From: Phycisphaerales bacterium | GTDB taxonomy: Bacteria; Planctomycetota; Phycisphaerae; Tepidisphaerales; Tepidisphaeraceae | Direction of reading: 5' to 3' | Assembly: GCA_034666045.1 (NCBI GenBank) | Contig: JAXDMN010000432.1 | Location: 1 to 51,394, forward strand | Length of the DNA stretch: 51,394 nucleotides | Shown: piece after piece, positions 1 to 51,394 of the stretch | Layout: each line of letters starts with the position of its first letter | Position numbering within the stretch: position 1 is the stretch's first letter | Made by a program: the position numbers and the translations under genes | Notes under the pieces: model-generated | Seen by the model: only the letters and a program-made list of their open reading frames with translations | Database searches by the model: none | Told to the model about the DNA's origin: nothing

Positions 1-1
1 G

Positions 2-175
2 CGCGGCGGCGACCGCATCGATTGGATCCTCTGCAACACCGGCTTCACGCCGCTGGCCGCGCACATCAACCGCACGCGGTCGTTCATGGGCTATCCGTCC
101 GATCATTTTCCGGTGCAGGTGACGCTCCGCCCGGCGCAGCGGAACACGAAGCCGCTGATGGCGCGGATCGAGTGA
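2..175 (+). CDS. 3' end of an endonuclease/exonuclease/phosphatase (EEP) family protein, 5'-truncated by the window edge
   Basis: Frame 2 reads ...GGDRIDWILCNTGFTPLAAHINRTRSFMGYPSDHFPVQVTLRP...MARIE*. DRIDxIL and SDHxPV are the conserved C-terminal EEP motifs. Stop TGA at 173-175. It is absent from the ORF track because it has no start in the window. Confidence 0.6.
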   Translation, partial: RGGDRIDWILCNTGFTPLAAHINRTRSFMGYPSDHFPVQVTLRPAQRNTKPLMARIE

Positions 176-191
176 GAGCGTCTCACGGGAC

Positions 192-1664
192 TCAATCGCC
201 GCGGACGGTAATTGTGCCGACCGCGCCGTCTTTCAACGGCAGGGCAATCGGTTGTCCTGTCGCCGGATCCACCAGGGCGATGTGCAGCGGATATGCGCCG
301 GCGGCGATGGCGGGAAGCTTCACGTCTTTCGCGACTGCGTAGTTCCGCCCCTTGATCCAACGCGACGTTTCGATCGGCCCCGCGTCGATCTGCTGATCGC
401 CGACGATTAGCTTCAGGTGATAATCGCGCAGCGCGCGGCCGACACCGCGGTTCTCCCACGTCATCTCGATCTTGAATCCCCCGCCGGGCGTGACGTGCTC
501 CGGATAGCTCACCTTTGTCGGCACGAGTCGATATCCCATCTCGCGCAGGCCGCGCTGGAAAAGTTCCGGTTGTTCCTTCATGAACGCCTGCGCGTCGCCG
601 CCCTGCCAGCCGAGCAGGTTGATGTAGTTGGGATGCTGGCTGAAGGCATCGTCGATTTTTTTCTCGAGCCATTTCTGGCCGCCGCGCTTGGAGTCGGCGT
701 AGCCGTCGACGAACTCGCACATGAACGGGCCGCGCGTGAGCTTGGCGAATTCTTCTTCGCAGAGGCGTCGCTGATTCGAGTAGACCGCGCCGCCGACGCC
801 GTCGCGACGCCAGGTGATGTTGGGTTTGGTCATTGCGTGATCAAACGCGGAGTAGGCGAGGAATTTGTCATAGTTCTGTGCGAACGCCGCGTCATATTGA
901 AGATTGGGCCCGTCAAAAAATTCCTTAGGCCCGTCGGGATCGTGCGAGTAGCTGAGGGAGAGCTGATGATTCGGCAATGCGGCGGACCAGTGATCGATGA
1001 TCTTCGTCAACGCCGCTCGGCGCGATTCGACTTCGGAATAGCGGAAGCCGCTGTGCCACTCGCCCCACAGACCGAAGCCGCGCAGGTCGATCAGCGTCAC
1101 GGGCCGCGCGTCTGAGTAATTCTTCGCGACGGCGGCGAGGAATTTGTCGAGGGCGGCGAGATAAATTTCGTCGCGGCCGTCGACGACGTCATATTCGATC
1201 CCAAATTCCTTTCGCCGCTGCTTGTGCGACGGCGGAATTTTCTCCAGCACGTGCCGGGGCACGCCTACGCCGCGCGACGGCTGGGCGTTTTCCCACCACA
1301 TGAGTGATTCCGTGCTCATCCGCAACTGAATCTGCTTCCCGCGCTGCTTCCAATAGTCATACGCGTGGTTGACGTCGCCGAAGTCGTACTCGCCCGGCCG
1401 CCGCTCGACGTCCGCCCAGGTGAACATGATCGCGACGTGATCGACGCCGTCGAAATTTTCCGCCGGCATCGTGAGGAGCGTGGATGATCCGCTCGGATTT
1501 GGGTCGACGGGAAAATTTTCGTAGAGGACCCAACCCATGTCCGGGTTGTGCAGGACGATCTTGTCATCGACTGCGGGCGCGACCGTGATCACCTCGGCCG
1601 CCGCGGGCGTGGTGAGCAGGAGCAGAATCAAGAGAACGAATCGAGTCGCGCACCAACGGGCCAT
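192..1664 (-). CDS. Secreted glycoside-hydrolase-like TIM-barrel protein (DUF4874/DUF4832-like; family assignment tentative)
   Basis: I place the start at ATG 1664 (MARWCATRFVLLILLLLTTPAAAEV), which gives a signal peptide. The 49 aa upstream in the track ORF are R/S-rich and look non-coding. GLWGEWH and DMGWVLYENF-type motifs recall GH42-like/DUF4874-DUF4832 proteins. Confidence 0.65.
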   Translation of the reverse strand: MARWCATRFVLLILLLLTTPAAAEVITVAPAVDDKIVLHNPDMGWVLYENFPVDPNPSGSSTLLTMPAENFDGVDHVAIMFTWADVERRPGEYDFGDVNHAYDYWKQRGKQIQLRMSTESLMWWENAQPSRGVGVPRHVLEKIPPSHKQRRKEFGIEYDVVDGRDEIYLAALDKFLAAVAKNYSDARPVTLIDLRGFGLWGEWHSGFRYSEVESRRAALTKIIDHWSAALPNHQLSLSYSHDPDGPKEFFDGPNLQYDAAFAQNYDKFLAYSAFDHAMTKPNITWRRDGVGGAVYSNQRRLCEEEFAKLTRGPFMCEFVDGYADSKRGGQKWLEKKIDDAFSQHPNYINLLGWQGGDAQAFMKEQPELFQRGLREMGYRLVPTKVSYPEHVTPGGGFKIEMTWENRGVGRALRDYHLKLIVGDQQIDAGPIETSRWIKGRNYAVAKDVKLPAIAAGAYPLHIALVDPATGQPIALPLKDGAVGTITVRGD

Positions 1665-1716
1665 GCCGGTTGTATCGATCACGGAGGCGCGGCGTTGTGA
1701 GCTCCGCCTGTGGCCG

Positions 1717-2937
1717 TCAGTGATCTCCGCCGATCGGCCCGCGCGGCTGCATCCGCCCGGAGTTGCGGTCGATGCCGCCCGCCGGCGCGGGGGCGTGATC
1801 TGCGGGTTCATGCACCGGCACCGGCCGCGGCCCGCCCGCGCCCGCGCCGCCCGGCGCTTCGCTGACCGCCTTGCTCGACTTGATCCCGCGCAGCGCCATC
1901 GTCAACGCTTCGCGATTCGTCGCGTTTTGAAGCGCTTCGGCCGTCGAGATCAGCTCCTGGCGGTGCAGCGATAAAAGATCCTGATCGAAATTCTGCTGCC
2001 CGTTCCCCGCGCTCTTGATGTAATCGCCGAGTTCCAGCGCCCGGCCCTCGAGAATATATTTCGTCGGCACCGGCCCGCCGCGAAGAATTTCCACCGCCGG
2101 ACGACGCGAGCCGTCGCGGCATTTTACCAGCCGCTGCGAAATGATCGCTTCGAGATTGCCCGCGAGCTGCGTCAATAAGAGCTTGTGCTCCGACGGCGGG
2201 AACATCGCGATGATGCGTTCGATCGTCTGCGGCGCGCTGGCCGAGTGAACGGTGGAAAACACCTGATGCCCCGTATCCGCGGCGCGCAGCGCGATGCGCA
2301 GCGTGTCCATGTCGCGCAGCTCGCCGACGAGCACCACGTCCGGGTCCTGCCGCAGCGATTGCCGCAGCGCCTGTTCAAAACTCGGCGTGTCGGTGCCGAC
2401 TTCCAATTGGGCGATCAACGCCTGCTTCGGCGTGTGCATGTACTCGACCGGGTCTTCGATGGTAATGATCTTCGACGCGTGGTGCGTGTTGATCAGGTCG
2501 ATGATCGCCGCGAGCGTCGTCGATTTGCCGGAGCCGGTCGTCCCGGTCACCAGCGTCAGCCCGCGATGCGAGACGGCGATCTCGGAAACGACCGGCGGCA
2601 GGTGCAGCTCGGCGATCGATGGGATCTTGTCGCGGATGACGCGCATCGCCATGCCCGCCTGATTGAGGTTCTGATACGCCGAGCAACGGAAGCGCGAGAT
2701 GCCGGGCGCCGCGTAGGAAAAATCCAGCCCGGCGATGATGCGGTCATCGACCGAAGCCCGGAAGCGCGGCGGCGCGATCGACGCGATGAACGCACGCACC
2801 TGCTCATCGGTCAGCGCCGGCACATCCGCCGCGCGAATCGTTCCGCCGATGCGAAAGATCGGCTTCAGTCCCGCCTGGATGTGAATGTCCGAGGCATTGT
2901 TCTTCACCGCGAAGCGCAACAGGTTGAGAAAATCCAT
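1717..2937 (-). CDS. pilT: Type IV pilus retraction ATPase PilT (twitching motility), with a Pro/Gly/Ala-rich C-terminal tail
   Basis: Start at ATG 2937 (MDFLNLLRFAVKNNASDIHIQAG...). Walker A GTTGSGKSTT, Walker B/Asp box DPDVVLVGELRD, and His box TGHQVFSTVH are present. The 84 aa upstream in the track ORF are not PilT-like. Confidence 0.9.
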   Translation of the reverse strand: MDFLNLLRFAVKNNASDIHIQAGLKPIFRIGGTIRAADVPALTDEQVRAFIASIAPPRFRASVDDRIIAGLDFSYAAPGISRFRCSAYQNLNQAGMAMRVIRDKIPSIAELHLPPVVSEIAVSHRGLTLVTGTTGSGKSTTLAAIIDLINTHHASKIITIEDPVEYMHTPKQALIAQLEVGTDTPSFEQALRQSLRQDPDVVLVGELRDMDTLRIALRAADTGHQVFSTVHSASAPQTIERIIAMFPPSEHKLLLTQLAGNLEAIISQRLVKCRDGSRRPAVEILRGGPVPTKYILEGRALELGDYIKSAGNGQQNFDQDLLSLHRQELISTAEALQNATNREALTMALRGIKSSKAVSEAPGGAGAGGPRPVPVHEPADHAPAPAGGIDRNSGRMQPRGPIGGDH

Positions 2938-3052
2938 GTTGGATAAACCCCTTCGTGTTAGCGACCGAATTGGAAGTGAAGCCCGCAGCCGCGCGCGAAG
3001 CGGCCGGGAATAAGTATACCGAAGCCCGGCGGCGGATGCGCGGGTATGTGGC

Positions 3053-4651
3053 ATGCCGTTCGGACACGTGATCACAGGCAGCTCATTCACACCGATGTGC
3101 GATATGCTGCACTGCATGCAGCGAATTGGCCGGCGGCTGTCGGGGCAACTGCGCGGGATCAGCCCGTTCGCCGGAGACGTCCGGCCCACGCGCGTGCGGC
3201 TTTTTTCACGGGGCTCGCCCGCACCCGCGCTCTCGCCCGCGCTTAGGCCGACGTTGCCGTTTCCGCATCCGTGGAATTATCGCGAGCCGATTCGCATTCT
3301 CGATACTTATTTCCTGGGGGCCGACGCCGAGCAGGGATCGGGGCGGCACAATCGGTATCTCGACGTGCCGGGGTTCGCGCCGGTTTTTGTGACGCGCGAT
3401 CCGCGGATCATTCGCGCGATCGCGACGGAAAGCGGCGATCGGGCGGGGCAGTTTGAGCGGGACACTCTGCCCTCCGGCGGCATCGCGCGGGCGACCGGGA
3501 CGGACACGCTGCTCTACGCCAACGGGCCGATGTGGAAAAGGCAGAAGAAGCTTTCGACACCCCCATTTGGCAGGACGACGCTTTTTCAGCCGGAGCAGTT
3601 TGAGGAATTCTCCAAAACGTTTCGCCAGACGGCCAGGCAACGTCTCGAGGCGATTCATAGACGATTGGAGCGCGCCGCGGCGGGCTGCGCGCTGCGCGTC
3701 CGGCTCGAGCCGGAAATCAAAGCGGTCATGTTGGAAATGCTCGTGAACAATTTTTTCGGCGCGGAGATTTCATATGAGCAAATCCGCGATCGATACGTTC
3801 CCGCTTTGGATCGGGTGATCGAGCACATCGTCTTCGACACGGTCATCAACAAGCTGGGTATCCCGCTCGCGAGGCTGCCGAACTTCAGCCGGGGCATCGT
3901 CGAAACGAAAAAAGCTTCCGCTGCGTTCGATCAGCTCACTGACCTTTGCATCGCAACGCGAAAAGAGGGCAAAGGTCTTTGGAAGCAGTTCAAGTCCGAC
4001 GCGCCGGATCGGCTGTTGCGCAGCAACATAAAAGTCTTTCTCGCGGGCGCGCTCGAGGCGACGACTTCTTATGCGAGCTGGGCGATCTCGCATCTCGCCA
4101 GAAACGCCGCGGCGCAGGAGAAAGTTTTTCACGAGGTGAAAGAGATCGAGGAGTACACGCCGGAAAACCTCGCGAGCGCGAAATTTCTTGGGCATGTGCT
4201 GGACGAGACGCTTCGGCTGACGCCTTCGCTCTACTTCTTTCCGCGCAAGGCGACGGCCGATACGTGGATCGAAACGACGGACGGCAGCAAGCTGATGATC
4301 CCGAAGGGCACGCACATCCTGCTGGATGTCTGGCACGCGAATCGTCACGAGGATCATTGGGGCGTCGCGGTCACGGGTTATCCGGCGATCGATTTCGTCC
4401 CGGAACGGTGGAAGAACGTGACGGCGGACGATCGCGGGTCCAAAGATCTGCTCCATTTCGGTTTCGGCCACGGGCCGCGATTTTGTCCGGGAAAACATCT
4501 GGGACAATTGGAGGTCGGCCTCGTGGTCGGCGCGTTCGTGAAGCTCTTTCGCTTCAAGGCGGTCAACGCTGAGAATCCGGCGCGGGCGGGCGTTTCGACC
4601 AAGCCGGCGGATGGCGTCCTTGTCGAACTGGAATTGCGCGAGACGCACTGA
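3053..4651 (+). CDS. Cytochrome P450
   Basis: Heme-Cys loop FGFGHGPRFCPGKHLG, ExxR (ETLRL), and I-helix AGALEATTS. The start is uncertain, with in-frame ATGs at 3053, 3095, 3104 and 3116. Confidence 0.9.
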   Translation: MPFGHVITGSSFTPMCDMLHCMQRIGRRLSGQLRGISPFAGDVRPTRVRLFSRGSPAPALSPALRPTLPFPHPWNYREPIRILDTYFLGADAEQGSGRHNRYLDVPGFAPVFVTRDPRIIRAIATESGDRAGQFERDTLPSGGIARATGTDTLLYANGPMWKRQKKLSTPPFGRTTLFQPEQFEEFSKTFRQTARQRLEAIHRRLERAAAGCALRVRLEPEIKAVMLEMLVNNFFGAEISYEQIRDRYVPALDRVIEHIVFDTVINKLGIPLARLPNFSRGIVETKKASAAFDQLTDLCIATRKEGKGLWKQFKSDAPDRLLRSNIKVFLAGALEATTSYASWAISHLARNAAAQEKVFHEVKEIEEYTPENLASAKFLGHVLDETLRLTPSLYFFPRKATADTWIETTDGSKLMIPKGTHILLDVWHANRHEDHWGVAVTGYPAIDFVPERWKNVTADDRGSKDLLHFGFGHGPRFCPGKHLGQLEVGLVVGAFVKLFRFKAVNAENPARAGVSTKPADGVLVELELRETH

Positions 4652-4664
4652 GCGGTTTTTCTGA

Positions 4665-5975
4665 TCACAGTCCGTCGATATCGATCGACCCATCGCACGC
4701 CACGCACTGGCCGTCGAAAAGGACGGTCTTTTCTTTTTGAAGATTCGCGACCGACGTGAGCGGGTCGTGGCGGGTGAGGATGAAGCGGGCGCGGTGGCCC
4801 GGCGCGATGCGGCCGATGGGGTCGGGGAAATCGAGCGCGGCGGCGCTGACGCCGGTGGCGGCGTTGATGGCGGCGATCGCGGGGATGCCGGCCTGCTCCA
4901 TCTGGTGCAGCTCGTGCAGCAGGCCGAGGCCGTGCGGCACGCCGCAGGAGCCGGCGTCGCTGCCGGCGACGATTTTCACACCCATCTCGTGGGCGCGGCG
5001 GAGCATTTTCTGATGCGAATCGATGATGCGTTTCAGGTGCCCAACGACTTCGTCGCTCCAGCCTAAATCGCTGGCTCGGTCGATCTGTAACTGCACTGGC
5101 GCGAGCGTCGGCACCCAGGCGATGCCGCGGTCGCGCATTTTTTTCAATTGTTCTTCGGTGATGAAGAAGCCGTGCTCGACGGTGTTGACGCCGCCTTCGA
5201 TGGAGTGCTCGACGCCGTCCGCGCCGGAGGCGTGGGCGAAGGTCTGCCGGCCGAGTTCTCGGGCGGCGGCGACGAGGGCGCGGACTTCCTTGATCGACAT
5301 CTGCGGCGGCGTGGTGACTTGGCCGACCTTGAAATTGATGATGCCGCTGACGAGCAGCTTGATTCGATCCGCGCCGGCGGCGACGCGGGCGGCGACGCAG
5401 TCGGCGGGCGTCGAGAAATCCTCGAGCGGCTCGCCCATGAACGCGCCGTAGCGGCCGCGATGATGGATGGCGGGGCCGGGGCTGTCGATGTAGGGCGTCG
5501 TCGCAAGCTGGCCGATCGACTGTTTCGCGTCGACGGCGAGGGCAAGGCCGACGCCGTGCTTGTCGCCGGCGTCGCGGACCGCGCCGACACCGTGGAATAA
5601 AATCTTTGGCCAGCGGGCGCGGGCGCGGGCGAGCATCCACTGCGGCGATTCCTTCAGGTATTGTTCGCGCAGCTCGAAGCGGACGGGCGCGCCGTCGAGG
5701 AAGAGGTGGGCGTGCGCTTCGATGAGGCAGGGGAGCAGCGTGAAGTCGGGAAGGATCGCATCGGGGTTGGCATCCTGCGCTGCTGAGTGGACCGACACGA
5801 TGTTCATTGCGTCGAAGATGACGTCGACGTTGCGCTGCGGGTGATCGGAAACGCCGTCGATCAGTTGTCCGATGCGCAGGCGGACGGGGCGCTCGGTGGA
5901 GAGGCGAGCGAGGTCCGCGAGGGAAGGGACCGCCGGCTGAAGCCGGGCGGCTTGGCTGGATTGGCTAGTGGTCAT
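4665..5975 (-). CDS. Metal-dependent amidohydrolase family protein
   Basis: HxH motif (IEAHAHLFLDG), later FAHASG, VEHG and AGSDAGSCGVPHG, which together form the amidohydrolase-superfamily metal-ligand pattern. The start ATG at 5975 overlaps the upstream gene's stop by 11 nt. Confidence 0.8.
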   Translation of the reverse strand: MTTSQSSQAARLQPAVPSLADLARLSTERPVRLRIGQLIDGVSDHPQRNVDVIFDAMNIVSVHSAAQDANPDAILPDFTLLPCLIEAHAHLFLDGAPVRFELREQYLKESPQWMLARARARWPKILFHGVGAVRDAGDKHGVGLALAVDAKQSIGQLATTPYIDSPGPAIHHRGRYGAFMGEPLEDFSTPADCVAARVAAGADRIKLLVSGIINFKVGQVTTPPQMSIKEVRALVAAARELGRQTFAHASGADGVEHSIEGGVNTVEHGFFITEEQLKKMRDRGIAWVPTLAPVQLQIDRASDLGWSDEVVGHLKRIIDSHQKMLRRAHEMGVKIVAGSDAGSCGVPHGLGLLHELHQMEQAGIPAIAAINAATGVSAAALDFPDPIGRIAPGHRARFILTRHDPLTSVANLQKEKTVLFDGQCVACDGSIDIDGL

Positions 5976-6948
5976 GGTGGCGGTCGAAAAGTTCGATGAC
6001 TTTCATCGCCTGGCGGAAGCCGGCTTCTTCCTGCGTCTCGCCCTCGGTGGGGCGGCCGGCTTCGAGGGCTTCGGCGATTCCGATGACGAAGCGGTCGTCA
6101 GCGGGAAGCAGGTGGAGATTTTTTTCCGGATTGCCGAGCACGTAATCGAGGCCGGCGCCGACGGCGAGCGTCAGGTAGGCGCTCTCGACGTTTTCGCGAA
6201 TGGCTTTGGGCATGCCGAAGGAGAAATTCGTCAGGCCGACGGAGAGATGCACGCCGGCAAGATCGGGATTGGCGCGGATCCTTTTTATCGCGTCGAGGCC
6301 CATGTTCACGAGGCCGTAGGTATCGGCGCCGACGGGGGCGAGGCCCGGGTCGAGGATGATCTGGTCGTTCGAGCGGCCGGCTTTTTCGCGGAGCATGTGC
6401 ACGAGCTCTTGCGCGGCGGCGTAGACGTCGTCGGCACAGAGGCATTGCGCGCCGCCGCCTTCCACGAATTTTTCTGAAGCCATACCGATGACCATCGTGT
6501 CGTACGAGCGTACGAGCTCGAACATCTCATCGAGATTGTGCCGCGACGCCGCGACCGAGTTCACGATCGGCCGGCCGCTTTTGGAAAAATCGTAGATCGC
6601 GAGGCAGCGGCGGTGAAATTCGGCGCTGGGATTGTCGAACGCGATCGGGCAGCTCGTCGCTTCCTGGATGGCGGGGATGAGGTCAGGCAGCAGGTCGTAC
6701 ATGTCCTGCTGCGTGACGCGCGTCGACTGCGTGCCGTCGATGTTCAGCGTGAGAAAATCCGCCCCGAGGTCGGCCTGGAGCTTGGCGAGCTGCGCGTAGG
6801 CGGCGACGTCACGGTTCTTCCACGCTCGCGCCGCCCGCGCGAACGAGCTGTTGATCAACTCGCCGATCAGCTTGAACGGGCGCTGCGTCGCCTGTGGCGA
6901 CAGGGTCTTTTGCACCGCCTGCACCGTCGTCGGATGAAGCGTGGACAT
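5965..6948 (-). CDS. Stand-alone pterin-binding methyltetrahydrofolate:corrinoid methyltransferase module (MetH Fol-module / AcsE-MeTr-like)
   Basis: FKLIGELINSS...RD...LAKLQADLGADFLTLNID...ILDPGL...SVGLTNFSFG is the Pterin_bind (dihydropteroate-synthase-like) signature. GGAG lies about 10 nt upstream of ATG 6948. Confidence 0.8.
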   Translation of the reverse strand: MSTLHPTTVQAVQKTLSPQATQRPFKLIGELINSSFARAARAWKNRDVAAYAQLAKLQADLGADFLTLNIDGTQSTRVTQQDMYDLLPDLIPAIQEATSCPIAFDNPSAEFHRRCLAIYDFSKSGRPIVNSVAASRHNLDEMFELVRSYDTMVIGMASEKFVEGGGAQCLCADDVYAAAQELVHMLREKAGRSNDQIILDPGLAPVGADTYGLVNMGLDAIKRIRANPDLAGVHLSVGLTNFSFGMPKAIRENVESAYLTLAVGAGLDYVLGNPEKNLHLLPADDRFVIGIAEALEAGRPTEGETQEEAGFRQAMKVIELFDRHHDH

Positions 6949-8539
6949 CGGTTTTTGTCTCCGTGTTGGTTTCGGCTTGCGGACAGCGGGCCGTGTGATC
7001 GCGGCATAAAAGCGCGTTCGCCCAGGACGATGTGCCGCGCAGCGACTCGTCCTGGATCACCGGCGCGTGGTCGAGCATCTCCTGCTCGTGGCCCTCGTAT
7101 TTCATGCGGTCATACGCGCGGCCCCAGATGCATTCGAAGTCGTGGACTTCGCATTTCCCGTCGCGCGTTCCGCCGCACGGGCCGTTGCGCTGGTTTTTCG
7201 CGCACTGCGACTCCGGGCAGAGGAACGCGATGTCCGGCAGCGAACAATCGCCGCAGTCTTTGCAGGAAAACATCGTGGCCTTGCTGGCGTGTTCGAGGAC
7301 GCGCAGGGAGCGAGGCCCCTGAAACGTGTCGCGCGAGTTTTTGTAGATCCACTGGCCGAGGCGATTCAGCGTCGTGCCGGGCGTGAAGACGGCGTCGTGG
7401 ACGAATTTGCTGACGCGGTAGTTGAGGGTGACGTTCTTTGTTGGACGGCGGCGACGCAGGGAAGCTTCGTACGCGGGCTCGAGACGATCGGGATCGGCGA
7501 GACCGGTCTGCTCGTTGCGCGCGTAGTAGTAAAATTCGTTTTCGACCGGGTACTGGATCTCGCGGGCGAACTGTTTCCAGTCGTCGCGCGCGAACGAGCG
7601 CTCGATGTCGAGAATCGATTCGACGTCTTCGATGCGATGCACGCCACCGAGATATCCGCCCGCGAAGCCGAGACCGCGGAAGATCGCGAGCTGCTTCGCG
7701 GCGAGCTCGCGGAAGAATTTCTGTCCCTTGTCGGGGCTGGCCGCGTTCTTCTCGCAGATGGCGAAAAGTGAATCACTGATCACGACGCCGGGAATGGTGC
7801 GCTTGCGGAAGAATCGTGCGACGGCGGCGGTGAGGAGATAGACGTTTCCGATCAGCGGCACGCGCTCCGCGGCGATCTTCGGGCGCGTCTGCATGTAGCA
7901 GAGCATTTCGTGGCTCTTGCGCGCGTCGAAGCCGATCTGCCCGATGATGAACCGCGCGCCGCACTCGATCTTCTTTTCGAGCTTCAGCAGTTGCGGGACG
8001 ACTTCGTTCTCATGCTTCTTGAAATTCGTCGCCACCGCGCCCGCGAAGAAATTCGTCGCGGCGGCCTGCGTCTGCTCAGAGCGGCCCAGCTTCGGACGCG
8101 ACAGGCCGCGGTTCATCTCGTCGAGCATCGTCAGCAGGCCGATCGAATCGATGTCGAAGACCGGCTTGCCGCGGCCGTGGTACCCGGCGGCGGGGTAGTC
8201 GCCGCTGAGGGCGAGAATGTTGTGGAATCCTTCGCTCGCCAGCTCCCACGCCGCGCTCTCAAGGCCGTTGCGGTTGAAATCTTTACAGGAGAGGTGGATG
8301 AGGACTTCTTTGCCCGCGTAAAGGATGGGCTTGCCCAAGGCCATCGGCGAGAGCTGCGGATTCCCGCCCGCGTTGTCGGTGATCGAGACCCAGTCGATGG
8401 CCGCCGCCTGCACCAGTTGCGTTGCAAATGCCCGTGTAAGCTGGGCTTGCCGATCTTCCATGCTCCCGCGGGTAGAGACTAATTCCACGCCGAGCAAGAA
8501 GCCGGTACGATCGGCGAGCTTTTCGCGCAGGGTGTACAT
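6809..8539 (-). CDS. metF: Methylenetetrahydrofolate reductase fused to an MTHFR_C (MetV-like, Cys-rich) domain
   Basis: The N-terminal roughly 300 aa are MTHFR-like (VELVSTRG..., WVSITDNAGGNP, IHLSCKD, ILALSGDYP). The C-terminal part carries CKDCGDCSLPDIAFLCPESQCAKNQRNGPCGGTRDGKCEV. The last roughly 95 aa look low-complexity and overlap the next gene by 140 nt. Confidence 0.85.
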   Translation of the reverse strand: MYTLREKLADRTGFLLGVELVSTRGSMEDRQAQLTRAFATQLVQAAAIDWVSITDNAGGNPQLSPMALGKPILYAGKEVLIHLSCKDFNRNGLESAAWELASEGFHNILALSGDYPAAGYHGRGKPVFDIDSIGLLTMLDEMNRGLSRPKLGRSEQTQAAATNFFAGAVATNFKKHENEVVPQLLKLEKKIECGARFIIGQIGFDARKSHEMLCYMQTRPKIAAERVPLIGNVYLLTAAVARFFRKRTIPGVVISDSLFAICEKNAASPDKGQKFFRELAAKQLAIFRGLGFAGGYLGGVHRIEDVESILDIERSFARDDWKQFAREIQYPVENEFYYYARNEQTGLADPDRLEPAYEASLRRRRPTKNVTLNYRVSKFVHDAVFTPGTTLNRLGQWIYKNSRDTFQGPRSLRVLEHASKATMFSCKDCGDCSLPDIAFLCPESQCAKNQRNGPCGGTRDGKCEVHDFECIWGRAYDRMKYEGHEQEMLDHAPVIQDESLRGTSSWANALLCRDHTARCPQAETNTETKTDVHASSDDGAGGAKDPVATGDAAPVQADRRVDQQLVRAGGASVEEP

Positions 8540-8594
8540 GTCGAGCTTGGGGCGACGTCAATGAAGAGGAAACGGTTTGGCGTTTAGTCTAATC

Positions 8595-8619
8595 ATTGTA
8601 TACAATAATTGTATACAAT
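8595..8619. promoter_or_regulatory. Two tandem perfect 12-bp palindromes, ATTGTATACAAT-A-ATTGTATACAAT; candidate operator in the divergent control region
   Basis: Read directly at 8595-8606 and 8608-8619. It is an AT-rich patch in a GC-rich 194-bp intergenic region between divergent starts at 8539(-) and 8734(+). Confidence 0.45.
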
Positions 8620-8733
8620 AAATCCTTGAAAGCGGCCGCTCAGGTCAGTATCAACAGTTGTAACTTCTTCAGCCAAGCCAAGTAACTCGCTGTTTGACAG
8701 GGTTGTAAATAACACCGGAAAGGGAACGAACGC

Positions 8734-9798
8734 ATGTTGCCGCAGCAATGGGAGACCTACAAGCAGGCCGCCCGCCTCGAAAAGCTCGACAAGATCCCCA
8801 TGGCGCTCATCATCGACAGCCCGTGGATCCCCGGCTACCTCGGCATCCAGCACCTCGACTACTTCCTTGATCCGGAACTCTGGTTCGAGTCCAACCTGAA
8901 GATCATGCGCGAGTTCCCGGACATCATCTTCGTCCCTTCCTGGTGGATGGAGTACGGCATGGCCGCCGAGCCGTCGATCCTGGGGGCGAAGATCAAGTTC
9001 TGGCAGGACAACACGCCCAGTGAATACCACCGGCTCGATCGCCTGGAAGACATCGATAACCTCCCGGAATATGAAGTCGAAGCGGACGGCTTCGCCGCGC
9101 TGACGCTGCATCGATACAAGATGCATAAGCAGCGGATCCTCGACGCCGGTTATGTATTCCCGTTCGTCACCGCGCGCGGGCCGCTCTGCACGGCCGGGTT
9201 CGTGCGCAGCACGACGCATTTCATGATCGACCTCGTGGAGAGCCCGGAAGGGGCGCACAAGCTGATCGACCTCTGCACGCGCGTGGTCATCGACTGGCTG
9301 AAAGCGCAGCACAAGGTGCTCGGCGACAGCGTCGAAGGGATCTTCGTCCTCGACGACATCGTCGGCTTCATCAACGAAGAGCACTACATGGAATTCGCGC
9401 ACCCGTACCTCAAGCGCATCTGCGATGCGTTCCCGAAGGACTGGGTGAAGCTCTATCACAACGATGCGGAGGTCGACGCTTGCCTGGATCATCTGCCTGA
9501 CGCCGGCTTCAACGTGCTCAACTGGGGCAAGCAGAAGCACATCAGCGAAGTCAAAGAGCGCGTCGGCGATCGCATGTGCCTGATGGGGAATGTGAACCCG
9601 CTGGAAGTCGGCGTGCGCGGCACGCCGGAGGAAGTGAAGGAAGCGACTCACGATGCGCTGGAGCACGGCGCGGCGGACGGGAAAGGGATGATCCTTTCCG
9701 TCGGCGGCGGTACGAGCCCGGGGATGCCGCGGGAAAATATCGTCGCGATGCTGGAAGCGCTGGAAGAGTTTAATTCGAAGAAGTTCAGCCAGGTTTGA
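8734..9798 (+). CDS. Uroporphyrinogen-decarboxylase (URO-D) family methyltransferase (MtaA/CmuA-like corrinoid-dependent methyltransferase)
   Basis: About 350 aa with a URO-D fold pattern (PWIPGYLG..., FVTARGPLCTAGF, FVLDDIVGFI, MGNVNPLE, ILSVGGGTSPGMPRENI). It sits immediately upstream of a corrinoid protein gene. Confidence 0.75.
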   Translation: MLPQQWETYKQAARLEKLDKIPMALIIDSPWIPGYLGIQHLDYFLDPELWFESNLKIMREFPDIIFVPSWWMEYGMAAEPSILGAKIKFWQDNTPSEYHRLDRLEDIDNLPEYEVEADGFAALTLHRYKMHKQRILDAGYVFPFVTARGPLCTAGFVRSTTHFMIDLVESPEGAHKLIDLCTRVVIDWLKAQHKVLGDSVEGIFVLDDIVGFINEEHYMEFAHPYLKRICDAFPKDWVKLYHNDAEVDACLDHLPDAGFNVLNWGKQKHISEVKERVGDRMCLMGNVNPLEVGVRGTPEEVKEATHDALEHGAADGKGMILSVGGGTSPGMPRENIVAMLEALEEFNSKKFSQV

Positions 9799-9826
9799 AG
9801 AACCAGGAACAAACGCGGAGTTCTAA

Positions 9827-10807
9827 ATGCCCGATTACGCCCTGATGAATCAATACCTCTACGAGGGCAAGGCCAAGGAAGTCGAGCAGATGACCAAGGA
9901 CGCCCTGGCGGAGGGGCGGCACTATCAGGAAGTGCTCACCGAAGGCCTGATCGCCGGCATGAGCGTCGTTGGCGAGGATTTCAAGCACAACATTTTGTAC
10001 GTGCCCGAAGTGCTGATCGCTGCGCGCGCGATGAAGGCGGGCATGAGTGTGCTCAAGCCGCTGCTGAGCGCGAAGGACAACACCACGCCGCGCATCGGCA
10101 CGCTGCTGATGGGGACCGTCCGCGGTGACCTGCACGACATCGGAAAAAATCTTGTCTGCATGATGGCCGAGGGCGCCGGATTCGAAGTCCTCGATATCGG
10201 CGTCGACCAGAGCCTCGAAAAGTTCATGGCAGCCGCGGACAAGTGCAATCCGACGATCATCGGCATGAGCGCGCTGCTGACGACGACGATGACCTACATG
10301 AAAACGGTCATCGACGGCTTCCAGGCGGCGGGGCGGACCAACATCAAATTCGCCGTCGGCGGTGCGCCGATCAGTCAGATGTTCGCCGACGAAATCGGCG
10401 CCGATGGTTACGGTCAAAACGCCTCGGCGGCGGTCGACCTGTTCCATCGCCTCGCGCGCGGCGAAGCGGCGCCCGCTGCGGCGCCGGCCGCGCCGGCTCA
10501 GGTTCGCGGTTCCACTAATGGCGACGGCGCTGCCAGGGACGGCAAGGTCACGACGTTCAAGGTGCTCTACTGGCAGGAGATTCCCTCGCAGGTGAAGGCG
10601 GAGGACGATGCCGGCAATGAAGTCTCGATTGAGCTCGCGCCAAAGTTCATGGAACGCATCGACTTCGTCGCGGCGCAGCGCGGCGTCAAGACCGGTGACG
10701 AATATCTCGCTCATTGGAAGTGGAGCGACGACGCGCAGCGCCCTGGCTCCGCGCGCGCCGTCGCGGATGCAGTCAAAGCGGAACTCGAATCGAAAGCAAC
10801 CTGGTAG
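9827..10807 (+). CDS. Cobalamin-binding corrinoid protein (B12-binding_2 cap + B12-binding Rossmann domain) with an extra C-terminal domain of about 110 aa
   Basis: DxHxxG...SxL...GG signature: GDLHDIGKN, MSALLTTT, FAVGGAPI. GGAG lies 9 nt upstream of the ATG. The C-terminal part VTTFKVLYWQEIPSQVKAED... resembles the 'Virulence_fact' domain that I recall being associated with B12-binding proteins. Confidence 0.85.
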   Translation: MPDYALMNQYLYEGKAKEVEQMTKDALAEGRHYQEVLTEGLIAGMSVVGEDFKHNILYVPEVLIAARAMKAGMSVLKPLLSAKDNTTPRIGTLLMGTVRGDLHDIGKNLVCMMAEGAGFEVLDIGVDQSLEKFMAAADKCNPTIIGMSALLTTTMTYMKTVIDGFQAAGRTNIKFAVGGAPISQMFADEIGADGYGQNASAAVDLFHRLARGEAAPAAAPAAPAQVRGSTNGDGAARDGKVTTFKVLYWQEIPSQVKAEDDAGNEVSIELAPKFMERIDFVAAQRGVKTGDEYLAHWKWSDDAQRPGSARAVADAVKAELESKATW

Positions 10808-10821
10808 TGCTCGCTCGTTTT

Positions 10822-10893
10822 ATTTAGCCACGTCGCTTGCGACGTGCGTTCTGCAGCTGACGGTTACGCGCGTCGCAAGCGACGTGGCTAAAT
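10822..10893. repeat. Perfect 23-bp inverted repeat with a 26-nt spacer, between the corrinoid protein and RACo genes
   Basis: Arms are ATTTAGCCACGTCGCTTGCGACG (10822-10844) and CGTCGCAAGCGACGTGGCTAAAT (10871-10893). Each arm contains its own mini-palindrome CGTCGC-TT/AA-GCGACG. No T-run follows. Confidence 0.85.
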
Positions 10894-10911
10894 GAGTGCG
10901 TGGTGTCTCGT

Positions 10912-12567
10912 ATGTCTGTAACGCTCACCATCAACGGACGCTCGACCGACGCATCTGCGGGTACGTCGATCTTCGAGCACGCGGAACTGCTGGGGGTTCA
11001 GGTCCCCACCTCCTGTCGCAAGAACGGGAAGTGCAAGGAGTGCATCGTCGAGGTGACCAGCGGGATGGAACTGCTCACCCCGCACACCGAGCACGAACAA
11101 CACCTGAAGGACAAGTTTCGACTCTCCTGCCAATCCCGCGTGATCCCGGACGCGCCCGCGGGCGAAGTGAAATGCCACACCATGCGCCGCGGACAGATGC
11201 GCATCGAGCGGCACGCCCTCGGCTTGCCTCTTCGCGAAAAACTCCAACTCGAACCGACCGTCACCCGCGACGGCGACCGCATTCTCATCGATGGCGTCGA
11301 AGTCGATCGCAGCATTCTTCCCATCCACGGCATCGCGATGGACCTCGGCACCACCACGTGCGTTCTGCGCCTGATCAATCTCGAGACCGGCGAGCTCGTC
11401 GCCGACGCGTCGTTCGAGAATCCGCAGCGTTTTGGCGGCTCCGACGTGATGTCGCGCATCCATTATGACACGACCGTCGGAAAGCATCTTCTGATGCGCA
11501 CGCTCGCCGGGTATCTCACGCACGCGATCGACGCGTTTCCGGTCGATCCGAAAACAATTTACGAAATGGTCGTCGTCGGCAATTCAACGATGCGTGACAT
11601 GTTCTTCCGACTCGACGTCTACCCGATCGGGCAGACGCCTTATCGATCGATCACCGAGATCGAGATGGCGGAGGGAAAGCGCACGACCACGAGCGTGACC
11701 ATGACCGGCCGGCAGGCATTGTTGCCGATCAATCCCAAGGCGCGCGTCTACGGCGCGCCGATCATCAGCGGCCACGTCGGCGCGGATGCGGCGGCGTGCA
11801 TGCTGGCGATCGATCTCGCGCACGAAAGCCGCCTCGTGGCGGTCATGGACATCGGCACGAACACGGAGCTGATCCTCGGCAACCGCGAGCGGATCGTCGC
11901 CGCGTCATGTCCGGCGGGTCCGGCGTTTGAAGGCGGGGCGATCTCGTGCGGCATGCCCGGGCTCGACGGCGCGATCGAAGACGTCGCGATCGATGACGCC
12001 GACGGCTCGATCAAGCTCGGCGTCATCGGTGACGTGCCGCCCGAAGGGATCTGCGGCTCCGGCCTGGTCGAGCTGATGAGCGAGCTGCTTCGCACCGGAA
12101 AGATGAACGAGTACGGCCGATTCGAAGACGGTGAATCGCGCGTCACGCTCGACGCGCCGCGCGACATTTTCTTTCTCGAGAGCGACGTGAACGAGCTCGC
12201 ACAGGCGAAAGGCGCGAACGTCGCGGGCTTGCAGGTCGTTTTCAGCAATTACGGGTTGGACTTCGACGACATCGACGTCTTTTACCTCGCCGGCGGGTTC
12301 GGGCGGCATCTCGACATCGCGGCGTCGAAGCGCATCGGGCTGATCCCGAATATTCCGGATGAAAAGATCGTGCAGGTTGGCAACGCAGCGATCGAAGGGG
12401 CGTGCATCGCATTGCTGTCGAAGACGAAGCGGCGCGAGCTGGAAGAACTCGTGCGGCGCGTCGAGCACTGCCGCCTGGAGACGCATCCGCAGTTCTTCGA
12501 TTTCTTCGTCGAAGGGTGTCAGTTCAAGCCGGTCGAGACGGCGCATTCGGAGGTCGTGTCCGAATGA
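10912..12567 (+). CDS. RACo-type ATP-dependent reductive activator of corrinoid proteins (N-terminal 2Fe-2S ferredoxin + ASKHA/DUF4445 domain)
   Basis: MSVTLTINGRS...SCRKNGKCKECIV...LSCQ gives the Cx5Cx2C...C 2Fe-2S pattern. ASKHA phosphate motifs are AMDLGTTT and VMDIGTNTE, with GICGSG also present. I prefer ATG 10912 over the track's GTG 10900. Confidence 0.85.
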   Translation: MSVTLTINGRSTDASAGTSIFEHAELLGVQVPTSCRKNGKCKECIVEVTSGMELLTPHTEHEQHLKDKFRLSCQSRVIPDAPAGEVKCHTMRRGQMRIERHALGLPLREKLQLEPTVTRDGDRILIDGVEVDRSILPIHGIAMDLGTTTCVLRLINLETGELVADASFENPQRFGGSDVMSRIHYDTTVGKHLLMRTLAGYLTHAIDAFPVDPKTIYEMVVVGNSTMRDMFFRLDVYPIGQTPYRSITEIEMAEGKRTTTSVTMTGRQALLPINPKARVYGAPIISGHVGADAAACMLAIDLAHESRLVAVMDIGTNTELILGNRERIVAASCPAGPAFEGGAISCGMPGLDGAIEDVAIDDADGSIKLGVIGDVPPEGICGSGLVELMSELLRTGKMNEYGRFEDGESRVTLDAPRDIFFLESDVNELAQAKGANVAGLQVVFSNYGLDFDDIDVFYLAGGFGRHLDIAASKRIGLIPNIPDEKIVQVGNAAIEGACIALLSKTKRRELEELVRRVEHCRLETHPQFFDFFVEGCQFKPVETAHSEVVSE

Positions 12568-13865
12568 TCGAGCTGGTCGACACGCTTCCGGACATCAACG
12601 TGCAGCCTGCTGAATACAAGCGGCTGCTCGGGTATCCGCGCGATCGCGTGCTCGAGGGACGGGCTCGCGAATTGGCCGAGGGCGCGCGCGAATGGTACGC
12701 GAAATTCGGCCGCCCGTGGGTCTACGCCCGGCAGGCGGAGACGCTCGAGATCACCAACGGCTCGATCTGCATCGACGGCGTCTCGTTCACGAGCAAGAAA
12801 CTCCAGAATACGCTTCAGCAGGCGGAGGCGAATAGCGCGATCCTCGTCGCCGTCAGCGCGGGGCCGCAGGTCGAAGCGGAAGCGCAGAAGCTGTGGCTCG
12901 AAGAGAAGCCGGACGAGTATTTTTTTCTGGAGATCTTCGGATCGGCGGTCGTCGAACATCTCATCACCATCACCGGCGCGCGCTTGTGCGCGTGGGCGGA
13001 AGGCCGGCGCCTCGCGGTGCTGCCGCACTACTCGCCCGGCTATCCGGAATGGGACATTTCCGAGCAGGGGAAGCTGCTCGAGCTGATGTGCCGCACGCGG
13101 GAGCACGCGTTCCCATGCGATCTCGAAGTGCTCGACTCCGGCATGCTGCGGCCCAAAAAATCGTTGCTCGCGGTGTTCGGCCTGACGGCGAAGACGGAGC
13201 ACGTCCGTCGGCTGACGGATCTCGTGCCGTGCGACAATTGCTCGTTCACGCCGTGCCAGTATCGCCGCTCGCCCTACGTGCGAATGGGTGAATATGCCCG
13301 CATCGAAGTCGCCGCGCGCGGCGACGACGTTCCGGAAGAAGACGTGATTCCCGCCGCGCCGCCCACGCTCGATCCAGCGGCGAAATATTCGGTCAATGCC
13401 AAAGCGCTGAAGCGCTGGGCGGACGAGCGGCTGACGCTCGCGATGAAGCCGGACGGCACCATCGACGCGCTCTTCCGCTATGAAGGCTCGACCTGCACGA
13501 ACATGGGACGATCGATCCAGTTTCATTACCATGTGAAGCTCGGCCCGCGCGAAGAGGGCTACCCGATTCGCGAGCAGCGTTGCGGCCCCGCGCCGGGCGA
13601 CACCGGGCACACCTACATGTGCCGCTACATGAACAACGCCGAGCATTTGATGGTCGCAATAGAGCAGGAGAAACCGCTGATCGGCCAGCCGCTGAACGAC
13701 GTGCTCGCGTGGTCGCGAATCAGCACCGGGGCCGCGTGCTATTGCGAGCCGGCGAGCCGCAAGCATAAATGGGGGCTTGTGCTCGAAACGATCCATTACG
13801 CGCTCGTGCAGGAAGAGAAACGCCGCGCGCTGGAAAACGTCCCGCAGGAAATCACCGCACCATGA
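12564..13865 (+). CDS. MetH activation-domain (Met_synt_B12) homologue with a C-terminal extension of about 190 aa of unknown function
   Basis: Start at ATG 12564 within ATGA, overlapping the RACo stop. HYSPGYPEWDISEQGKLLELM and MLRPKKSLLAVFG resemble the AdoMet-binding reactivation module of MetH. A CDNCSFTPC motif follows, then about 190 further residues that I cannot assign. Confidence 0.7.
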   Translation: MIELVDTLPDINVQPAEYKRLLGYPRDRVLEGRARELAEGAREWYAKFGRPWVYARQAETLEITNGSICIDGVSFTSKKLQNTLQQAEANSAILVAVSAGPQVEAEAQKLWLEEKPDEYFFLEIFGSAVVEHLITITGARLCAWAEGRRLAVLPHYSPGYPEWDISEQGKLLELMCRTREHAFPCDLEVLDSGMLRPKKSLLAVFGLTAKTEHVRRLTDLVPCDNCSFTPCQYRRSPYVRMGEYARIEVAARGDDVPEEDVIPAAPPTLDPAAKYSVNAKALKRWADERLTLAMKPDGTIDALFRYEGSTCTNMGRSIQFHYHVKLGPREEGYPIREQRCGPAPGDTGHTYMCRYMNNAEHLMVAIEQEKPLIGQPLNDVLAWSRISTGAACYCEPASRKHKWGLVLETIHYALVQEEKRRALENVPQEITAP

Positions 13866-14776
13866 GCAAGCCGCCGTTACTCGAAGCACTGAAATCCCGC
13901 CCGCTCCTCGGCGACGGCGCGATGGGCACGCAGCTCATGATCGCCGGCCTCGAACAGGGCAACTGCGGCGAGCTGTGGAACCTCACGCAACCGGAGCGCG
14001 TGCTCGGCATCCAGCGCCGCTACGCGGAGGCGGGCAGCGACTGCATCCTGACCAACACGTTCGGCGGCAGCCGCATCATGCTGAACCGCCACGGCGTCGC
14101 CGACAACATCGTAGAGATCAATGCCGCCGGCGTGCGCATCGTGCGGCAGGCGTTCGAAGCAGTCGGCCGCGACGGATACGTCATCGGCGACATCGGCCCG
14201 TTCGGCGGGTTGATGGAACCGTATGGCGAGTTCACCGAGGACCAGGTTCGAGCAGCGTTCGTCGAGCAGGCGAAGGCGCTCGTCGACGCCGGCGCCGATG
14301 CGATCATCATCGAGACGCAGACCGGCCTGGAAGAACTTGGCATCGCCATCGCCGCCGCCAAAGAAGCGGGCGCCGCCTGCATCATCGGCTCGATGGCGTA
14401 CGACGTGACGCTGGACGGCTCGACCTTCCGCACCATGATGGGCATCGACCCGGAGCGGGCGGCGGAGTTCATGCAGGACGAAGGCGCGCATGTCGTCGCG
14501 CTCAACTGCGGCACCGGCATGGACATGCCGCACGCGCGCGAAGCCATCGAGCGCTACCGGCAAACGACCGGCCTGCCGGTCATGGCGCAGCCCAACGCGG
14601 GACAGCCGAAACTGATCGACATGAAAGTGGTTTACGACGAAACGCCGGCCGAGATGGTCAAGGGCGTCGTGCCGATGCTGGAGTCGGGGACGAACATCCT
14701 CGGCGGCTGCTGCGGCAGCACGCCGGACCATATCCGCGCGTTTCGAAAAGCAATGGATGAGTACTTGAAGGCGTGA
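13862..14776 (+). CDS. Stand-alone homocysteine S-methyltransferase (Hcy-binding) module
   Basis: Start at ATG 13862 within ATGA, overlapping the upstream stop. LGDGAMGTQL, ILTNTFG, and the Zn-ligand motifs ALNCGTG and GGCCGSTPDHI are present. Confidence 0.85.
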   Translation: MSKPPLLEALKSRPLLGDGAMGTQLMIAGLEQGNCGELWNLTQPERVLGIQRRYAEAGSDCILTNTFGGSRIMLNRHGVADNIVEINAAGVRIVRQAFEAVGRDGYVIGDIGPFGGLMEPYGEFTEDQVRAAFVEQAKALVDAGADAIIIETQTGLEELGIAIAAAKEAGAACIIGSMAYDVTLDGSTFRTMMGIDPERAAEFMQDEGAHVVALNCGTGMDMPHAREAIERYRQTTGLPVMAQPNAGQPKLIDMKVVYDETPAEMVKGVVPMLESGTNILGGCCGSTPDHIRAFRKAMDEYLKA

Positions 14777-14884
14777 GTGCATCGTGGCTTGGGCGTCTCG
14801 CCCGAGCGTGTTCGCACCAGCGGCTGGCCGCCGCGATTCCTCGGGCAGGATGCCCAAGTCACGGTGAAGAAACGGAAATAGAGA

Positions 14885-15214
14885 ATGAAACAGAAACTCT
14901 GCGACGTCAATCAAGCCGCCGAAGAAAAGCTCCCGCCGAAGACGGAGGACAAGTCCGGCATCGGCGTGCACTTCATCGACGCGTACATCAAGCCGATGAA
15001 CGCAAAACTCGCCGACGGCACCGCCGTGAAGGCGAAGCGGCGCGGCCTGAAGATCACGCTGCAGGTCGGCACGAAGAAGGGCGACGGCATCATGCGCCGA
15101 CTGGAAGTCAGCCGTGACCCAAAGATCATGCTCCCCGCCGCCCTCCAGGAAGCCGCGAAGAACGCCGGCATCGAGCTGGCGATCGAAGAGGGGGCGATCT
15201 ACGTCACCGCCTGA
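14885..15214 (+). CDS. Small hypothetical protein (109 aa)
   Basis: ATG-initiated ORF with balanced, Lys-rich composition, unlike the R/A/G-rich shadow ORFs. A hairpin terminator region follows. No family recognised. Confidence 0.5.
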   Translation: MKQKLCDVNQAAEEKLPPKTEDKSGIGVHFIDAYIKPMNAKLADGTAVKAKRRGLKITLQVGTKKGDGIMRRLEVSRDPKIMLPAALQEAAKNAGIELAIEEGAIYVTA

Positions 15215-15254
15215 CGACGCGAACTTGAGGGGACCTCGATCTCCCAACGAAAAA

Positions 15255-15277
15255 CCGCTCCGCGAGGGGCGGAGCGG
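15255..15277 (-). terminator. Rho-independent terminator for the DUF1501 gene
   Basis: Stem CCGCTCCGC / GCGGAGCGG (9 bp) with a 5-nt loop. On the minus strand TTTTT follows (the complement of 15250-15254). It lies between convergent genes. Confidence 0.6.
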
Positions 15278-15405
15278 TGGGAGAGAGAGAAGAGAGAGAC
15301 AGAATCGGATCGGCCCCGCGATGTTGATGGGCAACACCCCGCGGCTCAATGAATACGAACATAGGTTCGTATGGGCGGTTCGTCAACAGCAGTTCCGGAA
15401 AAAAT

Positions 15406-16854
15406 TTACGCCAGCAGTTTTGAGATCAGCTTTCCGTGCACGTCCGTGAGACGGAAATCACGGCCCTGAAAGCGGTAAGTGAGCTTGGTGTGCTCCAGGC
15501 CGAGCAGGTGAAGGATCGTGGCATGGATGTCGTGAACGTGGCAGCGGTCCTCGGTGGGGGCGAAGCCGAGTTCGTCGGTTTCGCCGAGGATGATGCCCGG
15601 CTGCGTGCCGCCGCCGGCGAACCACATCGTGCCGCATTCGATGTGATGATTGCGGCCGGTGCTGGTGCGGTTCTCGCCCATCGGCGTGCGCCCGAATTCG
15701 CCGCCCCAGATGACCAGCGTGTCCTCGAGCAGGCCGCGCTGTTTCAGGTCTATCACGAGGGCGGCGCTCGCTTGATCGACTTCCTTGCAGCGCGTTTCGA
15801 AATCCTTCTCGAGCGTTTCGCCCGGGCCGCCGTGGCTGTCCCAGTTGGTGTGGTAGAGCTGCACGAAGCGCACACCGCGTTCGATGAGGCGGCGCGCGAG
15901 CAGGCAGTTGTTGGCAAATGACGGCTTCGTGCGATCCGCGCCGTACAACTCCATCGTCTCCTTCGATTCACCGGCGAGGTCGGTCAGCTCCGGCGCGCTG
16001 GTCTGCATGCGATAGGCCATCTCGTACTGGCTGATGCGCGTCTGGATTTCCTGATCGCCGGTGGCTACGAGCCGCTTGAGGTTGAGCGCGTTGACGGCGT
16101 CGATCGTGTCGCGTTGGTGGTGGGCCGTGATGCCTGCGGGCGACGAGAGGTTCACGATCGGCTCGCCGCTGGAGCGGAAGGGGACGCCCTGGTGGATCGT
16201 CGGCAGGAATCCCGATCCCCAGTTCACCGCGCCGCCGCGCGGGCCGCGCGGGCCGGACTGCAAAACGACGAAACCGGGCAGATCTTTGCACTCCGACCCG
16301 ATGCCGTACGTCACCCACGCGCCCATGCTCGGCCGGCCAAATTGCGACGAGCCGGTGTTCATGAACAGCTTCGCGGGCGCGTGATTGAAGACGTCGGTGG
16401 CGACGGTTTTCACGATCGCGATGTCGTCGACGATCTTCGCCTGGTGCGGGAAGAGCTCGGAGACCCACGCGCCGTGCTTGCCGTGCTGCGTGAACTTTCG
16501 CCGTGTGCCGAGCAGCGTGTATCGGTCTTTGAACGAGCTGTCCATAAACGCAAATCGCTTGCCGGCGATCATCGAATCGGGGATCGGTTTGCCGTTCAAT
16601 TCGATGAGTTTTGGTTTGTAATCGAAGAGTTCGAGCTGGCTCGGTCCGCCGGCCATGAAGAGGTAGATCACGTTCTTCGCGCGCGGGGGAAAATTCGTGC
16701 CCGCCGGTAGCGGTTTCGCGCCTTGAGAAGGTGAGGCGAGCGCAGACTCCGCGAACAACGACGCGAGCGCGATCGAACCGACGCCGACCGCGCAGTTGCG
16801 GAAGAAGTGGCGGCGCGTGATGTCTTGCAGTGGGTCGTTCATCGCCTGTGTCAC
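15406..16854 (-). CDS. DUF1501 domain protein (sulfatase-fold, Tat-exported)
   Basis: Twin-arginine leader ITRRHFFRNCAVGVGSIALASLFAESALA. The whole length resembles the planctomycete DUF1501 family. The start is GTG 16854 or ATG 16842. Confidence 0.9.
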   Translation of the reverse strand: MTQAMNDPLQDITRRHFFRNCAVGVGSIALASLFAESALASPSQGAKPLPAGTNFPPRAKNVIYLFMAGGPSQLELFDYKPKLIELNGKPIPDSMIAGKRFAFMDSSFKDRYTLLGTRRKFTQHGKHGAWVSELFPHQAKIVDDIAIVKTVATDVFNHAPAKLFMNTGSSQFGRPSMGAWVTYGIGSECKDLPGFVVLQSGPRGPRGGAVNWGSGFLPTIHQGVPFRSSGEPIVNLSSPAGITAHHQRDTIDAVNALNLKRLVATGDQEIQTRISQYEMAYRMQTSAPELTDLAGESKETMELYGADRTKPSFANNCLLARRLIERGVRFVQLYHTNWDSHGGPGETLEKDFETRCKEVDQASAALVIDLKQRGLLEDTLVIWGGEFGRTPMGENRTSTGRNHHIECGTMWFAGGGTQPGIILGETDELGFAPTEDRCHVHDIHATILHLLGLEHTKLTYRFQGRDFRLTDVHGKLISKLLA

Positions 16855-17015
16855 TCCCGCGTAATCGTCTCATCGAGATTCAGGATCGTTCGCGATACAA
16901 GCGTCCACGCGGCGAACTCGCTCTTCTCCACGCGCGGCGGAGTTGCCGCGGCGACGATCGGAGCCGCGGTCTGCGGTTCGCTGCGAAACTCGGCGCGCTT
17001 CTTCTCGAGCATCGT

Positions 17016-19313
17016 CTAAATAATCTGCCGTTCGTCGTCGGTGGGAATTCGCGAACAGGCAAGCCGGAAAGCGTGCGTGATGCGCTGATCGTCGTCCCCT
17101 TTGACTTCTTTCAGCGTCCGCGCCGCCAGCGCGCGGGAAAACTCCATCCACGCCGTGTCGTTCAGCAGGTTGAGCGCCTGAAGCGGTGTGTTTGATCGGA
17201 TGCGCCGCGTGCAGGCGGAGATCGCATCCGGCGCATCGAACGTCGACAACGCCGGGTGCAGCGAATTGCGGAACGAGAACGTGTACATCCCGCGACGATA
17301 ACGGTTCGCGCCCTTGCTCTCGCGCCACTCGTGCTTCACCTGCCCAAGGGACATCACGCCATCCGCAATCGGCGGAAAGACACTCGGCCCGCCAATTTGT
17401 TCGGTCAGCAAACCGGACGACGTCAGCGCGACATCGCGCACGATCTCCGCATCGAGCCGCATGCGCGACTGGCGGGCGAGCAGCTTGTTGTACGGGTCGC
17501 TCGTTTCGAGGTCCGGCCGGGCATTGGAGGATTGGCGGTAGGTCGTCGACGTGACGATCAGCCAGTGAATGTGCTTGAGGCTCCACTTGTTGGCGATCAG
17601 CTCCGTCGCGAGGAAGTCGAGCAGCTCCGGATGCGTTGGCGCGATACCCTGCGAGCCGAAATCGTTCTCCGTCTCGACGATGCCGCGGCCGAAATACTGC
17701 TGCCAGATTCGGTTCACGACCACGCGGGCGGTGAGTGGATTCTCCGCGTCGGTGATCCACTTCGCGAGATCGAGCCGCGTCGGCTTGGTCGCCGGCGATG
17801 CCTTGAGCGGATGCAAAACCGCGGGCACGCCGGGGGAAACTTCTTCGCCGTGCCGGGTGAAGTCGCCCTTGATGAACAGGTGCGTCTTGCGCGAGTCCTT
17901 CGCGCGCTCGGCCATCACCAGCGTCGTTGCGCCGTCGCTGAGCTGCTTCTTGACCGCCGCCAGGTCGTCCGCCATCGCGCCGAAATCATTGTCGGCGGAT
18001 CGCAGCGCCGCCTGCACGGCTTGCTGCTGCTTGGCGTCGCGCTTCTCCGCCGCGATCGCTAGTGCCGCCTGCGCTTCCGGCTTGAGCGTCTGGCGCTGCG
18101 CGTCGGTGAGCGACGATTCCCACGACGCCACCTTCTGCTTGACTGCCGCGTCGAGCTCCGCGATGCGCTCGGTGAGCGTTTCGACCTCTTTCGGATCCGT
18201 CACGCCGCTCACCTTGAGCGTCGGCTCGTCGGCGTTGTTGAAGAACGCGAAGAGCTGATAAAACTCCTTCTGCGCGATCGGATCGAACTTGTGGTCGTGG
18301 CACTGCGCGCACGCGACGGTGAGCCCGAGGAAAACAGTCGCGGTGGTCCCGACGCGATCGATGATCGACTCGATGCGAAACTGTTCCGGATCAATCCCGC
18401 CCTCGGTGTTGATCTGCGTATTGCGATGAAACCCGGTCGCGATCTTCTGCTCCAGCGTGGCGCCCGGGAGCATGTCGCCCGCGAGCTGCTCGATGGTGAA
18501 GCGATCGAAGGGCATGTCCGCGTTCATCGCGCTAATAACCCAGTCGCGATACGGCCAGACGGAGCGCGGGAAATCGTGCGCGTAGCCGTTGGAGTCGGCG
18601 TAGCGGGCGTAATCGAGCCAGTGCCGCGCCTGCCGCTCGCCGAAGTGGGGCGACGCGATCAGGCGGTCGACTGCTTTCTCGTATGCATCGCTGGATGAAT
18701 CGTTGATGAACGCGTCGAGGTCTGCGGGGGAAGGGGGGAGCCCGGTTAAGTCGAGCGCGGCGCGCCGGAGCAGAGTGGGCTTTTCCGCGACGAGGGAGGG
18801 TTTGATCCCCTCCTTGTCCAACCGCGCGAGAATGAAATGGTCGATTGGATTCCCCGCGCCCGCAAGGGCGGGGCTTAGCGAGGGAATTTCCGGTCGCACC
18901 GGTTTCTCATATGCCCAATGTTTCCCCCACTTCGCTCCCTGCTCAACCCAGCGCTTGAGCACATCGATCTGCTGCGGCGTGAGATGCTTATTCGAGTTCG
19001 CCGGTGGCATGCGGACGTCGTCGTCATCCGCCGTGATGCGCATGACCAGCGTGCTGTCGTCGACGTTACCCGGCGCGATGATCGCGTATCCATCGCGCGG
19101 CGCAAGCGGGCCGAGCTTCGGATCGAGCACGTCCAGCCGCAGGTCCGCCTGCCGCGCCGCGCCGTCCGGGCCGTGGCACTTGTAGCAGTTGTCGGACAGG
19201 ATCGGCTTCACATCGCGCGCGAAGTCCACCTTCTCGTCCGCCGCGACTGCGACGTTCGCCAGCGACGAAACGACAAGCGTAATCAGCGCAGCAATGCGAC
19301 TTAACGTGACCAA
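17016..19313 (-). CDS. PSCyt1 / DUF1549 (PSCyt2) / DUF1553 (PSD1) planctomycete cytochrome-c-domain protein
   Basis: [19 protein letters not shown] is the CxxCH of PSCyt1. IDHFILARL is DUF1549-like and [12 protein letters not shown] is DUF1553-like. I place the start at TTG 19313, giving the signal peptide (M)[24 protein letters not shown]. The 133 aa upstream in the track ORF are not plausible coding sequence. This is the classical pairing with the downstream DUF1501 gene. Confidence 0.85.
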
Positions 19314-19422
19314 ACGGTGCTCTCCCGGCGAACGAAACGATCCCGGCCGCTGATAATACCCCGGCGGGCCGCCGATGTTCAGGCTGGATCGGGAGAAACG
19401 GTCGTGGTAGAAACCACAAGGG

Positions 19423-22107
19423 TTGCGAAAGCATCCGAGGATTCGTTCATCCGCGAAACAGCGGCAGGGGAACGGCAGCCGCGACCGGCAAACATCGCGC
19501 TCGCCTGCCGGTCGCTTCAACGGCAAATCCGCCAACCCGGATGCGCAGCGATCGTCGCCGACGACGAAGTCCGGCCGGCATGATGGCTTCGTCGAGGTCC
19601 GCGGTGCGCGGGAGCACAACCTGAAGAATATTGACGTCCAGATGCCCCGCGATTCTTTGGTCGTCTTCACGGGGGTTTCAGGGAGCGGAAAATCATCGCT
19701 CGCCTTCGGCACGCTCTACGCCGAGGCGCAGCGGCGATACCTGGAATCGGTGAACCCGTACGCCCGGCGACTGTTCCATCAAATGTCGCCGCCGCAGGTG
19801 GACGAAATTGACGGCCTGCCGCCGGCGGTGGCGCTCCAGCAGCAGCGGGGGACGCCGACGACGCGATCGAGCGTCGGCAGCGTCACGACGCTCTCGAACC
19901 TGCTCCGCATGCTCTATTCCCGCGCCGGCGATTACCCGCCGAGCCAGTCGATTCTGTACGCCGAGTCATTCTCGCCCAACACGCCCGAAGGCGCATGTCC
20001 GACGTGTCACGGCCTCGGTCGCATCTACGACGTGACCGAGAAATCGATGGTGCCGGACGACACGAAGACGATCCGCGATCGCGCCATCGCCGCCTGGCCG
20101 GTCGCGTGGCAGGGCCAGAACCTGCGCGACATCGTGACGACGATGGGCATCGACATCGACAAGCCGTGGCGCGAGCTGCCGAAGAAAACGCGCGATTGGC
20201 TGCTGTTCACAGATGAGCAGCCGCAGGTTCCGGTCTACGCCGGCTGGGACATGGACGAAGTCCGCCGCGCCATCAAGCGCAAGGAAGAGCCGAGCTACAT
20301 GGGGACGTTCACCGGCGCGAAGAAGCACGTCTTGCAGTCGTTCGCGACGACGCAAAGCGCGATGATGAAGCGGCGTGTGGCGCAGTTCATGGTGAGCACG
20401 GAATGTCCGGAGTGTCACGGCAAACGGCTGCGGCGCGAGGCGCAGCGGGTGAAGTTCGAGGGCCTCGACATCATGGAACTCTCCCGGCTGCCGCTCAAGC
20501 GTCTCGATGCCATCTTTCGCCCCTGCGCCGACGGCACCGGTCCGCGCTGCGCGAAGCTGGAGGCGAAGCACCCGGAGAAGGCGGAGGTCACACGCCGCAT
20601 CTCGGAAGATCTGATCGCCCGACTCTCCGTGATGCTCGACCTTGGTCTCGGGTATCTGACGCTGGACCGCAGCACGCCGACCTTGTCGCCGGGCGAGCTG
20701 CAGCGCTTGCGGCTGGCGACGCAGGTGCGATCGAATCTGTTCGGCGTGGTCTACGTGCTGGATGAGCCGTCGGCGGGGCTGCATCCGGCGGATACGGAAG
20801 CGCTGCTCGGCGCGCTTGACGGACTCAAAGCGTCGGGCAACTCGCTCTTCGTCGTCGAGCACGAGATCGATGTGATCCGTCACGCCGACTGGATCGTCGA
20901 CGTCGGCCCGGCGGCGGGGGAACACGGCGGCGAGATCCTTTACAGCGGCCCGCCGGATGGTTTGAAACGCGTCGAGCAATCGGAGACGCGCCGGTATCTC
21001 TTCGGCGATTATGTGTTGCCCGAGCGCACGCCGCGGAAACCCAAGGGGTGGCTGAAGCTCACGGGCGTCACGCGGAACAACCTGGAAAAACTCGACGTCG
21101 CATTCCCGCTCGGCGTGATGACGTCCGTCACCGGCGTTTCGGGCTCCGGCAAGTCGAGCCTCGTCAGCCAGGTGCTGCCGGAACTGGTCGCGGATCATCT
21201 CGGGCACAACCTCGAGCAGGACGAGGAAGACGTCGCCGATCTTGAGCACACGCCGGTCGAAACGCTCGGCGGGCACATCGTCAGCGGCATCGAAGAGATC
21301 AAGCGTCTCGTGCGAGTCGACCAGAAACCGATCGGCCGCACGCCGCGGTCGAACCTCGCGACGTACACCGGCCTCTTCGACTACGTGCGCAAAATCTTCG
21401 CCGACACGAAAGCCGCCCGCGCGCGAAAGTACGACGCCGGTCGGTTCTCCTTCAACGTCGCGAAGGGCCGCTGTGAAAATTGCGAGGGCGAAGGGTTCGT
21501 GATGGTCGAACTGCTGTTTTTGCCCAGCGTCTACGCGCCGTGCCCCGTTTGTCACGGCTCGCGCTACAACGCGAAGACGCTTGAGATCACGTATCGCGAT
21601 AAGAACATCGCTGAAGTGCTCGGCCTGACCGTCGACGCCGCGTATGAATTTTTCGCCGACGAGCCGCACCTGCATCGCTCGCTCGACGTCCTCCGCCAGG
21701 TCGGCCTGGGCTATCTTCGTCTCGGCCAGCCCGCGACGGAATTATCCGGCGGCGAAGCGCAGCGAATAAAACTTGCAACCGAGCTGCAACGAATGAGCCG
21801 CGGCAACACACTGTACATTCTGGACGAGCCGACGACGGGCCTGCATCCGAGCGACGTGGAAAAACTCGTCGCTCAGCTTGACGGCCTGGTCGAGGCGGGC
21901 AACACCGTGATCGTCGTCGAGCACGATATGCGCGTGGTCGCGCACAGCGACTGGACGATCGACATGGGCCCCGGCGCGGGCGATGAGGGCGGCCACATTG
22001 TGGTTTCCGCTCCACCCGTCGAGGTATCTAAATCTTCCCGTAGCCGCACCGCACCGTATTTGCGGCGGTTTTTGGAGGACGCCGGGCAACCCGTCGCGGC
22101 CGCGTAG
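19423..22107 (+). CDS. uvrA2: Class II UvrA paralogue (excinuclease ABC subunit A-like ATPase lacking the UvrB-binding domain)
   Basis: [16 protein letters not shown], two Walker A motifs ([10 protein letters not shown] twice), two ABC signatures ([18 protein letters not shown]), and Zn modules [33 protein letters not shown]. The segment between LYSRAG and CPTCHG is only about 25 aa, whereas canonical UvrA inserts its UvrB-binding domain of about 130 aa there. The only canonical in-frame start is TTG 19423, which gives a basic leader of about 55 aa. Confidence 0.9.
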
Positions 22108-22242
22108 ACGGGGTGACATCCCTGTTTGGGGAACTGTGACCGCGCCGCCACGCGCGGGTAACCTATTCGGCCGCACGCTGACCGGCGAGGGCATCTTCGG
22201 TCGGCGCGGCATCTGTCTCGGAATAATCGGAGGAGAGAGTGC

Positions 22243-24429
22243 ATGTTTGTCGAACAACTTGAATCGCGGCGGCTGATGAGTCTCGTCACGCCGCTCGCGG
22301 ATTTGCTCGTGGACGCCAACCGCGATGGCGTGATCAATGCAATCGATGATGCGGGCGAGGATATCTGGACGAACGGAATATCCGGTCGCGGCGCGGTGAT
22401 CCTTCCCAACATCGACAAGGACAACACGACCACTGGCGCACCGGATAACTGGACCGGCGGCGTGTGGAACGGCAAGCCGGTCGCGCCCAACAACGTCATC
22501 GACAACGCCGCCGACCTGCTCGACATCGGCAAGCTGCGGCTGAAAAAGCTCGGCGTCGATGACGCGTACAACTACCGCGTCACGATTCGGCTTCTCAAGC
22601 CGGCGAGCGATCCGGCGTGGTTGAAGAACACAGCCGCCGCCGACCGCGTGCGGATTTTCTTCCCGACAAAACAACTCGCCAACGGAGATGTCGTCGCGCA
22701 GGCGGGTGATATCGCGGTCATCGGTCCCGGCCAGGCCGATACAATCCGCTTCGTCGCCAACCCGGCGGCGGTGAACGAGTACAACGTGATGGATCTCGGC
22801 AGCGCGGGATGGATGGAGTTCGGCATTGAAGGTCTCAAAGCGGGCGCGCAGGTGCGCGTGCGCGTGACGGTCGAGTACATCCCGATCTTCGAGACCCAGC
22901 CGCCGACGGCGCTTGACGATGTCCCGATCGATCCGCCGCCGACGATCGACGAGATTGCCATTCGCGTCGCGCCGTTCGTGCTTCAGGACAACCGCCAGGC
23001 CGCCTCGCGCGTGTTCATTGAAAACATGAACCTCTACCCCGGCTTCGACAACGCCGCCGCGCGGGCCGTGCTGAAGCAGGCGTTCGGCACGCGCTACGCG
23101 GAGTCGAAGACCGGCGATCTCTGGCAGCAGGACGGCTACGAGATCGGCTACGCGCGCACGCCGACCGGGCAGATGCCGATCGTGCTCGAGCTGCCGCGGG
23201 CGCGCAACGGTTTGTTCGACACGGTGAACACGATGCGCACGTTCATTCGCGGCTCGCTGCTGGCGGCGGGCGTTGGCGTCAACATCGAGCTGGCGTCGCA
23301 GCTCATCGTTTCCGCCTCGTCATTCGGCGGCGACATCGAATCGCTTCCGCGTCCCGGGGCGCCCGCCGGCGCGCCGGGATTCCTCGTCGCCAGCGGCATG
23401 CCGACGTACATGAAGGATTTCTTCGCCGCCCAGGGCGTGAATCCGCTGCTGGATTTGAAGCTCGACGACTGGCTCGGCATCGCGCACGTGGACGAAGTCG
23501 TGCAACTCGCGTCCAACGGCAACAAGCTCCTCATCGCCGACCCCGACCTTGCCTGGGCGCTGGCGCTGTGGGCAACGAAAATCGACCCCAATGTCCGCAT
23601 GCTCGCGAAGATGAACAGCAACGAGGGACTGCCCGATTACACCGCCGAAGGAATCAAGGCCAGCCTCTTCCTCAACAACGCGACCTTCCGCAAACAAAAC
23701 CTGCAATTCGCGCAGAGCTCGACGCGTCTTCGCGGCTTGTACGACGCGGTGAAGAAGGCGATGAAGCTGACTGACGAGCTTTCGGCGCCTCTCAAATGGG
23801 CCAGTGCTACCGGCACGGTCTCGCTTCTGCGCGGCGGCGCCTTCACGAGCATGATCGGAAACGTCAAGCGCACGTTCCAGGTGAAGTTCCTCGACGGCGA
23901 TCGCTATCAACTGCAATATCGCGACGAAGGCGGCGCGTACTCGAAGTGGTTCGAGGGCCGCAAATCGCGCGACGAAGTCTTCACAGACGCAAAGGCATTT
24001 TTGCTCAAGGAATACTGGACCGGCACCGCCAAGACGGGCGACCGCTTCACCTTCACGACCAACCCGGCGGCGACGCTGATCAAGATGCCGGTGCTGTTCG
24101 CGACGTTCGGCCTGCTCTTCGATCCGCCCGGCTCGCCTCCTCCCGTGCAGCCGTGGCGGCTCGGCGCATTCACCACGAACCACATCAACTCCATCGTCGA
24201 CGGCCAGACCGTCGTCACCGGCAGCTCGTACGGCCCGCGCGTCAACTTCGACGGCAGCGGCGTCAAGAAGGACCTGTTCGACGCCTACGCCACCTCCGCT
24301 TTCCGCGCCGCCGGCTTCACGAAGATCTTCTTCGCCGACGCGCGCCTGTACCACGACTCCAGCGGCAGCCTGCATTGCGGGACCAACGTGATCCGCACCA
24401 TGCCGTCAGCGAAATGGTGGGAGGCGTAG
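22243..24429 (+). CDS. Protein-arginine deiminase (PAD) family homologue
   Basis: WQQDGYEIGY (compare PAD4 WMQDEMEIGY), IAHVDEVVQL (the H-x-D pair), and C-terminal SLHCGTNVIR (catalytic Cys, codon 24376-24378). A DANRDGVINAIDD Ca-type motif lies in the N-terminal domain. GGAGGAG is the RBS upstream of ATG 22243. Confidence 0.8.
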   Translation: MFVEQLESRRLMSLVTPLADLLVDANRDGVINAIDDAGEDIWTNGISGRGAVILPNIDKDNTTTGAPDNWTGGVWNGKPVAPNNVIDNAADLLDIGKLRLKKLGVDDAYNYRVTIRLLKPASDPAWLKNTAAADRVRIFFPTKQLANGDVVAQAGDIAVIGPGQADTIRFVANPAAVNEYNVMDLGSAGWMEFGIEGLKAGAQVRVRVTVEYIPIFETQPPTALDDVPIDPPPTIDEIAIRVAPFVLQDNRQAASRVFIENMNLYPGFDNAAARAVLKQAFGTRYAESKTGDLWQQDGYEIGYARTPTGQMPIVLELPRARNGLFDTVNTMRTFIRGSLLAAGVGVNIELASQLIVSASSFGGDIESLPRPGAPAGAPGFLVASGMPTYMKDFFAAQGVNPLLDLKLDDWLGIAHVDEVVQLASNGNKLLIADPDLAWALALWATKIDPNVRMLAKMNSNEGLPDYTAEGIKASLFLNNATFRKQNLQFAQSSTRLRGLYDAVKKAMKLTDELSAPLKWASATGTVSLLRGGAFTSMIGNVKRTFQVKFLDGDRYQLQYRDEGGAYSKWFEGRKSRDEVFTDAKAFLLKEYWTGTAKTGDRFTFTTNPAATLIKMPVLFATFGLLFDPPGSPPPVQPWRLGAFTTNHINSIVDGQTVVTGSSYGPRVNFDGSGVKKDLFDAYATSAFRAAGFTKIFFADARLYHDSSGSLHCGTNVIRTMPSAKWWEA

Positions 24430-24468
24430 GCCGAGCTGTGATTTCAATTTGAAAGCAGGAAACGGAGC

Positions 24469-25578
24469 GTGACAATCAGATCGGGCGGGTATCGTCCGGT
24501 CATGATCATGGAATTGAAATCGCCACCGTCATTCACCACGGCAGAAGACCGCTGGCAGGCCGTGCAGTCGCGCGACGTCGACGCCGACGGGAAGTTCGTC
24601 TACTCGGTAAAGACGACCGGCGTCTATTGCCGGCCGTCTTGTGCGGCGCGGCGGGCGCGGCGGGAGAACGTTGAGTTTCATCGGACGCCCGCGGACGCCG
24701 AGCGCGCCGGATTCCGGGCGTGCAAGCGATGCAAGCCTGCTGATCCCAATGCCGGCGACGAGCACGCGGACGCCGTTACCAGGGCGTGCAAATTGATCGA
24801 GGCCGCCGACGAGACGTGGGACGTCGACACCCTCGCCGCCGACGTCGGCATGAGCGCGTCGCACTTTCATCGAGTCTTCAAATTGCAGACCGGCTTGACG
24901 CCCAAGGCGTATGCGACCGCGCATCGGGCCCGCCGGGTCCGTGACGAGCTCGCGCACGGCGAGAGCGTCACGTCCGCCATCTACAACGCCGGCTTCAATT
25001 CCAATGGCCGCTTCTACGCGACGTCGACGAAGACGCTTGGCATGAAGCCATCGACCTTCCGCGCCGGCGGCGCCGGCGCGACGATTCGCTTTTCGGTCGG
25101 CGAGTGTTCGCTCGGCTCGATCCTCGTCGCTGTGTCTGAGATCGGCATCTGCGCGATCTCGCTTGGCGATGATCCCGAGGAACTGGTGAAGTGGCTGCAG
25201 GATCGCTTCCGCAAAGCGGAGTTCATCGGCAGCGACAAGGAGTTCGAAAAACTCGTCGGGAAGGTCATCGCCTTCGTCGAGCGCCCGGCGATCGGCCTGA
25301 AGCTGCCGCTCGACGTGCGAGGCACCGCGTTTCAGCAGCGGGTTTGGCAGAAACTGTCAGAGATCCCTTGCGGAACGACGCGCACGTACTCCGACATCGC
25401 CGCCGAGCTGGGCATGCCGAAGTCGACTCGCGCCGTCGGCCAAGCATGCGGCGCCAACCCGATCGCCGTCGCCATTCCGTGCCATCGCGTCGTTCGCACC
25501 GATGGCTCGCTCTCCGGCTATCGCTGGGGCATCGCGCGCAAGGCGAAGCTGCTGAAATCCGAACGCGGCACAAGCTGA
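24469..25578 (+). CDS. ada: Bifunctional Ada: methylphosphotriester-DNA methyltransferase/AraC-type activator + O6-methylguanine-DNA methyltransferase
   Basis: N-terminal Zn cluster CRPSC...CKRCKP, an AraC HTH (SASHFHRVFKLQTGLTPKAY), and the C-terminal active site IPCHRVV. The track start is GTG 24469. ATG 24502 or 24508 (MELKSPP...) is more consistent with Ada N-termini. Confidence 0.9.
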   Translation: MTIRSGGYRPVMIMELKSPPSFTTAEDRWQAVQSRDVDADGKFVYSVKTTGVYCRPSCAARRARRENVEFHRTPADAERAGFRACKRCKPADPNAGDEHADAVTRACKLIEAADETWDVDTLAADVGMSASHFHRVFKLQTGLTPKAYATAHRARRVRDELAHGESVTSAIYNAGFNSNGRFYATSTKTLGMKPSTFRAGGAGATIRFSVGECSLGSILVAVSEIGICAISLGDDPEELVKWLQDRFRKAEFIGSDKEFEKLVGKVIAFVERPAIGLKLPLDVRGTAFQQRVWQKLSEIPCGTTRTYSDIAAELGMPKSTRAVGQACGANPIAVAIPCHRVVRTDGSLSGYRWGIARKAKLLKSERGTS

Positions 25579-25613
25579 TAAAACGCCCGCGCCGCTCTCG
25601 CGTAAGGACCAGT

Positions 25614-28600
25614 ATGAACCGATGCTGGACGGCGATCGCGTTGTGCCTGATGTTGCTTGCCGGCGACGCGCACGCCGCCGACAAAATCCCCAAAGACGTC
25701 ACCGCGCCAGCCGGTTTCGAGATGACGCTCTTCGCCGCGCCGCCGGAGGTCAATTACCCGACCTGCCTGACTGCCACGCCGCGCGGCGAATTGTTCGTAG
25801 GCATCGACGACCAGGGTTCGCTCGGCAAGGACGCCAACCGCGGTCGCATCGTGCGCTGCGTCGATACCGACAACGACGGCGCCGCCGACGAAATAAAAAC
25901 GTTCACGAAGCTCGATCACCCGCGCGGCCTCGTCTGGGATGACGCGACCCACGCGCTCTACGTCCTCCATCCGCCAACGCTGTCGCGCTTTTATGACGAC
26001 AACAGCGACGGCGTCGCCGATCGCTCCGAGACGCTCGTCACCGCGATCGGCAATCACAAGGCGACCGCCCAGCAGGGCGCCGATCACACCACGAACGGCA
26101 TCCGCCTCGGCATCGACGGCTGGATCTACATCGCCGTCGGCGATTTCGGAATCATCGACGCGACCGGCAGCGACGGAAAACATCTGACGCTGCACGGCGG
26201 CGGGATCGTGCGCGTGCGCACGGACGGCCGCGACATCGAAATCTTCGCGACCGGCATGCGCAACATCTACGACGTCGCGATCGATCCGTTCATGAACGTT
26301 TTTTCCCGCGACAACACCAACGACGGCAACGGCTGGAACGACCGCGTCACCTTTAGTCCGCCGGGTGCGTATCACGGTTATCCGAGCCGCTTCCGGCGCT
26401 TCCCGCAGGAGATCGTCGACTGTCTCACCGACACCGGCAGCGGTTCGCCCTGCGGCGTGCTGTGCGTCGACGAGCCGGCGCTGCCCGAGCCGCACCGCCG
26501 CGCGTTTTACACCGTCGAGTGGGGGCAGAATCGCGTCGATCGCCATCCGCTCGTCGCGCGCGGCGCAGGATTCACCGCGTCGACTGACAAGGTGATGGAC
26601 GTGCCGCGCGGCATCGACATCGACGTCGATGGCGTCGGCCGGCTGTACGTCGCGTCGTGGGCGGGCGGGGGATTTAGTTACACCGATCCGAACGTCGGCT
26701 ACATCCTCCGCCTGACGCCCAAAGGTCGCGCGCCGACCACGTTTGCCAACCTCCACATTGCAAGCGACGCGGAATTGCTGAACCATCTCGCCTCGCCGAG
26801 CGGCGTGTGCCGGCAGGCGGCGCAGCGAGAAATCCTGCGACGCGGCGACAAGGCGATCTTCGCTGATGGGCTGGCGAAGCTTGCCGAGTCCGATGGTCCT
26901 CTCGCCGCACGCGTCGCCGCTGTCTTTTCGCTCAAGATGTTGCGCGGTCCGGCGGCCGATGCGGCCTTGGTCGAATTGTCGCGACGTGATGAGCTGCGCG
27001 AGTTCGCGCTGCGCGCGCTTGCCGATCGAAAGGGCGATTCGTCCGCCGTCCTGCCCGAGCTGTTCGTCGCCGCGCTGAAGGATGCGAACCCGCGCGTGCG
27101 GCTCATCGCCGCGTGGGGCCTCGGCCGGCTCGGTCACGCCAATGCGGCGGCTGCGATCGTGCCCCTGACGATCGATCCGGATCCGCTGGTTGCCCATGTG
27201 GCGGTGAATACTCTCGTCGAGCTCAATGCCGCGGACCCTTGCCTCGCGGCCATCACTGACACTGATGAAAAACGCGCCGGCGGCGCGGCCAACGCGCTGC
27301 ACCGGATGCACGATCCGGCCGTTGTCGAACGCCTCGTCGCGCGTCTCGATCAGGTCAAAAATCCCGCCGTTCGCACGCACATCTTCCGCGCCCTCGCACG
27401 GCTCCACTCGCGTGAAAAGGATTGGGACGGCGAATGGTGGCAGACGCGCCCCGACACAACCGGCCCGTACTTTCAACCGGTCGCCTGGACCGCGACGCCG
27501 CGCATCGCCGAGGTGATACGGCGCGCGCTCGCGACTGAATCGCCGCAGACGGTTCGCTCGCTCGTTGTCGACTGTGCCGCCAACCGCGTTGACCTGCAGG
27601 AAGTGAACGAGCGGCTCCTCGCGGTCGATCCGACGGATTCGGCGCTCTGCCTCGCGCTGCTCGATACGCTGGTCCGCCGGCAGCAGTTGTCTGACGGGCA
27701 GATCGCGGCGGCGAAAACAATCATGAACGCCGAAGCGGCCGAGCCGGCGGTGCGCGTGAAGACCATCCAGGTGCTGAGCTGGGAATGGGCGAGCGATCCC
27801 GCGATCGCAGCGGTGGTCGATGCCCTCGGCAACATCACCGCAACCGAATCGCCGCCCGCCGAACTCGCCGCCGCGATGGAATCGTTCATTCAGAATGCGC
27901 AGCTCGCCGGGCGTATCCCGCTGCTGGCGCGTTTGGCGAGCAGCGGATCGAAAGGGCAGCGCGAGATCGCACTGACGGCGCTGGTGACCATCGCGGAAAG
28001 CAAGTTGACCGAGCCTGAGCCACGCCGTGCCGCGGAATCCGCAATCGCCGCCGCATGGCAGGATCCCGCCGCCGTCGAGCCGCTGCTTGCCGCGATCGGC
28101 CGCACGAAGGCGAAGCGCTACCGCGACGACGTCCGCGTCCGCATGCGCGACAACGACGCCGCAATCGCTCGCGCCGCCGTCGCCGTCGCGCGACGCCTCG
28201 GCATCTCTGAAACCGCGACGACGACGCAGGCGAGTGAGACCATCGCGTCAATCGGTTACGAAAAATCGCTCGCCACCGTCCTGAAAACCCCCGGCGACGC
28301 GACGCGCGGCAAGGAGCTCTTCGCCAGCCAGGGCTGCGTCGCCTGTCACACCGTCTCGCCCGCGGACCTGCCCAAGGGTCCGTTCCTCGGCGGAATCGCG
28401 ACGCGCTACAGCCGCAGCGAGATCTTCGAGTCACTCGTCAAGCCCAGCGCCAAGATCGCCCAGGGTTTTGAGACGCAATGGTTCAAGATGAAGGACGATG
28501 TCCTCGAAGGTTTCGTCACGCGCGACGCCGCCGATGAGATCGAGCTGCGCGACGCGAACGGCAAAACCATCGTGCTGAAAAAAGCCCAAGTGAAAGCCCG

Positions 28601-28706
28601 CGGCACGCGCGAGAAGTCGGTCATGCCGGAAGGCCTTCTCTCCAACCTCCCGCCTGCCGACGCGGCCAACCTCGTCGCTTATCTCGAATCGCTCAAGGCG
28701 AAGTAG
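25614..28706 (+). CDS. PVC-type heme-binding protein: membrane-bound-dehydrogenase-like beta-propeller + HEAT repeats + C-terminal cytochrome c domain
   Basis: Start at ATG 25614 with signal peptide MNRCWTAIALCLMLLAGDAHAADK. HEAT-like repeats are present (DANPRVRLIAAWGLGRLG, DPDPLVAHVAVNTL). The C-terminal part is GCVACHTV...SVMPEGL. The track ORF's 141 upstream aa overlap ada and are rejected. Confidence 0.8.
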   Translation: MNRCWTAIALCLMLLAGDAHAADKIPKDVTAPAGFEMTLFAAPPEVNYPTCLTATPRGELFVGIDDQGSLGKDANRGRIVRCVDTDNDGAADEIKTFTKLDHPRGLVWDDATHALYVLHPPTLSRFYDDNSDGVADRSETLVTAIGNHKATAQQGADHTTNGIRLGIDGWIYIAVGDFGIIDATGSDGKHLTLHGGGIVRVRTDGRDIEIFATGMRNIYDVAIDPFMNVFSRDNTNDGNGWNDRVTFSPPGAYHGYPSRFRRFPQEIVDCLTDTGSGSPCGVLCVDEPALPEPHRRAFYTVEWGQNRVDRHPLVARGAGFTASTDKVMDVPRGIDIDVDGVGRLYVASWAGGGFSYTDPNVGYILRLTPKGRAPTTFANLHIASDAELLNHLASPSGVCRQAAQREILRRGDKAIFADGLAKLAESDGPLAARVAAVFSLKMLRGPAADAALVELSRRDELREFALRALADRKGDSSAVLPELFVAALKDANPRVRLIAAWGLGRLGHANAAAAIVPLTIDPDPLVAHVAVNTLVELNAADPCLAAITDTDEKRAGGAANALHRMHDPAVVERLVARLDQVKNPAVRTHIFRALARLHSREKDWDGEWWQTRPDTTGPYFQPVAWTATPRIAEVIRRALATESPQTVRSLVVDCAANRVDLQEVNERLLAVDPTDSALCLALLDTLVRRQQLSDGQIAAAKTIMNAEAAEPAVRVKTIQVLSWEWASDPAIAAVVDALGNITATESPPAELAAAMESFIQNAQLAGRIPLLARLASSGSKGQREIALTALVTIAESKLTEPEPRRAAESAIAAAWQDPAAVEPLLAAIGRTKAKRYRDDVRVRMRDNDAAIARAAVAVARRLGISETATTTQASETIASIGYEKSLATVLKTPGDATRGKELFASQGCVACHTVSPADLPKGPFLGGIATRYSRSEIFESLVKPSAKIAQGFETQWFKMKDDVLEGFVTRDAADEIELRDANGKTIVLKKAQVKARGTREKSVMPEGLLSNLPPADAANLVAYLESLKAK

Positions 28707-28890
28707 TTCGCCGCCGCCGTCGCCCTTGGCCCACATCGCCACAAAACCGGCTTGATTCGGACATTAACGTCCCAAGCCGTCTTGAACCGACCTTGTCAAC
28801 AGTCGTAGGATTCGCGCTGTCGCGAGCGCTGAAGCGCGACGGCGGCGCGTTTCTGGCCGACTAATCATCGTGTGCCAACCCGGCACACCC

Positions 28891-28930
28891 GCCCGTCGCC
28901 GTCTTGGAATCAACGGCGGCGGGCTTTTAA
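28891..28930 (+). terminator. Rho-independent terminator-like hairpin (first of two)
   Basis: GCCCGTCGCCGT (28891-28902) pairs with ACGGCGGCGGGC (28913-28924): 12 bp with one G-U pair and a 10-nt loop, followed by TTTTAATT. A GTGTGCC/GGCACAC hairpin at 28870-28888 precedes it. Confidence 0.5.
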
Positions 28931-28961
28931 TTCACCACGAGCCGGAACGTTTCCGGCGGGT

Positions 28962-28990
28962 CGCCCCGGCCTTGTCCGCCGGGGCGTTTT
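28962..28990 (+). terminator. Rho-independent terminator-like hairpin (second of two)
   Basis: CGCCCCGGC (28962-28970) pairs with GCCGGGGCG (28978-28986): a perfect 9-bp stem with a 7-nt loop, followed by TTTT (28987-28990). It abuts the stop codon of the convergent minus-strand gene. Confidence 0.5.
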
Positions 28991-29546
28991 ACGCGCTCGT
29001 CTCGTCTGCGGCCCACGCCGCTTCAAACCAAATCGGGGGTACCCCGTGGAGCTCGCCAAGTGCGCGTACAGCGTCCTGAACGCGAAGGTACTCCTTCTTC
29101 GTCATGCCCTTGAGCGACGACACGCCGCGAAACTCAGGGTCGATCTTGGTTAAGTGTTCCGTGACGATGCGGTCGATGGGCACGTGGAGGAAGGGGCGTA
29201 GGCGCTTCCAGGCTGGCTCGGAGAAGAGCTCGCGATTCGCGAGGATTTCATAGATCACGATGTTGATCAGTTTGGCGAAGTAACCCCAGCGGTCCTCGTC
29301 AAGACCGTTTTGCGAGTACGGCTCCCAACAAGACGATTCAATAGCGGCGAGCAACCATTTGTCGTACTCGTCCCTCGTTTGGATGCCCGCGAGTTTCGTT
29401 GGGCTGATGCGATGGTAGAGCTCTTGTTGCAGCGCACGCGTAATCCCGCTCTTGAACAAACGGGCCATCGCGCCCTTCTCGACAACGAACTTGATCCGCC
29501 GCCGGATCAGAGAACGGAGGTGTTGTTCGTCGGTAAAGATTTTCAT
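28989..29546 (-). CDS. Hypothetical protein (185 aa), no family recognised
   Basis: ATG start, balanced composition and noticeably lower GC (one 60-nt line, 29221-29280, counted at 29 G+C). It lies 18 nt downstream of the preceding minus-strand ORF. It contains an RLRPFLH (Rx5H) string, which is weak evidence only. Confidence 0.6.
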   Translation of the reverse strand: MKIFTDEQHLRSLIRRRIKFVVEKGAMARLFKSGITRALQQELYHRISPTKLAGIQTRDEYDKWLLAAIESSCWEPYSQNGLDEDRWGYFAKLINIVIYEILANRELFSEPAWKRLRPFLHVPIDRIVTEHLTKIDPEFRGVSSLKGMTKKEYLRVQDAVRALGELHGVPPIWFEAAWAADETSA

Positions 29547-29564
29547 GAAGCGTGGGGCGCGCCG

Positions 29565-30068
29565 TTAGATTTGCCGACTCAGGAACGCCGACGCCAGTGC
29601 CGCTGCGGCCCGGTCGAGCGATAGCTCCGCTTTGGTCTGTAGCGGCCCAGCCGGACGGGCGACGATTGCTACCGGCCCGCGCGTTGCCGCGATGTCGCCT
29701 AACATCACGTCCACCACTTCCGGCTCGTACATGTCCTTTGTTGCCGACTTGAACGCCGCCGCGTGCATGGCTTCGTCTCGCCGGTCGCGGCGCGAGAGAA
29801 TCAGCACAAGGTCCGCCGGTTGATCCCCGGAGCTAATGCTGGCGACTGCCGCCGAATCACCGATCGGCTGCCACGTCACCACTACCGCCGGATACGTCCC
29901 GACTCGCAGGTTAAGGTCTTTGAAGCCGAGCGGCGAAGCGCCCATCGCGTCCGCGAAGAAGTCCACCGCCTGCTGGGCATCTCGCGCGTCCAGCGCATGC
30001 TTGGCGTCCATGAAAGGGCCGATCGCGCCTTGATCGTCCAAGATTGCGATAGCGAAGTCATTGAACAT
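29565..30068 (-). CDS. Hypothetical protein (about 167 aa), no family recognised
   Basis: ORF in the same orientation as 28989-29546 and directly upstream of it. I chose start ATG 30068 (MFNDFAIAILDD...) because longer versions would collide with the divergent gene at 30174. There is no clear SD, so the start is uncertain. Confidence 0.45.
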   Translation of the reverse strand: MFNDFAIAILDDQGAIGPFMDAKHALDARDAQQAVDFFADAMGASPLGFKDLNLRVGTYPAVVVTWQPIGDSAAVASISSGDQPADLVLILSRRDRRDEAMHAAAFKSATKDMYEPEVVDVMLGDIAATRGPVAIVARPAGPLQTKAELSLDRAAAALASAFLSRQI

Positions 30069-30173
30069 CGCGACAAATGTAACAAATCGACCCCAGACGG
30101 TCAGCGGGTGGGGAGTCCAAACGAGGGGCCGCCTTATAGTCGCATCCTTGCTGCGGGCCGGTAGCATGAGGGG

Positions 30174-30713
30174 ATGCGCTTCAAGGAAATCGTCACCCGC
30201 CTGACGGGGTTCAGCGTTCCCATCTTCGGCGTGTCGTGGAATCCGCCCGAGCCACACGTAGCCGTCGCCCGGCGCGTGGTCAGCTTCCTCGAGGATCGGC
30301 GGGTGCTCTACAACCCGTATGACGTCGAGGTCCCCGACCACTGCGTGCATTCCATCATCGAAATCCGGGGCTACCTCACCGACGAAATCGGAAAGCTGCC
30401 GGGCTCACCGGACGCCGGGCTACCGCAAACTCTCCGGGCCATGCGGGCGGGTTGCCGGAAGTTTCTCGACACGGTTCAGGCCGACCGGGGCCAGATCACC
30501 GTCCGCGACATGCTCAACGGCGGAACGCAAAGCTGGATCTTCCTCAGCGCCCTAGGCCAGCTTCGCAACACAATCGGCACCCACGTCGCCGTCTTGGCGG
30601 CGCAGCACGGGCTCGACGTGGAGAAAGACCTTGCCAGCATTCTTCCGCCCGCTGTCTCGGCGGACGACGGAGATGGAGCGCACGGAGGGCGCGGGCGACG
30701 GCGGTCGGTGTAG
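30174..30713 (+). CDS. Hypothetical protein (179 aa), no family confidently recognised
   Basis: ATG start and a protein-like N-terminal 150 aa (MRFKEIVTRLTGFSVPIFGVSWNPPEPHVAVARRVVSFLEDRRVLYNPYDVEVPDHCV...). The tail is Gly/Arg-rich. Confidence 0.55.
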   Translation: MRFKEIVTRLTGFSVPIFGVSWNPPEPHVAVARRVVSFLEDRRVLYNPYDVEVPDHCVHSIIEIRGYLTDEIGKLPGSPDAGLPQTLRAMRAGCRKFLDTVQADRGQITVRDMLNGGTQSWIFLSALGQLRNTIGTHVAVLAAQHGLDVEKDLASILPPAVSADDGDGAHGGRGRRRSV

Positions 30714-30760
30714 CTCCACTGCTCCGGGCGTGCGGTTGCTGCCGACGGGCAAGGCGGACG

Positions 30761-31174
30761 TTACGTGTGCTCGGGCTCCGGTTCCAGAAGCCTAAAGTTT
30801 CCCAGTGAGCCCTCCTCCAACCGATCTTGCCTGACGAGCGACAGGGCGGTTGCGATGGCTGTCGGGAACGTCCACCCCTTCTGCGTTACAAGAGCCTTGA
30901 CCTTAAACCAACCTTGGTTCGGCGCTAGCATCGATTCCACGTCCGCGATGAATTTGGCTTCCTCCTCAGAAGAGGACATGGCTGTTGCGCCGATGGCGTG
31001 CACGGTTAGCCGCCAGCGGCCGATTAGTGATGCATCTACCCTCCCTTGTACCGTTAGCGCGCGAATCGACGGCACCGACGGGTGGCCCCCGAGGGCATCG
31101 AGGTCAAAGAGCACGTTTGGGTTTCCGGCAGATAGCTCCATCATCCGGTCGAACACTTCTTCTGTCGTGAGCAT
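30761..31174 (-). CDS. Hypothetical protein (137 aa), no family recognised
   Basis: A strong SD (AAAGGAG) lies 7 nt upstream of ATG 31174. GC is lower: one 60-nt line, 30901-30960, counted at 31 G+C. Confidence 0.6.
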   Translation of the reverse strand: MLTTEEVFDRMMELSAGNPNVLFDLDALGGHPSVPSIRALTVQGRVDASLIGRWRLTVHAIGATAMSSSEEEAKFIADVESMLAPNQGWFKVKALVTQKGWTFPTAIATALSLVRQDRLEEGSLGNFRLLEPEPEHT

Positions 31175-31275
31175 CGTGTTGCTCCTTTCTACCCTGTTAG
31201 ACGCTGGGAGCGTACCGCCGCCCCCCTTTGGACCGGAGACGTGTCGCCCGCTACCGGCATGACGCAGTCCTCGGG

Positions 31276-31304
31276 TTGCCGCCCGTGGCCCGTGGGCGTA
31301 AAAT
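31276..31304 (+). promoter_or_regulatory. Possible sigma70-type promoter for the tRNA gene
   Basis: TTGCCG (31276-31281), a 17-nt spacer, then TAAAAT (31299-31304), about 85 nt upstream of the tRNA. Pattern match only. Confidence 0.25.
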
Positions 31305-31388
31305 GTGGCTCGCCGCTCCGGATCGACCTTACTACCGCCTTGCTTGCGGGGTTTTCCGGGACGGCGGCTGTGTTAAAAGCACAGTGTT

Positions 31389-31461
31389 GGCAGCGTAGCT
31401 CAGTTGGCAGAGCAGGGGATTCATAAGCCCCGGGTCACAGGTTCGAGTCCTGTCGCTGCTA
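31389..31461 (+). tRNA. tRNA with anticodon CAU (tRNA-Met, or tRNA-Ile2 if lysidine-modified)
   Basis: Hand-folded cloverleaf. Acceptor GGCAGCG/CGCTGCT (G1-U72), D arm GCTC-AGTTGGCA-GAGC, and anticodon arm GGGGA-TTCATAA-GCCCC (CAT at 31422-31424, with a 31-39 A-G mismatch). Variable loop GGGTC, T arm ACAGG-TTCGAGT-CCTGT, discriminator A. CCA is not encoded. Confidence 0.85.
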
Positions 31462-31483
31462 TTCCCTCCCAGCGCCAAAGAAA

Positions 31484-31505
31484 TCACCCCGCGGGGGCGG
31501 GGTGA
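31484..31505 (-). terminator. Rho-independent terminator ending the giant-gene/DUF3467 transcription unit
   Basis: Stem TCACCCCGC / GCGGGGTGA (9 bp) with a 4-nt loop. On the minus strand TTTCTTT follows. It lies 38 nt past the DUF3467 stop. Confidence 0.6.
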
Positions 31506-31542
31506 AGTCGCATATCACGTCAGGTGGACGGTCTGGCGACTG

Positions 31543-31872
31543 CTATTTCGTCGCCAACGGTTCCGGCGTGCCGGTGGCGCTGACGCCGTCGAGGCTGATC
31601 GCGCCGTAGCGCGTTTCGTACGCGCGCAGCATGATGGATAACTGAAGAAGAAGCCGCTTGGCGGCGTGGGGGTTCAGCAGCACGCGTTCCTCCAGGGGAA
31701 CGACGACCTCCTTCACTTCCTTGTGCCACACCTTGTGCGTACCGAGCAGGATGGCGATTTCCTCGCGCGTGCCGGTGACCTGGACGACATTCGCGTAACG
31801 GGACTGCATGTTGGCGTCGTCCCAGCGAAGCGTCGGGATGTCGTTCGTCGTCGTCTGCTGCTCTCGAGCCAC
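31543..31872 (-). CDS. DUF3467 domain protein
   Basis: YANVVQVTGTREEIAILLG...RVLLNPHAAKRLLLQLSIMLRAYETRYGAI matches my recollection of the DUF3467 pattern (YsN..i.hs.eEF.ldF...Ril.tP.hAKRLl.aL...yE..hG.I). GTG start at 31872 with GGAGG 5 nt upstream. Confidence 0.7.
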   Translation of the reverse strand: MAREQQTTTNDIPTLRWDDANMQSRYANVVQVTGTREEIAILLGTHKVWHKEVKEVVVPLEERVLLNPHAAKRLLLQLSIMLRAYETRYGAISLDGVSATGTPEPLATK

Positions 31873-31947
31873 TTGACCTCCAATGGTTACTTCTCTTTTC
31901 TGCTCTATCGGCTGATTCAGCCGACTCTCAACAAAACCCGCGCGCCG

Positions 31948-34900
31948 TTACAGCGGCAGCGCGGTGTTGCGCTGATCCTCCGGGCCGCCTTGCGTGTCGC
32001 GCTTGGCCTTGGCGTTCGGGCCTTGCGGGTCGCGCGGGCCGCCGTGGTTGGCCTGCCACTGCGGGTCCTTCGCGGTGAAGAGTCCGAGCTCGCCGTCGGG
32101 CTCGAGGCGCGTCGCGTCCGCGCCGCTCTCGAGGCCGAGCGCCAGGAGGAACTCGACCATGCCGGGCGAAATCTTGCGCGCCACGGTCGGCTCGCCGAAC
32201 GGGCTGTAGGGGACGACGTAGGTGTTGAACTCGCCGCCCCAGTCGAACATGCGCTCGCCGCCGGTGTTGGCGATCATGACGTCGAGCCCGTCGCCGCCGT
32301 AGACCCAGTCGGCGTCGGCATAGAGCGGGGCGTCCGGCTGGCTGTTCAGGCCACCGGCGGTGTCCTTGTTGTCGTCGGCGTCGATCATGTCGTCGCCCGC
32401 GCCGCCGAAGAGACGGTCGGTGCCGGTGCCGCCGACGATCCAGTCGTGACCGGTATCACCGAAGATGCGGTCCTTGCCGTCGTCGATCTTCACGCCGCCC
32501 ACGCTGGCGTCGAAGTTGAGCAGGAAGTTGGCGACCTTCACGAGCGGCTTGTTCGCGTCGTACCCGGCGAGCTTGCGCGTCGCTGGGTCGTACACGATTG
32601 GCGTCGTGTTGGTGACCGGGGCATCGGTGTAGAACGTCGCCAAAGCTTCGGCGCCGCTGACGGCGTCGTTGCCTGCGCCGGCATGCAGGAAGTCGTCGCC
32701 CAACCCGCCGTACACGACGTCGTTGCCGCCGATCTCGTACGCGAGGAGTTGGACGTCCTTCTGAATCCGCCCGGTGATGTTGATCCAGACGGCCGTCCAC
32801 GGGCCGGGCATCGCGAGGTTGCTCATGACGCTGGCGGTGTTCACACCGTGCAGCGTTTCGGTCAGCCCGTTGCGGCTGGTGAAGATGAGCCCATCGTCGC
32901 CGACGACGCCGTCTTCGCCACTGCCGGCGTAGATGCGGTCGTGTCCGATGCCGCCGAAGATGTCGTCGTCCTGGCCTTCGCCGAAGAGGACGTCGTTGCC
33001 GACGGTGCCGTACACCGAATCGTCACCCGATTCGCCGTGGATCAGGTCAGCCGCCCCGATATCCGTTGCGGCGTTGCCGCCGTACGTGTAGTCGAGGTGC
33101 TGGACTGACCGCGGGATCAGCTTGAGCGGCCCGTAGTTGTCGTAGGTGAACGTGCGGGCGTTCCCGGCGGCATCGACCAGGCGGTAGATGTTGCCATTGT
33201 CGCCGATGATGAAGTCGGCGTCGCGCGAGTGGGCGGTGTTGCCGGTGTCGCCGAGGTGGTTGCGTGCGAGATCGGTGCCTGCGCCGCCGAAGATGATGTC
33301 GGCGCCGTCGCCGCGCAGAGCCGGCGTCGTCAGGCTGAAGAGGTTCGACGATCCGCCGATCAAATCGTCCTGACCGAGGTTGCCGAAGATCAGGTCACTG
33401 CCATCATTGCCTTCGATGTAGTCGTCGCCGTCAGTGGCGGCTTCGACCGATGCCTGCGTCGCGGAGACGGTGATATCGATCGAGCCATCGCCCTGCACGG
33501 TGTCGTTGCCGAGCTGGCCGAAGATCTCGTCGTCGCCCGCGCCGCCGGCGATGTAATCGTTGCCGAAGTTCGTGAGCGTTTGGTCGAGCGTGATCGTCCA
33601 ATCCGCCCAGGTGGGCAGGCCGCCCGGGATGAGGTTCGACGGGGCGCCGACATTCGGCTGACCCGCCGCGTTGTAGAGCGTCGCGCCAAGGGCGGTGCGG
33701 AAGCGACCCTTGATCGCGTCGGCCGAGCCGACGTTGTTGACGAGGCGGACGTTGTCGCCGAAGACGAGGTCCTTCTCGCTGCCGCCGTCGAGGGCGTCAG
33801 CGCCGGTGCCGCCGATGACGACGTCGTCGCCCTCGTTGCCGTAGATGCGATCGTTGCCGCCGTTGGCGCGGTCGGTCGTCTCGATCGAGTCGATCGTGAC
33901 GCCGTCTGACTTGTAGATGACGTCGGCGCGGTCGCCGATGAGCACATCGCCGCCGGCTTGGCCGTTGACGGTGTCGTTGCCAAGGCCGGCGATCACCACA
34001 TCGCCGTCAGCGCCGCCGCTGATCGAATCGTTGCCGCCGACGCCCGCGCCGGTCTCGGTGATCTTGACGACTTTGGTCGGGCCGTCGGTGCCGGTGATCG
34101 GGGTGAAATCGACGCGTGCGCTGTCGCCGGCGACGATGTCTTCGCCAGCACCGGCATCGATCACGTCGTTGGCGGCGCCGCCGATGAGGAGGTCCTTGCC
34201 GCCGCCGCCGTTGATCACATCGTTGCCGCCGATCGCGTTATCGATCGACCAGACGATGCGCGGCCCGCGGTAGGTGCCGTCGCCTTGGTCTTCCGGCAGC
34301 GCCGAGATGCGGTATGCCGAATTCTCGTCCACTTCGAGTTGGCCGGTCACCGGCATCGTCGTCCAGTTGCTGTCGACGGTGATCGTCGTCGCGGTGTTCG
34401 CGATGATCCGGCGGAACTGCACATGTCCGTCCGGCATGATGACCTGCACCATCAGGCCGACCAGGCCGCCGTACTCCGTGGTGAAGTTGGCGGTCGGATC
34501 GGTGATCGTGTTCGCGGTCGCGGAGACGACCGGCGGATTGACCGGGTTGAGCGGGGTCGAGTGCCCGAGGCGCGTGACGATCTTGCCCTGGGCATCGACG
34601 AAGTCGACGCGCCCGAAATCGCCGAAGAGCGAATCCTGACCGTCGCCGCCGGTGATGCTGTCGTTGCCTTCTTCACCGAACGCCACGATCCCGAGCGTCG
34701 AGCCGGTGGCATTGATGGTGTCATTGCCGGCCTGCCCGCGAATCGCGAGATCGCCGTCCTGTGCGGCGTCGATCTTCGCATTGACGGTGTCGTTGCCCGC
34801 GCCCAGGTTGAGCATCGTGAGCGTGTAGAAATCGCCGCTGCGCTTGGTGGTGTGGCCCTCGGCGTTGGTGGTGTAGTCGACGTCGAGCGTGTCGTTGCCG

Positions 34901-37900
34901 TTGCCGAGGTTGACCTGCAGGACTTCCATGTCGCCGTAGGTGATTCCGCCCGGCTGCACGCCGCTGCCGATGACGACGTTGGGGCCCATGCCCAGGCCGA
35001 GGATTCGGCCGTGACGATCGAAACCGTCGAAGCGGAACTCGCTGCGGTTCGTCGGTGCGCCCGATCCGCCGCTGAGCTTCGTGAGCGTCAGCAGCTTGAC
35101 GGTTGAATCGGTCGTGTTGGCGACCGATTCCACCTGCCACTTGCGACCCTTACCGGGGCCGATCGTGATCTCGAGGACCTTGCCGACCAGATTGTTCAAA
35201 TCATTGTTCGTCAGGCCCAGCGCCTGAAGATCTGTGGTCTCGACAGTCATCGTTTCGGTCGTGCCGGCCGACGCGGTGAAGCCGAGGACGTTGCCGTCGC
35301 TCGACGTCATCGTGCCGGTGTCGTTGGCGACGCTGTCCTGGTCGAAGACGGTGGTGTAGTCGACCTGCACGCGCTCATCGGCGAAGAAGTTGACGCTGAG
35401 CGAGGTGATGGCGTACTCGGTCGCGGTCGTCGGCGCCGTGACGTTCGGCTGGCCCGGATCGACGGCCGTCGGGTTCTGCAACCGCAGCTGCGTCAACCCG
35501 CCGCCGAGATCCACGATCTCGGTGATCAGCCAGAAGCGATCGTAAATGTCGCGCGGGCGGGTGGCGTCGAGAACGACGTCGGTGCCCGGGCCCTTGGTCA
35601 GCTCGATCGTCTTGCCGAGCAGCTTGGTGATGGTGTCGACGTCGACGTCCGCCAGGTGATCGAGCAGGTCCTGCGTATTGACGGTCATCGTCTCGATTGC
35701 GCCGCCGCCGGCGCCCGGCGTGAAGGCAACGACGTTGCCGTGCGATGCGCGGACGTTCAACTCGCCCGGGAGCATCAGCGGAGCGGGCAGGCTGAGCGAG
35801 CCCGCGCCGGCCGCGCCTTCAATGATGAGCGGGCCGCGGATCTTGTTGACGGTGTTGAGCTCCGGCGCGAAGACCTGCGTCTCGCTGCCGTCCTGGAAGT
35901 TGTCGTCGATCGCTTCGACGGTGACTTCCTGCGGAACGTTCCAGTTCGCATCGGTGAAGGTGATCGTCGTGGCGGACGCGCCGTTGACGGTGACCTGTTC
36001 CTTGAACTCGGCGTCGCCTTCCAGCGTCGTGCGCGTCTTGATCGCGTCGACGTTGATGGTGACGGTCGTGCCGGCCGCCGGCGCCTTCGACAGCACGACG
36101 GTGTACTTGTCGGTGTAGCCGCCTTCGAGCACGTCGGTCGATCCGTCGCTCTGCGTGACGATGACCATCGCGGCGTCGTTGTCGTAGATGTCGACCGAGG
36201 TGTCCTTGACCAGGATGTTGTCGTACCCGCGTTCGATGTATTTGTAGGCGGCCTGCACGGTGCCGCTGACGGCGACGGCGTTGCCGTTCTTGATGAACGT
36301 CACCGTGTTGCCGGTGATTGTATAACGCAGCTCCGGCGTGATTTCGCCGTCGGCGAGCGGTTGCACGATGCCGGCGTCGAGCTTGATCGTGATTGGTTGA
36401 GTCAGGTCGGGCTTGTGCTCGAGGAAGAGGAACGAGGTCGCCTTCTCCGGCACGATCGGCTGCACGCCCGGCAGGAGCAGGTCGGCGTCGACGGTGGCGA
36501 GCGCGCGGGTCTTGTGCGTGTCGACGTCGCTGCTGCTGACCGTCGCGGTGATGAAGTCGGTGTGGAACCCTTCGATCACTGCATCGTTGGTCGCGGTGAT
36601 GGTGACCGGCTGCGGCGTGTTCCAGTTGCTGGTCGTGAAGAGCAGCGACGTATCCGACAGCCCGATCTGGCCATTCGTCGATGCGAGCGTCACGATGACG
36701 TCGCTCGTCGGCTGGCGGGTGAGCACGACCTTGATCTGGTCGGTGAAGCCGTTCTCCAGCACGGTGGTGTTGTTGTTGACGGACGAGATGACCACGCCGG
36801 CGCGGTCGTCATCGTTGATCCCCACCTTCACGCTGAGCAACTGCACGCCGGCGAAATCGTCGTCGGTGCTGTTCTCGGTGATGTGGTTGATGAAGGTAAA
36901 GCGCTGGCCCTCGCTGGCGTCGTCATGCGCGGCGCGGAACTTGACCTCGAGCCCGTTCTTCCAGTCGTCGTTGCTGCTGGTGAACAGCAGGCCGGGGTGA
37001 TTCTGCGCCGTGACCCAGCTCGCGCTGGACGGATCCCAGAACTCCAGGTCCTTGTACTTCTTCGCCTGGTCTTCCGGCGGCAGCCCGGAATCGACGAGCT
37101 TGACGAGCACGTGCTTGCCCGGCTGCGGCTTGCGCGAAAGGCGGATCTTGTAGGTGTCGAACTGGACCCCGATGCCGCCGCTGAGCGCATCCTCGGTGAC
37201 GCTCGACGCGCCGCCGCTTTCGCTGACGATGAGGAACGGTTCCTCGTTGTCGGCGATGTTGGCGGAGACTCCCTCCGCCTTGACGTTCTGCCACGCGGGA
37301 TCGGTGCTCTCGACGTTGTTGAGGATGATGCCGCTGTGGCCCTTGAAGTCGTCGCTGATGACGGGGATCGGCGCATTGCCGGGCGCACCGCCGACGAAGA
37401 AGCTGTCGCTGCCGAGACCGCCGTCGATTTCGGTGACGACATTGAGGCCGGTGGAGAGGACGAAGAAGCGGTCGTTGCCCTCGGCGCCGTCGGCGACGAG
37501 TTTTTCAATGTTGACGTAGCTGATGTTGAGCCCGGCGCCGTACACGCCGGTGTCGGTGACGACGAAGTCGTCGCTGAACTCGGTGCCGACGACGCGAATG
37601 GTATCGAATCCGTCGCCGCCGTCGATGCCGACCGGCGCATTGAGCGCGTATCGGATCGTGTCGGCGCCGCCGTCGCCCTTCATGTCGGTGCGGGCGCGTT
37701 CGCTGTCGGTCGATCCGGCCAGCGCGAAGGCGCGAACGGTGAACAGATCGTCGCCGTCGCCGCCGTTGAGGTTCACCACCGCCGTATTGTGGAAGACGGT
37801 CATCTCGTCGTTGCCGTCGCCGCCGTTGATGACAGTGGGGCGGCTGACGCCGGCGGAAAGGAATCCGCGCGTGATCGCGACGGTCGCGAACACGTCGTCC

Positions 37901-40900
37901 GGGGTGATGTTCGCCGTGAGCGGATTGTCGGTGCGCGGCGAAGCGTAGACCTGGCCGATCTGCACACGGTCGGCGCCGAGCCCGAGGTTGATCGTCGTGC
38001 TGGCCATCACGTCGTCAGACGCGACGTAATCGTTCCCGTGCAGCGTGTTGAGGACCAGGCCCTCCATGTTGCGGTAGTTGAAGCGCTCGACCTTGGCGCC
38101 GCCGTCGTTGATCAGCGCGACGAACGCGGTGTCCTGTCCGAGCGCGAGATCGTTGACGTAGTGGGCGTCGAAGGCGGCGTTGGCGGCGTCGAGATCGGTG
38201 GCGTCCGCCTCGAGGGCGTCCTCCACCGCGGCGAGCATGCCGGCCGGGACGACGTGCGGACTGTAGAGGTCCGTGATCGCCTGCGAGATGAGTGCAAACT
38301 TCGCGGCCGCGTCGGCGGCGGCGTTGGCGGTAAAGATATTCTCGATGCGTTTGTGAACCAGCGCCTGCGTTTCCTGGATGTAATCGCCCGCGATGGCGGT
38401 GTTCACCGCCGCGATCACCGCGTTCGTCGTCGCTTCGAGCGACGCCAGACTGCTGCCGTCGATCGGGTTGGCGTCGAAGGCATCTTCCACCGCGTCGAGC
38501 ATGCCGTCCGGCACGCCGTGCACGCCGTAGCGGTTCGTGATGCCCTCCTTGAGCAGGTCGAGCTTCTCCGCCTTGCCGGACTTGAGGATCTTCGAGATGA
38601 GGTGGTCGAGATCGTTGAGACTCGGGAAGTACGCGTCGGACATGCCGCGAAGCAGGAACGTGTCGGCGTCGCCGGTGCCGTCGACGGTGAGGACGTCGGT
38701 GTCACTGAGCCCGCCGGTGTCGTAGGAGGTCGTGAGCTCGGTAGTAGCGCCGCCGCGCGCGGCGATGTTGTAGGAATCGTTTCCGCTTTGTCCGTCGAGG
38801 ATGTCCGAGCCGTAGCCGCCGACGAGCGTGTCGTTGCCGATGCCGCCAGTGGTGGTGTCGTTGCCGTGTCCGCCCTCGAGGAAGTCGTCGCCGGCGTCGC
38901 CGGTGATGGTGTCGAGATCGGAGTTGCCGAAGACGGTGTCGTTGCCGCCGCCGCCGGCGAGCAAGTCGTTGCCGGTGCCGCCGGAGATCCAGTCGTTCTC
39001 AGTTCCGCCGGCGACGGTGTCGTGGCCGTCTTCGCCGAAGATGGAATCCGCGCCTGCGCCGCCGTCGACGTTGTCGCTTTGCGTGCCGGCGTAGACGGTA
39101 TCGTTGCCGGCTTCGCCGGTGATGCTGTCGGCGCCGCTTTCGCCGTAGATCTTGTCGTTTTCGCTGCCGCCCTGGATCGAGTCGACGCCCGTGCCGCCGT
39201 AGATGACGTCTGCGCCGGCGTCGCCCTTGATCGAGTCGTTGCCGCCCTTGCTGCCGTCGGTGTCTTCGACGTGGGTGACGACCTTCGACGCGTTGACGGT
39301 GACCTTGCCGCCGTCGCCGATGAGCGCATCGGCGTCCGCGCCGCCCTCGAGTGAGTCCGCGCCGCCCGCCCCGAAGAGCAGGTCGTCGCCGGCGTCGCCG
39401 TAGATGCTGTCGTTGCCGTCGTTGAGCTTGGGTTCGACGGCGATCGTGGTGCCCTGGATCGAATCCTTGACCGATCCGTCGCCGAACAGCCAGTCGGTGT
39501 TGCCACCGCCGTGGATCTGGTCGTCGCCGGCTTCGCCGAAGATGACGTCCTGGCCGTTGCTGCCCCAGATGGAGTCGTTCCCGGCGCCGCCGAGAATCTT
39601 GCCTGCGCCGGTCGCGGTGGCGCCGGCCTTGATCGTGTCGTTGCCGGCGTTGCCTTCGAGCTCGGCTCCGATGTTGCCGCTGACGCCGGAGAGGTCGATG
39701 GCGTCGTTGCCCTCACCGCCGAGCGCGAGGATCTTCTTCCATCCGCCGCTCGTCGTGTACCTCTGCGTGAAGCCGAACGCGGTGACGAACAATTCGCTGG
39801 CGTTGCCAGTGACGGTAAACGTCTCGTCGCCGTCGGTCTTGTCGCCTTCGACGCGCTCGGCGGCGAATTGGCCCATGTTGAGCTGGAGCACGCCGCCCCC
39901 GACGTCGCTGGCCAGGGTCGGCACGCGCGTGAACGGGAGGTTGAAGTTGAGCAGCTCGAGCGGCGGGGTGATGTCGAACTTCTTGTCGAGCGAGAAGAGC
40001 CCGAGGTCGATCTTGAGGAACGCGAACAGCTTCGCGGTGAGCGAGCCGGTGACGTCGAAGATCGCCAGCGGCGAGAGGATCGGTTCGCCGTACTCGAGCT
40101 CGTTGAGGAAGTTGGTGGCCAGCTCCGACAAGCGGATGCGGCCATCGTGGTTGGGGTCGTGGAGGTTAAAGTCGATCTCTGCGAAGAGGCCGCCCCCGAC
40201 GCCGCCGCGCGCGATGCCGAGGTTCAGCTCCGCCGCCGCCCACAGGCCGGCGTCGAACTGCAATTCCGCGACGTCGACCTTGCCCGTGGCGTCCATGTCG
40301 CCGACGAAGAAGCCGTTGAAGAGCAGCGCCGGGTTGCGGAAATCGCTGGCGGCGAAATCCTGTGCGCCTTGCGTGTCGTAACCGAACGAGAAGTCGATGA
40401 GCGCTTCGAACTCCGCGTTGATCGACACGCCGAGCGGGCCGAAGATCGAGAAGAACGCGCTGAAGTCCGCTTTGACGCCGAGCGGCGCCATGTCGTACTC
40501 CACGAGCACGGCCGGCGTGCCAAGCAGCATGCCGAAGATCTGCGACGGATCGTCGATGATCGGAAGCTTGAAGCCGCTGCTGGCGCTGCCGCCCGGCAGC
40601 ATCTTCTTCGCCGCGTTCTCGACCGCATCGGAGACCGCCGTCAGCGCGTCCCCAAGTTGGCCCGGCAGCCAATCGAGGTTGCTGGCCAGACCGGAGAGGT
40701 CGATGTTCGGATCGTTCAGGTTCGGCAGGGCCGCGTCGCCCGCGCCGGCCGCTTCCGCGTCATAGATGACGAACGTGCCGTCCGGGAAGATCTCGTCGAA
40801 GTACAGGATGAGGTTCGGGCCGGAGATGCCGCTCAAGCTGCTGGCGATGTCGACGACTTCGTCGATCACTTCGATCGCCGTGATGATGCCCGGGTTGATC

Positions 40901-43900
40901 GCGCCGGAGAGGGCGGCGATGTCGAGCAGCGTCGTCGGGCCGGCGAGGTCGGAGATGACCGGGATCGGCGTCGTGAGGAAGTCGAGGAACGGCTTGATCG
41001 GGTTGGTGATCTCCTGGACCTTCTTGACGATCGGCTCGATCAGATCGGAGAAGTACGAGCCGAGGTCGAGGCCGACGTGCTCGAAGCCGACGAACTTCAG
41101 GCCGTTCTCGAGGAATCCGCCGCTCAGGTCCTCCAGGTTGACGAGCGTGCCGGCGGCGCGGTTGCCCAGGGCCCACTCGAGGCGGAAGTCCGCGACGATG
41201 GATGGGAAGTTTGTGGCGGCGTTCGGAATCAGGTCGCTGCTGAGCGCCAGCTTGGCGCCGAGGTCCACGACTGCTTCGGCGGCGAGGCCGGCGGTCACGC
41301 CGATGCGACCCAGCTCCGTGAAGCTGAGCTTCTCGTCCCCGAGGTTGTTGCGGTTGATGATGTCGACGCCGAACGTCGCGCCGAGGTGCGTTGCGGTGGC
41401 GTCGCCGTTCGGGTTGTCGGTCGCGCTGAGCTGGAGGAACCCGAGCGTGCCCTTGATGCTGCCGCCCGGGACGGTGACGTCCGCCTTGACTTCGAGCTCG
41501 GGGTGCTTGACGCCGAGCGCGTCCTTGTTGGCGATGTCGAAGTAGAAGCCGTCGTCGAAGTTGATGCCGAAGCCGAGCGCCAGCTTCCAGTCGAGCGCGA
41601 ACGCGACCGCGCCGGTGGTCTCAAGCCCCAGGCCCGGGATGCCGACGTCGAATCCGATGCCCGCGCTGGCGTCGATCGTGTCGCCGAGCGCGAAGTCCCA
41701 GTCGAAGAACAGGTCTTCCGGCGCAACCCCGGCGTCATTGATGTTGGTGGTGAACTTGATGTCGGCGACGGTGATGTCTGTCCCCGCGTCCGGGCCGTCC
41801 TTCAGCAGGCCCAGACCCGTGCCGCCGAGGAGCTGGAAGAGGATCTTGGAGACCGGGTCGGGCTGCCCGCCGGTGACGGCGTTGAACGCCGCCGCCGGAT
41901 TCGCCAGCGATTCGATCGCGGCGCGGAAGTCGGTGATGAAGCCGTCGCGGAAGTCGCCGATCATGTCGGCGGCGTCGGAAAGCTTGTCGCCGATCAGCGG
42001 CAGGTCGAAGCTGAACAAGTCGCCGTCGAGCAAGTCCTGCAAGCCGTCGAGGAACATGTCCACGCCGTCCACGCCGAGCAGCAAGCCGTCGAGGATGCTG
42101 ATCTGCGTCGGGTCGAAGAGAAAGAGCTCCCCGACGTTGCTGAGCGGGAGGTCGTTCTCGTCGGTCGCGGTGGGCGTGGCGCTGAACGTGAAGGCGTCGG
42201 TGTTGGTGTCGTAGCCGATGATCGCGTCGAAATGGACGGTGCCGGCGCGCGTCGAGGCGGTGGGGAAGTAGACCGGCAGATCCACGTCGACGACCGCGCC
42301 GACCGAGGCGGAAAACGCGTCGCTGAGATCGAGATCGCTGACCAGCGTGCGCCCGTTGACGAAGGTCGCGCCGCTCAAGTCGGCGGCGAAGAGCTTCGGC
42401 GGGGTGGCGGCGTTGCTGTCGTGATCGACGGTGCCATGGATGTCGGCGTGGCCGCCGTTGACGAAGACACCGAGCGGGCCGGCGGCGGCGTTGAACGAGA
42501 GATTCGCGCCGTTGATGTTGAGCGAGCCGTTCAAGCCGGTGGTGTCGAAGACGTAGATCTGCGTCGGATCATCGAGGCGCAGCCCGACGTCGAGCTGGAG
42601 ATCGAGTGAGCCGGTCGCGCTCAAGTCCGCCGCGCCGCCGAGGCTGAGCGCGCTGCCGAGATCGAAGTCGAGGTTCAGCGATTCAGCGAACGACGCCGAG
42701 ACGCTGAGCTCCATCTTGAGAATCTGGAAGTCGTCCGATGTCGACGCGGTGTCGTTGTCATCGTTGACGAGCACGAGCTGGAACAGATCGCTGCCCGGGC
42801 CGCTGAGCGGGATGCCGAACGCTTCCTTGATCTTGTTCTCGAGGAGCTGAACGGTGCCGGCCGGGTTGGCCTCCGCCTCGTCGATCGCCTGCGCGAACTT
42901 GTCGGCGATGTCGATCAAATCGGTGACGCTGACGTTGACCAGCGGGAGCGGCTCGCTGAGGAAGCCGAAGGTCTCGAACTCCTGAAGGAACGACGCAAGA
43001 GTTTTGAGCCCCTCGATGATCGTTTGGAAGTCGAAGTCGAGGTTGCCGAAATCGACGAGGTCGCCCAGGTCCGGGAACGTGAGGTTGACGGTCGGGAGAT
43101 CGCCGGTGAACGGGTTCCCGAGGTCGACGACGTTGAAGACGATCTGCGGATTGCTGCCTAGGTTCAGACCGGGCAACGTCGGGTTCACGCTGACATCGAG
43201 CGCGATCGAGCCGCCGCCGGTCAGCGTCGGGTTCTTCACGATCGAAGTGATGTTGCTCAGCGAGCTCATGAGCTGCGTGAGGGTGATCGGATCATTCGGT
43301 GTGGCCGGATCGGGGTTCTTCAGCCCCATGTTGAACGTTGCATTGATGTTGCCGCCGCCGTCGAGCTCGACGCCGACGAAGCCGAACTTCGCCGTGGCTT
43401 CGAGCGGCGTGGGCGTGGACATGTGCAGGCCGACGTTGATGTCCGCGGTCTGGATGAAGAAGCGGTCGGTCAGCCTGATGCCGCCGATCGCCGAGCCGTC
43501 GATCACGTGGTCAGGCGCTTCGTTGTCGGCGCCGGGGATGGGGGTGGGCGCGTCCTGCTTGAGGATGCCTAGGTCGATGGCGGCAGTCGTGCCGTTCGCG
43601 GTCTCGACGCGGAACATCTCCGTGCCGCTTAGCGTCGTGTCGGTGAGCTTCAGGCCGAGCTGCTTGGCGTCGATTTCGACCTGCACCGCGCCGCCGGTCT
43701 GCGACTCGATCGCGGCCATCACCCCATTGAGGTCCGTGATGCCGTCGAGCGTGATCCCGTGGCGCGTGCCGTTGCGCGTGATGATGAAGAATTCGTAGCT
43801 GTTGCCGACGTTGTTGGCGGCGAGGCCGAAGACGGTGACGGCCGGGTTGGTGGCGACGGCGGTGATGCTGAAGCTGGTGACGCCCGCGTCGATGGCGGTG

Positions 43901-46900
43901 AACGTGAGCCTGCGTCCCGAGGAGGCGACCTTGATGCGCGACTTGGCCGGGATTTCCGGCTCCGTGAGCGTCGCCGGGACTGCCGGGATCGGCGGAATGA
44001 CGGCGTCGATCGCCTTCTGAACGTCGCTGATCACGTCGAGCAGGTTGCGGTTGTTCTGCGTATCCGCCTGGCTGATGACGACGGTCTTCACCGCGCCGCT
44101 CTCGAACGTGTTGAGGCTGAACTGGAAGGTCGCGTCGCCGGCGAGGCGGCCAACGGCGAACGGAAGCTGGTCGCGGGCGATGATCTTGAGCACGCCGTCG
44201 ACCGCCGCGGCGGTCTGGTCGGCGCTGAAGCCGAGATCGCGCACCGCCGGATTGGTATTCTCCGCCGTCAGCTTGAGCGCAGTAGTCGCGCCGATGCCCT
44301 TGAGCACGACCTTGAGCCCGTCGAAGACGGCCTGCACCTGCGTGTTCAAAGCGGCGGTCGTCAGCGCAGCGGTCACGTCGGCGACGAGGTCGGCGACGGT
44401 CGTGTTCGTGTCGGTGCTCGTCTTGGTGACGATCACATCGGTGCCGGTCGCCGAGCCGTTCACGAAGAGCTTGAACGTCGCATCGCCGCTCAGCCGGCCG
44501 TACTCCTGCTTGACGTCCTGCACACCGGTGATGAGCTGCTCGGTCTTGACGTGGACGCCTTCGTTGAGCGCGTTGAGCGCTTCGGTCCCGTCGAGCTTCG
44601 TCGACGACGGCGCCGCGCCGAGGAAGACGCCAACCGTGAGGTTCAGCGTGCCGTCCGCGCTGAGGCGGATGTTGCCGCTGCTTTGCAGCCCGAGCAGGGG
44701 CTCGAGATCGTCGAAGTTGAAGTTGACCGGCAGGTCGAGCGTGCCGAAGGTCTCGTTGAGGTTCAGTGAGAACGTCAGCGTGTCCTTGATCTGATCGTAG
44801 GCGAGGGTGTTGGAACCGAAGATTTCGTTGAGCTTGAGGATCAGCTCCTGCACAGTGGCGAAGGTGGCGGCGTTGTCGGCGTTGACGAGCTTCCACTTGT
44901 CGTTGCCGATCGCGGTGTTGTCGTCGGTGTTGTACGGGTGCGCCAGCGTGTGCAGCGCGCCCGCGCCGACGCCGGTGATGTTGACCGGGACCGGCGTGCC
45001 GGCGGTCGCGTTGGCCAGCGTGCTGGCGAGTTGCAGCGTGTTCCCATCGATCTTGATGACGTAGTACGTCCCGCCGTTGCTCAGCCCGGGGACGACCGTC
45101 CCGCCGCCCGCGTCGTACTTGACGACGTCGCCGGTATTGAGCAGGTGCCCGGCGACGGTGAGCCGATCCGTTGCCGCGACGACCGCCGCCGCGCCGTCGA
45201 AGGGCGCCGGGCCGCTGGTCTTGTACAGGCGGACTTCCACGCCCGGCCCGCCGTCGAAGCTGAGGGTGAAGGTGGCGTCGCCCGAGAGTTTCCCATTCGC
45301 CGGCGCGGCGCTGGCTGCGAGGATTGACTCGAAGTTGTCGGTACCGCTGGACGTTTGCGCGCCGAAGCCGAGCGTGGGCGCAGAGGTGATGCTGAACTGG
45401 TTGATGCCGGCGTCGTTGAGGATGAGCTTGATCTTCCCGCCGACGTTCTCCGCGCGCACCTTGTCCGCGAGCCCGGCTTGCGCCAGCGCGGTGTTGAGGT
45501 CGTGCAGCAGCGTGGTCGGGCCGTCGAGGGCGTCGTCGTTGTCGTCGATCAGGATCCTGTCGCGGAACGCATCGGCGAAGCCGAGCACCTTGTCCAGCGC
45601 GGGGCCGATCAGCGGAAGGTCGAGCTTCTTGAACTCATCGCTGCGGCGGAACTCGTCGAGCCAGAACGTCAGCTTGCCGAGCAGCCCGGTCATGCTTGCG
45701 GCGTCGATGTTCGTGAAGTTGAACATCTCCGTGAAGTCGATGCCGGTGGGCAGCGTCACCGAGAAACCGCCGGCGCCCGCCGACAGGTTGATCGTCACGC
45801 CGACCGTCGTGCTGGTGTCGTCGTTGTTCGGATCGCCGGCGCCGTCGTCGAACGGATCGATGCCGAGGAACGGCGCAGCGAGCGGCAGCGAGAGGTTGAT
45901 GCTGCCGGTGAGCGAGGGCGTCGAGATGACTGCGGCGGGGGAGCCGACCAGCTCGCTCAAGTCGATGCGGCCAGTCGACGCGGCGTCGCTGTTCGTGCCG
46001 GGATCGTTCAGCAGCATCGTCATGTTCGGGTTGGCCAGGACGGTGCCGTTGACGACCTGCACCTTGAGGAACCCGAGCCGCCCGTCGACGTCGAAGTCGG
46101 TGATGTTGATGTCGACGCCCGCGTCGAGCGACGCGTTTCGGATGAAGATATTGTCGGCGATTCCGCCGCCGCCCACGAGGCCGCCGATGTCGACGCCCAT
46201 GTCGAACGCGAATCCGAAGTGCGCATCGACCGCGCCGGTGAAGTCGGCGTTGATCGCCAGGCCGTCCTGCACGCCGATCTCGAATGCCAGCGCATGGCTT
46301 CCGCTCGCAAACGCGTGCGAGAAATCGATGTGCCAGGTCAGCTCGCCATTCGTCGAGTTGTACTGAAGGTTGACGTCGCTCAGGTCAAGCCCGAGTTCGC
46401 CCGCGAGCATGACCGCCAGCTCTTGCGCGGTGTGGAACCCGGTGTCGATGCCGCCGCCGCCGCTCAGCGGATTGATCAGCTTCGCATCGATCGCCTCGAC
46501 GACGTTGATGATCGTGCTCAACCCGTCCTTGAGCAGCGGCATACCGGTGTTGAGGCCCGCCGCAGTCAGCGTGTCGACGTAGCCGCGCAGCGCCTTGAGC
46601 TGGTCGAGCACCTGCTGCCCGGTGACCTTCATGAAGTCGAAGAACTTCGAGCCGGCCGAACCGGGCGTCGCCGACAGCGCGACCGTCGTCGGGTCGCCGA
46701 GGTCCGCCCAACTGAGCTTCACGTCGCCGTCGAGCAGGGTGATGCCGGAGGCGGTTCCGGGCACGAGCGCGGAGACGCCGAACGTGCCGTCGAGCACGAC
46801 GTCGGCGGGGCCGCCCGGGTTGTTGTCGATGTTGATGTCGATCAGATCGGAGAATTCGGCCGGCTCCAGCTCGGTGAGGCGGATGTTGGAATCCGCGTCA

Positions 46901-49900
46901 ACGCCGGTTCCCGGGTCGGTGAAGCTGAACTCGATGCCGACCGCGGGGTCGACGGTGAGCGTCGCGTCTTTCAACTCGACGCCGAGGAAGCCGAGCCGGC
47001 CCTTGCCGCTGACCGCGCCGTCGATCTCGAAATTGCTCAGCCGGATCGCCGGCGTGCCGGCGGCGCTGGGCTTGAGGAAGAATCCTTCGGCGTCGACGCC
47101 GAAGACCACGTTCAGCGTCACGTCCGCCGTCACTTCCAGTGCGCCGCCGAGCTGGATTTCGCCCAGGGCGCTCATGGCGTTGACGTCGAGGTTGACGATG
47201 CCGTCGAGCGGGCGATTGAGGATCTGGACGGTGAACGTCGGGTCCATCGTGCCGTCGCCGTCGTTGTCATTGGTCGTCGTGTTGAGCGTGACGTTGCCGG
47301 CCGTGCCGTCGAGCGCGTCCAGCGCGTCCTTCAGCGCGTCGAGGTCGGTGATCGTCCCTTCTTCTTCGTCGATGTCGTTGAGGTGGAAGCCGTTAAGGCC
47401 TTCCTCGATCAGGCGGCGCAGGACGGAGGTGGCATTGTCGAGCTGGACCTTGTCGCTGTCGTTGACTTCCGAGACGGAGAGGAACGCATCGTCCTTCGGC
47501 CGCGGCTGATTGATGCGCACGCCGTTCAAGCCGGCGGTGAGTGACTGCGCATTGAGGCCGGCGAGCGCGGTGCCGCCGGCCACGCTGCCCAGCCCGTGCT
47601 GCAGGCTGTTGCTGGCGGTTTGCAGGCCGGAGCCGACCGTGTTGATGGCCGAGGCGATCTGCGTCGCGCCCGGCGGCGTCTCGACGTTCAGCGTCGACCA
47701 GAAGACCATCTGCTTGCCTTCGACGCCGAACGAGTCCTTCGACGTGATCGTGCTCTGGAAGAGCGGGCCGAGGTTGCTGGTCTTCTTGCTCGTCGCCTTG
47801 CGCCGCGCGACGGTGGGGACCGGAAGGCTCAGCGAATCGGTGTCGTCGCCGCCGACGACGGTGATCCCGTCCGGCACGGAGATCGCGCCGTTGGAGTAGT
47901 CGACGACGATCTGGTCGTTGCCGGCGCCGCCGTCGATCAGGATGCTGTTGATCGATGCCAGCGGGACGACGGTGGTCGCAGCCGCCGGCTCGGCGTTGCC
48001 GACGAGGTATTCGTAGATGTTGAGCAGCCACGGGCGCGCCGCGTCGCGGCGCAGCTTGAGGACGTCGGCGCCGGCGGTGCCGGTGATGCTGACCAACCCG
48101 GGGTTGATCAGATCGGCGGTGGGCGCAGTGAAGGCGCCGCGTCCCATGGTGCCGACGAGGACCTGGTTGTTGGTGGTGAACTCGATGTCGCTGACCATCG
48201 CGTTGGGCAGGCCGCCGCCATTGGGGGTGGCGACGCCGTTGACCGTGGGACCGCCGCCGTACTCGTGCCAGTTGCCGTTGGCGGGGAGGGTGAGGTTGTC
48301 GACGCGGCGGAACAGCCCGCCGTCGCCGCCGACAAGGATGACGCGGCGCGTCGCCGTCCGGTGGATCGCGATGTCTTGCAGGTTGGTCGCGCCCGGGAGC
48401 GTGAGCAGGTTGTTGGTCTGCTTGGTCAGCTCGGTCCACTGCCAGTTGGCGGCGGTGCTGTTGTCCATCTGCAGGGCGGGGTTCTTTGCGCCGTCGTCGG
48501 AGAACCAGATCCGCCCGGAGGCGTCAAGCACGTAGACGTGCCGCCAGTCGGTCGGGTCCACTGCGACCGCGACGATGCGCGTGTTCGGCGCCTTCTGCCC
48601 CGCGACTGCCGAACGCCAGCTCACCACCGGGACGAACGGCGTGTTCGCGCCGGCCTGGCGGATGAAGAGGAAGTTGCTCGCCGCGTCGCCGTCTGTGCCG
48701 ACCCAGCCGACGTCCGGCATGGGCGTCGCGCCTTGGAACCCGCCGTACACCATCGCGTTCGGTCGCACCTTGCCGATGAACGCCGTTGGATTCGGCGCGA
48801 AGGTAGCGCCGGTCGCGAGCGGGTTGCCGCCCAGCGGCGTGAGGAGATCGCCGAGGTTCGACCCGACTGCGTTGGTCTCGTAGAGGTACGACGTGCCGAT
48901 GAGCACGCGATTGTTCGCGGCCGCATTGACGACGTACGGCTGGACGAACTGCACGGTGGTATCGAACTTGCCCAGCGCCATGCGCGACGCCGCCGGGCCG
49001 GTCCCGGCGACGCGCAGCGCCGGCGAAGCCGCGCCGATCTTGAAGCCGCCGAAGTTCTGGCTGCTGTAGTAATTTACGCCGTTGCTCGACGCGACGATGG
49101 CGCCGTCACCCTGCGAGAGGTTGCCCCAGCTCAAATTGTTGGGGCCCGACTGGTACGCGACGCCGTTGTCCTGCGTTCCGCCGAGGATCTGGCTGGTGGT
49201 CGCGTTCCACGCGACGGAATAGAACTCGGTGAGGCGGAGGTTGCCGTTGATCGATTGCCAGATCTGGTTCGCGCCTGGGTTGACGAGCTTGTAGATGCCG
49301 CCGTCGTCGACTTCCAGGATGTCGCCGTTCGCGTCGTAGACCATGGCGCGCGAGTCGGCATGCGGGCCGGTGGCCGCGGCGGGCGCGCCGCCCCCGGTGG
49401 CGTTGTTGTCCGTGATCGACCCCCACGCGGTGGTGTTCGGACCGGGCGCGAACGTGCCGCGGAAGAGACGGCCGGTGTAGTTGGTTGCGCCGGCGGCGTT
49501 GCCCGCGCCAAACGTGTCGTCGGGCGTATTGAGGACACCATCCGCGCCCGGCAGCGCCACTTGGCGGTCGCCGCCGACGTAGACGATGTTCGCGTTGTTG
49601 CGATCGGCGATGATGGACAAGTGATTTTCCGCCTGCGCGCCGGGATGGATCCCGCCGTTGGCGTCACCGGGCCGACCCATCGAGCGCCAGGTGGCGCCGT
49701 GGTCGTCGGAGCGGAACATCCCCGCGATGCGCATGCCGCCGCGCCAGATGAAGGCGCCGGGCGTGTGCGCGACGGTCAGGTTGGAGGCGAACGTCAGCCG
49801 CGTATTGCCGCCGACTGTCGCCGTCGCGATGACTTGGCGATTGTCGATCGCCTGGCCCGCCGCGTTGTAGATCCAGACGGTGTCGCCGTTGGTGATCAGC

Positions 49901-51021
49901 GTATTGAGCGAAACGTCGACCTGGTTCGGCGCCGGCCTCGCGCCGATGAGGTTGTCCTGCACCTCTTGGATCATCGCGGCATAAATCGGGTGGTTGCCGT
50001 TGGCAGCGGTGGCACTGCTGACCGCAAGCTCGATCTTGGTCGAGGCGGTGACGTTCGCGCCGGCCGTGCCCAGCGCCGTGTTGAGCTGCGTCCATGTCGC
50101 ACCGGCGTCGATGCTCATGAAGATGCCGATGCCCGGCATGGCGGCGTAGAAGCGGTTCGGATCCGTCGGGTCACCCTTGATGTCCGTGACGGTCCCGCCG
50201 GGGAGGCCGGTGTTCTCATCCGCCTCGTCCTTTGTGCCGTCGCTGTCGTTATCGAGTCCGTCGTTGTGATTGCCGGAAATCTTCTTGAAGCCGCCGAACC
50301 CGCCGTCCGTGCTGCGAACCAGGCCGCCGCTGACGCGCGCCGCCGGCGCGCCGGTGAACTGCGGCGTTGCATCACTGCCGATCAGCACCACGCGCCCGCT
50401 GCCTTGCGCGACCGTCGTCGGCACAATCGCGTGAATCGTGCGGTTGCGCTCGAAGATGCTCGGGAAGATCTTCCACGTCTCACCGCCGTCGGAGCTCTTG
50501 AGCAAACCGATCGTCTTCCCGCCCAGCCCGGAGCTGCTCACCTTGCCGGTTCCGGCCCAGACGACATTGTTGTTGACCGGGTCGAGCGCGATCGCGCTGA
50601 TGGCGGTCGAGGGGAACTGATCGGTCTTGGGCGTCCAGGTGGTGCCGCCGTTGGTCGTCTTCCAGATCCCGCCGCCGACCGTTCCGACCCAAATGGTGCC
50701 GGCTTGTGCGACGTCCGGATCGGCGGCGACGGAATGGATCGCGCCGGTGACCGGCTGGTTGGCGATGCCGCGGACCTGTCCGCTGGTCATCGGGCCGGGA
50801 CCTTGCTCCGCCCAGTTGGGAATGCCGGTCACGTTGGTCGCGAGCATCACGCGGTTCTCGAGCTGCTCGAGGCGCAGGCGCGGCGCAATGAAGGCAGCGG
50901 CGCTGCGGGGGCGCGAGGCGGCGGCGCAGCTCGGGTGCTCTTCCATGAACTCGTGCGCACGCATGCGGTTCAACACGAACCGGTACTGGCTGACCAACCA
51001 CTTGTATGCGCTAGATTCCAT
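31948..51021 (-). CDS. Giant (6357 aa) secreted/surface repeat protein. Order: LEPR-XLL-like N-terminal motif, BNR/Asp-box propeller region, uncharacterised repeat core of about 2700 aa, RTX-type nonapeptide blocks, Calx-beta-like domains
   Basis: A single uninterrupted 19,074-nt ORF. SD AAGAGGAG lies 7 nt upstream of ATG 51021. The domain evidence is listed under the sub-features below. Confidence 0.9.
   Translation of the reverse strand: [6357 protein letters not shown]
32230..34810 (-). repeat. Giant protein sub-region: C-terminal interrupted RTX-type nonapeptide blocks
   Basis: [10 protein letters not shown]..., [154 protein letters not shown]. Confidence 0.8.
35880..37290 (-). other. 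Giant protein sub-region: three or more Calx-beta-like beta-sandwich domains (approximate bounds, tentative)
   Basis: Recurring ...[11 protein letters not shown]...[18 protein letters not shown]...[19 protein letters not shown] and ...[11 protein letters not shown]...[18 protein letters not shown]...[15 protein letters not shown] patterns. Confidence 0.5.
38765..39735 (-). repeat. Giant protein sub-region: RTX / hemolysin-type Ca-binding nonapeptide block 1
   Basis: Runs from [10 protein letters not shown] to [10 protein letters not shown]. It holds more than 25 consecutive GGxGxDxxx-type repeats, for example [39 protein letters not shown] and [19 protein letters not shown]. Confidence 0.85.
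48130..50830 (-). other. Giant protein sub-region: BNR/Asp-box (SxDxGxTW) beta-propeller-like region (approximate bounds)
   Basis: Asp-box motifs [47 protein letters not shown] is a sialidase/Vps10/Ycf48-like blade signature. Confidence 0.6.
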
Positions 51022-51394
51022 GAACGTACTCCTCTTAAGCCCTGCCCGATGCGGCGTTGGTTACTGCGTTGCGACGTGTGACGCGCGCGTAGCTGGGATC
51101 ACCGCGGCGGCGCGAATTGCTGTTGTCGTTGATGAATGTTGGAGATTGGAACGGACGCGGTCGGATGTGCGCGCGCATGCCCGGATGACGGCGAACGCCG
51201 TCCCGCGACGTCGAACGGGAGTGTTCGACCCTGCGCGTCAAAAAGATGTGCCCACGCACCGCTTACCCTCACTTCGCCCGCGACCCTCGTGCGCGCGGCG
51301 CGGATTGGCGTCCACGCTGGCACGAGTCACGGGCGCCCGAGCGATTCAAAGCTCGGTCCCTCTCTGCCGTCACACAAAATAGTAAGCCCGTTCT

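Follow-up and report, generated by a model that had tools for sequence, protein, structure and literature searches.

The stretch of DNA analysed here, 51,394 nucleotides (the window) from a Phycisphaerales bacterium, a soil planctomycete, carries a gene cluster that probably encodes a multi-protein methyl-transfer hub around one B12 carrier, and we put the probability of this sequence-based reading at roughly 0.6. We infer the chemical steps, the direction of methyl flow and any roles of the PF13769 domain, the small protein and the amidohydrolase. In the proposed scheme, the carrier would cycle between Co(I) and CH3-Co(III), being loaded either from methyl-THF by a pterin methyltransferase, with a fused MetF-MetV reductase producing or consuming the methyl-THF, or from a second donor by a URO-D methyltransferase, which would act without a thiol-activating zinc site. 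The zinc homocysteine methyltransferase (HcyMT) would then take the methyl group to form methionine, an output conserved in nearly all genomes; genomes that have the folate module might also pass the methyl group reversibly to THF. Carrier oxidised to Co(II) would be rescued by RACo, giving an ATP-driven electron, and by the protein P7, which may hold the cap-off carrier via its MetH-type reactivation domain and may additionally trap Co(I) through AdoMet methylation, while the Cys4 domain of P7 is a possible metal or redox site. Marine bacteria already provide examples of the overall design, while several parts of the widespread soil version are undescribed.

Layout of the cluster and its control region

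ORF calling places eight ORFs at the coordinates claimed by the first-pass annotation, in two operons diverging from a common intergenic region of 194 bp (Table 1). The finer details that it had read also hold, namely the ATGA start/stop overlaps at 12564-12567 and 13862-13865, the overlap of 11 nt (5965-5975) between the amidohydrolase and pterin genes, and the motifs GDLHDIGKN, SALL, GG, ALNCG and GGCCGSTP, all present in the translations. Its list of eight genes stands but had overlooked a ninth conserved gene, which encodes the small protein, and the PF13769 domain of the carrier. Seven of the eight products pass the Pfam cut-offs, P7 being the exception, and the Pfam search assigns the HcyMT and pterin proteins to the families that had been proposed for them. 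As had also been claimed, the Hcy, Fol, Cob and AdoMet-type modules lie on separate proteins with demethylase-type parts intermixed, so that the MetH-type modules, which form one polypeptide in MetH, are here spread over five separate ORFs on two strands.

Table 1. Features of the cluster, with positions in the window
Feature	Position	Strand	Basis
Amidohydrolase, 436 aa; last gene of minus-strand operon	4665-5975	-	Amidohydro_1 E=1e-24 (Pfam)
Stand-alone pterin-binding methyltransferase, MT II / MtgD type (methyl-THF <-> corrinoid)	5965-6948	-	Pterin_bind E=5e-16
MTHFR (MetF) fused to Cys-rich MetV-like C-terminal domain (PF12225)	6809-8539	-	MTHFR E=2e-12
Divergent control region, 194 bp, two copies of palindrome TTGTATACAA	8540-8733	.	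Copies at 8596-8605, 8609-8618
URO-D-superfamily methyltransferase, MT I type	8734-9798	+	URO-D E=4e-40 (Pfam)
Corrinoid (B12) carrier: cap and Rossmann domain, DxHxxG motif	9827-10807	+	B12-binding_2 E=1.5e-17, B12-binding E=6e-25
RACo/RamA-type ATP-dependent reductive activase: 2Fe-2S ferredoxin, middle and ASKHA domains	10900-12567	+	Pfam
P7: N-terminal reactivation-type part, C-terminal new domain	12564-13865	+	Family profile, predicted fold
Stand-alone homocysteine S-methyltransferase, Zn(Cys)3 site, MtgE/Bmt-like	13862-14776	+	S-methyl_trans E=2e-62
Small conserved protein, 109 aa, ninth gene	14885-15214	+	Homology to L001 gene

The palindrome TTGTATACAA has two matches in the whole 51-kb window, both in the control region (0.06 expected), and it also occurs upstream of the URO-D gene in loci L001, L005, L008 and L016. 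The duplicated palindrome is probably a repressor operator. Loci L006, L007 and L085 carry a palindrome that may resemble a LacI-type operator.

Components of the putative methyl-transfer hub

The carrier matches PF02607 and PF02310 and shows the DxHxxG...SxL...GG pattern, as does the B12 module of MetH. Its corrinoid domain shares 49-53% identity with MtgC-type proteins of Alphaproteobacteria, compared with 32% for MetH and 32-37% for CmuA. An Ala/Pro linker joins the B12 part to a C-terminal PF13769 "Virulence_fact" domain (aa 248-322, E=1e-11). At 36% identity, this domain resembles the 'virulence factor' gene that S. meliloti has next to metV-metF-mtgD, and it is a stand-alone 85-aa gene in L084, L085 and L086.

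The URO-D protein, 80-86% identical between phyla and the most conserved of the set, matches the MtaA/CmuA family of NCBIfam below the family cut-off (E=4e-27), and among PDB entries it is closest to the chloromethane methyltransferase CdmB (E=4e-10). Aligned with M. mazei MtaA (4AY7), the protein has H242-N-D244...G325 at the positions of the zinc ligands H-x-C...C. An assignment as an MtaA/MtbA methylcobamide:thiol methyltransferase was rejected, as the zinc motif is absent and the NCBIfam scores are far under the cut-offs. A close relationship to cmuA, whose product binds zinc, was likewise rejected, as the genes are unfused here and tblastn gives no match at E<=1e-5 in a plasmid collection that includes the cmuA plasmid NC_011758.1. 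The URO-D enzyme would load the corrinoid protein from a second donor; it counts against the hub reading that its gene is missing from the operon in four acidobacterial loci.

On the folate side, the pterin methyltransferase matches PRK07535 of NCBIfam (E=4e-33), and its top PDB relative is the O-demethylase MT II of Desulfitobacterium (D. hafniense; 4O0Q/4O1E, E=7e-16), with MeTr and the MetH folate module ranking below it. The MTHFR fusion carries the C-terminal domain MTHFR_C (DUF5981; E=4.5e-24, Pfam), while in S. meliloti the MTHFR and MTHFR_C parts are separate genes adjoining its Mtg genes. The MTHFR and pterin ORFs share 140 nt; the start of the pterin gene at the ATG at 6948 is backed by the L016 orthologue, and the overlapping MTHFR tail (last ~60 aa) is not conserved in orthologues. 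The amidohydrolase, whose closest PDB relatives are the Xaa-Pro dipeptidase 2QS8 (1e-34), ochratoxinase-like amide hydrolases and the Arg carboxypeptidase Cc2672, accompanies the pterin methyltransferase and MTHFR in every locus that bears the folate module. This three-gene module adjoins the plus-strand operon, in varying orientations, in Tepidisphaerales and three acidobacterial loci. At most acidobacterial loci no pterin methyltransferase is found within 10 kb, also a point against the hub; at these loci the folate branch may lie in another part of the genome or may not be needed.

HcyMT matches the Hcy module of MetH (PF02574), with ALNCG and GGCCG in its translation, and resembles the N-terminal half of PRK08645 (E=1e-72, NCBIfam); its match to the S. 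meliloti-type 'betaine-homocysteine MT' PRK07534 (E=2e-63, NCBIfam) is under the curated cut-off. Of the loci whose downstream flank is intact, all but one have HcyMT in the operon. The small protein is 77% identical to the L001 gene after the homocysteine methyltransferase, and its gene is found in nearly all loci. All of its 2906 homologues are annotated hypothetical, and its AF2 model (pLDDT 84) has no PDB fold match.

The co-occurrence of two corrinoid-repair devices, proposed in the first-pass annotation, is now upheld on stronger evidence. The RACo protein contains Fer2 (E=2e-10), RACo_middle (E=4e-33) and RACo_C (RACo_C_ter, E=3e-73) domains in Pfam, and its NCBIfam matches to AcsV (E=5e-93) and RamA (E=2e-47) are both under the curated cut-offs. 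P7 had been described as a MetH activation-domain homologue, which holds for its N-terminal ~240 aa, while the C-terminal ~165 aa form a new domain. P7 is blank in Pfam (even at E<=10), NCBIfam and single-sequence PDB searches, and its N-terminal half is recognised as a reactivation-type domain only through the family profile and the predicted fold. The profile of the P7 family, which comprises 1264 clusters at 50% identity, matches TM0269 (1J6R) at E=9.5e-14 and Thermus MetH at 0.015, and the AF2 model (pLDDT 89) matches 1J6R in Foldseek (TM 0.83, E=8e-10). The C-terminal half has no Foldseek match and carries the invariant cysteines C311, C353, C392 and C394. The P7 motif HYSPGY has His in place of the Arg of the RxxxGY of MetH and TM0269, which makes AdoMet use by P7 uncertain. 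The RACo and P7 genes, joined by an ATGA overlap in the window, are adjacent at all loci examined and are fused in L002 into a single 948-aa protein (P0173).

Relation to known corrinoid systems

The design has precedents in the split MetH with RamA of Phaeobacter (Price et al. 2018, PMC5764234) and in the MtgBCDE hub, described in Ruegeria and Sinorhizobium (Mausz et al. 2025, PMC12478193). Mutants of Ruegeria and Phaeobacter demonstrate that a carrier of this kind is used for methionine synthesis as well as for demethylation (PMC12478193, PMC5764234). The S. meliloti locus comprises bmt, an MttB-family gene, a cobalamin-binding protein, DUF1638, a PF13769 gene, MTHFR_C, MTHFR, a methyl-THF:cobalamin methyltransferase and an ASKHA activase. 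The present cluster resembles the MtgBCDE hub in its separate MtgE/Bmt-type HcyMT, MtgC-type corrinoid protein, MtgD pterin methyltransferase and RamA/RACo activase, as well as in its predicted logic, a single carrier that would serve several methyltransferases; it further shares with the S. meliloti Mtg locus a PF13769 protein as well as a dedicated MTHFR and its MetV-like part. However, the donor-side enzyme here is of the URO-D superfamily, whereas MtgB belongs to the MttB family (PF06253), of which Pfam finds no ORF in the cluster. P7 stands in place of the DUF1638 of the hub; DUF1638 (PF07796) has zero Pfam matches across the cluster ORFs, and homology of P7 to it was rejected (hhalign probability 0.1% vs S. 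meliloti DUF1638). Moreover, PF13769 is fused to the carrier and MetF to MetV here, the amidohydrolase and the 109-aa protein are added, and the genes form compact operons. The hosts also differ, being soil Planctomycetota, Acidobacteriota and Gemmatimonadota rather than members of the Roseobacter group and Sinorhizobium.

With MetH the cluster shares four chemistries (Zn-Hcy, pterin and His-on B12 modules and a predicted reactivation-domain fold), and, as in Thermotoga TM0268/TM0269, the putative reactivation domain is on its own protein. In contrast to MetH, the pterin and B12 modules are nearer to demethylase-type proteins, Pfam Met_synt_B12 is unmatched in the cluster, ATP-dependent RACo is additional and P7 has the extra Cys4 domain. 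The four-component corrinoid O-demethylases and dehalogenases found in anaerobes (Odm, Vdm, Mtv, CdmBCA + AE; PMC13222342), with aryl methyl ethers or haloalkanes as methyl donors, likewise combine a URO-D-superfamily MT I, a corrinoid protein, a pterin-binding MT II and a RACo-type activating enzyme. Unlike in the CdmBCA-type systems, to which the URO-D protein is only distantly related, HcyMT and the MetH-type reactivation domain are integral here, and at least some hosts are aerobes according to published description. The CmuA/CmuB chloromethane pathway of aerobic methylotrophs also pairs a URO-D-type methyltransferase with a corrinoid domain and includes a pterin methyltransferase and its own MetF2, but CmuA is a single fused protein, whereas the genes are separate here.

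Distribution and alternative readings

Co-conservation of the cluster genes in related genomes was found, and the order URO-D, Corr, RACo, P7, HcyMT, Small is kept in almost all of 80 genome loci, with at least 519 loci counted among species representatives. The cluster is not PVC-specific, since Acidobacteriota, Gemmatimonadota and Methylomirabilota, as well as Planctomycetota, carry the plus-strand operon, which is nearly unchanged in more than 80 genomes, and the same order occurs in the cultured Gemmatirosa kalamazoonensis. The distant relative L002 has a CmuA-like URO-D::B12-binding fusion. That unrelated B12, folate and hydrolase genes came to lie side by side by chance, as the lack of an assignable role for the amidohydrolase and the small protein might suggest, is highly improbable, being already contradicted by synteny and fusions: the gene order is kept in more than 80 genomes of four phyla although the flanks differ between them, start and stop codons overlap, and three independent gene fusions tie the parts together.

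It is quite unlikely that the cluster holds a housekeeping split methionine synthase, in which the URO-D protein would be an unorthodox methyl-THF:corrinoid methyltransferase replacing the MetH folate module, the six-gene plus-strand operon a complete MetH substitute and the pterin-MTHFR-amidohydrolase operon a separate folate function that happens to lie close by in Tepidisphaerales. Such a role would agree with the URO-D gene being in the operon at ~70 loci, against ~13 with an adjacent pterin methyltransferase, with the high conservation of the protein, which suits a core part and not a substrate-specific plug-in, and with its missing thiol-activating zinc site. However, those corrinoid methyltransferases of the URO-D superfamily that PMC13222342 lists as characterised are MT I enzymes specific for their donors, and the bacterial enzymes characterised on the THF side bind pterin. 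In addition, the pterin/MTHFR module is tied to the operon in two phyla in varied arrangements and shares a common operator region with it here, Rfam finds no riboswitch (SAM or B12) in the control region, and the neighbours are sugar-acid catabolism genes rather than methionine or B12 genes. A mainly catabolic demethylase is also unlikely; here the URO-D protein would demethylate an environmental O-methyl compound and the methyl group would pass to THF for oxidation, through reversal of the pterin methyltransferase and MTHFR reactions and with methionine as a side outlet. The complete MT I / CP / MT II / AE set, the nearness of the pterin protein to O-demethylase MT II and the repressor-type palindromes upstream are in keeping with catabolism, as are MetF2 being the most induced protein in Ruegeria on methylated substrates and the expression of genes for demethylation of methoxylated compounds by Stordalen Mire Acidobacteriota (PMC10805028). 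Against it, HcyMT is nearly always in the operon while the THF module usually is not, and the C1-oxidation genes folD, purU and fhs were not seen within the window.

The URO-D protein and the carrier might together act as a corrinoid-dependent O-demethylase whose substrate would be 4-O-methyl-D-glucuronate, or a sugar acid derived from it, set free from glucuronoxylan, although we consider this doubtful. If true, soil bacteria would keep this plant methyl ether from being lost, capturing it straight into methionine or methyl-THF, and RACo with P7 would constitute a new ATP-dependent, possibly AdoMet-dependent, repair machine sustaining Co(I) chemistry in aerobes. An O-methyl sugar acid as methyl donor is a lead, not a result, hinted at by the neighbours of the cluster, which are recurrently glucuronoxylan/uronate catabolism genes (GH67, GH115, CE15 and UxuA).

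Gene content and domain architecture of the cluster

The window (G+C ~63%), related most closely to sequences annotated as Tepidisphaeraceae and above all to a Humisphaera sp. (99% identity for one small protein), carries methionine synthase (MetH) modules as separate proteins mixed with demethylase-type components, as the first-pass annotation had proposed from the sequence. That finding is real and its interpretation sound, and the architecture belongs to an existing category rather than a new one. Open reading frames are present at all the coordinates claimed for the cluster, the divergent control region is exactly 194 bp, the ATGA start/stop overlaps lie at 12564-12567 and 13862-13865, and every motif quoted earlier is readable in the translations. 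Seven of the eight gene products score above curated Pfam cut-offs, with S-methyl_trans and Pterin_bind among the matches, and the gene order is co-conserved. The domains, gene order, fusions and conservation of the cluster are established. The MTHFR reading frame overlaps the pterin gene by 140 nt in a different frame, and its low-complexity tail of ~60 aa is not conserved in orthologues, being absent, for example, from L008 (L001, L002 and so on denote genome loci carrying relatives of the plus-strand operon).

Features of the window and of related loci
Sequence	Coordinates	Strand	Product or feature	Pfam domains or remark
Window	3053-4651	+	cytochrome P450	adjoins amidohydrolase
Window	4665-5975	-	amidohydrolase	Amidohydro_1
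Window	5965-6948	-	pterin methyltransferase	Pterin_bind
Window	6809-8539	-	MTHFR (MetF-MetV)	MTHFR + MTHFR_C (DUF5981)
Window	6809-6948		MTHFR/pterin gene overlap
Window	8539 (-), 8734 (+)		MTHFR and URO-D starts	flank the control region
Window	8734-9798	+	URO-D methyltransferase	URO-D
Window	9827-10807	+	corrinoid protein (carrier)	B12-binding_2 + B12-binding; PF13769
Window	10900-12567	+	RACo	Fer2 + RACo_middle + RACo_C
Window	12564-13865	+	P7
Window	13862-14776	+	homocysteine methyltransferase (HcyMT)	S-methyl_trans
Window	14885-15214	+	109-aa small protein
Window	19423-22107	+	UvrA-like ABC ATPase
Window	22243-24429	+	protein-arginine-deiminase-like	PAD E=1e-30
Window	24469-25578	+	Ada-type methylphosphotriester/O6-methylguanine methyltransferase regulator
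Window	31948-51021	-	6357-aa ORF	HemolysinCabind
L002	2950-4887, 4924-7770		two fusions side by side	HcyMT and small protein follow
L084	8065-8325		stand-alone PF13769
L088	12891-13193		stand-alone PF13769

Two components were absent from the first-pass annotation. The corrinoid protein has a C-terminal PF13769 'Virulence_fact' domain in Pfam, a module of ~85-100 aa found repeatedly in clusters of corrinoid methyltransferase genes. The window, L001, L020 and Gemmatirosa have it fused to the carrier, and L014, L021 and L084-L086 encode it in a separate gene, which in Acidobacteria sits between the carrier and RACo genes. The second component is the ninth gene, whose 109-aa product belongs to a family of 2906 homologues and has no recognisable fold and no fold match in the PDB; the mechanically called ORF at 14773-15117 lies in an incorrect frame, and homology to a 112-aa hypothetical protein of S. 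meliloti was rejected on comparison. The amidohydrolase is of the Xaa-Pro dipeptidase/carboxypeptidase type and is translationally coupled to the pterin methyltransferase.

P7 and its proposed part in corrinoid reactivation

P7 gave no match in Pfam, NCBIfam or, as a single sequence, the PDB, even at E<=10, and is one member of a large family that carries no annotation (3946 matches in a word-indexed search; 1264 clusters at 50% identity). Its N-terminal half was resolved only by a 48-sequence profile, which matches Thermotoga TM0269 (1J6R) over positions 6-217 (E=9.5e-14) and the Thermus MetH reactivation domain (E=0.015), and by an AlphaFold (AF2) model (pLDDT 89), which superposes on 1J6R (TM 0.83, E=8e-10) and also on the E. 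coli, human and Thermus MetH reactivation domains. On these profile and fold matches, the N-terminal ~240 residues are a MetH-type activation domain, in which the RxxxGY motif of reactivation domains reads HYSPGY. The earlier naming of the whole product as a MetH activation-domain homologue holds for this part and fails for residues ~270-433, where a second domain is modelled with confidence and finds no fold match in the PDB. Across the family, C311, C353, C392 and C394 do not vary. P7 was also compared with DUF1638 and found to be unrelated.

In L002, P7 is fused to RACo in a 948-aa protein, which suggests joint action of ATP-driven and MetH-type reactivation; to our knowledge, the two have so far been treated as alternatives, and this physical coupling of two repair principles is itself of value. 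In the proposed mechanism, the carrier would cycle between Co(I) and CH3-Co(III). Loading may proceed from methyl-THF via the pterin methyltransferase or, via URO-D, from an O-methyl donor; unloading onto homocysteine would be the work of the zinc methyltransferase, with reversible unloading onto THF as well, and with MetF-MetV predicted to connect methyl-THF with methylene-THF. For repair, the 2Fe-2S domain of RACo would pass an ATP-driven electron to Co(II), and the cap-off carrier may be bound by the P7 reactivation domain, in the manner of the AdoMet domain of MetH (PMC10293825). P7 might also use AdoMet to methylate Co(I), which would protect Co(I) in oxygen-exposed cells, while its Cys4 domain may hold a metal or an iron-sulfur cluster.

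Conservation and relation to known systems

A genome scan of one genome per species, using a 12-sequence P7 alignment, found at least 519 loci encoding a P7 relative. The window proteins were mapped onto the best 80 of these, plus loci from an exact-protein look-up, and among the mapped loci the order URO-D, corrinoid protein, RACo, P7, HcyMT and small protein is near-exceptionless. The hosts are Tepidisphaerales, Lacipirellulaceae, one Methylomirabilota MAG and many Acidobacteriota (including Terracidiphilus, Granulicella, Bryobacteraceae and Vicinamibacterales), and cultured Gemmatirosa kalamazoonensis KBS708 carries the operon on its 1.1-Mb plasmid 1. Humisphaera borealis, Terracidiphilus and Granulicella likewise offer cultured carriers. 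Cross-phylum identity of the six operon proteins is 60-88%, URO-D being highest (80-86%), and the flanks vary by lineage; the operon thus travels as one block. The minus-strand trio of MTHFR, pterin methyltransferase and amidohydrolase genes is adjoining and divergent in Tepidisphaerales, and lies near the operon in differing orientations in three acidobacterial loci (L052, L054, L069). Four acidobacterial loci have the operon without URO-D. Three fusions connect the parts, namely RACo::P7, URO-D::B12-binding and Corrinoid::PF13769, and the first two stand next to each other in L002, a distant relative of the operon. L010, from a Humisphaera sp. MAG, has URO-D, corrinoid protein, RACo and P7, with no HcyMT or small protein within 10 kb downstream, and no other locus whose flank is intact departs from the pattern in this way.

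Many of these species-level genomes are from dominant soil and peat Acidobacteriota and Planctomycetota, and if the operon is their B12-dependent methionine synthase or methyl-scavenging route, the annotation of soil B12 demand and C1 flow would change. Functional context is also gained for three uncharacterised families, P7, the 109-aa protein and PF13769.

Fitness genetics showed that Phaeobacter has a methionine synthase in three parts, which also requires a RamA-like activase and a DUF1638 protein (Price et al., PMC5764234). In Ruegeria, where MetF2 is strongly induced, methionine synthesis with MtgE and glycine betaine demethylation with the MttB-family MtgB share one corrinoid protein, MtgC, and one pterin methyltransferase, MtgD (Mausz et al., PMC12478193). 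The corrinoid domain of the window is 49-53% identical to alphaproteobacterial MtgC-type proteins, and only 32% and 32-37% identical to MetH and CmuA, respectively. The annotated S. meliloti locus contains bmt, an MttB-family gene, a cobalamin-binding protein, DUF1638, a 100-aa 'virulence factor', MTHFR_C, MTHFR, a methyl-THF:cobalamin methyltransferase and an ASKHA activase. Its 'virulence factor', encoded upstream of metV-metF-mtgD, is PF13769 (E=6.5e-27) and shares 36% identity with the domain of the window's carrier; with this gene content, the parts lists of both systems largely coincide. PF13769 is unmentioned in PMC5764234 and PMC12478193 and so seems to have been overlooked as a component of such systems; its name 'Virulence factor' looks like a misnomer.

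The window differs from the roseobacter/Sinorhizobium hub in that its donor-side enzyme is of the URO-D superfamily instead of the MttB family, the unrelated P7 stands in place of DUF1638, MetF and MetV are fused whereas MTHFR_C and MTHFR are listed separately in S. meliloti, and both the coupled amidohydrolase and the 109-aa protein are additional. Membership of the clostridial mlp gene clusters was rejected; these have multiple Mlp paralogues, anaerobic hosts and no HcyMT (PMC10418091).

Candidate methyl donor, regulation and neighbouring genes

Aligned with M. mazei MtaA, URO-D shows H242-N-D244 and G325 at the positions of H-x-C and C, the zinc ligands of MtaA; the thiol-activating site is thus missing, and the alignment rules out an MtaA/MtbA-type thiol methyltransferase. 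Orthology to CmuA is ruled out by the lack of any tblastn match at E<=1e-5 in the plasmid collection, cmuA plasmid NC_011758.1 included. Among solved structures, URO-D comes nearest, though weakly (E=4e-10), to the chloromethane methyltransferase CdmB, and the pterin protein is closest to Desulfitobacterium O-demethylase MT II, so that 'demethylase-type components' was an apt wording. L002 encodes a 645-aa URO-D::B12-binding fusion of CmuA-like architecture, its URO-D part only 22% identical to that of the window; an apparent divergent URO-D paralogue in L006 is a frameshift artefact of a long-read MAG.

The URO-D-superfamily proteins of characterised bacterial systems act as donor-specific MT I enzymes, and the enzymes on the THF side belong to the pterin-binding type (PMC13222342), and for this reason URO-D is read here as a putative donor-side methyltransferase. 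An unorthodox folate-side enzyme is still a live alternative, because URO-D is very highly conserved and keeps its place in the operon at loci without the pterin gene.

The neighbouring genes hint at a possible donor. When all flank ORFs of 85 loci were clustered, the most recurrent family after the cluster's own genes was GH67 alpha-glucuronidase (eight loci, from Tepidisphaeraceae, Acidobacteriota, Bryobacteraceae and Lacipirellulaceae), and CE15 glucuronoyl esterase and GH115 alpha-glucuronidase each lie beside the operon in six loci. The D-mannonate dehydratase gene uxuA is directly upstream of URO-D in Gemmatirosa and adjoins GH67 in L049; altronate/galactarate dehydratases, IlvD/Edd sugar-acid dehydratases, GFO/MocA oxidoreductases, GH2, GH43 and MFS transporters also recur, and these flank ORFs included no genes for methionine or B12 biosynthesis. 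Some 20 of the 87 loci carry one or more uronate-specific neighbours. By a rough estimate, with a few copies of uronate genes per 5-6 Mb genome, chance would place one inside 10 kb in only a few per cent of loci; the loci are not phylogenetically independent. GH67, GH115 and CE15 are known to act on the 4-O-methylglucuronyl side chains of xylan, which makes the methyl ether of that sugar acid a candidate donor, and this neighbourhood offers a testable answer to the fate of the xylan side-chain 4-O-methyl group, for whose corrinoid-dependent demethylation, or that of 4-O-methylglucuronate, literature searches found no report. Against the xylan donor, the four loci with the tightest GH67/CE15 adjacency are without URO-D, alkyl methyl ethers are tougher substrates than aryl ethers, and the phyla are CAZyme-rich, so that neighbours of this kind are more often expected by chance. 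An alternative candidate donor is methoxy-aromatics from lignin; expression of genes for demethylation of methoxylated compounds is reported for Stordalen Mire Acidobacteriota (PMC10805028).

The palindrome TTGTATACAA is present twice in the control region, the only two copies in 51 kb (0.06 expected), and also upstream of URO-D in four other Tepidisphaeraceae loci. In some Phycisphaerae (L006, L007, L085), AGTAAACG[CT]TTAC, which we take to resemble LacI-family operators, is found there instead, and acidobacterial loci (L029, L032, L035, L073) have the palindrome GATATTGTTGT...ACAACAATATC, elsewhere given as GATATTGTTGT..GGTACAACAATATC. Such lineage-specific palindromes before the same operon suggest that the regulator may have been swapped between lineages. 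An Rfam search found no SAM or cobalamin (B12) riboswitch, and repressor-type control without a riboswitch is somewhat more in keeping with a system that responds to its substrate than with a housekeeping methionine synthase, although the evidence is weak.

Beyond the cluster, the P450 gene is not conserved beside it in any other locus and is, therefore, probably unrelated to the system. UvrA-like, protein-arginine-deiminase-like and Ada-type genes are also present in the window. The 6357-aa ORF has many RTX calcium-binding nonapeptide repeats, with HemolysinCabind matches in two segments (E=5.5e-49 and 7e-36), and probably encodes a giant secreted or adhesin-like protein.

What the first reader, a model, noticed from the sequence alone, without database searches (positions are those of the whole stretch)
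22243..24429. Bacterial protein-arginine deiminase (PAD) homologue with an intact catalytic tetrad and a large insertion
All four PAD catalytic positions can be read.
- Asp in WQQD(297)GYEIGY
- His415 and Asp417 in IAHVDEV
- Cys712 in SLHCGTNV (codon 24376-24378)

True PAD-family enzymes (distinct from Porphyromonas PPAD, arginine deiminase and agmatine deiminase) are mainly animal enzymes with sparse bacterial representatives. The His-to-Cys spacing here is 297 residues, against about 175 in human PAD4 as I recall it. This implies an insertion of about 100-120 aa, roughly residues 515-610 (nt 23785-24072): VSLLRGGAFTSMIGNVKRTFQVKFLDGDRYQLQYRDEGGAYSKWFEG.... The N-terminus has a dockerin/EF-hand-like DANRDGVINAIDD motif and starts with a LEPR-XLL-like MFVEQLESRRLMS string instead of a Sec signal peptide. 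The substrate is unknown: protein arginine, free arginine derivatives or a cell-wall component.
Basis: partly seen in the sequence, partly recalled or inferred. Interest (0 to 1): 0.7.

Follow-up and report, generated by a model that had tools for sequence, protein, structure and literature searches.

The report
Planctomycete arginine deiminase with extra domain
This gene encodes a bacterial relative of the human enzymes that convert protein arginine to citrulline; it looks catalytically intact and probably exported, and it carries an extra 99-residue domain of unknown role that marks a small, mostly planctomycete branch of an already known and widespread bacterial family.

Summary
ORF 22243-24429 (+) encodes a 728-aa protein of the PAD family (Pfam PF03068, E=1.3e-30). 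Its AlphaFold model (pLDDT 93) matches human PAD4/PAD2 (Foldseek E~2e-36). D297, H415, D417 and C712 align with PAD4 D350/H471/D473/C645. The first three are invariant across the 62 aligned relatives, and C712 is absent only from one truncated fragment.

It is the known two-domain bacterial type (PAD_M + PAD_C, no PAD_N). Ligands of Ca sites 1, 3, 5 and 6 are kept; sites 2 and 4 are lost.

The insertion is real: 99 residues (513-611), plus a 13-residue loop expansion (620-639). It folds confidently as a small beta domain with no convincing relative in Pfam or PDB, and it is as conserved as the catalytic core. Only 93 of 1.84 billion representative proteins match its profile. Carriers form one clade (92-95% bootstrap), mostly Planctomycetota.

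The N-terminal ExLExRxL motif is the planctomycete cell-surface export motif. Distant clade members carry Sec signal peptides instead.

Bacterial PADs are not sparse: at least 435 species genomes encode relatives. NCBI already annotates close homologues as PAD family proteins. This is a new variant of a known kind, of moderate-to-low interest.

The parts
22229..22235 (+). Shine-Dalgarno-like GGAGGAG, 7 nt upstream of the ATG
   Evidence: Read directly from the sequence.
22243..24429 (+). Complete gene for the 728-aa two-domain PAD-family protein
   Evidence: ORF list and translation. Pfam PAD E=1.3e-30. AF2 model pLDDT 93.4, pTM 0.90. Foldseek match to human PAD4 E=2.3e-36.
22252..22281 (+). 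N-terminal EQLESRRLMS motif (residues 4-13), the planctomycete cell-surface/export motif ExLExRxLL; no Sec-type hydrophobic stretch
   Evidence: PF07595 Planc_extracel at residues 1-12, E=0.042 and below the cut-off. Nine of 62 relatives match, best E=9.5e-5. 47 of 62 have LE.R.[LMFIV] in the first 60 residues, mostly starting at residues 6-10. Maximum hydropathy at the N-terminus is 0.73. The motif's role is taken from PMC8567305.
22300..22857 (+). PAD_M (Ig-like middle) domain, residues about 20-205, with Ca-site residues D24/N26/D28 (Ca6-like) and N56/D58/D60/D68/D91/D94 (Ca3-5 cluster)
   Evidence: PF08527 scores 27.6 bits (cut-off 24.8) when the N-terminal part is scanned alone, and 57 of 62 relatives match. 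Aligned to PAD4 N153-D165 and to PAD2 DVDADRDGVVE. D24, N56, D68, D91 and D94 are invariant and D58/D60 are kept in at least 90% of relatives. The D91/D94 mapping to PAD4 D176/D179 was made by eye.
22858..22947 (+). Proline-rich variable linker, residues 206-235
   Evidence: pLDDT 65-73. Column conservation 0.39.
22948..23778 (+). Catalytic PAD_C domain, first part (residues 236-512), with D297 (23131-23133), R319, R321, E366, H415 (23485-23487) and D417 (23491-23493)
   Evidence: Pfam PAD residues 236-492. Alignment to PAD4. Invariance in the family.
23779..24075 (+). 99-residue inserted beta domain (residues 513-611), placed between PAD4 positions about 563 and 564
   Evidence: Absent from the Myxococcota relative P0075, which reads GLTD|AEVIEIP. 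Modelled alone: pLDDT 91, six strands. No Pfam, PDB-sequence or internal homology. Only weak Foldseek matches. Conservation 0.64, equal to the core. Its profile finds 93 proteins in 1.84 billion.
24076..24426 (+). Catalytic PAD_C domain, last part (residues 612-728), with the variable 20-residue loop 620-639 (24100-24159) and C712 (24376-24378)
   Evidence: Alignment to PAD4 580-660. The codon was read directly. Loop conservation 0.33.

Best explanation
The gene encodes a catalytically competent, calcium-binding peptidyl-arginine deiminase of the two-domain bacterial type (PAD_M + PAD_C). It is probably exported to the cell surface or medium.

Proposed chemistry, by homology with PAD4: D297 and D417 hold the substrate guanidinium. 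C712 attacks it to form a covalent S-alkylthiouronium intermediate and release ammonia. H415 activates the water that then yields citrulline. Ca sites 1, 3, 5 and 6 are retained, so calcium probably orders the active site, but not through the animal Ca2/Ca4 switch.

The 99-residue insert is an autonomous beta domain attached before the third strand of propeller module 4. By topology this is the face away from the active site, directly after the helix that carries PAD4's dimer-contact residues. I read it as a docking, oligomerisation or stabilising module specific to this clade, not as a lid. The smaller variable loop 620-639 lies on the active-site face and is the better candidate for tuning substrate choice.

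Shown here: family membership, fold, conserved catalytic and Ca ligands, reality and clade restriction of the insert. Inferred: export, protein arginine as the substrate, position and role of the insert.
For: - **Family and fold.** PF03068 scores 107 bits. phmmer to PAD4/PAD2 gives E~2e-17. The AF2 model has pLDDT 93.4. Foldseek's listed top matches are all human PADs, E down to 2.3e-36, TM 0.60/0.70.
- **Catalytic residues.** They align with D350/H471/D473/C645 and are conserved as described in the observation check. R372 and R374 equivalents (R319, R321) are present.
- **Ca ligands.** Q296/E300/E366 match site 1, and N56/D58/D60/D68 match site 3. Site 2 (G298/L317/A320) and the D388 switch (G343) are lost. 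This is the pattern Cummings et al. describe for two-domain PADIs.
- **Export.** The N-terminal ExLExRxL motif is present and is reported as a planctomycete cell-surface export signal. Distant members of the same insert-bearing clade carry classical Sec signal peptides or are fused to PATR, fn3 and DUF7453 domains. The catalytic Cys is the only cysteine in the protein.
- **Insert.** It has a confident autonomous fold, is conserved like the core, and its carriers are monophyletic at 92-95% bootstrap on columns that exclude it.
- **Topology.** In the DSSP string, catalytic residues follow the third strands of modules 1, 3 and 5, whereas the insert precedes the third strand of module 4. The PAD4 interface residues R544/D547 lie on the helix just before the insertion point.
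Against: - No biochemical data exist for any member of this clade.
- The export motif is below the Pfam and NCBIfam cut-offs in this protein, and its export function is itself only proposed in the literature.
- The R374 equivalent, which in PAD4 binds the substrate peptide backbone (from my memory of the PAD4 structure papers), varies within the clade (R/T/K/Y/A). Peptide recognition may therefore differ.
- I had no access to model coordinates. The position of the insert relative to the active site rests on topology only and could be wrong for a 99-residue domain that can fold back.
- There is no conserved gene neighbourhood to suggest a substrate.
Confidence: 0.6

Rival explanations
1. It is a cytoplasmic peptide-tailoring PAD, like the Streptomyces enzyme that installs citrulline in the lasso peptide citrulassin. 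It would act on a distally encoded ribosomal peptide or on the cell's own proteins.
For: The only bacterial PF03068 PAD with a demonstrated in vivo function is of this kind. Like this gene, such PADs sit in unrelated, non-conserved neighbourhoods. The protein has no Sec or Tat signal, and the N-terminal motif is sub-threshold.
Against: The ExLExRxL motif is conserved at the extreme N-terminus across the clade, and Sec signal peptides take its place in distant members. Clade members are fused to PATR and fn3 surface-protein modules. The clade is separate from the Streptomyces/Myxococcota group in the tree. I did not search the window for RiPP genes; the immediate neighbours are a UvrA-like protein, Ada and a DUF7133-HEAT-cytochrome c protein.
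Confidence: 0.17
2. It is a hydrolase for a non-protein guanidino substrate, such as free arginine, agmatine-like amines or an arginine-bearing polymer. The insert and the expanded loop would reshape the entrance so that proteins are excluded. A role in nitrogen scavenging is possible.
For: The pentein tetrad is shared by enzymes that act on small guanidino compounds. The R374 equivalent varies within the clade. PAD4 H640 is replaced by S707 (my mapping from the C-terminal alignments). Loop 620-639 on the active-site face is expanded.
Against: Profile and fold place it firmly in PF03068 together with a PAD_M domain, not in the ADI, AgDI, DDAH or amidinotransferase families. W347, R372 and, in this protein, R374 equivalents are kept. 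By topology the large insert lies away from the cleft.
Confidence: 0.15
3. It is a non-catalytic PAD-fold protein, comparable to animal PAD6, used as a scaffold or binding module.
For: One clade member (Pirellulales L010) has Tyr in place of the catalytic Cys, so loss of catalysis does occur in this clade.
Against: In this protein, and in every full-length aligned relative, the whole tetrad and the Ca1 ligands are intact. PAD6 is only a weak match, E=0.014.
Confidence: 0.03

Closest known systems
Human PAD4 / PAD2 (PF03068; PDB 1WDA, 4N2C)
   Same: Same catalytic domain fold (Foldseek E~1e-36, TM 0.60/0.70). Same D-H-D-C tetrad, with W347, R372 and R374 equivalents. It has a PAD_M domain with Ca3/Ca5 ligands, Ca1 ligands and a PAD2-like Ca6 motif.
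   Different: About 18% identity. No PAD_N domain. The Ca2 site and the D388 (Ca4) switch are lost. A 99-residue domain is inserted at PAD4 position about 563, and the loop at 572-579 is expanded by 13 residues. It has an N-terminal planctomycete export motif. The animal head-to-tail dimer uses PAD_N, which is absent here.
Two-domain bacterial/fungal PADIs (Cummings et al. 2022, PMC8826395), including the Streptomyces citrulassin PAD (Harris et al. 2020)
   Same: Same PAD_M + PAD_C architecture without PAD_N. Sites 1 and 3 are retained and sites 2 and 4 are lost. The gene stands alone in variable genomic contexts.
   Different: It forms a separate clade in the NJ tree. It carries the 99-residue insert, which is absent from the Streptomyces and Myxococcota loci tested. 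It lacks the triple-His linker motif reported for actinobacterial and fungal sequences (sequence). It has a planctomycete export motif. Planctomycetota are not mentioned in either paper.
Three-domain cyanobacterial PADIs (donor lineage of animal PADIs)
   Same: Bacterial PF03068 enzymes with the same tetrad.
   Different: In my tree the Aulosira sequence groups with Branchiostoma and human PAD4 (94-95% bootstrap) and away from this clade. Per Cummings et al., the late-diverging cyanobacterial PADIs have PAD_N and the Ca2/Ca4 sites.
Porphyromonas PPAD (PF04371) and other pentein enzymes (ADI, AgDI, DDAH, AGAT)
   Same: Distantly related pentein catalytic fold and Cys/His/Asp chemistry.
   Different: No profile match to those families. 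The only Pfam families matched are PAD and PAD_M, and every listed top Foldseek match is an animal PAD.

Membership tests
PAD family (Pfam PF03068, protein-arginine deiminase catalytic domain) | Profile match above the curated cut-off | tested here: met
   107.1 bits against a cut-off of 25, E=1.3e-30. All 62 relatives match.
PAD family (Pfam PF03068, protein-arginine deiminase catalytic domain) | Catalytic tetrad Asp350/His471/Asp473/Cys645 (PAD4 numbering) | tested here: met
   D297/H415/D417/C712 align to the tetrad. They are conserved in every full-length relative aligned. The Cys codon TGC was read at 24376-24378.
PAD family (Pfam PF03068, protein-arginine deiminase catalytic domain) | Five-module alpha/beta-propeller (pentein) fold superposable on solved PADs | tested here: met
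   AF2 pLDDT 93.4. Foldseek to PAD4, PAD2, PAD1 and PAD3 gives E of 2e-36 to 1e-29, TMq 0.60 and TMt 0.70. Residue-level superposition of the tetrad was not possible because no coordinates were returned.
PAD family (Pfam PF03068, protein-arginine deiminase catalytic domain) | Ca-dependent conversion of peptidyl-arginine to citrulline | not testable with these tools
   Requires an enzyme assay.
Two-domain bacterial PADI type (PAD_M + PAD_C) | PAD_M (PF08527) domain present | tested here: met
   24.2 bits on the whole protein, just under the 24.8 cut-off. 27.6 bits when the N-terminal 234 residues are scanned alone. 57 of 62 relatives match.
Two-domain bacterial PADI type (PAD_M + PAD_C) | PAD_N (PF08526) absent | tested here: met
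   No PAD_N hit at E<=1. PAD_M starts about 20 residues after the start codon, and the ORF cannot extend upstream.
Two-domain bacterial PADI type (PAD_M + PAD_C) | Ca sites 1 and 3 kept; sites 2 and 4 (D388/D389 switch) lost | tested here: met
   Site 1 is Q296/E300/E366. Site 3 is N56/D58/D60/D68, plus D91/D94 mapped by eye. Site 2 reads G298/L317/A320, and D388 corresponds to G343 or a gap.
Three-domain (animal/late cyanobacterial) PADI type | PAD_N domain and Ca2/Ca4 switch; phylogenetic grouping with animal PADs | tested here: not met
   No PAD_N. Ca2 and Ca4 ligands are lost. The tree places Aulosira, Branchiostoma and HsPAD4 together (94-95%), apart from this clade.
Planctomycete cell-surface/export motif proteins (Pfam PF07595 Planc_extracel; NCBIfam NF012209 LEPR-XLL) | N-terminal ExLExRxLL(A) motif matching the profile above its cut-off | tested here: inconclusive
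   PF07595 scores 14 bits, E=0.042, against a cut-off of 25.5. NF012209 gives no hit. The motif EQLESRRLMS fits the published consensus, and 47 of 62 relatives carry it.
Porphyromonas-type PAD / agmatine deiminase (PF04371) | Profile match to PF04371 | tested here: not met
   The only Pfam families reported at E<=1 are PAD and PAD_M.

The most novel reading that the evidence does not exclude
The insert-bearing clade could be a Planctomycetota-centred lineage of secreted or surface-anchored citrullinating enzymes. The 99-residue domain would dock the enzyme to a specific extracellular partner, for example the giant LEPR-XLL/RTX surface proteins encoded in the same genomes, or to foreign proteins and cationic peptides. 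That would be the first extracellular PF03068-type citrullination system in free-living bacteria, and it would carry a new targeting domain.
Probability: 0.25. Interest if true: 0.55.

Novelty: new variant of a known kind. Interest (0 to 1): 0.33.

Why it matters
Citrullination is studied almost entirely in animals. For bacterial PF03068 PADs, the only in vivo function I found in the papers searched is tailoring of a Streptomyces lasso peptide.

A conserved, apparently exported PAD lineage in soil and freshwater Planctomycetota raises a new possibility. It has its own inserted domain and lacks the animal Ca2/Ca4 switch. Together these features suggest that arginine deimination is also used outside the cell by free-living bacteria, for surface remodelling, nitrogen scavenging or neutralising cationic peptides.

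It would also give a natural test case for how PAD activity is regulated without PAD_N-mediated dimerisation. A cultured organism, Humisphaera borealis, carries an orthologue, so the question can be tested directly.

The gene is nevertheless a member of a recognised family and is already annotated as such, so the advance is incremental.

Tried and rejected
- **Identity of the insert.** A Pfam scan of the insert at E<=10 found nothing. A PDB sequence-profile search gave only chance-level hits, E>0.2. Foldseek of the isolated insert model gave only borderline matches (Xanthomonas FlgL and Wzc chains, E~1e-3, TMq 0.45-0.53), which I do not take as homology. hhalign of the insert against PAD_M and both halves of the catalytic domain gave probability <=4%, so it is not an internal duplication.
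- **Weak repeat hits.** The multi-stretch hits of the insert profile in proteins full of Ig, PKD or fn3 repeats cover only one hairpin (profile positions about 33-69). I treat them as spurious.
- **NCBIfam.** No model matches the protein. NF012209 LEPR-XLL does not match its N-terminus, even at E<=10.
- **Gene neighbourhood.** Flanks differ in the window (UvrA-like, Ada), in H. borealis (PolA, CoaE, Rho) and in a Tepidisphaeraceae MAG (PIN, peptidase M3), so context gives no clue to the substrate.
- **First tree.** The tree turned out to rest only on residues 236-505, because hmmalign left the C-terminal part of insert-less sequences unaligned. I rebuilt it from separate N- and C-core profiles (298 columns) and got the same result.
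- **MAFFT subset alignment.** It failed for the same C-terminal region and was used only for the N-terminal blocks.
- **Promoter and terminator scan.** It found no more sites than expected from shuffled sequence.
- **Coordinates.** No model coordinates were available, so distances from the insert to the active site could not be measured.
Full report
**1. The observation**

The window holds a 2,187-nt ORF at 22243-24429 (+) encoding 728 residues. The ATG at 22243 is the first start codon after an in-frame stop 32 codons upstream. A GGAGGAG sequence lies 7 nt before it, so the N-terminus as read is very likely the true one.

G+C content (0.63) matches the flanks, so nothing suggests a recent insertion.

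**2. Family and fold**

Pfam reports only two families: PAD (PF03068, 107 bits against a cut-off of 25, E=1.3e-30) and PAD_M (PF08527). PAD_M scores 24.2 bits on the whole protein, just below its 24.8 cut-off. It scores 27.6 bits when the N-terminal 234 residues are scanned alone. NCBIfam has no model for the protein.

phmmer against PDB sequences finds human PAD4, PAD2, PAD1 and PAD3 (E from 2e-17 to about 8e-13). The match falls in three collinear stretches: residues 18-68, 236-438/511 and 641-727.

An AlphaFold2 model built on 62 relatives is confident (mean pLDDT 93.4, pTM 0.90). Only residues 1-14 are disordered. Foldseek against the PDB returns only human PADs among the 50 matches listed (E=2.3e-36, TMq 0.60, TMt 0.70).

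That condition is not met.

**3. Catalytic and calcium-binding residues**

Mapping to PAD4:

| PAD4 | This protein | Role |
|---|---|---|
| W347 | W294 | substrate channel |
| Q349 | Q296 | Ca1 |
| D350 | D297 | catalytic |
| E353 | E300 | Ca1 |
| R372 | R319 | substrate region |
| R374 | R321 | substrate region |
| E411 | E366 | Ca1 |
| H471 | H415 | catalytic |
| D473 | D417 | catalytic |
| H644 | H711 | |
| C645 | C712 | catalytic |

- D297, H415 and D417 are invariant in 62 aligned relatives. C712 is missing only from one truncated sequence.
- The Ca2 ligands E351, S370 and N373 are G298, L317 and A320.
- The Ca4 'switch' D388 corresponds to G343 or a gap.
- PAD4 N153/D155/D157/D165 align with N56/D58/D60/D68.
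- D91 and D94, both invariant, correspond by eye to D176 and D179.
That motif holds the Ca6 residues D125 and E131 named by Cummings et al.; the numbering is my mapping. Five relatives also give weak EF-hand_5 hits.

This is the pattern Cummings et al. (PMC8826395) describe for two-domain bacterial and fungal PADIs. PAD_N is absent and PAD_M is divergent. Sites 1 and 3 are kept, and sites 5 and 6 are probably kept. Sites 2 and 4 are confined to the cyanobacterial/animal clade.

**4. The insertion**

The Myxococcota relative P0075 (608 aa) reads GLTD|AEVIEIP where this protein has LTDE...[99 residues]...ATLIKMP. Branchiostoma, Aulosira and Streptomyces sequences end the preceding helix in the same way.

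- The insert is residues 513-611 (nt 23779-24075), between PAD4 positions about 563 and 564.
- A second, smaller expansion of 13 residues occupies the loop at 620-639.
- With about 12 residues of small indels, this accounts for the 123-residue excess in His-to-Cys spacing (297 against 174).

Modelled alone from 31 sequences, the insert folds confidently (pLDDT 91) as six beta strands and one short helix.

It has no Pfam match at E<=10 and no PDB sequence-profile match better than E=0.2. It shows no similarity to PAD_M or to either half of the catalytic core (hhalign probability <=4%). Foldseek gives only borderline matches to Xanthomonas FlgL and Wzc chains (E~1e-3, TMq about 0.5). I do not regard these as homology.

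The insert is as conserved as the catalytic core: mean column conservation is 0.64, against 0.64 and 0.63 for the two core halves. The 620-639 loop (0.33) and the 206-235 linker (0.39) are variable. The insert is therefore under selection comparable to the enzyme core.

**5. Distribution of the insert**

A profile of the insert was searched against 1.84 billion representative proteins. It finds 93 proteins at E<=1e-3 and 57 at E<=1e-10.

- In most of the stronger hits the match lies roughly 100-215 residues from the C-terminus, as in this protein.
- All four long hits I scanned (1,109-1,808 aa) are PADs (PF03068 and PAD_M). Three are fused to PATR repeats, fn3 or DUF7453.
- One of them is from a Pirellulales MAG.
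- The remaining weak multi-copy hits are repeat proteins, three of five scanned being rich in Ig, PKD or fn3 domains. They match one hairpin only and are probably spurious.

They come from Streptomyces, Myxococcota, cyanobacteria, Dehalococcoidia, Acidobacteriota, Lentisphaerales, Proteobacteria and Paenibacillus.

Among the best 80 loci, the insert HMM is positive in seven. These are one Phycisphaerales, four Tepidisphaeraceae, one Pirellulales and one Anaerolineales MAG.

Neighbour-joining trees on catalytic-core columns that exclude the insert recover the insert-bearing sequences as one clade. Bootstrap support is 95% on 258 columns and 92% on 298 columns covering both halves. The same trees recover the published Aulosira + Branchiostoma + human PAD4 grouping at 94-95%. 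The insert therefore looks like a single acquisition in a lineage centred on Planctomycetota.

The closest relatives (53-97% identity) are from Humisphaera and Tepidisphaeraceae. They include the cultured Humisphaera borealis, and NCBI names them 'protein-arginine deiminase family protein'.

**6. The N-terminus and localisation**

- There is no Sec-type hydrophobic segment. Maximum Kyte-Doolittle(19) hydropathy over the first 30 windows is 0.73, and the global maximum of 1.62 lies over the strand at residues 612-616.
- Residues 4-13 (EQLESRRLMS) fit the consensus RRLxxExLExRxLLA. Studholme et al. proposed this as a planctomycete N-terminal export signal. Mahajan et al. used the equivalent motif to list 52 such proteins in T. 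immobilis. Twenty were detected by proteomics, eight of them only in the SDS-soluble fraction (PMC8567305).
- The Pfam model PF07595 matches this protein only weakly (E=0.042). It matches nine relatives, with a best E of 9.5e-5.
- 47 of 62 relatives carry LE.R.[LMFIV], mostly starting at residues 6-10, and several more carry close variants.
- More distant insert-bearing PADs have N-termini that look like classical Sec signal peptides: P0082, P0094, P0099, P0113, P0119, P0128 and P0074. Others are embedded in PATR- or fn3-containing surface proteins.
- The insert-less Myxococcota relative P0075 has a lipobox-like LLAGC.
- The catalytic Cys712 is the only cysteine in the protein.
- The 6,357-aa RTX-repeat ORF in the same window carries the same kind of motif. 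NF012209 LEPR-XLL matches it at E=0.016.

Together these make an extracytoplasmic location the most likely reading, though it is not proven.

**7. Where the insert sits and what it may do (inference)**

In the DSSP string of the model the catalytic domain parses into five beta-beta-alpha-beta modules. D297, E366, H415/D417 and C712 all lie in loops that follow the third strand of modules 1, 2, 3 and 5.

The 99-residue insert precedes the third strand of module 4 (strand 612-616). The 620-639 loop follows that strand. By this topology the large insert hangs from the face opposite the active site, and the small variable loop lies on the active-site face.

The insert also begins four to five residues after the helix equivalent to PAD4 540-559. 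That helix carries R544 and D547. These are two of the head-to-tail dimer-interface residues (R8, Y237, D273, E281, Y435, R544, D547) studied by Liu et al. (PMC3120853).

I therefore favour a docking, oligomerisation or stabilising role over an active-site lid. Without coordinates this remains untested.

**8. Context**

The neighbours are a UvrA-like ATPase upstream, an Ada methyltransferase/regulator downstream, and a DUF7133-HEAT-cytochrome c protein after that. The orthologues in H. borealis and a Tepidisphaeraceae MAG have entirely different neighbours. This matches the 'highly diverse' contexts that Harris et al. reported for 837 bacterial PF03068 PADs.

**9. Comparison with what is known, and verdict**

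The protein is a bona fide member of the PAD family and of its two-domain bacterial type. It works, in all likelihood, like PAD4 at the chemical step.

It differs from every described PAD I could find in three ways:
- the conserved 99-residue inserted domain;
- the expanded active-site-face loop;
- the planctomycete export motif.

Neither Cummings et al. nor Harris et al. mention Planctomycetota, and a full-text search for Planctomycetes together with peptidylarginine deiminase found no paper.

I rate it a new variant of a known kind, with interest 0.33. The identification is solid, the structural novelty is genuine but modest, and function is testable in a cultured relative.

Noticed in passing
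window 31948-51021 (-): Giant 6,357-aa ORF with RTX calcium-binding nonapeptide repeats (PF00353, E=4.6e-29 and 5.5e-49 in its two halves). An LRLEQLENRVMLA motif lies about 50 residues from its first ATG and weakly matches NCBIfam NF012209 LEPR-XLL (E=0.016). It shares the type of N-terminal motif found on the PAD gene, which suggests a common export route.
   Followed up: partly
L010:2-2098 (uncultured Pirellulales MAG CAYSLN010000153.1): An insert-bearing PAD homologue reads HYATN where the family has HCGTN. The catalytic Cys is replaced by Tyr, so it is a probable pseudo-enzyme within the clade.
   Followed up: no
L009:5812-8082 (uncultured Anaerolineales MAG CAYQDH010000031.1): A Chloroflexota MAG carries an insert-bearing PAD (33% identity, insert HMM E=6e-22) that falls inside the otherwise planctomycete clade. 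This is either horizontal transfer or a binning error.
   Followed up: no
window 24376-24378 (C712) and whole ORF 22243-24429: The catalytic cysteine is the only cysteine in the 728-residue protein.
   Followed up: yes
proteins P0085, P0096, P0106, P0110, P0114, P0129 (from the representative search): Proteins of 1,392-3,068 aa match the insert profile near their C-terminus. The three I scanned (P0085, P0106, P0110) are confirmed PADs preceded by PATR autotransporter-type repeats, fn3 or DUF7453. PAD catalytic units are therefore built into giant surface proteins in some Planctomycetota.
   Followed up: partly
protein P0075 and relatives (Myxococcota): A large set of about 600-aa insert-less two-domain PADs in Myxococcota: 218 clusters at E<=1e-10. 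P0075 has a lipoprotein-like N-terminus (LLAGC). One member (P0179) is annotated as a fusion with TolC.
   Followed up: no
window 19423-22107 (+) and 24469-25578 (+): The PAD gene lies between two DNA-repair genes: a UvrA-like ATPase (UvrA DNA-binding domain and ABC domains) and a full-length Ada (Zn-binding, AraC HTH and O6-methylguanine methyltransferase domains). This arrangement is not conserved in relatives.
   Followed up: yes
window 25191-28706 (+): A large ORF with DUF7133, HEAT repeats and a C-terminal cytochrome c domain. The true start is probably internal, at the signal-peptide-like MNRCWTAIALCLMLLAGDAHA.
   Followed up: partly
L016 and L051 (Phycisphaerales / Phycisphaerae MAGs): PAD homologues in stop-to-stop ORFs of 861 and 893 codons. 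They are negative for the insert HMM and form their own group in the first tree (79% bootstrap). They may carry different extra sequence.
   Followed up: no
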